From Lingula anatina (Eukaryota; Animalia; Brachiopoda), in assembly GCA_051362555.1 (NCBI GenBank), contig CM120646.1, forward strand, positions 21,514,001-21,578,000: a stretch of DNA of 64,000 nt. The letters are read 5' to 3'. Numbering within the stretch: position 1 is the stretch's first letter; each line of letters begins with the position of its first letter. The notes beneath the pieces are model-generated. The model was not told where the DNA came from. It saw nothing but the letters and a program-made list of their open reading frames with translations, and searched no databases. Positions 1 to 64,000 of the stretch are shown here, piece after piece. A program made the translations under genes and the position numbers.

Positions 1-1406
1 AACCTTACCAGTGTTTTAGTCTCTTTTGTAAAAACTCCATAAAATACAATTGGTATTTTTACTAGATATGGGGAAGTACTGCAATTAAGCGATGAAGTCA
101 CACGTATTACTAGAACCTTGTAAAAATGATTGATAACAAAATGAAAGATTTTAAAAATCATTTCCTTAAAGCTAAAAACATACCATGAGCAAGGTTCCTT
201 AAATATAAGATGATTTTTACTTTTCCAATCTGAACCAGGAAATGGTTGTTGCTCAGTCGTGCCCTGTTACCGATGTAAGATTTTGTGACTTAAACTGCAG
301 TATTCATATACAAATTACCCCTGTATAAAGTATACTCTAAACCATGACCTGCGTGGACACACTGATCACCAAAAGCCCTCTCTAAGGGACATTCACAAAT
401 TGTTTTTATCCATTATGCTGTGTACCTTCCCTCTACCTGGACCACAGATTGATTTTTCACTAGATATTCACAGACATGTCTTGTTTAAACTGACAGTTAT
501 TCTCTGTGCTGTGCCAGAGAAAACGTCCACATAATAAAAACTGCGGCCCTGGTGGAGGGTATTGTGTACCTTTGTCTACTGTGTCCGGCGAGAAATTTTC
601 GTATTAAAGTAATGTCATCACTCAGCTTGCCTCTAGTACAGGGCACTGGATGAAAAGGATGGTAATGGCGACTGGCTTGTTTTGACTGATAGACAGTTAC
701 AATGATGGCATCATATCCGGGCAGATTCATACGAAGCTGTTTCTCTACGTTACTGAGTGGCTGTTGGGTATAAACAGCCTGCTTCAGATAACCTTGTATT
801 GCTTTCGTCCATGTGCTACGTGGACTCCATATTGCTCTTCTTTATCACGTACTCGCTCAGGGCTGAACTAATATTTCAGGAATTCTAGATGACCAATTGA
901 GGCCATTCATTACACCTATCCACGCTCTCTGTCACGCCCTCTGCCACACCCCTCCAGCAGCCTCTTCCAGGTTTCTTGTCATGCCGTTTTCGTCTTAATT
1001 GACAAGATTCACCCTCTTAAAAAGTTCATTAGTCTGGTATATATACATGAATTGTTGAATTAATAGTATCACAGACAATGCTTTTATATTCAATAATTCA
1101 TAAAGATTCACCCTTTTTGACCCCTTTCTTGATGTTCAATCACTTGCACTCTCGGTGTCACCTGTACAATGTACCTGATGCTTTTAGTATTCGGTCCTCT
1201 TCTTCATCATTAGTCTGATGCACCCAAATCACTCTCATCTGTGGAACTCTTTTACTCTTGGATGTTTTGGGCCTTTTCTTGCCTCGCGTTACTTATTTGC
1301 CTGTGTTTTTCGTCATGTTTTAATCTAATGAATCATTTGTGTGGAATTTACATGATAATTTACTATGTTCAACGCATCTTAATCTAGTGGGGTCGTTTAC
1401 GAACTC

Positions 1407-1500
1407 AACAAATTCCTCATCGAAATTCAATGCGGATCTCTTGGAACCGCTCAGTTCCGTTACTGCAGCAAAGAATTCGTCCTTGGAAATGTGATCATCT
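1407..1500 (-). pseudogene. Truncated orphan EF-hand terminal exon, fused by deletion
   Basis: DDHISKDEFFAAVTELSGSKRSALNFDEEFV, then an abrupt junction to sequence matching ~10990. It matches the 11915-12068 exon up to the break. Confidence 0.75.
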
Positions 1501-1612
1501 CTGAAACGTGTGATAAGATAATGCAACAGGTGAATCGGATTGACGAATCTTTGTTTTGTGGATCACTTCACTTCATTGTTGAAAGCACATCATATACAGG
1601 TGTACCTGTATC

Positions 1613-1990
1613 TTCAATTATTGACCCCCGCCTCCAAGTTGTCTATCATGTTGTCTTCATCTAGACAAATTCTTTGTCAAAATTTAATGCATATCTCTTG
1701 GCGCCGTGGAACTCCGCAACTGCATCCAGGAATTCTTCCTTGGAAATGTGATCATCTCTGAAACGTGTGATAAGATAATGCAACAGGTGAATCGGTTTGT
1801 TGAATCATAACTTGATGACCAGCTCACTTACAATTTGAAAATTTATCTTTTCTGCATTTCTTCACAACCATTCCTTGTTTATCCGTTGTTGCTTTAATTT
1901 GATAAAAACCCTATACTAGTACACACAGAGCTGCATTGACACGACCTACCTGTGGTTAAATTTGTCATATGGAATAAAGGGCACTTTGCT
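1613..1990 (-). pseudogene. Degenerate paralog: EF-hand exon with premature stop plus first-exon relic; middle exons absent
   Basis: Acceptor at 1757 gives DDHISKEEFLDAVAEFHGAKRYALNFDKEFV*. An exon-1-type donor (cctacctgtgg on +) lies at ~1945. No signal or Cys exons lie between them. Confidence 0.7.
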
Positions 1991-2936
1991 ATACAATATA
2001 TCTAAAATGGCAATATTTTTCTACATTGTTTGCAAGTTGTTGGCATTGTGTTTTTGCATCCCGCACGCAGTAATAACCGTAGGTTTTATTGTTATAAAGG
2101 CTTTGTTAGCATTTTCAGTGTTTTAGTCTATGAAGCAATAAACTGCAAAATACTACAGGAAATTCTGGATCGCACTAAGCAAGGGGCACGTATTGCTACT
2201 TTGTACAAAATGATGAATTAAAAACCTCAGTAAATACAACTTTTTCTACAAGTATTGCGACTTAAGGCTATTTGACCCTTCATTATCATCCAGATAAAAA
2301 AATGAGTTTTTTCCTGCATTCAAAAATGCATCTTTGTGCTGATTCAAAACGATGAAAAATTCCTCGAAAATTTAAGATATCGGCGTTCATTTTTTTCATC
2401 GCAATATTTAAGCATAGGCAACCCAAAGTTATAATCAATTTAACGCCTTTCTATTTTGAGGTGGGATAGCAATCGTTATGGGGCGTAACTTCATCCCTGA
2501 ACAAGATTTCATCACGAAAATTGGTTGAGTTGACCAGGTGAGTATCAGCTACAATCTCTTGCCTTTATTGTGGTACAAATGTTTTTGTTATGGAGTTATG
2601 AGCCCCTTATTACAGATTTTCATGAAACAAATGCATTTTTTTACTTTATCAATGATAAAATCTGAACTCAGACTTTTAAGAAAAATCGCTGGCAGCGTAT
2701 GGAGTACCATAGGCAAGACTCCCATAAACTGGATAATTTTGTCTTTCCGTTCCAAGCCAGGAAATGGAAGATCGGCAGAAATATTGCAAAATTTTTCTGT
2801 ATCAAGCAGACTACCACACTCGTTGGTGCATGGTGTAAATATACTGGAACTGAATACCATAAAGTGAAATGTCATAATTATTCTGATCGCTTTATTCCGG
2901 TGTTGACGGTTCCAATAAGGACAGGTGAATCTTCAA

Positions 2937-4594
2937 TCAGTAACCACCGTCGAACTCATCAAAATCGATCAAGTTGTCTCCATTTAAGTCCATCTTGACA
3001 AATTCTTCATCGAAATTCAGTGCAGATCTTTTGGCACCGTGGAACTTCACAACTGCATCCAGGAATTCGTCCGTGGAAATGTGATCATCTCTGAAACGTG
3101 TGATAAGATAATGCAACAGGTGAATCAGGTTGTCGAATGACAACTTCAAATGTTTCTTCTTAATGTCTATTTCAGCGAATTTTTTTGACGCAGTTTTACC
3201 TCCGCTAAGAAATTTTATAGCAGGTGAGAAAAAATAACATTCATGGCCGTACATCTAGAAGAGAACAGGTGATTGCAACTCAAGGATAATTATTTTGATT
3301 ACCCACAAAAACAAATTGAAATGATTTGAGCAGGCTTATAAACTATCTTTCAATTTACTTTCATTAATGAAAGTCTAAGTAACAGGTATGTTCCAATTTC
3401 TAGTGCTATTGTTTTTCCTTACCCGTCAATGTCAATGTTTCTGAATACGTCTCTGGGGTTAACGACATGTTTCGACAAGGGACGTGCCAGCGATCTCTTG
3501 TTTAGGCACTCGCATGTAGATGATGGACTATTGAAAAAAGAAGATATGCTATCTAAATGCGAGGTAAGTCAATAATAACACACAAAGGACCATTAACTAA
3601 TGATCTACGCATGCCACTGGCCAATAGTATGCCACTCCTGTATGACTCTAGCCAAGAACCAGCAATGCTCTCCGTACGATGTTCTTTTTCACAGAAACCT
3701 TATATTGTAATATTGGCAGGGGCATATTAAAGAGAAGTTTGTTGAAGACAAACGTTTTTTTATGGCGACGGTTAACTTTATTGATTTCATGGGCCGTTGG
3801 AAAGTTTCATTTAAAATATCTGGGTTAATTCAACATTATGTAATGCTATAAAATAACTAAACACTATTCTTTTAATAGAGGTTCCTTTCAATAAAAGCGG
3901 CCGGCCAAATTAGAACACCACATTTGTGCTTGTCCTTTACTTACACTTTTGCGTGGGTTAATGAGGAGACATAAATGTGCTTGGCAGCTACTGTATATCC
4001 ACCGTGACTTACTTGATTTCCGCAGTGTTTAGAATGGCTGCCAGTAACGAAAAAATCAACCTTTAATCAATCAACCTTTAGAACAAAATCTTAGCAAAAG
4101 CAAGTAAGGCCTTCTCACTAAAATGCACTTACATGGAAAAGACCGAACACTTTGGGATAACGTTTCACCTGTACTTACAACCAGCCCCCGGACACCACTA
4201 CTTTGATATCGGCGCATCCGGATTTGCAGCCACCTTGGCAGGCACAACCGAAAAGGTTGCACCAACCTACTCCGCAATATGTATACGTCTGAAATATTAT
4301 ACACAAACGATATGCATTTGCTCCATTACTATACAGGAAACATAGACAAACAGCTCCACTTTTTTATCGTAAAGTAAAATAGAAAATGACGGTGGTATAA
4401 TACCCGTAATCATTGCTTTGAGGGCAATCTATTTAATACAACAATAACAACAGGCTAAATACAAAATATCTTACTTCGCTACAGTCTCCACAGAATACGT
4501 CGTTAACAGTGTGACAGCATACTGCTTGAGCGTGTTTTATAACAAGTGCTGCAGATAACGCTACGATAACAATAGTTACCGGCAAACAAGCCAT
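2937..4594 (-). CDS. Mytimycin-like secreted Cys-rich peptide/EF-hand precursor, copy A (162 aa; coding exons 4475-4594, 4179-4288, 3423-3527, 2937-3090; probable non-coding first exon with donor at ~4900)
   Basis: GT-AG, phase-consistent splicing gives MACLPVTIVIVALSAALVIKHAQA-VCCHTVNDVFCGDCSETYTYCGVGWCNLFGCACQGGCKSGCADIKVVVSGGWFPSSTCECLN-KR-SLARPLSKHVVNPRDVFRNIDIDGDDHISTDEFLDAVVKFHGAKRSALNFDEEFVKMDLNGDNLIDFDEFDGGY*. It has a signal peptide, 12 Cys, a dibasic site and two EF loops (DIDGDDHISTDE, DLNGDNLIDFDE). The family name comes from recalled mytimycin architecture and motif. Confidence 0.85.
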
Positions 4595-5914
4595 CTTCTG
4601 GAATAAGAAAAATGAAGATTTAAGACAAGAGCCATTCGCCGCCCTTTCCCCAACAAGACTTTTGACCGTACCAGTCAGAAGACAAGGATACATAGAGGCC
4701 ATGGAGACTTCTAATCGCCTGTTCCCTTCCGACCAAATCGGGATTGGATGTGATAATATTTCCTGTTATACGAATGATATGATTGTGACCAGCTAAATGT
4801 CCATTTGAAATTTTATAATTTTCACTTTCTTGACCATTTCTTTTTCTCCTGATGCCGAAGTACTGGTTTCTTTGTGAACACGGATTATATATCTACCTAC
4901 CTGTTGTTGCCTTTGTCTAATGAACGATGTTCTAATATATTATATATATATATATCTATATTGACAATCTTTTTCTGCACCATCACTCTCATCAGCGCTG
5001 TATTATACGTACAAAGTTATTAACGTTGTTTTTATTTCCCAAATACAAAATGACATTTTAAACCTTGCCAGTGTTTTAGTCTCTTTGATTAAAAAACTGC
5101 ATAAAACTACAAAGTTATTTTGGCTAGATACCGAAAAGTACTGCAATAAACTGATGCATATGGACACGCATTACTAATACCCTGTAAAAACATTTCTTTA
5201 AACGATTGCAGCTAAAACCAGACCATGAGCAAGGCTCCTTACATTTAATATAATCCTGTCTTTTTACTTACCACGGGCTGTATGGACACATTGATCACCG
5301 AGCGCTTTCTACATGAACAAAGGTGATTTGCACATTGTTTTTCTTCACTATGGTGTGTAGCTTTTTTCCAGCGAGACATTTTCGCATTAAAAATGATGCC
5401 ATCACTAAGCTCGCCTCTAGTACCGGACATTCGATGAAAAGGATAAAAGTGGTGACTGGCTTGTTTTTCCTTTTATAACGGCAGAATAGCTTTGTCAGTC
5501 TTCTCAATGTTTAAGTTAGCAAAAACTTTATTAAACACCAAATATACTTTGACTAGGTTCGTGCCGCATTGAAATAAAGTGAGAGACACGTACATTGTAT
5601 TACATGCACTACATTGTGTATAATGATTGATAACAGATCAAACAAAATAATTCATTTTTAAAAAGTATTGCAACGAAAACAAGACAATGAAATTGGTTCC
5701 TATGATATTAGATTATTTTAGATTTTTTCCACCTGAACCGGGAAATGGACATTCGACAACAATTATTCAAGAATCTTAGCCATCATGCTAACTGCAACGC
5801 TCGTGAGAACGTTTTAAACAGGTTAGAACTGTATGCAAAAGGGAAAACATCTGTATTTTGTGGATCACTTGATTTCATTGTTTAAAGCACATTATATACA
5901 GGTCTACATGTATC

Positions 5915-6470
5915 TTCAATTATTATTGACCACCGCCAAGCCCATCAAAAACGAGCATGTTGTCTCTCATGTTGTCTCCGTCTATACAAATTCTTCGTCA
6001 AATTCGATCATATTGTCTCAATTTAAGTCCATCTTTACAAATTCGTCATCGAAATTCAAAGCGGATCTTTTGGCACCGCGCAACTTCACAACTGCATCCA
6101 GGAATTCGTCCTTGGAAATGTGATCATCTCTGAAACGTGTGATAAGATAATGCAACAGGTGAATCAGTTTGTTGAATCACAACTTCAAATGTTTCTGCGT
6201 CTACACTGAATATGATAGTATTTACCTTTTTTCTGGATTCACGGCGTCGATGGAGCAATTTCAATAATTTTCCTATTATGCAAATGACAAGGTGATGACC
6301 AGCTCATTACAATTTAGAACTTTCTCTTTTCTGCAATTCTTCTCAGCCATTCCTTGTTTTTCCGACGTTGCTTTAATTTGATTTAAACCCCTATGCTAGT
6401 ACACGCGGAGCTGCATTAACACGACCTACCTGTGGTTAAATTTGTCATATATGGAATAAAGGGCGTTCTG
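5915..6470 (-). pseudogene. Degenerate paralog: EF-hand exon with GGA>TGA stop and internal duplication, plus first-exon relic
   Basis: Acceptor at 6129 gives DDHISKDEFLDAVVKLRGAKRSALNFDDEFVKMDLN*. Donor relic cctacctgtgg at ~6425. Confidence 0.7.
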
Positions 6471-7015
6471 CTATACATTATATCTATAATGACATTATTT
6501 TTCTACATTGGTTGCAAATTGTCAGCGTTGTGTTTTTGCATCCCGCACGCAGTAATAAACGCTGCTTTTTCTGACATAAAGCTTTTGTTAGCATCTTCAG
6601 TGTTTTTGTCCATATAGCAAAACACTGCATGAATCTACAAGAAAATGTGGACCTTACTGAAATAAAGTGAGACACACGTATCGCTACTTTGTGCAGAATG
6701 ATGAAAAAAAAAACTCAATGTATACATAATTTTCTAAAACTATTGTGGCACAAGCTTGAAACAAACCACAGGCAATTTTCTTATTCTAATAATTTAAAAA
6801 TTAATAATTTTGTCTTTTGCGGTCCGAACCAGGAAATTATAATGGAAGAACGGCAGAAATATCGCAAAAATCTACTTTATCGAGCAGACGACCACACATG
6901 TTTTCACATGTTATATTGGAATTGAATTCATACGATAAAGTGAAAACATTGATAAATTATCCAAATCGCTTTATTCTGATTTTGACGGTGCCTTTTAGGA
7001 CATGTTTATCTTCAA

Positions 7016-8623
7016 TCACTGATCACCGTCAAACTCATCAAATTCGATCTTGTTGTCTCCATTTATGTCCATCTTGACAAATTCCTCATCGAAATTCAAT
7101 GCAGATCTCTTGGCACCGCGCAACTTCACAACTTCATCCAGGAATTCGTCCTTGGAAATGTGATCATCTCTGAAACGTGTGATAAGATAATGCAACAGGT
7201 AAATCGGGTTGTCGAATGACAACTTCAAATGCTTCTGCTTAATGTATACGTCAGCGAATTTGTTTTGACGCAGACTTCCCTCTGCTAAGAAATTTTTAGA
7301 GCAGATGAGAATATAAAAATAACATTCATGGTCATATATCTAGAAGAGAACAGGTGATTGCAACTCAAAGAAAATCATTTGGATGATCCACATAAACGAA
7401 CTGAAACGAATTGAGCAGGTTCATAAACTATCTTCAATTGACTTAAAATGAAAGTCTAAGTAACAGGAATGTACCAATTTATAGTGCTACTGTTTTCTCT
7501 TAACGTCAGTGTCAATGTTACTGAATGCGTCTCTGTACACACCGAATGTATTGAACAGTTTCATGAATTATGTCATGTTTCTGTAGAGTAGCATGTATGA
7601 AAGAGTTAGTGACGGGTATGTATTCATTTCTAGTAAAACTTACTCTCTTACCCGTCAATGTCAATGTTTCTGAATACGTCTCTGGGGTTAACGACATGTT
7701 TCGACAAGGGACGCGTCAGCGATCTCTTGTTAAGGCACGTGCATGTAGCTGATCGACTATTGAAAAAGAAGATATGCTATTCATGTGCGAGATAAGTCAA
7801 TATTTTCAGTCAATATTTCATACAAAGGACCATTAACGAATGATCTACGCATGTCACTGGCTAATAGAGGCCTCATAGAGCTGCCACTCCTGTATGACTC
7901 AGAACAAGACCCAGCAATTCGTTCCGTAAGATGTGTTTTTTTTTTCACAGAAACCTAATATTGTAATGCTGGGAGGGGCATATCAAACCTGCTTGGCTGC
8001 TATATTCACTATAAATAACTTTTTTTTGCTTTTCACAGTATTCATAATGGCTGCCAGTAATGAAAAAAAATCAATTTTAAAATAGAACAAAATCTTAAGA
8101 AATGCAAGTGCAAATGCCTGCTCACAAATATGCACAGACCGAATACTTTGGGATAACGCCTCGATTGTACTTACAACCAGCCCCCGCCCTCTACTCTGAT
8201 ATCAGAGCACCCGGATCTGCAGCCGCCTTGGCAGTTGCATCCGAACATGTTGCACGAACCTACCCCACAATATGGTCCTCCCTGAAAAATCATACAAGAA
8301 CGATATAAACTTGCGCCATTATTATTATCCAGGAAAGAAAGACAAGCTATATACTTTGATTGCAAAATGCCGAACATGTAGCCTACTGTATTTATTGTTT
8401 TACATAGAATGTTATTAATATAATCATATCACCGAGCAAGTAACAACTGAAAACCGTTCCAATTTCTTGTACTGTTTCTAAATTAGACACAAAATAATCT
8501 TACTCCGCCACAGTCTCCACAGAAGCCTGCCTTAATAGTATTACAGCATACTGCTTGGGCGTGTTTGATAACGAGTGCTGCTGATAACGCTGCAACAACA
8601 ATGGTTACCAACAAACAACCCAT
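7016..8623 (-). CDS. Mytimycin-like precursor, copy B (161 aa; coding exons 8504-8623, 8175-8281, 7652-7756, 7016-7169; non-coding exon donor ~8976)
   Basis: MGCLLVTIVVAALSAALVIKHAQA-VCCNTIKAGFCGDCGGGGPYCGVGSCNMFGCNCQGGCRSGCSDIRVEGGGWFRSATCTCLN-KR-SLTRPLSKHVVNPRDVFRNIDIDGDDHISKDEFLDEVVKLRGAKRSALNFDEEFVKMDINGDNKIEFDEFDGDQ*. Exon phases match copy A. Confidence 0.85.
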
Positions 8624-10096
8624 CTTCTGTAATAAGACGAATGAAGATATTAGATAGGAGGCTTTCGACGCCCTTTCCCCAACTAGATTTTGACCACATC
8701 AGACAGAAGATCAGAATACAGTAGGGGTGCCCTCTAAGCACCGGTCCTTTACGTGGTTTCACTGTTTCAAATCAGGATTTATGTTATTGCAAAAGCTTTC
8801 AGAGAAATATAATTTTCCTGTCCTACGGGTGATATGATGGTGACCAGCTAAATCGGCATTATTAATTATCAATTAAATCAATAATTGTCACTTTCTTTAC
8901 TACATCTTTTTCTCCTGACGCTGAGTTATGATTTAACTTGAAACTCTATACTACTGCCTCCATAAACTCTACCTACCTGTGGCTGGTTTTGTCGAATGAA
9001 GGATGTCCTGAAATGTTATTTATCTAAAATGACAATCTTTTTCTGCACCATCACTCTCATCACGCTAAATTTTACGTACGCAGTTATCAACGTTGTTTTT
9101 ATTTCACAAATGCAAAATGACATTGGTAACCTTGCCAGTGTTTTAGTTTCCTTGGTAAAAACTGCATAAAACTACAAATGCATTTTGACTAGATACCGGA
9201 AAGAACTGCAATAAAGCGATCTAGTCACACCTATAACTAGTACATTGTAAAATGATTGAAAACAAAATAAACGATTTTCCAAATCATTTCCTTAAACTTC
9301 TGCAGCTAAAAATATACCATGAACAAGGTTCCTTACATAAAAGATAATTTTGACTTTTCCGATCTGAACTAGGAAACGTGGACAAATGCCCTCTCCAAGG
9401 GACATTCACAAATTGTTTATCCATTATGCTGTGTACCTGTCCTCTACTGGGGCCACAGATTGATTTTTCACTAGATATTCACAGACATGTCTCTGGTGAA
9501 ACTGACAGTTATTCTCTGTACTGTGCCAAAGAAAACGCCCACATAATTAAAATAAAAAACTGCGGCCCTGGTGGATGGTATTGTGTACTTTTGTCTACTG
9601 TGCCTGACGAGAAATTTTCGTATTAAAGTAATGCCATCACTCAGCTTGCCTCTAGTACAGAGCATTGGATGAAAGGGATGGTAATGGTGACTGCCTTGTT
9701 TTGACTGATAGACAGTTACACAGATGGCATCATATCCGGGCAGAATCTGACGAAGCTGTTTCCCTACGTTACTGAGTGGCTGTTGGGATAAGCAGCCTGC
9801 TTCAGATAACCTTGTATTGGTTTCGTCCATGTGCCACGTGGACTCCATATTGCTCGACTTTACCATGTGCTCGCTCTGGGTACCAGCAGGGCTGAACTAA
9901 GATTTCAGGAATTCTAGACGACCGATTGAGGCCATTCATTACACCTTGTCCACGCTCTGTCACACCTTCTGTCACGCCCTCTGCCACGCCCTCTGCCACA
10001 CCCCTCTAGAAGCCTCTCAGGATTCTTGTCATGCTGTGTTGGTCTTAATTGACAAGATTCACCCTCTTAAAAAAGTTCATTAGTATATATGGATAA

Positions 10097-10222
10097 ATTG
10101 TTGAATTAAAAGTATCACAGACAATGCTTTTATACCGTCAAATCTTCACCTCTACTCTGGCGGTAAATTTGTAAATTTGACGGTATAAAAGCATTGTCTG
10201 TGATACTATTAATTCAATAATT
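10097..10222. repeat. ~126-bp inverted repeat (hairpin/MITE-like)
   Basis: attgttgaattaaaagtatcacagacaatgcttttataccgtcaaat versus atttgacggtataaaagcattgtctgtgatactattaattcaataat. Confidence 0.8.
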
Positions 10223-10325
10223 CATAAAGATTCACCCTTTTTGACCCCTTTCTTGATGTTCAACCCCTGGAACAATCACTTACACTCTCGGTGTCACCTG
10301 TACAATGTACCTGATGCTTTAAGTA

Positions 10326-10777
10326 CAGGGCCGTAGCCTGAGCAAAATGCCAGGGGGGGCAGTAAGCGGACACGAGGGGGCAAAGCCCCCGAGGGGGGAG
10401 GGTGGGGGGGTATCCCCCTCCCACGGTGTGGAAAATTTTTATAAACTGTATGTATTATACTGCATTCTAGTGCATTTTAACTGTTTTAACTGCTCAATCA
10501 GAAGTCAGAAATTGTGGGTTCATTTTGCCATACAAATACATTTTTCAACACAACACGCCAATTGGACTTCATTTCGTAGATTGTCTCAAGATCAGAAATA
10601 ACGTTTCTTCCTCTGTGGACAAGCAAGACAGCCAATCCGTGCATTTTCTCACAGAATAGATACCAACTTTGCAATTTTTTTTTTACCTTTGCGATTATCT
10701 ATTTTTTTTTTTTTGCACCTCAAATCCCAGGTGGGGCAACTGCCCCCCCCCCTGCCCCCCCGGAGGCTACGGCCCTG
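10326..10777. mobile_element. Non-autonomous DNA transposon (MITE), TIR CAGGGCCGTAGCC, 5-bp TSD AAGTA
   Basis: cagggccgtagcc...ggctacggccctg is flanked by aagta at 10321-10325 and 10778-10782. The paralogous empty site gatgctttaagtattcgg is at ~19194. Confidence 0.85.
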
Positions 10778-11324
10778 AAGTATTCGGTCCTCTTTTTCAT
10801 CATCAGTCTGATGCACCCAAATCACTCTCATCTATGGAACTCTTTCACTCTTGGATGTTTTGCCCCCCCCCCCCCCTTGCCTCACGTATCTTATTTTTCT
10901 GTGTTTTTTCGTCATGTTTTAATCTAATAAATCATTTGTGTGGAATTTACAGGATAATATTCCATGTTCAACGTATCTTAATCTGGGGTCGTTTACGAAC
11001 TCGGCACCATTTTTTTAAGTAAGATAACCTCAAACGATACCAAAACTGCAAACATATCTCATATCTCTTGTAAGCTCAGGAAAAAAACGTATAACAAAAT
11101 TCGTGCTAACAAATACGTCCTGGGGTCTTTAACGGCCTGGTGCAAAATGCTGAATTAAAAACCTCAGAGAATACAACATTTTCTAAAACTATTGCGGCTT
11201 AAGGTCATTTGACCCTTTATTTTCATCCAGATACCGAAAATGAGTTTTTTCCTGCACCTAATTATTCAATAATGCATCTATCTTTGTGCTGATTTGAAAC
11301 AATAATAAAAAATAATAATAAAAC

Positions 11325-11355
<31 letters not shown>

Positions 11356-11914
11356 GAAAATCTAAAATATCGGCGTTTATTTTTTTCATTGCAATATATA
11401 AGTATAGACAACTGAAAGCTTTAATCGTCAATTTCACGCCTTTCTATTTTGAGGTTAGATAGCAATCGGTATGGGGCGTAACTTCATCCCTAAACAAGAT
11501 TTCATCACGAACATTGGTTGAGTTGGCCAGGTGGGTATAAGCTACAATCTCTTGCCGTCATTGTGATTTAAATGTTTTTGTTATGGAGTTATGAGCCCCT
11601 TATTACAGATGTTAAATAAACAAAGGCATTTTTGCTTTATGAATGATAAAATCTGAATTCAGACTTTGAAGAAAAAATCACTGGCAGTGTATGGAGTACA
11701 ATAGGCAAGGTTCCCATAAACTGGATAATTTTGTCTTTTTCATTCCAAACCAGCAAATGGAAGCTCGGGAGAAATATTGCAAATATTTACTGTATAGCTG
11801 GGGCGTTGTGTATATATACTGGAACTGAATACAATAAAGTGGTAACATTTCATAATTATCCTAATCGCTTTATTCCAGTATTGATGGTTCCAATAAGGAC
11901 AGGTGTATCTTTAA

Positions 11915-12421
11915 TCAGTAACCACCGTCGAACTCATCAAATTCGATCATGTTGTCTCCATTTAAGTCCATTTTGACAAATTCCTCATCGAAATTCAATG
12001 CGGATCTCTTGGAACCGCTCAGTTCCGTTACTGCAGCAAAGAATTCGTCCTTGGAAATGTGATCATCTCTGAAACGTGTGATAAGATAATGCAACAGGTG
12101 AATCGGATTGACGAATCAAAACTTCAAATGCTTCTGCTTAATGTTTACTTCAGCGAATTTCTATTGACTTCTCTCAGCTAAGAAATGTGATAGCAGGTTA
12201 GAAAAAAATGTGTGGCCATACACCAAGAAGAAAACAGGTGATTGCAACTCAAAGGAAATTATTTTGATAATCCACAAAAACGAGTTGAAACGAATTGAGC
12301 TGGTTCATTATGTATCTTTCAATTGACTTTTATTAATGAAAGTCTAAGTAACAGACATGTATCAGTTTTTAGTGCTACTGTTTTTTCTTACCCGTAAATG
12401 TCAATGTTACTGAATACGTCT
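11915..12421 (-). pseudogene. Orphan but intact EF-hand terminal exon (11915-12068) with a 30-nt micro-exon-like segment (12392-12421); signal and Cys exons missing
   Basis: DDHISKDEFFAAVTELSGSKRSALNFDEEFVKMDLNGDNMIEFDEFDGGY* with an intact TTTCAG acceptor. The upstream AG...GTAAG segment encodes DVFSNIDIYG. Confidence 0.7.
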
Positions 12422-13324
12422 CTGTACACACCGAATGTATTGAACAGTTTTTTAATTTTTTAACGCTATTTTTATTGCACAAATGCAAAATGGCATTGTT
12501 ATCCTTGCCAGTGTTTTAATCTCTTTGGTAAAAACTGCATAAAATTACAAATGTATTTTGACTAGATGCCGAGAAGTGCTGCAAAGAACTGATCGTCACG
12601 CATTACTAGTACCTTAAACGATTGCAGCTAGAAACAGACCATGAGCAAGGTTCTTCACATTTAAGATAATCTTGTCTTTTTACTTTTTTACCATGGGCTG
12701 CATGGACACAGTTATCACTGAGTGCCTTCTACATGTACATAAGTGATGTGCACAGTGTTCTTCTTCACTGTGGTGTGCAGCTTTATTTCCAGCGAGAAAT
12801 TTTCGTATTAAATTAATGCCACCACTAAGCTTGCCTCTAGTATACAGAGCATTCGATGAAAGGGATCGAAGTGGTGACTTTTTTTCATAACAGCAGTATA
12901 GCTTTGTCAGTCTTCTCAAAGTTTAAGTTAGCAAAAACTTTATTAAACACCGAATATACTTTGACTAGGTTCATGGCGTATTGAAATAAAGTGAGAGACA
13001 CGTACAGTGTATTACATGCTCTACCTTGTGCATAATGATTGATTACAGGTCAAATAATATAATTGATTTGTAAAAAGTATTGCAATTAAAATAAGACAAT
13101 GAAAGTGGTTCCTATGATATTAAATAATTTTAAACTTTTTCCACTTGAACCAGGAAATGGAAATTCGACAGCAATTATTAAAAAATCTACGTTATCATGC
13201 TGCAACGCTCGTGAGAAGGTTTTAAACAGGTTAGAACTGTATGCAAAAGGGAAAACATCTTTGTTTTGTGGATCACTTCACTTCATTGTTGAAAGCACAT
13301 CATATACAGGTGTACATGTATCTT

Positions 13325-13700
13325 CAATTATTGACCACCGCCTCCAAGTTGTTTATCATGTTGTCTTCATCTAGACAAATTCTTTGTCAAAATTTAATGC
13401 ATATCTCTTGGCGCCGTGGAACTCCGCAACTGCATCCAGGAATTCTTCCTTGGAAATGTGATCATCTCTGAAACGTGTGATAAGATAATGCAACAGGTGA
13501 ATCGGTTTGTTGAATCATAACTTGATGACCAGCTCACTTACAATTTGAAAATTTCTCTTTTCTGCATTTCTTCACAATCATTCCTTGTTTATCCGTTGTT
13601 GCTTTAATTTGATTAAAACCCTATACTAGTACACACGGAGCTGCATTGACACGACCTACCTGTGGTTAAATTTGTCATATATAATAAAGGGCACTTTGCT
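13325..13700 (-). pseudogene. Degenerate paralog, near-identical to 1613-1990
   Basis: Same premature TAG after FDKEFV and the same exon-1 relic at ~13655. Confidence 0.7.
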
Positions 13701-14660
13701 ATACAATATATCTAAAATGGCAATATTTTTCTACATTGTTTGCAAGTTGTTGGCATTGTGTTTTTGCATCCCACATGCAGTAATAACCGTAGTTTTTATT
13801 GTTATAAAGGCTTTGTTAGCATTTTCAGTGTTTTAGTCTATGCAGCAAAAACTGCAAAATACTACAGGAAATCCTGGATCGCACTTAAATAAAGCAAGGG
13901 GCACGTATTGCTACTTTGTACAAAATGATGAATTAAAAACCTCAGTGAATACAACTTTTTTCTACAAGTATTGCGACTTAAGGCTATTTGACCCTTCATT
14001 ATCATCCAGATACCGAAAATAAGTTTTTTCCTGCATCTTATTGTTCAAAAATGCATCTTTGTGCCGATTCAAAACAATGAAAAATTCCTCGAAAATTTAA
14101 AATATCGGCGTTCATTTCTTACATCGCACTATATAAGCATAGGCAACCCAAAGTTTTAATCAATTTAACGCCTTTCTATTTTGAGGTGGGATAGCAATCG
14201 GTATGGGGCGTAACTTCATCCCTGAACAAGATTTCATCACGAAAATTGCTTGAGTTGACCAGGTGAATATAAGCTACAATCTCTTGCCTTTATTGTGGTA
14301 TAAATATTTTTGTTATGGAGTTATGAGCCCCCTGTTACAGATTTCCATGAAACAAAGGCATTTTTACTTCATCAATGATAAAATCTGAACTCAGACTTTT
14401 AAAACAAATCGCTGGCAGCGTATGGAGTACCATAGGCAAGGCTCCCATAAACTGGATAATTTTGTCTTTCCGTTCCAAGCCAGGAAATGGAAGATCGGCA
14501 GAAATATTGCAAACATTTGCTGTATCAAGCAGACTACCACACGCTGGGGCGTTGTGTATATATACTGGAACTGAATACAATAAAGTGGTCACATTTCATA
14601 ATTATCCTAATCACTTTATTTTAGTGTTGACGGTTCCATTAAGGACAGGTGTATCTTCAA

Positions 14661-16273
14661 TCAGTAACCACCGTCGAACTCATCAAATTCGATCATGTTG
14701 TCTCCATTTACGTCCATCTTGACAAATTCTTCATCGAAATTCAGTGCAGATCTCTTGGCACCGCGCAGCTTCACAACTGCATCCAGGAATTCGTCCTTGG
14801 AAATGTGATCATCTCTGAAACGTGTGATAAGATAATGCAACAGGTAAATCAGGTTGTCGAATCACAACTTCAAATGTTTCTGCTTAATGTCTACTTCAGC
14901 GAATTTCTTTTGACGCAGTTTTACCTCCGCTAAGAAATTTTAGAGCAGATGAGTAAAAAATAACGTTCATGGCCATACATCTAGAAGAGAACATGTGATT
15001 GCAGCTCAAAGAAAGTCATTTGGATGATCCACAAAAACGAAATGAAACGAATTGAGCAGGTTCATAAACTATCTTTAAATTGACTTTTATTAATGAAAGT
15101 CTAAGTAATAGGAATTTACCAATTTATAGTGCTGCTGTTTTCTCTTACCCGTCAATGTCAATGTACTATACGTCTCTGTACACACCGAATGTATTGAACA
15201 GTTTCATGAATTATGTCATGTTTCTGTAGAGTAGTATGTATGAAAGAGTTAGTGTCGGGTATGTATTCATTTCTAGTGAAACTTACTCCCTTACCCGTCA
15301 ATATCAATGTTTCTGAATACGTCTCTGGGGTTAACGACACGTTTAGACAAGGGACGTGCCAGCGATCTCTTGTTTAAGCACGTGCATGTAGCTGATCGAC
15401 TATTGAAAAAGAAGACATGCTTTTTATATGCGAGATAAGTCAATATTTTCAGTCAATATTTCATACAAAGGACCATTAACGAATGATCTACGCATGTCAC
15501 TGGCTAAAAGGCCTCATAGAGCTGCAACTCTTGTACATGTATGAGTCAGAACAAGACCCAGCAATTCGTTCCGTAAGATGTGTTTTTTTCACAGAAACCT
15601 AATATTGTAATGCTTGGAGGGACATATTAAATCTATCTGGCTGCTATGTTCACTGTAAGTAACCTTTTTTGCTTTTCACAGTATTCAGAATGGCTGCCAG
15701 TAATAAATAAATAATAATAATAATAAAAAACCTGCAAGTGGGGCCTGCTCACAAAATACACTTAAACGGAGCAGACCGAATACTTTGGGATAACGTTTCA
15801 CCTGTACTTACAACCAGGACCCGCCCTCTACTCTGATATCAGAGCACCCGGATCTGCAGCCACCTTGGCAGGCGCAACCGAATATGTTGCACGAACCTAC
15901 TCCACAATAGAAAGCTGTCTGAAAAATTTTATGCAAAGGATGTGAACTTAGGCCATTGTTATACAGGGAACAAAGACAAAAAGCTTTACACTTTGATCGC
16001 AAAGAAAAATAAACCACCCGACTTTATTATAATACCTGTAATCATTGTTTCAGGCGGAATCTACTTAAAACAATCATAAGAACAAGCAAATAACAACTGA
16101 AAACTATTTCAATTTCTTGTGCTGTTTCCAAATTAGACACAAAACAATCTTACTTTGCTACAGTCTCCACAGAAGTCATACAGGACAGTGATACAGCACA
16201 CTGCTTGAGCGTGTTGTATGACAAGTGCTACGGAAAAAGCTGCAATAATAATGGTTACCGGCAAACAGGCCAT
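14661..16273 (-). CDS. Mytimycin-like precursor, copy C (161 aa; coding exons 16154-16273, 15812-15918, 15295-15399, 14661-14814; non-coding exon donor ~18549)
   Basis: MACLPVTIIIAAFSVALVIQHAQA-VCCITVLYDFCGDCSKTAFYCGVGSCNIFGCACQGGCRSGCSDIRVEGGSWFRSATCTCLN-KR-SLARPLSKRVVNPRDVFRNIDIDGDDHISKDEFLDAVVKLRGAKRSALNFDEEFVKMDVNGDNMIEFDEFDGGY*. Splice sites are intact. Confidence 0.85.
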
Positions 16274-16413
16274 TTTCTGAAATAAGAAGAACGAAGATAT
16301 TATATATGAGGCTTTCCCCCAACAAGATTTTGACCACATTAGTCAGAAGATCAGGATACAGTACGGGTGCCCTCTAAGCACCGATCCTCTACGTGGTTTC
16401 ACCGTTTCAAATC

Positions 16414-18350
16414 AGCGGGGTTGGTTGGAACACTTTTCACTTTTTTTGCGATATCTCAGCAGTCAAAGCTTTGGGGACAAAAATAAAAACACTGATAGGG
16501 GATAATTATATGCCGCACTCATCTATGAAATAAAACATCAAGTAGGTATTTTTATTTTAGAGTAATAAATACTCAAAGTTGCCTCTTAAAACGTTCCATC
16601 TCACCCCACCCGCGGGGTAAGTTGGAACAGTCAGTGGGGTGAGTTGGAACAAGAGGGCGAGTTGGAACGCTTGCATATAAATTCAAAGTATAATTCATTT
16701 TAAGAGTAGGTTTATCTATATTAATTTCCCAACAAGAACGTATTACCTTGTATTCGTATCTCCATAGTTTGTAAGCATTTTTTAGGTTTATAATTTGCTT
16801 TCAAATAGTCTTTTCGATATATAAACCATATCCAGTTACACTTCATTTCATAATGATAACAAAAGTGGTGTAGTTTAAGAGAAAAGAAATTGAATATCAC
16901 ATAACCTATCATCAACAGTATGTTAGACCTACAAATGAAAACTGTATCTCTTTCAACTAGACCTCAGAATCAAAATCGCAGTTCTGACATATGCACACTC
17001 GGTCACCCTTAATTAGTACAGTCTTCATGTGACCACTTTAGACAAACAATGCATTTAACCCATTTCTCTTTTGGTCGGCTGTTACTGAACGGCTCCCCAC
17101 AAACCAGACACGGCCACTCTTCTAATTCTGACTCAGAATCGCTGATCATTTTTAATTTCCTTTTCCTTGATTTTCTCTATCGACTAGAAATATTTAACTG
17201 TTTTTTTTATTTTTGTTGCACTTGTCCTTTTTAATTTTGTTGGGCTTGGTCTTTTCTTTTTCGAGCAGCTCTTTTTCAGGTGTGTCAGTTAGAACTGCAC
17301 TGCATCGTTTTCTTCTTTTAATCTTTGGGCTGCGACGGTGAGCCCAATTATTGCTGGACTTGAGCTGTTTTGGGGTTTTCTTAAGTGCGCTATAGTGTGC
17401 TGTAGCACCTCTTCCGATGAGGGCAACTAAGATTTCAACTGAAACTTTGCCTAAGTTACGAGGTGAATGTTTGTCTTTTCTGGCGGATTTTGTACTCTCG
17501 TTCACTAAACATTAACAGCAACCCCCAACCCATTACACAAAGCATTTAAAGCAGAATTGGTGTTGTATAGTTTATCCATAACGTAGGCTCTCAGCTAGAA
17601 TATTTTCATTTTGCCGCGAAATGCAGAGTAATAATCGACATTTTCTTCCACTTCTAACAGAAATTTATCGCAAAGAGTAACAGTTAGCATGCAGATCCCT
17701 TTCGACCAAACAGCTAGCAACTGCATTTAACAAGCAGTGACCATCCCCCCTTGTATTTTCTATAAGCATGTACATTCCGGCATCTTGGAGATGTTCTACC
17801 AGCTGGATTTCGTCTCCAGTTGGAGTTGTACTGGGTTACTACATTACTACTCTCTTTAAAGTTGAAAATAAAACATTTAGAGAGATAAAAAAAAAAAAAA
17901 TGTAAAGCACCGTGCGGGGTGGGTTGGAACACTCCTGACAGTGTTCCAACTGGCCCCATGTCAAATGTTCCGACCAACCCCCATGACGTCATGGCCTACT
18001 TATGACACTGTACTTCTTTAACACGTGGGAGGTGATTAAAAAAAAACTACAGCTTTTTGAACATAAAGGTGGTCCTAAGCGCTATGCACAGTTTCAGTGA
18101 TATAATCCTTATACTTTGGTTTACAGCACGATGAGAGTCAAAAATATGAAAACTTACTTCGAGTAGCGAAAATGAGTTTTTTTTCGCATAAAACTTTTAC
18201 TGCATTTTCGAAACTTCCAAAAGTTTACCGGATGAATGGCCATACCAAGTGACATTTTTATTCTGAAGGAGCACATGATCGGTCTTGTGGTTTAAGAAAT
18301 AAAGCCAATGTTCCAACTTACCCGCGTTCCAACCCACCCCGCTCTCCCCT
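16414..18350 (-). mobile_element. Internally deleted pogo/Tigger-like DNA transposon with C-terminal PHD-finger relic, in intron 1 of copy C
   Basis: Absent at the paralogous site in copy B (~8770). Inverted ends are agcggggttggttggaac / gttccaacccaccccgct, with subterminal gttggaac repeats. Minus-strand relics read RRKRCSAVLTDTPEKELLE (~17250-17320) and EEWPCLVCGEPFSNSRPKEKWVKCIVCLKWSHEDC...CQNC (~16975-17125, with an in-frame stop). Confidence 0.75.
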
Positions 18351-21075
18351 GTGTTATTGCAAAAGCTTTTAGTGAAATATTATTTTCCTTTCCTAAGGGT
18401 GATATGATAGTGACCAGCTAAATGGCAATTTGGAAATTAATAATTCTTTACCTTTCTTTGCCATTTCTTTTTCTCCTGACGCTGAGTTATGATTTGACTT
18501 GAAACTCTATACTACTGCCTGCATAAACTCGGCTTGTGCATCTACCTACCTGTGGCTGGTTTTGTCGAATGAAGGTTGTCCTGATATGTTATTTATCTAT
18601 AATGACAATATTTTTCTGCACCATCACTCTCATCAGCGCTAAATTTTACGTACGCAGTTATTAACGTTGTTTTTATTTCACAAATGCAAAATGACATTGC
18701 TAACCTTACCAGTGTTTTAGTCTCTTGCGTAAAAGCTCCATAAAATTACAATTGGTATTTTTACAAGATATCGGGAAGTACTGCAATTAAGCGATGAAGT
18801 CACAAGTATTACCTTGTAAAAATGATTGATAGCAAAATGAACGATTTTTAAAATCATTTACTTGAACTTTTGCAGCTAAAAACATACCATGAGCAAGGTT
18901 CCTTATATATATATATATAAGATAATTAATTAATTAATTAATTAATTAATTAATTAATTATATTTTTCAATCTGAACCAGGAAATGGCTGTTGCTCAGTC
19001 GTACCCTGTTACCGATGTGACAAACTGCAGCTCTACTTTGGCGGTAAATTTGTAAATTTGACGGTATAAAAGCATTCTCTGTGATACTATTAATTCAATA
19101 ATTCATAAAGATTCACCCTTTTTGACCCCTTTCTTGATGTTCAACCCCTGGAACAATCACTTACACTCTCGGTGTCACCTGTACAATGTACCTGATGCTT
19201 TAAGTATTCGGTCCTCTTCGTCATCATCAGTCTGATGCACTCAAATCACTCTCATCTATGGAACTCTTTCACTCTTGGATCTTTTGGGCCTTCCCTTGCC
19301 TCGCGTATCTTATTTTTCTGTGTTTTTTCGTCATGTTTTAATCTAATAAATCATTTGTGTGGAATTTACAGGATAATATTCTATGTTCAACGTATCTTAA
19401 TCTAGTGGGGTCGTTTACGAACTCGGCGCCATTTCTAAGTAAGATAACCACAAACGATATCAAAACTGCAAACATATCTCATATCTCTTGTAAGCTCAGG
19501 AAAAAAAAACGTATAACATAAAATTCGTCAGATACATCCTGGGGTCCTTAACGGCCCTATCCGGTACGGATATGGTTAACCCAGGATTCCCGTTGGCGCA
19601 GACGAATATGCTTTTAATGTAATATCATTTTCTTGCTCAACAAATTATATGATGGTGACCGGCTCAATTACAATTAGGAAATTATTGATTTCCGCTTTTC
19701 CCCACTTTTTAAAATCTTGTCCCTGAAACATAATTTTCATTGACACCCATGGCATCTACCTACTAGTGGTTCGTATTGAACTGCTATGTAGTGTATTCTT
19801 TATAATAACAACATTTTTCGGTATTGTTTGCATGTCACCAGCGCTGTATTTTACATTAGACCCGTATGCAGTAAATTACGCTTCTTTTTCCTTTCATAAC
19901 AGCAAAATAGCATTGTCAACCTTGTCAGAGTTTGAGATGGTAAAAACTGCATAAAACTACAAATGTAGTTCGACTAGGTTCGGGCCGTATTGAAATACAG
20001 TGAGAGACACGTATTACACGTACTGCCTTGTGCAAAACGATTGATTACAAATCAAATGAATAAATAATTTTCTAAAATTATTGAAGCTAAAATCAGACCA
20101 TAAAAGGGATTCCTATAATATTAGATAATTTTAGTCTTCTTCGATCTGAACAAGGGAATGGAAATTCGACAGCAATTGTTCAAAAACCTACGTTATTGTG
20201 CAGACTGCATGGCTCGTGAGAACATTTTAAATGAGCTGGAACTTTAAATAAATTTAACAATTTCACATGTTGAAATTCATTTTATTTCTTATCCAGTCAT
20301 AATTTTATCCCAGTGAGTGTTTAACTTATTAAAAAATCTATGTCAAAAATATAATTTACATGGATTTTTAACTGCTTTTACTGCAATCTACACCAGTATT
20401 TCATGGCATTTAATCTTGATGAAGTTGATTTCAAAATATTTGAAAATAATTCTTTAAACACTGTGAATATGAAATAATCCTGTCCTGGAATAAATCCATC
20501 ATTTATGACAGAGAGAAAATAATGCTTCATTCAATATAAAAATTCTGACAGTTAGGAAAACACTGGCCAGGCACCACAATTGCTTATACAAGGGTAATAC
20601 AATATCCTAATTCAACAGCTGACTTAGCAGCTGATGCTGTTTATTTCTGCTTGGTATCAGTTATGGAACTGTCTCCATACAACTAAAGACAATACACAAC
20701 AGACAATATACTTTTTCTTCTGACTATCAAATAGTATCCAATACGGATGTTATTTAAGAGTCAGAACACATTTCTCAAACTTGGTCCAAATAAGAAGATA
20801 CTGATAGACTACATAACTCATTACTCTTGATCTAAAAAATAAATAATAAAAAGATGAAAAAATGTTTTAAAAAATTTAGTTAATCTTATAAAATTTGTGA
20901 TGCCATGACTAGGAAATACTGCAGTCAGTGTGGTTAGGCATTAGCCTGATGCAAGAGCAAATAAAAAGGTTTTAACTAAAAATAATACCACTTACTAGTC
21001 CACTTTTACAATCTGACTGCCTGAAGGGCTAGTAGCTTTCAAGAGTTTCTGAAACAGACAGAAAATATATAGTAA

Positions 21076-24000
21076 TCAAAAGAAATCGGCTGCCTTTGCC
21101 CTTTTTGCTTTGACAGCTGATCTTGTCCTTTTGTAGATGGCGCCACCTGATGGGGGTGTCTTGAGTATGCCCTGTTCAGGAAGTTTCTCTGGGTTGAAGG
21201 CTGGGGTTGGGCTGGGCTTCAAACTCTCCTTGAACTCTAAACATAAAACAATCAAATAAACCTTGAATGAAGTTATGCAATATTTAAGTATTTGTACCAG
21301 GAAGACGCATGTCAAGATGTGGCAGGCATGTCAAGAAAACTTAAGGTATTCATCATAAGAATTATATTGACTGTGAATAGTAATGTAATGCTGCCCTTAA
21401 AGTTTCTGCCGTATACCTATTTACAATGTAAATTTAATATTTTTTACAACTTTGACTGGAAAATGACTTAAATTATTCATGAAGTTGCAACATCTGATGC
21501 CTCATTATATTTCTATATCTGTAGCATTCTGGTACAGTAACTGCAAATTCTATGAAAAATTAGGTCTGATACTGCCTGCATACATACACATATATTAAAA
21601 TAACACAAGATGTGAACATACTATGTTGGATGGGTGGGCACAGGGTAAAACAATGAACAAGAAACTATACAAACCCTGTGCTATATTTTAGATGGGGTGG
21701 CACAGGATATAACAAAGAACAAGAAGCTATACAAACCTTGTGCTATATTTCTGCTCATGATGAAACTGACCCTCTTCTTTCCTTCTGACGCCGGGGCCTC
21801 CATGTCTGGGGTCACTAGGTTAAGCTGGCAGAAAGAGAAAGCAATTATCTTATTAACTGATATACCTTCAATCAAATGAGATAAAGGATAAGATAAAGCA
21901 TCACACAGCCTTTCTCAGGGATGAGACTTTTTGGCTCCCAAAAAGTCAGAAATCTGCCAATACTTGGAAGTCTCATCGCTGCTTTCTTGAATATTTCATT
22001 TCTGCCATGGGTGATGAAATACACATAATTTTAGGATTTTTTTTTAGTCTGAGATTTATTCATAGTGTGTTTTAACTCATTTAGGTCTTTCTAGGCCAGT
22101 AGGCTATTGATTTATTATAAAGGTAGTAATAAGTATGACCAAAAATTCTCGCACAATTTCCAAATTAATTTTTCATTACCACAGTGAACATTTAATTTTT
22201 TTTATTGGTCCATATTCAACGCATCAATGTTGTGCTAGCAAGCATAATTCGATATACTTAAAGTTTATACTTCTGAACTAACAGTTAGGAATGCCCATGT
22301 TCAGTATAATACCTTAGACTTTCTTGGTTCTGTCTTAGGCGTTTCCTTAACTTTGCTTGCAGCTTTTCTGACAAACAGGGGTGGTGTTGGGGTGACATTT
22401 TCAAATGTAGCAAATGAATTAGGGGTTGTCACTGCTTTGGATTTCTTCCCATGATCTTTGACCTTTGGGGTCATGGTCAATTCTACATTGCTGACAGATG
22501 AACCAGTTTTCCTCTTCTTAGATGAAATGTTAATTGTGGTTTCTTTATGTTCTTTTGTTGTTTCTTCATTATGTGGCTCTCCTTTTGCAGTGTTTGTTTT
22601 CAAACTTGGATCAGCCTCTCCAATCTTGGCAGTTTGTTTTTCTGAAGTAAAATCTTTATTATTTTCTTCTGAAGTAGTTGGACCGTCAACTGCAGAAACC
22701 TTCCCTTTTTTCTTTTTCTTGTTTTTCGTCTTTTTAACAGAATCAGTCATCAAGCTACTTTGATTGAAATTAGTATCTAGAACAAAAGACTCATCGCCTT
22801 TTTGTACATGATTTTTTGGTGATTCTGCTGTCGTCCACGTAGTTTCTCCTGCGACAGAACCATTCGCTGGTTCCTTATTATTCTTCTCGTTTTTCTTCTT
22901 TTTAACAGAATGATTCACTTCATCACTTGGGCTTGAACTTTTTTCTTGCAGATGCACTAAATTTTTAGTTTCTTCATGTTGTCCATTAACTTGTGACATT
23001 TCTTCAATAACAGCACCCGGTTCTTTCTCCATTTTCTTATTTTTCTTCTTTTTTACAGACTGGCTTTCCTTGACATTTTGACTATGGTTTTTTTCTATTG
23101 AAGATTGGTCTTTTTTCATCTTTTTAGGAAGCTCGTCTGAAAGAACACCATCACTTATTTGCAGAGCATTATTTTTCCTCTTTTTATCTTTTTTCATTGA
23201 AACAACACCATTACTCTCCCCAATTCCTCCAACGAAAGAATCTGCATTGTCTGGAGCATTTTTTAATTTTCTAGTAGTGGAATGACCTTCACCTTCTAAC
23301 TCATTTTTATCATTGCTCTCCCATTTACCCAGTTGCTCAGACTTGCATTTATTCTTTTTCTTCTTTGGAGGTTCTTTGTCTAGAATCCCATTAATCTGAG
23401 ATTCATCTTCCTTCACCTCTTGTTTTGATTTCTTCTTCTTCTTGGGTTCTTCTGGAATCCAATAAGTGAATATGTATAATACTAGAATTTACATTCCTTT
23501 ATTTTCTTACATGTTTTTATATGATATTTACACTAAACCTTAGGGGCAGTATAATTTTATCAACAATGAAATGATACCATTAGATTATTTATGTTTAACA
23601 GTTCCTAAAAATACTGCTTGACGTCATGAACCGTTAAACTGACATGTGCAAAGATTTTTGAATTTTTAAGATAAACTGCAAATTTTCATGTTCATTAACA
23701 AAATTGTTCATGACAGAAATAGAAAAAGGTGTCAGTTTGAAACAAATATTGATCACTGAGATGGATATCAGATTTTTAGCATAATACAATACAAAAATAC
23801 TGTAATAATAGTCATAATATAATTGAAGTTTGCAAATTACAGCTTCAACAATGACATACCTTCACTTTCTTCATAAGTTTCTTCTAATTTTCTCTTCTTT
23901 TTTGTCTTCTTCTTTTTGATCCCCATCTTCTCTACCTTCCGCAGTCTCTGAACAGCCATGTTGAAATCTGCATTGCTGATTGGATCGTCTTCATCAGATG

Positions 24001-24543
24001 ACCCTATGATGTCATCAGAAGGGAAAATACCTGCTGCCAGGTCTTTGAATCTAAAACACGAGACCCAGTTAATGTGTTAATGATGACTTATATGTGTAAA
24101 TATTTTACTGTTTTCGTATATATTTAGCATTTCTCATTAATATTATTGACAGGTTAAGTTTACATAACATGATATTTTTTTTGGTCATAAAACAGTCTTT
24201 CCAAGAAAAGTATAAAAATTACGCTTGTTGATCACAAAAAAATTAAAGTACTTGTTTTGAGATACATCCAGTTTATGGAACTAACATAATTGTAATAATA
24301 CTAGTAAGTGGTTATTTATACTACAACTAATAACTAAAGTCACTGCGTACCTTTTGACCAGGTCATATATGGCTGGTCTATTCCTAGAGAGACAATTGTT
24401 CCCTTTGGCTAGATCAAAGAGTTTGTCAGCAATTGCTGTGTAATCAAACTGAAAGGAAAAAGGAAAACTTAGGTGTGATGTACCTTTATAATAATCTTGG
24501 ATTTCACATTCATTTTCTCAAGCATGCACACATATGACTATGT

Positions 24544-24592
<49 letters not shown>

Positions 24593-27061
24593 GCACAAAT
24601 TTAATAATGGAATATTAGTTTGGAAATACTATGCCATAGATGGGTGAAAACCCTTTTATGTGGGTAAATTAAAAAAAAATAAATAAAAATTAAACATTAT
24701 CTCTTCACCTGCAGCTTAGGTGCTTTGTCAGCATCCTGGTTCTCTTCTTCATCCTCATCCTCACTGACGTCCTCCTCCTCATCTTTCCCAACATCAGACT
24801 GGTCAATGATGTTTTTAAAGATCCGGTTGACCACGTGGCTGACCAGGTGCTTGCTGGAGATAACAAGAAACTTTGAATTTTTTTTTTCTACAAGTGGCAT
24901 TAAAACACTTCTGCATATATCTTTGACAAGGAGAGGAAAAATTGATTCTTGGACAAAAGAAAATGACTGAACCTTTTTTTAATTGTTTTGTCACTTTTTT
25001 GTTGCTCATGTGTAAAAGTTAGTTGATCTGGGAATATCAGCTCATGGATGACACAAATTCCTGATATATAAAAATGCATTTTAAAATTTTGGAAAATGAT
25101 GTAATTACTGATTTCAGTCTAGCAGCCTACAAAGTCAAAACAGATTTTTGCGGATATTGAATATTTTACTAAGAATCGGCCAATGTAAATCTGAACACCT
25201 ACTTCTGACACCGAGTCATCATGGTGCAGTAAGGTTCCAGGAATATCTGAAGGGTCTCTGGTTTTAACTGGAAATGAGACATCACAATTATCAAAATAAG
25301 GCAGATAAGAGCAACATTGTAAGAGAAAATATTAGCCCAGTTGAAGAATAACATATCAGTGTACACATTATCTTCTCACACAAAGAATAATATAGTATGA
25401 GAAAATCTATAAAATTTTAAAATACAATACAATACAATACAATACATACACTGTCTATTCCCACAGAGGACAGTTCATCAAGATAAATGTCAGCCAAGTG
25501 AAACTTGAGGCCATCAGGGCCAGCGCTGTCGCCGTCAGATATCACATACTTCTCCAGAATGGAAAGAAACTGCTTCACCAGAGTCACTTTCCACTTCTTT
25601 ATCTTCAACATGAGTAAACACTGGTGTATCACCCGTCTGATGAGCTGGTGAACAGAAAATACTGTTATAAGTCATGCCAATTTGATCATGATTAAATCAT
25701 GTGACCAGATTACATGACAAAAAAAGCTTAAATAAAATTGAATGAAATTTGAGGTCAACAAGTCATTTATCATGTGATGATAAAGCTTTTTTTTTTACCT
25801 GGCACCATGTTTATGTTCTTAATTTTGATTCTTACTAGCAAAATGATTTCTTGAGTATTACAAAAACATGAAATTACTTATTTCAACCCGTGGAAAAAAA
25901 AACTTAAGCCTATTGGTTCAAAGTAGAAAAAGTGGCTAGTAACTGAACAAATTAAAAAAAAACGTGCTTGCCCTCAATTTCACTGGCATTTGTGTTAATT
26001 AACATTGCAGACTTTCATTTTCAAATAAAGAAAAACATACAGTGGTATCTCAATAGTTGACACTGCAATATTCTCACCATCATAAATTTATCCAGTCTCA
26101 ACCTATCTATTCCAAACCACTCCCTGCACTGTGTTTGGAAGAAGGCGTCTATGAACAGGAAGGCCTGAGCATTGTTGTCGAAGCACTGGAGGAGGTTGGA
26201 CAGGGTATCCGCCAGGTCCTCCTGGATGACAGAAAATTAACAAAATAGTTTCCTGGGAAATGGTTCAAGGTGAAATGTTAACTTCGGAAGCAATGTTTTC
26301 TTTGTAATATATGTAGATATAAAATCTGAAGAACAAAGAAACAGTTGGTGTTGATGATAGCTTCAAGAGACCTATCCTTATTTTTCTTTTACGGTCAATA
26401 AAGGTGTATTTTTTTAATGAATATTGATCAGAAGCAAAAACTTATTTTGTTCTGCACCCTGTTGATGTTTTCTATTCTCACCTGCACCAATGGCTTGTCA
26501 CACATCCACATGCAGTAGTGTAAACCTTTCCATATCTTCAACATGTCATCTTCAGAGAATCCAACTGCAACAAAAATAAGTCAGTGATATTAGATATCGC
26601 ATTATCGTACCATCAAAGACTCCAGTAATATTAATTGGTAAACTTACCACCTTTATTTCAATCTTTATTTTGAATTAATAACATGTTTTGCCGGGTTCAC
26701 CAGTATCTTAGATTTATTAAGCAAATTAAAGAGTGAACTAAGCATGGTGATTTTCATCATTCTTTCTTCTTTATTTCAAGTTTTCTTTACAGTAATGGCC
26801 ACTTGAAAACTCGTATTCGTAACAGTTCTCACAGACTTTAAAACAGACTCCCACGTGGGAGCCTACTAGAGTCAACTGTGACTCAATTGCCGGTCAATTT
26901 CTTAGCATTTTGACAACAAACATGGTCATACCTGACTGTGATCTCACGGATATGTACTTTCTCAGCTTTTTCACAGCTCGATCGCGAATTTTCTTTTCAT
27001 TGGCGGCTAATTTTTGGGCAAAATACACCTCCGCAGGTTGGAGTTGCATGGAAGCAGCCAT
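21076..27061 (-). CDS. RRP1: Ribosomal RNA processing protein 1 homolog (RRP1/RRP1B, Nop52 domain), ~11 exons
   Basis: MAASMQLQPAEVYFAQKLAANEKKIRDRAVKKLRKYI (26932-27061), KIWKGLHYCMWMCDKPLVQ, REWFGIDRLRLDKFMM, GLKFHLADIYLDEL. Also a long Lys-rich exon (~22314-23451), a KKRVSF (RVxF) motif and the C-terminus GILKTPP...AKAADFF*. Confidence 0.93.
21916..21981. mobile_element. 66-bp miniature inverted-repeat element with apparent 6-bp TSD CTTTCT, in an RRP1 intron
   Basis: cagggatgagactt...aagtctcatcgctg is flanked by ctttct at 21910-21915 and 21982-21987. Confidence 0.55.
24545..24590. repeat. (CA)n microsatellite
   Basis: Direct reading. Confidence 0.95.
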
Positions 27062-27278
27062 CTTGGGAATTTCTCATACTCTCAATGCGATGTCCTCAGA
27101 TAGTTTTAAATTGTACGTATATCTTTATAAAACGCTCCTATGTAAAGAATGAAAAGGTAATTTTTTGTTTATCTTGACCAAGAAAAAAAGAAAAACAAGA
27201 GGATTAATCCATAAAATGAATAGTTCGATATGGTTTAGAGATTAAAAACCGCGCTACATTCAGTTCGAGGCCAGAGTG
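27062..27278. promoter_or_regulatory. Putative bidirectional promoter shared by RRP1 and CENATAC
   Basis: The divergent ATGs at 27061 (-) and 27279 (+) are only 217 bp apart. Confidence 0.7.
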
Positions 27279-30200
27279 ATGTCCACATCTTTCATACAGT
27301 TTACTTTCTGCTCCATTTGTAGACAAAACCACCAGCAAGGCAAGAAACATGTGTTTTCAAAAGGCCATCGGGGGATTGTCAAGAACATTATTGATAAATT
27401 TTACAAAAAGGTACTTGATATTTTAAAGCATTTTTTTTTTCGATATAAGTTGCATTGCCAACCTCACTCTTCGTCTCTGTTTTTCTCAGAATGTATGTAA
27501 CCAATGATTTGTCAGACACTTTTAGTACAAATTAGTTTGAATAACACATAAATACAGCGCGTCGAAAAAAGATAGACTCTACAGAAAATGAATAATTACT
27601 TATTTACTTTGCCAATACTTTTACCAGGTCCAAGCGGCCAAAAACGCCATGAAGATCCCAGTGGCCCACGAGTTGTCCTGGGAGATGGGGGCCACATTTT
27701 GGTGTTACTTCTGTGCTGAAGATGTAGAGAAACATACCAGGACTGAGGAAGCCACTGTGGAATATGGAGGCTTTATCCAACACTTTCTTAGGTATGGTAC
27801 TGACCCATTAATTCCGAACAAAATTGATGAAGTATGTTTCCCAAATAATGTGTACAAGACAAGGGGCCACAAGTTTGTCATACTTTTTTTTTCTGAAATA
27901 AACAAACAAAAAAACAAAATTATCCTAAATTAATTTTATAGGGTAGTCATTTTTTTCCTGACAAACTGACCTGAGGAATGTTTTTAAAATTCTGCCATAC
28001 CTCTTTTTTTTTTTGGGGGGGGGGGGGGGTGGGGTGGGGGGTGGGTGTAAATTCAATTACTTTTTGTGTCTTTAAATCAAGGCATTTATCTATAAGAAAC
28101 CTAAACTGATATTTTATCAGCTGAAAAATTCATTATCAGGGAATGGGGTTTGAAAGGTGTAACATGGCTCTTGTTTTAATTTTTTCTACCATCATTTCAG
28201 TGCTTCACACATCAAGAGTATGCATCACTTTTTCTATGAGAACAAAGTTGAGAAATCCAGGAAGAAGAACTTTATTCTCAGCATGGAGGACTTTGCAAGG
28301 TAAGCATCCACCTTTAATAATACAAAGTTTTCTTTGACTCTAAGGTATTGAGAGATAACATTTGATAATTTTTTTTTCTAAAATGACATCTGGAATTGTT
28401 TTCTTCTGGTTGAATTAAGTTTTTCACCAAATTGATTTTTTTAGGACTGATAGTTGGAATTTATAAATTATTTCAGATTTCAAGTTAAGGCTGAGCAAGC
28501 TGTGAAGGACTACGTAGAGGAGCAGAGAAGAGAGAGAGAAAAGGTACGTGAAGTCTGAACGTGCATTTAGATTAAAAATAACCATAAAAAGAATAGTAGT
28601 ATCAATTGGCAAGAAGAAATGAACAGATTTATATATTAATTATTCTTTTATTAAGAAATAAGTTTACAAATAAGAAATAAGAATCTGATATTTATTGATA
28701 AATATTTGTTTGTATTTAAAAGTAAATTCAGAAATAAGAAATGAGTTAAGAATCTGAAGATTATTAATACATATTAAATTATCGTTGTATTTGGCTGAAA
28801 AAACTAAGCAGTAAATTTAAAGCAAAGGGAAAAAAAGCATTCAACAGTTACTGGTATTTGTCAGTATGAAACGAGAAATATCTTTTTCAGGAAATGCTTA
28901 AACTCCGACAGAGGGAGAATGAACGTGCATACATTATCCAGCAGGAGTTACGCCATAAGGAGGTCTGTTGGCTGATGGGATAGCTTGTAGGGTTTGATGT
29001 ATCCACATTTGTGTTTATTAGAACACTAGCTGTTAAAATTCCAAATGACATATGATAAAAGCATAATCTGATTTATTTAACATTTTAATGATTTATTTAC
29101 ATTTGATTTTTATATAATAATTTAAAGGTAATTAATTAATTGTGATTTCATGCATCACAGTCTTAAGGGTTATTATTTTATTAAAAATTTGCCAGATCTG
29201 TTCTGTAACAATTCATGAATTTTTTTTAATCACTTAAAAATGATGACTTGCATGTAAAAATTATCTAGTGGCATGTAAATTCTCCGCAAACATATAGAAA
29301 AAATGAATGTCAAACTAAGGATGAAGTGTTTTGGTATATGTTCTGCAAATTTTCTTGTGGTTACACATTTCCTGAATGTTTGGCAGACAAAAAAGTACTC
29401 AGATTCTGTAGAGGGCGCTTTGTTCAAGACACCCCAGCCTAGATATGAAGACCCCACAGGTTTGCTGCCTAAGGATGTGCGGACTGAATCTGCCTTTGGA
29501 GAAGGCTTGGAGATGGTCAAACTTAAGGTAAATAGGTTTATGGTCTGGATTGTTTAAATTGATTTTTTTTTTCATTTTTTATTTAGTTTTTTTTGTACTT
29601 ATTCCTCGAAAGCATGTCACAGGGATGGGATTTTTCCCTTTTTCCTGAACTCCATTTTTTTTACAACTTTGTTTTTTATCTCTGAGCAGGATAATTGCAC
29701 TACATTGTCAGTGTTCACCCCCCCCCCCCAATGCCCCTCCAAAGTCACATCTCTGATGTTAACTATGACTATACATGTATTTCCACCTTTAAATAATAAA
29801 ATGGTAAAAATGCAAAATAATCCTGAAATAATGGTGGCTTTTGTAAGCCTGGTAAACTGTGTCCGTCCTTTTCCTGGTGTATTTTTGCTATTCACAGCAA
29901 TATGACCCAGAGGTGGGTAACATCTTCAAGGGCTCCACACCCCCTTGGCTGAGGCCAGGCTCAGGAGAGAGACGGAGTAAAGACATTGGCCCCACGGTGG
30001 AGGATCTTCAGAAACATTGTGAGTACAAACACTGGAATACTTAAGTAGTAGTACCTCAGTAAGACACAGACCATGGTATTCTAGGTCATGAGGCTCACTG
30101 TCAGGAACAAATGGATGCGCAGGAAATAAGTTACTGAAAGCCACGTCAGTGTCACTGTAGTGATTGTATCATCATCTGGTGGCTGTGCTCAGCTTTTTGT

Positions 30201-32734
30201 TTGTGATTATAAAAAGTAGACAGTGGATAAAACTGAGGAGATATTATCATTAATCTTTTATAAAATTCTCCCTCTTTCTCTCCCTCTCTCTCGTACATCA
30301 ACTTTGATTTGTATCAATCATCAGCAGTTTGAAGTACTTGTTCAAGGGACATGGAGGAACGTGAAGTGTTAACATATACTGTACATTCAAGTTTGGTTGT
30401 TAGAAATTTTCTAATGTTGCATACCACTATTTCAGTGGAAGCTGAACAGAAAAAGAAACTTCCAGCGAATCGTGTAGGGGCCAATTTCAAGCAAGAGTCT
30501 TTGTCACAAGGTGGAGCCACTTGGCTGCCATCTTTTGGCGGGGTGTGGCACCACCAGAGGAGAGCCAATCAGAAGTCAGTAAAATTGGTTTTATTTGACC
30601 TTGTTAAAGCCTCGGTCACAACCAGACGCACGAATTTCAGGATCGTACGTCCCCTGCGATTTTTGGGTGTTGCGGAGGCCGTGGAGGTCGTAGAGGTAGA
30701 GGAAAGTCTGCCTTGTGAGTCGCAAGGGCCACATGAGATGTCCTTTCAAGCAGGGACGCTAATTGCAAGGAGCGATGGCCGTGGAGATTGTACTCATTTC
30801 TTGAGTTTGTCTTGCTTCCTGTGTACGTAGCACACACTCACCACTTACGAAGGGAATGCAACGCACGGCGAAAGTAGTGCCCTTTTGCGTCAGTTTTGCT
30901 TCACACTTGCCTCACACGTTTGTGGTGACGCACTGACGGCGTACGTCAGTTTTGCTTCATGTTCTCCTCTTCTTTCTTCTTCCTTCTCCCCTTTTTCTAC
31001 TATGTAAGCTTTTTTCTCTTGCATTTTGGAGGCATATTAGAAACTAAATTGAGCATAAACTTGAAAATTTTGGACGTTTTGTACTCGTTACACAGTCGAC
31101 GTTCATTGTAAAGACACGAGCGTGCGTCGTGAGCACGCCTTTTATACGCCAGGCGTGGGGGTGACGCACGTGCGACGCATTCCCGGTGTGCTCTCGACTT
31201 TGTTCGTTAGTTGTGAGGGCGTGCGCCTTACTCAACACGCAAAGGGCACTTGATTTCTTCATTGCTTGCGACGTGCATCATGCACAACGCGCGTCTCTCT
31301 TGCTAACTCCGTGCGAGGGGAGGAAGCTACGCTTGCGGCCTCGCTGTTCGCAGGCTATTCGTAGAATCTTTTGGACATGCCCAACATCCTCCGTACGTGC
31401 TTACGGACTGTCTGCGAACTCGAAATTTCGTAAGAAGGACTTGCGTGGGAAGTGAGATTTTGCGCAAAATGTCGACATAAACAGCCCGTAAGAGGCCGTA
31501 CGACCGGTTGTGACCGAGGCTTAAGTTCACATTACTTATATTGAAAATATAATGCCTTCTCTAAATTTTGAAACAGTGACTTAAAATATAGGTCAAACTT
31601 AAGTTGGTGTTTACAAAAGCTTCGTTTGTGAAGTTTTTAAACAGCCCTTCCCAGTATTGGAATATGTTGTAAATCGCAATATGGATTTAAATACCTTTTA
31701 CATCATCTTTCATCTAAGTATTTTATTCACCCAAATTAAAAGTATATAATAATTAAAAGCCATCGTTTATTAGTACAAGAGAATGGGTTTAAACATTTTA
31801 ATTGTAAGTATAGTTGTAGGTGCTTTTCAGGTTATATAAGTGTTTTGTCATTATTTTTCTTTTGAGATTTAGTGTTGTTGATTCCTAAGCAAGCATATGA
31901 TATACAGAAATTTAGTAACATTTCAAAATAATAACACTGACGGAAAAGTAACTGAAAATAATTTGAAATTTACATAATTATTTTACATGGCTTAGTCAAT
32001 GTAGGTTGCTTCATGTATTTTCTTCCAGATATCAGTTCCTGAGAAAGTCAAAACAAGGATTTTCCAGATCTGACCCGTCTGTTTACTTATCAGTTCCCGT
32101 GAAGAGTATAAAACCTTACCAGAGAAAACGTCCAAATGTCACTGATGTGGGAATGCCCTCTCCATCCTACAGCGGATATATACCAACTAATATTGACACA
32201 GGACCAGAAGATATAAGATTTCATCAGCGACCTGTGCCAGAGGTGACATATTCTTTTGGGATGGGTGGGTTGCAATCACGAGGGAGCGGTGAATTTACAG
32301 CATCAAATGAAATAGGGGTTTCAACAGACTTTCGAGGAGGTTGTAGTAATTTTGATTTGACAGTGGATAATAATAATAAACGCAAGCTGATACAAACTGA
32401 GAGTATTTCTGCAGCTTTATCTTCAAATTCTGATCAGAGACTTAAAGCACACCAGAGTGAAATTTTCAGTACAAAGAATGGAGGTAGTGTTTTTTCAATA
32501 AATTCGAACATGGTTAAACCTTATCATAGGAAAAGACCTGCAGGAATTGTGGGAAGTGCATCTTTTTCAGGTAGAGACAGTGTAAAGTGTTATGAAAAGA
32601 AAAGGTCAACAGAAGCTGAGGGAAGTACATTGCCTTCAAAAACAGACAAAGTACAAATATATCCAAAGAAAAGACCAGAGGAAACAGTCACAGGTGCTTC
32701 TAGTTCAAGTTCAAATTTGATCGAACATTTCTGA
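27279..32734 (+). CDS. CENATAC: Centrosomal AT-AC splicing factor CENATAC/CCDC84 homolog (exons ~27279-27410, 27628-27791, 28201-28299, 28478-28543, 28891-28962, 29387-29527, 29898-30018, 30436-30574, 32029-32734)
   Basis: N-terminal zinc fingers FCSICRQNHQQGKKHVFSKGH and FWCYFCAEDV...YGGFIQHF. Conserved C-terminal motifs GNIFKGSTPPWL, IGPTVEDL, KKLPANRVGANF and WLPSFGGVW. Confidence 0.9.
30608..31521. mobile_element. Non-autonomous PIF/Harbinger-type element in the last CENATAC intron
   Basis: TIRs agcctcggtcacaacc / ggttgtgaccgaggct, a TAA duplication on both sides (30605-30607, 31522-31524), and a GC-richer interior than the host. Confidence 0.8.
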
Positions 32735-34140
32735 AGGTTAAATAACAAATGATTTCACTGATAAAGTCAAAGATCTTGATACATTTGCTATAAGATAAGA
32801 TTTTTGTTGTTTACAGGACCGTCTTTCATTTATCATTATTTTTTATGGAGATTTTGAATAAAACATCAATCAAACTTACCTGACTGCGGTTTGTAATGAG
32901 AATGCTGCCTTCCTTTTTTTTTCCCTCATCCTATATACATTTTGGACAAATCGTTTTATTTGTCCAAGTGTACACGTATGATTTTAGAGATAAAACTTAT
33001 TTGGTAGGTATAGACTGAAGCTCTCTCCCCAAAGTCTTTGGCTGTTCAGATTTGTTTCGAAAAAAATTAAGGTATTTCTGTGTGTTGTTTTCAATGCATT
33101 TAATGTGGAATTTTGAATTCCACACATGTACGAAGAGTCCCTTTCTTTAGAAAAGGCATAAAAGATCGAATCCATAAACTGGGATAGTTAAAAAAAATTA
33201 TTCGTGAGTAGGAAAACGCCGTTTTCTTTCTTTTGATTTATCTAAGTACATTTGGTTAGCCAAGAGACCATCAGCCATGTTAAGTGTATTTTTCCAAAAT
33301 TTGATGATGTGGGCTTCAATTATTGAACAAGTTGGAAACGCTCTGACTGCCTGATTGCGTGCTTTTGAATAAAGCCAATAATGGTGTTCGAAGAAATTTT
33401 GCATTTAAAAATCAGGAAACAAAAAAAAACACGTTTCATTGCCCTTATTGTTTTATTCTTGTCCCTGCTATATCCCTTAAGCCCATGTACATTGTTGATA
33501 ATTTTACAGTGATCATAAAAGTGGAAAAATAATATAGAACAACAATAGAGCCATTTGTCCCATAGAAATGTATGCATATGTTCAGACTCGGCCATACAAG
33601 TTATAGAGCCCTTTGCTCGCGGCCATGTATACGTTACTTCAAGTTTGGTACAAGCAACATACAAGTGAAAACTACTTAACCAGACAATTAACCAAACGTG
33701 CTTAATGGCTCAAAGGTTTTGGGCATATTACTAGCAGTTAAATTCACTTACAATATAGTATGATTCTTTCACTCTAAATGCTGTATCAGAATATTAGTAT
33801 TATTCAGTTCATAATTTACCATATCATATTTCTGAAAAAATTTTTTTTCCTTTTTTCTCCCTTTGTATTTTCCTTACTCTGAATATATATACTGTTATAG
33901 AAAAGTTAAGGTCAATAGAAAATTGTTCTTAGGATACGTAGCAGTTAGCAGTATCCTTTTATCACGTGCGATTAAATAAGTAGATCGTATTCCGGGTGAA
34001 AAGACTCGAATCATGCAATAGCGGATTTGGGGGGGGGGGGGGGGGGCTGCTGTCATCCCTAAAATGAAACTACACCCCTCCCTCCTTCAAATAATCCCGG
34101 ATCCGCCCGTGTGCAGTGTATGTTGGAGGTCATATTCAAA

Positions 34141-34431
34141 GGTCCCATTTAGATTGGATGATCCGAGTAGGTCTACATAGGCCTACTGATCCGCCGACTA
34201 AATGTGGCCGACCACAGTTCAAAAGCGATGCTGTTGATTTCTGATGGTCCAAACGCGCCGTCGCTGCAGGGTCCTAGTAGTTCAACCTTGAGGCAGAGAT
34301 TTAATCTGTTTAAAGGCGCGTGTGGAGTCGGAGAGACCATCAGGAATCAGCGGCATAGCTTTTGAACTGTGATCGGCCATATTTAGTCGGCGGATCAGTA
34401 AGTATTCGGATCATCCATTCTAAGTGGGACC
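34141..34431. mobile_element. Foldback MITE with ~110-bp imperfect TIRs (Harbinger-like ends)
   Basis: ggtcccatttagattggatgatccga...actgatccgccgactaaatgtggccga is mirrored by tcggccatatttagtcggcggatcagt...tcggatcatccattctaagtgggacc, with aaa on both sides. Confidence 0.75.
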
Positions 34432-34530
34432 AAAGAGACAAATTAATAAAACGCAATATACTCAACACATACGACGACTTACATATTTTTATATGTAACA
34501 GTTTCTGATCTCTTCATTTCTTCACTAAAA

Positions 34531-37380
34531 CTAAACGCACTTGTTATAAATACGTCGACAGGCGTCTTTGAAACAGTTCCCTCCCAGGCAGTTCTTGCTA
34601 GATCCGTACGTTTTTTTGTACCTTTCAAGATTGGAATAATGTTTCTTCTGAACATCAATGCAACGGTTATCCCAGCTCCAATTGGCTTTAGAAAATTTAA
34701 AGAGATCTAGGTGGAGTTTACTCCGGTTGAAGCTCGAGCATTCAGCAGGGCATAAATCGAAGCCGCCCGAATAACATAGTCCTTCCATTAATGCCATGTT
34801 GGATAAGAGTAGGGAGCCAAATTTCTTTTTACTTTTTTTAACTAAAAGGGAAAAGGTTCGTCCGTCATAGTGTAACACCTTCAAAATATAATGTGTGTAT
34901 ATGAGAGAGAGAGAGAGAAAAAGAGAGAGAGAGAGAGGTCATATAAAATGATATCTTGTCACAAATTTTCTGATAGATAAAAAGAGAAATGACAATCTAA
35001 AATACAGAAGCACTAAGAGACCACAAATCTCCGCCACCGCAGCCAAATTCTCATCGACATTTTCAAATGTAAATTCAATTCCCAATTACCATAATTAATC
35101 AGTTAATTCGTCAATTAATAATTAAAGACTAGCCCATTTCGGATCTGTCATAAAAGTTCTTTAAAATCTCTTCATATCTTTTTGAATAATGTTGCTTACT
35201 AACTGTTGGTAACTCGGTCTTTTTCCTACAAGTCCTTAAAATAATAAAATCTATCCACAATCGTTGGCATGATGTTGCTTACAGACAGACACCGATACAG
35301 ACAGACAGACTGGCTGACAAACAAAAATTAATATTGCTTTCCTTAGCAAAATATCAGGCTTGCCGCAAACTCTCTAACGAACTTGCTGCAAATATGCTAC
35401 AAATTTGCTGAAAATATTCAAGAACATGAATAGTTTCTTGCAAACTTACTGCAAACTTGAGAATTTTTGCAAATTTACTGCAAATTTGCAAGAAAATAAA
35501 AAAAAAATGTGCAGAAAAAAAAAAATTGTGCAAACGTTCTGCAAACAGATGTTCTTTCAAAAATTCTGCAAATTAGCAGCCATACTTATTTTTCTTGCAA
35601 ACTTCCGCAAACTCCTGGTCGCAAACTTTTAGTTTGCAGCAAATTTGCTGTAGTGATTTTAGGACATTATAAAGCTGATCTCTACACGCCATTAGAACTG
35701 ACCCTAATTCTATTATTTCACCACCGTGAACTGTATTGTAACCTTGCCAACTCAAATAAGGTCAAATACTATTTGAACCAAATTCGATATCCAATTTGGT
35801 TCAGTTAGTATTTGACCTTATTTGAGTTGTCAGGGAAAATTGTGTGCATAAATGCGAATGCTTTCAAAGCCAGCGTTTGTGTACGTGTGTCATTTAAAAA
35901 GAATTGAAACTTTTCCCATAGCTTATTGGTATACTAGTTTTCATTTTTATGCACAGACACAGGTGTGTATCTGTGTTACCTGCAGTGCACGATTAAAAAT
36001 GGTGGTGATTATGTTGTTAAGCATTATGTAATATTGCATCAAAACTGAAGAAACTCCTATCCTGGGCACTGCCGCCATAGTGACCATTTACGGAAAACGA
36101 TATTACTAGTCTAGCGATTCTCAAACTAATTGAAAAGATTCGTAGGCCCAAAAATACAGCTGTAATAGCTTGATTAGACTCTTTTTCCGGTTGTTATGAT
36201 GTTTTTGTGATAACTTAATTTTTTATATTTGTATTTTCAATGTGGAACTTGAACTCCCACGACCAGGAAACCGTGTGGTAGTTTCATTTTTCGAATGCCT
36301 ATGTTTCCTATAGTAGATAATTAAAATTTGGTGTCGTTTGTGATGTAAATCATGATGTAATATTGCATCATACTTGACAAAAAAACTATTTTTCATACCT
36401 AAGGAACTATACGGCGGATTATGGTGACGACCATGTATAGCCACCCTTGGGAAGGGCTTCTTTTCTTCTGGAGTGAAATGTTCCTTGTAGTAACTATACG
36501 GCACTCTTCCAGCGACACTGCCTTCTGTTTCAGAGAGATTGCCATGCGGATAACTCTGCAGATAAAATCTGTACTCGTTACGGTGGAAGAGGTACATGTA
36601 CTGGCACATAATATGAAATTGTGATGCAACGATTTTGTGACAGATATTCTCTCTGTATATATCATCAAACGATTTATTGTATCTTTTCTCCAAATAGTGT
36701 CTTGCTTCGATTATATGCCTCACTTTAATAAGAACTGGGAAATACACCATGCAACGAAAAACTTCTGGCGTCCCAAATAACTTCTCCGTTGCCATAGCGA
36801 ATTGTTGATAGACATAGTATGTTTGTTTGCCGATTAACCCAATGACGACTGGTTTGCCATTTTCAAAAAGCAATTCTGGTGTCACCATGGTAACGAATAA
36901 CGTGTCAGTGTCAACAATGCCAACGTACTCAGCATCGGTGTAGTTCTCGGGGTAAAAGTTTGACCACTGTTGCCGATCATATCCCGAGTTACAATAAACA
37001 TGAGGTGCAGGCTTTTCAAAGTGCACACTTGGGTACGGATAGCGCTTGGCAATTTCAGCTCCCACAATGTGATCTTGTGACGATTCGTTGTCCAGAACAA
37101 CAACCAATTTTATCTCATCCGGCCAAAAAAGCCGCATGCTCTCAACAAGCATGCCATCATAGTACGGCAACACTTTCGAAAAAGTCCTAACCATAAGCAC
37201 AAAGTCTGGAACTGATGCCCAAGCCGATAGTTTTTTTCCGGCTGATCCGTTACTCAAGCCAGGCCAATATCTTGAAGGTTTATCGGAGTCTTTGGACATA
37301 TATATGAGACAACACAGAAAGCCTATGGTCGCAGTGACAGTCATAGTTTTCACGATACGTGCGACACGTTTGGTCAGCAT
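34531..37380 (-). CDS. Type II membrane, GT-A-fold glycosyltransferase-like protein (~430 aa; exons 36399-37380 and 34531-34841)
   Basis: Short basic N-terminus, then a TM helix (TMTVTATIGFLCCLIYM), a stem, GYDRQQWSNF and a hydrophobic strand followed by DxD (YVGIVDTDTLFV). A phase-1 GTATG donor at 36398 joins a polypyrimidine TTTTAG acceptor at 34842 in frame. Confidence 0.7.
35748..35829. repeat. Near-perfect 82-bp palindrome in an intron
   Basis: caactcaaataaggtcaaatacta-tttgaaccaaattcgatatccaatttggttcagt-tagtatttgaccttatttgagttg. Confidence 0.85.
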
Positions 37381-38331
37381 CGTGGAAAGGGATATGTTCT
37401 ACTTGACGGCTGCCCTTAGTGTTGGGACACAAGGGTAATAAAAACTAATGCTGAATTTGATGAAATTGCGCTGCCCACCAGGCGGAAATATCAAGCACAA
37501 TGTACACAGTCCTGAGGGGACTTATTGGAACATTTCCCAGCTAGAGGCAATAGTAGTAAAACGGGCATCGATGCGAAATAATTAATAATAAACGCGCATA
37601 ACTGCAGGCAAATGTCAACCTACGGACACTACTAGACCTGTGTGGGGCTTTGTGTTAAATATAACATCGCCATCAAAATGGCGAGACTAGCGAGGATACA
37701 TGTAGCTTGTAGTCCAACTTTTAGTTGAGCTATTTGTACAGTTAGGTAAAAAACTGAACATTCCCTTAAAGTCTAAGAATCCCAGAATGGTGAACATGTA
37801 TTTTTTGGATAAGACACCAGGACATGGTGACATCTAGTCACGGTTTTTCCAAGATGGCCGCCAATTACCATTGGAATGCACACTCTGTCATATATGATAT
37901 TATTTCATATCACTAGCATATACGATCTAATATCACAGCACTATTTATGTGGCCAGATATTCTTTTGGCAGACTTTTTGTAAAACAAATTGTGAGCGGAC
38001 GTCACCAGGTGCTGGTGTCATATTCAAAAACACTACTATCGGCGTTAAAAGCAATTTGATCAAATGCAGTGATTCTATTACAAATATGAACAATTATGCT
38101 CAATAACCGCATAATTCTCACCTTTTGAAAGCTCATTCTGTCCACGCAACTCCTATTTTCACCACACAGCCTCTAATAATTGTTTTGAAATGCACTAGAT
38201 CTACACGTATAATTTTTAATTTTTTCGAAGAAAAAAAGACATACTCGTAGGCTTTTGTGGTACATATCCTACACGAGCAGATTACTTGTCGGGTTAATTG
38301 TGCTAGTTAAAATAACAAGAAAATACATTTC

Positions 38332-51631
<13,300 letters not shown>

Positions 51632-52921
51632 TCGTTTCTGAAACAAACAACAGAAATTATGGCGAACACCATTTCCTTTAATGTGACTAAACTTGTACAT
51701 CAGGCCTACCCAACTACCAGACTCGGCACATAAGGATCCTGAATTAACCGGTATATCGGACCACACTACCCGTTTTCAATGTGTGTGTCAGATCGTATTT
51801 CGGAGTATCACACCCCAGAACAAATTTTGTAGGACGACCGCGGGCTCATCCACGCTCGGCTGTCACCTTGATTGGATAGCAAACGATTGTCGTAAAATCG
51901 CTATATGATTTTAAAACCGGGTGCATAAAATTGAAAACAACCTAGAACAACCTTAGACTGTACTCTTACTTTAGAGTACTCTATTTTATTGTCTCTATGG
52001 GGGTATATGGGGACTTTACGACATTCGGTTTGATTGCTTTAACCACTTTTGATAGGGCTTTTTTGCATTGTATTAGATTAATGTGGCAGTCTAATCACCA
52101 GTAATTTGCCGATTCAGATAATATTTTTTAATACATAGCAACTTAGTATAAAAACAAAGTGTACACTGTTCATAGCTGCACTGAGATGCAGATCTGCCCT
52201 TGCTGTTAATGTGTTAACGCTAGTCTTAGTAATAGCAATCACTATCCCGCTGCTTGAAGTATCATATACCACGTGACTCAGATTTGCAACAGTGGAAAAC
52301 AGTGCAACAAAGAGCATGCATGTTTTCTTTTGTGAGACCCAAACCAATAATGTATTGATACCTGGGTTTCAGTAAGACTGCGCAAACGATGGAATGCTTA
52401 TGAAAAAACTTATGCAAGCCGCAGCATACAACTTACTTGTTTCAAATGAGGTAAAGCACACTTACGGCCCAATCTTCGTCGAGAGCAGAACTACTTTATA
52501 ACGATAGCGATATGTCCCCTAAATCACAAACATGCACAAACTTTCTAAAGAAATTATTAAAAAAAAAACTTGCTACCTGTCACCTACTTCCTCGTCCTGG
52601 CTTCCGTCAAGTGGATTGATTGACCTGACCTCGAATATCAATAACACATTCTTAAACCTCTGTATAAAAACTGCTCTTGGATCAGCATATTCTCCCCATG
52701 TTACACAGCACACAAGCAGCCGTGTGCGGCAACTGAAGGTGAAATTGGGATTTAATCATTTTTTTTCTGATCATGCAATATCTGCTTCAGTCGATATACT
52801 TTTAACAAGGGACAGCGTTTGCTCAGCATCTATTCTGTGCAAAAATATGTGCAATCTGCACTGATTTTGTCGTCGAAGCAGTGTTTGCCACTGTGGAGCC
52901 TATTGATTGTCGATAAGTGCG

Positions 52922-52923
<2 letters not shown>

Positions 52924-52979
<56 letters not shown>
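52924..52979. repeat. (TA)n microsatellite (others at ~43585-43629; (CT)n(CA)n at ~53618-53675; (AATT)n at ~18924-18960; (AAAT)n at ~61968-62003)
   Basis: Direct reading. Confidence 0.95.
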
Positions 52980-52981
<2 letters not shown>

Positions 52982-53626
52982 CAACATTTTATAGACAAAG
53001 CAAGTTACAAAATTCTTCCTTTAATTTTGGATGGTTTATGGTTCGTACTACGGTATCAAATGTGCTGCGTATTAAAGTGAACCAAGGAATTATAAAGGAG
53101 TAAATATAATTCTTTGACTGAAAACACTGGTGTCCGGGTGGGCAGCGGGATTTGATAATGCTGTTCGAAATTTTGTCGAACTCTTTAACTGTTCATAAGT
53201 TCCATAAAACGTATTGATGCCTCGTAAATACCGCTATAGTTTCAACCATGAAGCAGTATTTACATTAAATGACAGTCAGGTTTTGAGAATGAAGGCATTT
53301 TTTCAAAACATGCGCCTCACATAAGGATTTTGAGGCTGGACTGACAGCGGTTTTTATATTATTTTTTCAATGTTCATGTTTAACCTTATTTGGTTCTGTA
53401 CATTTGTCAGCTTTGTCTAGCTTGTTCGCAATAAAATTTTACGCATAATTATTTAATTTTAAAACGGTTCAACCTTCCATATACGAAATAAAGAAAGATT
53501 TTATGGGTGCAAATAATAAACCAACATGTAGATGAGTTTCGAATAATAAAATTTTTTCAAAGAGATTAATGAAATATATTTTTATCCAGGAATTAATATA
53601 TAATGCGAGTTTTTAGAGTCTCTCTC

Positions 53627-53675
<49 letters not shown>

Positions 53676-54828
53676 GACAGAGAAAGAGAAAGAGAGCAAT
53701 AAACATCAGAGAAAGAGAAAGAGAGCACTAAACATCAGTTTTAAGAAAAACAACAAACATAATGATAATAGCATGACCGGAATTAAGTCTAGTTAGAATA
53801 AATGTAATCTGCTAAACAGAGTAACCTTCATTAAAATAATTTATGAAAACTTACTTCCAGTGACTAACATAACACGATCCTTTAGACTTATAATCTCACT
53901 GAATTTTGTTAATATAATTTAAGAATGAAAGAACAAGAGAAAAGTGAACACATGGACCACGGATTTCTAATGGTATAATATTATCCAATCCGTGGCATTC
54001 TAGAAAATATTGACTAACAAAAAAATGAGATTTTTTTGTCTAACTTCTCACACAGAAATATTCGATATAATTCCTGAGCACATCTTAAAATGTACAATGT
54101 ACATATAAATATAATGGGCGAGTAATTCAGATACAGGTTGATATTCATTTCTATCAAACAGACCTTCAGCATTTGAAACATTATCAAAAACAATCACAGT
54201 ACTAGTTATCACAACCATTATCACCAGCAACCGTAATTATCACAACCATTATCACATCGTTTAAAGTGACTGTGATATTGAACCAACCAGTGAGATAGTT
54301 TGATCGTAATGTTAAATGACTTCGCACAGTATACTCTGTATGCATTGCGTTATACTTTATACACAAAACTGTTTGTGTCACACTTGCAACGTTTCGTTGC
54401 AAACTTTCTTATTTGTTAACATTTTCCCTTTTGATTTACTTCTTGTTGTTATTATTGTTAACTCTTTTTACTTCTTTACAATATCCCTTTCGATTTACTT
54501 CTCGTTGTAATTATTGTTATTGAAAACCGCGTTGAACTATAAAAACAGGAATAGCTTTAATATATTTAATGCAGCATGCAGCCCTTTATATATCACGATA
54601 TAAACATGTACCTCTTAAATCACCGCTTTGTCCTTGTGGTGCAATATGATAATAAATAAGTCTGTATCTGCTTTTGATTAAATGACAAAATAATGAGATG
54701 CTCATGCAATAATAGCTACTTTTCATTTTTTCTGTTAAGCACCTTGTAATAAATAGCCTACATGTAAATCGCACTCGATCATGTTAACCATCGTTGTAAA
54801 ACCCGGCCAGGAACATTGAACTCGTTGA

Positions 54829-56486
54829 CTAGTAAAGAGGGGCACCTTCTGAATCACGTATCTCTGGCGTGGCTCTCGGGGTTGTCAGAGTGCTCTGGTC
54901 ACCGTAGGGCAATCGATGGGCCGATGAATGGGGTTCAAATATGGCCCCTTTGGTGTCCTGTGTGTCACACTTGGACCCGGATGTGCCCATGCTGTCATAC
55001 GTGGACCTCCTGTAATTCTCCTTGAAGGCCACAACCAGGGGGATGCTAACAATGGTTGACGACAACAGAAACCAATTCATCCAAGATGTCCCTGAAACAA
55101 ACACCATTCTGTTAATCATGTAAAGTCAAGGGGGTGAGTACTTAAGTTACTGCTAATGTTAAAATGTATCACAGTTTGAAATTAATCTCAGACCTCCAAA
55201 TGTTAGGCACAGAAGGTTTACACTGATCATACACAGATTAGAACAAAGAACATAACACGTTAGATTTACAAGATACGAAACAATTTGGAAACAGTTTGGT
55301 AGTGCCCGGCTGCATGTTTCGTTTGTTCAGCCGAACAGATATAAATATATGCGTCGTTCACACAATGATTTAGATTGCGGATCTCGATGGCTCCACACCC
55401 ATACGGTAATGGGGTTGGGCGTTAAGGCGGGGTGCTTTCTAGAACTTGCCTAGTACAGTTTAATTATAATGCTTTTGAACGACTCTGTTCTTCGTATTCA
55501 GACTGGTCGGAATACTTCCTGGATATCCCCGTTGACACGCAGAAGTTTCGTTCAGAGATCTTATTCAGAGTTGCTGCTCACAATTGATGTTGTCAACAGT
55601 TGCTTTCCTGTATACTCTTCAATATGGCTATATTTACAGACCGATTTAAACTTCTTTTTCTCACCCAGAAACGCTGCCCTTACTACTCACCAACATTTGG
55701 GAATTGAAAAACCAGCAGAAACACAGAACATATGATAGTATTGGCCACAGTCATGATAGTACAAGGTATAGACTCGTCTATAGGATACGTGGCCTCGCAC
55801 GCCATCTCGTACAACAACGGCACCAGGCCATTAATGAAGAGGCCGCTCAGGATGGCAGACGCGTAAAGGCTCACTGGAATTTAAGCATGGCAAAAAGAGT
55901 GTGTTATATTGGGGGTAAAACCAGGTAAAAAAGACTTTATGTAAGAAAAAATTAAGACATTTTGATGAATAAACTATAAAAAGACTGTTTATGTAAAAGA
56001 AAGAGACAAATATATCAGTATCTATTCACAAACCTACAGATGCAACATATGATTTACTGCAAACGTGAACTCCATTGGTATCTATTCGTTCAATCACACC
56101 CAACACAGTGTAACGTTTGTATACCTGGCGTCACTCACAACAACACCTGACGTCATATCCAACAACAACAGTCTACAGAGTCCGTCTACGAATATAAAAC
56201 CAACTGGGCTGAGAACAAATACTCACCTTTGGTAAAAGGTATAATCCCAGCAGAAGTCAAAGTAAACCAGGCTGTGGCAGCGACACTCACTATTGATAAG
56301 ATTATCACTATGCGTTTCAAATGGCCATAATATATATCACTTACACTGAAAGAGAAATAAAGCGAATAATTATATTTATCACGAGATTGGGAAAACAAAT
56401 ATGGACATTTTGCAGAAAAAAAAACAAAAACAAAAAGAGAATGCAGCGTTTAATGAGCGCGAATTGTAAGGATATCTTGTTTGAGG

Positions 56487-56522
<36 letters not shown>

Positions 56523-59500
56523 GGGGTCCTTACACTGCAAACACCAAAGCAGATATGCATCCTGCAATAGTGGCCCAGAACCCAATCCAGTCGGAATCAT
56601 CCTGAAGAACACATAGGTAAAAAACCTTTAAGCCCCTTTGTAAAGATATCATTTTGCAGTTCATTAAAATAACGCACATTTTATATTGATGATGACGTTT
56701 CAATACAATAAAGCAAAGTAAACATTCTGAGACTAGTAATTTGTTCTACCTTTGAGCATGCTGTTATAGTTTTCCTGCCACCTAGGTTATTATTAAGCGA
56801 AAATAGCCTGCCTACTGTCAACAATGTCAAGTGAATGGTACCTCGGAGACTCCCAATGGTTTCAAATTCAGCGCAAGTACGGTTGAAAACCCGCCATAGG
56901 CGCCAACAGGAATACAGTATGCCAGACACACCAACCAGAACTGACCATGGCTGAAAACGGGAATACAAAGTGGCCTATGTAGCAAACGAGAGTATGTCGA
57001 TTTAACACTTCGAAACTATCGTTTATTTTATTTTTCATTGCGACAGAATAAACAGGTACGCACATACAAGGGGTGCGACAATTGCTTTATATTTCGCATT
57101 TAAAAATTATAAACCATTTTATATACAGGCAGAGTTACCGGAAAGTGGAGAGTTGTTGTATAATGCAACAGACAAGACATAAGCAATATATTACGTAATG
57201 ATGTCCCTGTATCCGCTCCGCGAATCTTCGCGCCCAACCGAAGCAGACGCGCTAGGAGGCTTGGGTGGTTTGGACGGGAAGTATATTAACACGGGCAGAA
57301 ACAGCGCCAGCGCTATACCAGCCTCTGGAAGGAAAGAATACTTTAAACGGTTATTGCTCATAAATGCTTCATTCATAAGTTTTCTTAATCAGAGAAGGGA
57401 AATGAGGCCGTTTTAAGTTAACACATGGCAGTATCATATAAGAATATTTTACATTATGCAAAATTTACATTGTCAGTTACTATTGTCAGTAACAATTTTA
57501 AAGTAAAGATTAGCATACCTTTTTTTTGTGTTTTGATATAATAGCTTATATAATACAAGAAGAATTGTTTTCTGGGTACAAAGAATCACTTACCGACAAA
57601 CATGAATGTACGGATGTAACTAGCTTGCTCAACAGTATCTAAAAGGAAAGAAACTATGCATTATGAAGTAATGATCACAATGTCGACTGGCATATGAGAA
57701 TATCAAAATGAAAAAAAAAGCAAAGTTTAAATAATCCTCATGTAATAGGACGAATACATGGCACTTATTATTCAGTTTTATGGAAATTTTTACAACTGGA
57801 TTTGTTGCCAATTGAACAGAGTCGTGACTTACCTAATGAGAAATTCCCACTACATGAACTGAAACATATTAAATTACATCTGTGACTATTCACTGAATGT
57901 GCTCGCGCAAAAGTGTTCTAATGAAATTATCTATATATGTTGTTTGTGTATACAAGAGTTCTAGTAAAAGTTTCAACATAGAGATAAAACCTTGAAGGTA
58001 AAGTTTGGCTGTGTATTCACGTTTCAAGTTAATCAATCTGTCAGGTTTTATACACAGACACACGAAAAAAAAAATCCGATACAAAAGAAGGTACTACCAA
58101 TACGTTAGCTAGAGGTTGCCTAAGAATAGTTTTCAGGTGTGGCCAAGTCCTAGGCAATGTGTTTGGTGTGACGCCAAGAATGTGCTGGGTGTGACAGTGC
58201 TTACCCGTTGTGAGAACTTTGAGTTGAACAGTTGGTGGATGTAACGTTACTTGGTTGGGGCACCAGAAGAGGACCTGTAATATCAAAGCAATTGTTTTAA
58301 TAGTATATATTTTAATACACTTTCGTGGGCAACTGTTTATAATTAAATCCCTATATTCTTGCAATGGTGGACCAAGCATGAAGCAAAGTATATCTAAAGA
58401 TGTGCAGGTCATAAATATTATAATTAAAAATAAAACTTTCAGTAACTAACACAAAATGCTTGCCTATTATAAAGGAGACGGTGGTTCCCATGTAACTTCC
58501 CACTGTGGAGACGGCTGTGGCCGTGGTGCGTTGGTGAGGAGGGAACCAGATCGCGGACAGAAAAGGAGGGCCACCGTTCGGCAAATAAGCTGCCAGACCG
58601 TTCAAAACTGCCCCTATGTTAATCAACCTGAAACAAGCAGATTTCTTTTTTTTATCATGTTTCGACTTATATTTCCCTTTCTTGTTTATAATTCGTGTCC
58701 ATTATTTACGTAATTTTTCTAAAGATTAGCACTTTTGACTAATTGATTATTTCAAGCAAGTGATAAAGTGAACGGATTCATCATAATCACCGTGTTGATC
58801 TCGCTAAAGAAATAAATTAATTAGGCTAAAACACATCCATAAAGTTCTACTAAATTCAGGTATAAAAGTCCAAGTAAGCGCTTTCTTCAGGGACCTACCA
58901 TACATGCCAGTCATACATTGCCGGACACTACATGTTTATTCCATTTCGGATATTCTCAAAAAAATTGACATAAAAATATATATTCAGGTTTTTATATTTA
59001 ATTCAACTCGACAGTGGTGTAACAATAATATTCTTGGTTGGGTTTGAAGAGAATTCTTATGGGAAAAAACAGTCGCATTCAAGCAGGTAATGTTTTATAA
59101 AACCTTTTTTACACGCTTGAGCACTTGTTTTTAAATTTTAATCCTTTCGGCGTGTTTTTCCCTTTTAAGATTTGAACCCAGATCTTCTTAGTGCTGCCCC
59201 CACTTCACTTCCCATCGATAAAACGCGTTGAATACCCTACAGGGTAATGAGATCGGCTGAAATGACGACGCTTTGCTTTCAGCGCAGTCTCGCTTTTAGA
59301 TTTATGATCGAGTCACCTGTATGAACTCCAACTCACCAGGTGGCGGGGACTGGTTCTACACTTATACATCGTATAGCAGCACCCACCGTGGCCAGGCCTA
59401 CGGACAGGACGGTCGCTGCTCGAAGACCTGAGGAGAAAAATAAAATAAAATGAAAAAAAAGTACACTATCAGGATGAACTCAGTTTACTTAAAAGTTGAT

Positions 59501-60429
59501 ATTTCACACTCACTATAAAGTGCCTGTGGGTGAAATTAAGACGCGCGATAACTGCAGGGTCCCCCCACCCCCTTCCCCCGTACTGGTTATCGTGCCGGGG
59601 AGCAACGTTGACGTACGGCCAAGGCTAACACCCAATATAAATTTTCATGTCGTGAACAGTTGATTTAGGCCTATCTGAATTGTTACACCGATAGGGCCTA
59701 TTTGATGCAAACCTGACACTATTCTAGTGTAAAAACACACGGTCATCTCTCCGCCCCTTGTGCACACTGGGATCCGTGTAAAGGGTCCTACACTTTGGGA
59801 TGGTTCAATAATTAATTAGGCTACAACTTTAAAATGAGGAGGGAGTTATTCTACACGCAGTGCCGTTCATAGACATAATCAGGCCTGTAGCCAGGGGCGG
59901 GGCGGGGGGGGTTCGAAAGAATCCCCCCTTTTTGCCGGGAAAAAATTCATTTAGGTACATGAAAGTTTTATGGTAAAAAGTACACTTTTTCAGAAAAAGA
60001 ACCCCCTTTTTAAATTGCTGCATAATCATCATTATAACCCATGATAACCGTATGACCCTATCTTCTTCCTCACACCTTCGGATCAAAATTACCTTTAGTA
60101 TTCATGAGCCAAGACCCCAGTATCGCCGTCAAAGCGAAGGCCACGTTCCCCCACATGGGTATCAAGGCGATCTGAGCATTATTCCAACCAAAAGCCACCT
60201 TGCAGGACGCCTCAATCGGGCCAAACGCATTCCAGGACGCCCCTTGCAGCGTCGCAAACAGCGAGAAAAGTATCAGGATATACCAGCGCCGGGTATACGT
60301 CTCATATTCCTGCGGTTTACCGTCAGATTGTATCGAGCCGTACTGCCCGCCACGAAAGAACGAATCCCCGGACGAAGCCCCCAGAAGAACATCTTTGTCT
60401 GTTCGGGCATCATCTTCCATTTCTGTCAT
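54829..60429 (-). CDS. SLC49A4: MFS transporter, SLC49A4/DIRC2-like (FLVCR family), ~12 exons including a 26-nt micro-exon (57833-57858)
   Basis: YETYTRRWYILILFSLFATLQGASWNAFGPI, GLRAATVL, LNGLA...PPFLSAIWFPPHQRTTATAV, IYFPSKPPKPPSASA, PLLYEMACEATYPIDE, GTSWMNW...FKENYRRSTYD. Splice phases are consistent where checked. It may be one of several lineage-specific paralogs. Confidence 0.85.
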
Positions 60430-61968
60430 TTCATATGGACTCGGTTAATCATTGATCCCCGCGGTCGTCTGCTACTTCCTTCGACACCCAATTCCTTCGG
60501 TCCGCCATACCTTATCCTACCTTATCGTTGTTTACATTACACTGTATAAAGGTCAATAGACGTCACGAGACTCTATACCTGCATACAATTAGTGTACAAG
60601 TGGGGATATGCCCCTTAAGGTTAGGGCATTAACTCACTGGCCCAATTTTACAATTTGTTATATATTGGGCACCCCAAGATTCAGAAGTGCCTGAAAACTC
60701 TCTAAAACCCAAGGTGACGGCGACCGGCCAGTGACCAACACGATGACACCAGAACACATCAGTTTTAAAGGAGAGGGGGTCTTTTTTGTCTGAAAAGGCG
60801 GACCCCCCCCCCCCCACGCCCCCCCCCCCCCCCCACCGTTCCCTCCTTGACTTTAGACATGATATATAGAACCTAGCTCAAATTATTATCTTAAGCTGAC
60901 TCTTTTTGACAAAAAAGGAGGTTAAAGTCTCCTTTCCCCACCCATATGGGCATGCATGCATTCACCTGCTTTGCTTTTTTAACTTTCTTACGTAAATGCA
61001 CTCCTTAAGTGCATTTCATAGGGCCAAAAATGAATACTATCAAATCTGCTTCTTTCGGGTGATACAGATTTTCACAATTATTCTTCTAGGACGTGTAAGG
61101 CATCTGAAGACATTGATCGATATCCATTGAGTTTTTAACTAGTATATAACACTGGTAAATGAAACTTTAGCGAAACATCTTCGGAAATTTGGACAAAATC
61201 TTCTCCAATGAAAACATTTTGTCAAATCAAAAACACCAAAATCTCTTCAATAAGATATAGGGTCTAATCTAAAAATAAGTGACTTTTTTTATTAGATTGG
61301 CTCTTGTTAACTTTAGGTTCTACATTCATTCAGTAAAATATTTTAACAAAAAATGTTTAGGACCTATATATATTTGCTAGTAACTTTTAAAATCTGGTTG
61401 GGGATTGTATTCTTAGTTTTAAATAATATGTTTAATTTATGCAGTGTTTTACTTTTCATCTTTTCGGTAGTAGAGGTTGCATACACAGGCGTTAGTAATT
61501 TGATTCCTATTGAAGAAATAATTTTTTTCAAAAATGTTAAATTTCAGGAAGAACACAGCTGCAAAAATTAAACCCTGTAATAGTGACAGGTAGGTCTACA
61601 AATGTATTCGTCTCATATCCACGTAAATAAAGGAAAGTTAACAGTATAGGGCCTATCAAATTTGACAAAGCACGTACGTTGCCTAAACAATGCACATGAC
61701 AAAAATCAGGGCAATAACTTATCTATCTCTATACCAGTTTATATGAAAAAGTCATCAAGGCCATCTTGCAGGGATTAAAACAACTTTCGAATCATGATAA
61801 AAAGTGCACGTGATTCAAGTAATTCGGCAACATGTATCTGGATGATCAGATAAGGCATGAAATGCCCCTATATCGTAAATTTAATGTAGGGGCCTACATG
61901 TATTTATTTTTTCCTTTATTTATTTGACAGGTTTGCCTCGTTTCAATCAGCAATAAATTTGCATTTGA

Positions 61969-62003
<35 letters not shown>

Positions 62004-62127
62004 AAATTAGCGTAATATAAATCTTGTAGTATATTCGGTTTGTTTAAAAATCAGAGAACAATACTACTTGGAAATTACGCTTTTTTCATTTACCAGTACC
62101 GATGAATCCGGGAACCAGCTGTATGAC

Positions 62128-62151
62128 TGACCTTGAACTATTGTGACGTCA
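62128..62151. promoter_or_regulatory. ERR/SF1-type extended half-site (TGACCTTGA = TCAAGGTCA on -) and palindromic CRE (TGACGTCA) just upstream of the IDH3B ATG
   Basis: Exact motif matches at 62128-62136 and 62144-62151; function is not shown. Confidence 0.4.
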
Positions 62152-62159
62152 CTGTAAAC

Positions 62160-63534
62160 ATGGAGAGTGCCATGAGGATCTTTAGAAGCCGTGGTGTGTC
62201 AAAAGTGAGAAAAAGTCATTAATTAAAGTATATTTATCGATAGTTTAATGGAGTGCGGTTTATGTTTAGTATAATGTAACTTAGAAGGGACCTTAGTGAT
62301 AAATTATTTTGCGATCTCCATTAAATCAGCAGTGAAAATTGTAACGTTACATTTTGACGCTGAGTAGATCAATTGATGATTGAATCAGCCACTGGTGCTG
62401 GTAGTAACACCCCATTTCCATAGTTTAGATCGACCTAACTCCCTGGGGGTTCACGCTAAATAGCTGTCAGCCGGGCGGACACGTAAGTTAATTACCCTCT
62501 TACAGCTTGTAGTAGGCGGGACGGACATTTAAGTCGGATTATCTGAAAGTAATCTAGTGAGACTCCCCGCGGGGATAGATCGATCTAAAATCTATGGGAA
62601 TAGAGCCTAAGGACACATGTAGCTACTTTATAGGTTTTCTCAAATTAGGCTTCGAACGTAGCATTTATGTAAAAAAATGAAAATTCTGTTTTTATTTATT
62701 TCTTTATCATTTGATTAGCTTAACTGGGAGACAGCCATCATATTTACATTGAACACTCATAAATCCTGACATAAACTAAATAATTTTTTTATTTATTCAC
62801 TGTCGGTTACCCAGTAGTGACAGCCATACTGGTACAAGGAAAGACTTCACTGCAGTCACTCTAAAATTAATCTTCTAGATGGAGGACGAGTTTTGTTCTA
62901 CAAGATATTTATGCATCTGTTATATACACCAGTTTAGCGTTTTCACTCCCAGTAAAGTTTGATTTTGTTTCAATAAAATATTTGCATACGATTTTGATGA
63001 CACCACTTGTATTTCTGTTTCAGCTGACACACCAACTGCTTAAAAGATGCCTCCATTCATCAACAGTGGCACGTATGGCCATAACAGTAAGTTTGTCAAT
63101 TATGGTTACAATTACTGACTTGGATAGGAAAGTTGTGACCTAAGTACAGCTGGCATACACAGCACAAATGTCAGACAGATGTACTTATTGTAAAAAAAAG
63201 TTATAAATGTATGAATAAATTAATTTTAAAAAAAGATTCAGCACATGTTTAACTAAGTCAGTAATGATTTTATCATCTAATTTCAGTCAAGAACATATAT
63301 ACTAGTCATGTCTGATTGTTATACTTCTTATATAATACTATAAACTGTTATACTGTACAATAATTCACACAAAATCTCAATTCAGCCTAGGTCAGAGCCA
63401 GTAAGTCATCCTGAGGGTAAACAAAGGGTCACTCTGGTACCGGGGGATGGCGTGGGTCCCGAGATAATGTCCAGCGTACAGGCAGTCTTCACTGACGCTG
63501 GAGTACCTGTGGAGTTTGAGGAGTTTCACATTAG
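62160..63534 (+). CDS. IDH3B: Mitochondrial NAD-dependent isocitrate dehydrogenase subunit beta, 5' part (exons 62160-62204, 63024-63086, 63386-63534; continues beyond the window)
   Basis: [36 protein letters not shown] (transit-peptide-like), then [57 protein letters not shown] favours the beta subunit over alpha/gamma (GDGIGPE). Confidence 0.82.
62410..62607. mobile_element. Degenerate MITE in IDH3B intron 1
   Basis: Imperfect inverted ends ccatttccatagtttagatcgacct / agatcgatctaaaatctatgggaatag. Confidence 0.5.
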
Positions 63535-64000
63535 GTAGAGTGTGAGGTTTGCAACCAGAGCCGCTGAGCCTCAGTCACAATTTCTAGTCACAAAATATTC
63601 TTTTATATATACTATTAATGTGATACATTGCAACCCTGCTGTAAGGTTGCAACATTTGTGCATTTGGTTATTATAGATGGATTATACACAGATGTATAGT
63701 TTTCACTAGTCAAACTAAATTGATCATGTTTTATGTCATACCTCATACAATGGCGATTGCCAGAGAAAGGGGTAACATCCATCAGATCAAGAATGTCATT
63801 TCAACACAACACTTTCCATTCATCTACTTTCATTGGGCATTGACCAAGACAGCCCAACTGATACCTTACCAGTACATATGACAGGCATTAAAAGTCCAAT
63901 ATCTTTATCACTGTTATTTCATCTCTCATACACTGTCCTACTGAATGACATAACACAGACATACTAAAATCAGCATTTTGCTTTTCTTGACATAGTGAAG

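What the first reader, a model, noticed from the sequence alone, without database searches (positions are those of the whole stretch)
2937..16273. Hidden tandem family of secreted 12-Cys peptide / KR / double-EF-hand precursors (mytimycin-like, Diedel-motif immune effectors)
Seen: the ORF track shows only fragments, but splicing 4 small exons yields three intact 161-162 aa precursors. Each has a signal peptide ending HAQA, a 61-62 aa domain CC-x7-CGDC-x6-CGVGxCNxFGCxCQGGC-x3-C...CxC (12 Cys), NKR|S, then two canonical EF-hand loops, the first assembled across a splice junction (DIDG|DDHISxDE). Established: mussel mytimycin antifungal peptides have a signal + 12-Cys peptide + EF-hand-bearing C-terminal extension and a CC..CxDC..NIFGCxC motif. 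The CGxGxCNxFGCNCxGGCR motif is also the hallmark of insect and insect-virus Diedel proteins. Inference: this is a divergent, probably uncharacterised antifungal or immune-modulating peptide family in which a Ca2+-sensing pro-domain may control folding, storage or convertase release.
Basis: partly seen in the sequence, partly recalled or inferred. Interest (0 to 1): 0.82.

Follow-up and report, generated by a model that had tools for sequence, protein, structure and literature searches.

The report
Mussel-type antifungal peptide genes in brachiopod
Three intact tandem genes in a lamp shell (Lingula) encode precursors built like the mussel antifungal peptide mytimycin, likely secreted defence peptides, and their sequence links that supposedly mussel-only family to the fruit-fly immune protein Diedel and to relatives in amphioxus and fungi.

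Summary
Three minus-strand genes with four coding exons give open 162/161/161-aa precursors: signal peptide, 61-62-aa 12-Cys peptide, KR, acidic 74-aa EF-hand pair. Gene A matches a Lingula anatina RefSeq model at 160 of 162 residues. RNA reads span all three intron positions, at low depth and from non-identical copies or alleles. The precursor aligns end to end with mussel mytimycin (27%, E 3e-16; family profile 99.8%) and carries its type II cysteine array, so it is a new member of a known kind. What is new is the range and the bridge. The 2021 survey calls mytimycins restricted to Mytilida, yet Lingula has at least 15 related proteins. One profile built without mussel or full-length Diedel sequences finds mytimycin, Drosophila Diedel (PDB 3ZZO, E 1e-9), and the same core plus EF-hand in amphioxus and fungi. 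Only Diedel's disulfide-knotted subdomain is shared. Antifungal activity, cleavage and Ca2+ binding are untested. A Ca2+-sensing switch is weakly supported, because the EF part is missing in many relatives. Fold comparison of the Cys domain was inconclusive.

The parts
4475..4594 (-). Gene A coding exon 1: signal peptide, CC and CGDC
   Evidence: matches P0001
4179..4288 (-). Gene A coding exon 2: Diedel-type core
   Evidence: Pfam PF13164 27.5 bits, cut-off 21.3
3423..3527 (-). Gene A coding exon 3: CxC, KR site, first half of EF loop 1
2937..3090 (-). Gene A coding exon 4: rest of the EF-hand pair and stop; AATAAA at 2891-2896
8504..8623 (-). Gene B coding exon 1
   Evidence: RNA depth
8175..8281 (-). 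Gene B coding exon 2
   Evidence: PF13164 30.5 bits; donor at 8175 seen in RNA joints
7652..7756 (-). Gene B coding exon 3
   Evidence: RNA joints at both ends
7016..7169 (-). Gene B coding exon 4; AATAAA at 6970-6975
   Evidence: joint 7169-7652 in 4 reads of X9
16154..16273 (-). Gene C coding exon 1
15812..15918 (-). Gene C coding exon 2
   Evidence: PF13164 29.9 bits
15295..15399 (-). Gene C coding exon 3
14661..14814 (-). Gene C coding exon 4; AATAAA at 14615-14620
4901..4960 (-). Predicted non-coding first exon of gene A (donor after 4901; upstream end uncertain)
   Evidence: conserved donor and an acceptor-like tract just before each ATG; not confirmed by RNA
8977..9035 (-). Predicted non-coding first exon of gene B
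   Evidence: not confirmed by RNA
18550..18608 (-). Predicted non-coding first exon of gene C, displaced by a 1.9-kb insertion
   Evidence: 95% like the B copy; not confirmed by RNA
16414..18343 (.). Insertion with 18-bp terminal inverted repeats in the predicted first intron of gene C, likely a degenerate DNA transposon
11850..12424 (-). Truncated copy: whole exon 4, 3' UTR and 33 bases of exon 3; no exons 1-2
5995..6129 (-). Orphan exon-4 copy with a stop codon
13368..13467 (-). Orphan partial exon-4 copy with stop codons
1635..1757 (-). Orphan partial exon-4 copy with stop codons
1408..1500 (-). Orphan partial exon-4 copy

Best explanation
These are three intact tandem Lingula genes for mytimycin-type precursors, which are likely secreted and cut at the KR site to release a 6.1-6.5 kDa six-disulfide peptide predicted to act as an innate-defence, probably antifungal, effector. 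Shown: the gene models, splicing at the three intron positions, and homology to mytimycin and to the disulfide-knotted subdomain (SD2) of Diedel. Inferred: the peptide works by binding a target through the conserved Asn-hydrophobic-Phe-Gly loop, which is solvent-exposed in Diedel, rather than by cationic membrane lysis, since the three peptides are neutral or acidic. Inferred: the acidic EF-hand pair is loaded with Ca2+ throughout the secretory pathway and serves as an optional packaging or shielding pro-piece, not as a switch. The array grows by tandem duplication, keeping the peptide exons diverse while the EF exons stay alike and leave orphan copies.
For: End-to-end alignment with Mytilus edulis mytimycin precursor, 42/156 identities, E 3e-16. 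A profile of 26 relatives without mussel sequences against mytimycin: probability 99.8%, 135 columns. The first eight Cys have the spacing of Mytilus type II mytimycins, and Modiolus and Perna mytimycins in the supplement of PMC8004829 also share the following C-x-C-x3-C segment (compared by eye). In 15 of 15 comparisons with mytimycin, Diedel, amphioxus and fungal domains the score beats all 2000 plain shuffles and all but 0-2 of 2000 shuffles that keep Cys fixed. RNA joints at all three intron positions. dN/dS under 1 in every region and pair, 0.49-0.60 in the peptide. At least 15 Lingula-named relatives, a family expansion with pseudogenes like that of mussel mytimycins (PMC8004829). Mytimycin is antifungal and fungus-induced (PMC8004829, PMC10608444); Diedel is infection-induced and exposes the shared loop (PMC3307722). 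Net charge -3, +1, 0 against +1 for two mussel peptides cut the same way.
Against: No activity, cleavage, tissue or induction data for any Lingula member. Expression in the 7 runs laid is very low (6 to 27 reads on gene B's 2.2 kb per 11-12 million reads), and none of those reads was 99% or more alike, so transcription of these exact copies is not shown. The site is a plain KR, not the R-x-K/R-R furin site of mussel mytimycins. Gene A's peptide (pI 4.4) is outside the mussel range of pI 7-10. The tree does not join Lingula and Mytilus sequences with support. By BLAST the peptide scores as high or higher against fungal, amphioxus and Diedel domains than against Mytilus mytimycin. The nearest relative with a studied mechanism, Diedel, is a cytokine, not a killer peptide.
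Confidence: 0.6

Rival explanations
1. The released peptide is a host-directed cytokine that damps immune signalling or cell death, as Drosophila Diedel does, and does not attack microbes.
For: Exon 2 passes the Pfam Diedel cut-off in all three genes. The only PDB sequence match to the domain is Diedel 3ZZO. Neutral or acidic charge and low transcript level suit a signal. Diedel antagonises apoptosis and binds integrins (PMC6072105 passages, PMC9116668 abstract).
Against: Diedel's ferredoxin-like subdomain is missing (7 residues between CC and the next Cys, against 14+10-12+4 in fly Diedels). No RGD in the three proteins, though six named fly Diedel-like proteins checked also lack it. The precursor architecture is mytimycin's. 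The same core occurs in fungi and a green alga, which lack animal cytokine pathways (own knowledge).
Confidence: 0.2
2. The EF-hand pair is a Ca2+ sensor that gates folding, storage or convertase release of the peptide.
For: Both loops keep all Ca2+ ligands. The model matches Ca2+-binding EF pairs (Foldseek E 3e-4; VIA Z up to 9.7). The fusion recurs in mussel, amphioxus and fungi. A second KR lies between the EF-hands, where Ca2+-dependent folding could hide it.
Against: Only 6 of 15 Lingula relatives have two EF loops. 55 of 143 core-bearing sequences have any EF loop and 16 of those 55 lack a dibasic site (pattern count). Secretory-lumen and seawater Ca2+ are high enough to keep ordinary EF-hands filled (own knowledge).
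Confidence: 0.15
3. A secreted, uncut Ca2+-binding protein with a non-immune role, such as a component of the apatite shell matrix.
For: EF-hand domains are common in lophotrochozoan shell matrix proteins (PMC13425148 passages). Acidic C-terminal domain.
Against: Gene A's accession and locus id are not in that paper's supplement, whose tables do list Lingula XP accessions and name two other proteins for the EF-hand pair domain. Only that one accession was tested. The KR site is kept in 13 of the 15 Lingula relatives, and relatives occur in organisms without shells.
Confidence: 0.07

Closest known systems
Mytimycins of Mytilida (type II array; Mytilus edulis precursor AET85056.1 = P0185)
   Same: Signal peptide, 12 Cys in the type II order, CN-hydrophobic-FGC core, dibasic site, acidic EF-hand extension of about 75 aa, multi-copy family with pseudogenes, a non-coding first exon (predicted here).
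   Different: Brachiopod, not mussel. 27% identity. Longer loop before the last CxC. Plain KR instead of a polybasic furin-type site. One of three peptides is acidic. Activity unknown.
Diedel (Pfam PF13164; Drosophila CG11501, PDB 3ZZO) and its insect-virus homologues
   Same: N-terminal CC plus the C-x4-C-N-x-F-G-C-x-C-x3-C core, eight Cys in all, the number in subdomain SD2; secreted.
   Different: No SD1 subdomain, no RGD, four extra Cys, and a KR plus EF-hand pair that Diedel lacks.
Uncharacterised Diedel-core plus EF-hand proteins of Branchiostoma (P0178-P0180, P0194) and fungi (Diplodia P0177, Infundibulicybe P0173, Sistotremastrum P0133)
   Same: Signal peptide, same Cys core, C-terminal EF-hand pair; amphioxus also has the KR site.
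   Different: 8-12 Cys in other spacings; no dibasic site in the three named fungal proteins; no function on record in the databases searched.

Membership tests
Mytimycin | Signal peptide of about 23 aa | tested here: met
   Hydrophobic core (mean hydropathy 3.0-3.2 over 12 residues) with Ala at -3 and -1, 24 aa; no dedicated predictor was run
Mytimycin | Ten backbone Cys, plus two for the type II array CC-C-C-C-C-C-C-C-C-C-C | tested here: met
   12 Cys; first eight with the Mytilus spacing (Table 1 of PMC8004829)
Mytimycin | Conserved central core block around CN-x-FGC | tested here: met
   Cys-fixed shuffles reach the score in 0-2 of 2000
Mytimycin | Dibasic site after the mature peptide | tested here: met
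   KR in all three; not the polybasic furin-type form of mussels
Mytimycin | Acidic C-terminal extension of about 75 aa with EF-hand | tested here: met
   74 aa, net -6 to -9, two loops; PF13499 37.8 bits for P0001
Mytimycin | Mature peptide usually cationic (a tendency in PMC8004829, not invariant) | tested here: inconclusive
   Net -3, +1, 0 without the KR; two mussel peptides give +1 by the same cut
Mytimycin | Common descent with mussel mytimycins to the exclusion of amphioxus and fungal relatives | tested here: inconclusive
   Deep branches unresolved, long branches, bootstrap not settled
Mytimycin | Antifungal activity; blood-cell expression; induction by fungi | not testable with these tools
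   Tissues of the RNA runs are not given; no assay possible
Diedel (PF13164) | Pfam gathering score 21.3 | tested here: inconclusive
   Exon 2 alone 27.5-30.5 bits in 3 of 3; whole P0001 17.7 bits
Diedel (PF13164) | SD2 subdomain: eight Cys and the exposed Asn-hydrophobic-Phe loop | tested here: met
   Seven Cys invariant and one nearly invariant in 26 relatives; profile hit to 3ZZO E 1.4e-9. Met in sequence only
Diedel (PF13164) | SD1 ferredoxin-like subdomain | tested here: not met
   Insert after CC is absent (spacings), so these are not filed as Diedel proper
Diedel (PF13164) | Fold similarity of the Cys domain to 3ZZO | tested here: inconclusive
   Domain-only model pLDDT 52 and no Foldseek hit; full-model lists are filled by EF-hands

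The most novel reading that the evidence does not exclude
Mytimycin and Diedel are two offshoots of one ancient eukaryotic family of secreted eight-Cys knot peptides. Its ancestral form is signal + knot + EF-hand pair, kept in brachiopods, mussels, amphioxus and fungi, and insects dropped the EF pair and added a subdomain to make a cytokine later captured by viruses. All would act through the same exposed Asn-x-Phe loop on a conserved eukaryotic target, and 3ZZO would be the missing structural template for mytimycin.
Probability: 0.35. Interest if true: 0.75.

Novelty: new member of a known kind. Interest (0 to 1): 0.52.

Why it matters
PMC8004829 states that mytimycins appear restricted to Mytilida, that their structure and disulfide pairing are unknown, and that the EF-hand exon was likely gained in mussels; a 2023 review lists no homologues among known antimicrobial peptides (PMC10608444). 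The Lingula genes contradict the first point and bear on the rest. They pass the Diedel profile that two Mytilus mytimycins miss, so they bridge the two families and offer a solved template for the core. The same fusion in amphioxus and fungi suggests that it is old or has arisen repeatedly. Lingula also supplies a natural panel of at least 15 variants, with net charge from -3 to +12 and with or without the EF pair, for testing what the charge, the shared loop and the pro-piece do.

Tried and rejected
No whole genome is held for the window, so copy number outside it rests on database proteins. No RNA holder was listed by the word index; runs came by species label. The single-sequence word search found only P0001. 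Alternative splice sites of exon 2 that add a Cys or drop residues were rejected because RNA joints use the GTAAGT donor. The domain-only AlphaFold model was poor (pLDDT 52.5) and gave no Foldseek match in PDB; the wide VIA search on it was not obtained. The full model (pLDDT 75) matched only EF-hand proteins in PDB. In the viral library it had no match at E 0.001 or better; a granulovirus ORF106 aligned over 28 columns at 1.0 A rmsd and 54% identity but E 1.6, a lead only. ESM Atlas: nearest clusters were an unnamed mollusc-dominated and a nematode-dominated EF-hand cluster (0.95, 0.94) whose sequences cannot be seen, and Diedel at 0.76 for residues 1-90, a lead only. The 41-row tree of EF-bearing relatives left deep branches open; Diedels and EF-less relatives were left out of it. 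Positive selection was not seen (all dN/dS under 1, on 4-14 synonymous differences per comparison). Literature: 0 papers with Diedel + mytimycin, 0 with 'mytimycin-like', 0 with Diedel + fungi + amphioxus; 3 with Lingula + mytimycin and 3 with Diedel + EF-hand, seen as listings only. The 2018 paper on the Lingula immune repertoire (PMID 29278680) and Lamiable 2016 are not held, so a prior mention there cannot be excluded. Mussel intron positions could not be compared. Earlier findings of this scan: none.
Full report
Observation. The region is eukaryotic DNA of about 37% GC. Six-frame motif scans find three copies each of the signal/CC exon, the CN-x-FGC exon and the KR exon on the minus strand, and eight copies of the EF exon. 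Enumeration of GT-AG sites gives several open models per gene. The ones with GTAAG donors are A 4594-4475/4288-4179/3527-3423/3090-2937 (162 aa), B 8623-8504/8281-8175/7756-7652/7169-7016 (161 aa) and C 16273-16154/15918-15812/15399-15295/14814-14661 (161 aa). All have intron phases 0, 2, 2, a 12-Cys mature part of 61-62 aa, KR, and a 74-aa acidic piece with two EF loops. AATAAA lies 41 bases past each stop. The exon-2 motif is seen 3 times, and never in 30 local shuffles.

Independent support for the models. A search with exon 2 returned one protein, Lingula anatina LOC106158650, which equals model A at 160 of 162 residues. The window is therefore taken to be Lingula. Seven RNA runs with the same species label were laid (X1, X2, X4, X7 on 1000-17500; X3, X7, X8, X9 on 6900-9060). 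Intron 3 is spanned by 4 reads of X9 (2 starts, joint 7169-7652). Intron 2 is spanned by 3 reads of X7, and by 2+2+3 further reads of X7, X8 and X9 whose six unplaced letters fit the same joint in a divergent copy. Intron 1 is spanned by 4 reads of X1 (2 starts) that join an A-like exon 1 to a C-like exon 2. Depth is low, and no read was 99% or more alike, so the family is spliced as predicted but transcription of each window copy is not shown. A non-coding first exon is predicted from a conserved donor upstream of each gene and has no RNA support here.

What it is related to. Exon 2 passes the Pfam Diedel cut-off in 3 of 3 genes; the whole of P0001 does not (17.7 bits) but passes EF-hand_7. 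The exhaustive search with P0001 gave 512 proteins at E 0.001 or better; of the 150 listed, 22 were picked by eye because they match the N-terminal half (plus one EF-only fragment). A profile of 18 Cys domains (A1; it holds one 67-aa Drosophila protein with the short core, but no mussel sequence and no full-length Diedel) returned 116 proteins among 1059 candidates. They include the Mytilus edulis mytimycin precursor (E 2e-12), Drosophila erecta Diedel (E 3e-8), four Branchiostoma proteins, fungal proteins and a Chlorella protein. Two Lingula paralogues are already auto-named Diedel or Diedel-like. The same profile hits only 3ZZO in the PDB (E 1.4e-9). P0001 aligns with mytimycin from signal peptide to the last EF-hand (27%, E 3e-16), and the 26-sequence profile A2 does so at 99.8%. 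Shuffles that keep the cysteines in place reach the observed scores in 0-2 of 2000 trials (the P0185 stretch there began at a CC in the signal peptide and is slightly long), so the match is not a Cys-composition effect. Two Mytilus mytimycins do not hit Pfam Diedel at all, while 8 of 8 amphioxus and fungal proteins hit both Diedel and EF-hand models at E under 1, 4 of them above the Diedel cut-off.

Comparison with the literature. PMC8004829 (parts 1-3 of 5 of the text, passages, and supplement parts 1, 8, 9) defines mytimycins as signal + Cys-rich peptide + dibasic site + anionic EF-hand extension, with five Cys arrays; it says the structure is unsolved and the family seems restricted to Mytilida. 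The window genes have the type II array. PMC3307722 (parts 1-2 of 4) describes Diedel as a ferredoxin-like SD1 and a four-disulfide SD2 with a conserved exposed Asn77-Ile78-Phe79 loop. The eight Cys conserved across the Lingula-centred alignment match SD2 in number and, for the core, in alignment; SD1 is absent. PMC6072105 (passages) and PMC9116668 (abstract) give Diedel's anti-apoptotic and integrin-binding roles. PMC10608444, PMC12466427, PMC3039611, PMC7203481 and PMC13425148 were seen as passages; the last also by supplement search. Searches for a Diedel-mytimycin link found nothing in the library, which lacks most subscription journals.

How it likely works. Shown: architecture and homology. 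Inferred: ER entry, oxidative folding of six disulfides, cleavage at KR by a proprotein convertase, and release of a 6.1-6.5 kDa peptide. Net charge is -3, +1 and 0, which argues against simple membrane lysis and for binding through the conserved loop. By descent and architecture the best guess is antifungal or broader antimicrobial defence (0.6); a Diedel-like cytokine role is the main rival (0.2). The EF pair folds like Ca2+-binding EF pairs in the model and keeps its ligands, but it is optional across the family: two loops in 6 of 15 Lingula proteins, any loop in 55 of 143 core-bearing sequences. A packaging or shielding role in a Ca2+-rich lumen is more likely than a switch (own knowledge of lumenal Ca2+).

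Evolution of the array. The first 20 kb is a patchwork of direct segmental duplications. Peptide regions are 66-79% identical between copies and pro-pieces 86-91%; dS is 0.28-0.45 in the peptide and 0.09-0.17 in the pro-piece. This suggests recent exchange or partial duplication of the 3' exons, in line with five orphan exon-4 copies; the counts are small. All dN/dS values are under 1. The tree groups the window genes with two other Lingula loci (97/91) and leaves the relation to Mytilus, amphioxus and fungi open, so one origin of the fusion is neither shown nor excluded.

Results against the reading. Fold searches did not show similarity of the Cys domain to Diedel. Expression is low. The peptide is no closer to Mytilus mytimycin by BLAST score than to fungal or amphioxus domains. 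Gene A was already annotated, though as uncharacterised.

Verdict. Real, intact genes; new members of the mytimycin kind in a new phylum. Their value is as the bridge between mytimycin and Diedel and as evidence that the knot + EF-hand design is widespread in eukaryotes. Function remains inferred. Interest 0.52.

Noticed in passing
window 16414-18343: A 1.9-kb insertion with 18-bp terminal inverted repeats and internal copies of the repeat sits in the predicted first intron of gene C; its 105-aa open stretch has no Pfam hit.
   Followed up: partly
window 1950, 6430, 13660 (minus strand): Three extra copies of the predicted promoter and non-coding first-exon donor lie 200-300 bases upstream of orphan exon-4 copies, as if exons 1-3 had been deleted from those units.
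   Followed up: no
genes A, B, C, residues 131-133: A second KR lies between the two EF-hands in all three; two unnamed relatives (P0098, P0123) have KR at the same place.
   Followed up: no
window 7447-7700: Reads of run X7 run unspliced through intron 3 with many differences, from another copy or an intron-retaining transcript. B and C carry a 33-base duplicate of the end of exon 3 inside this intron.
   Followed up: no
P0015: A predicted protein made of two tandem CxC-KR-EF-pair units without the Cys core; may be a mis-joined model of a similar tandem array.
   Followed up: no
P0191, P0198, P0208: The short Diedel core is fused to PF04970 (LRAT-like domain) in an aphid protein and two unnamed ones.
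   Followed up: no
P0190, P0195, P0250, P0217, P0182: Aspergillus, Ascodesmis and Chlorella encode minimal secreted peptides that are little more than the Cys core.
   Followed up: partly
window 39248-51351 (minus strand): Exons of a receptor tyrosine kinase with Ig and fibronectin-III domains (Pfam hits).
   Followed up: partly
window 27592-30830 (plus strand): Exons of a CCDC84 gene (PF14968).
   Followed up: partly
window 36223-37398 (minus strand): A 391-codon open frame with a membrane-anchor-like start and a DxD motif, glycosyltransferase-like by eye; no Pfam hit.
   Followed up: no
window 22301-23488 and 58351-60444 (minus strand): A Lys-rich low-complexity 395-codon frame, and exons that look like a major-facilitator transporter by eye; no Pfam hit for the two frames tested.
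   Followed up: no
window 9441-9496, 10326-10760, 11212-11470: Short interspersed repeats that draw most of the RNA reads in the region, with loose ends.
   Followed up: no
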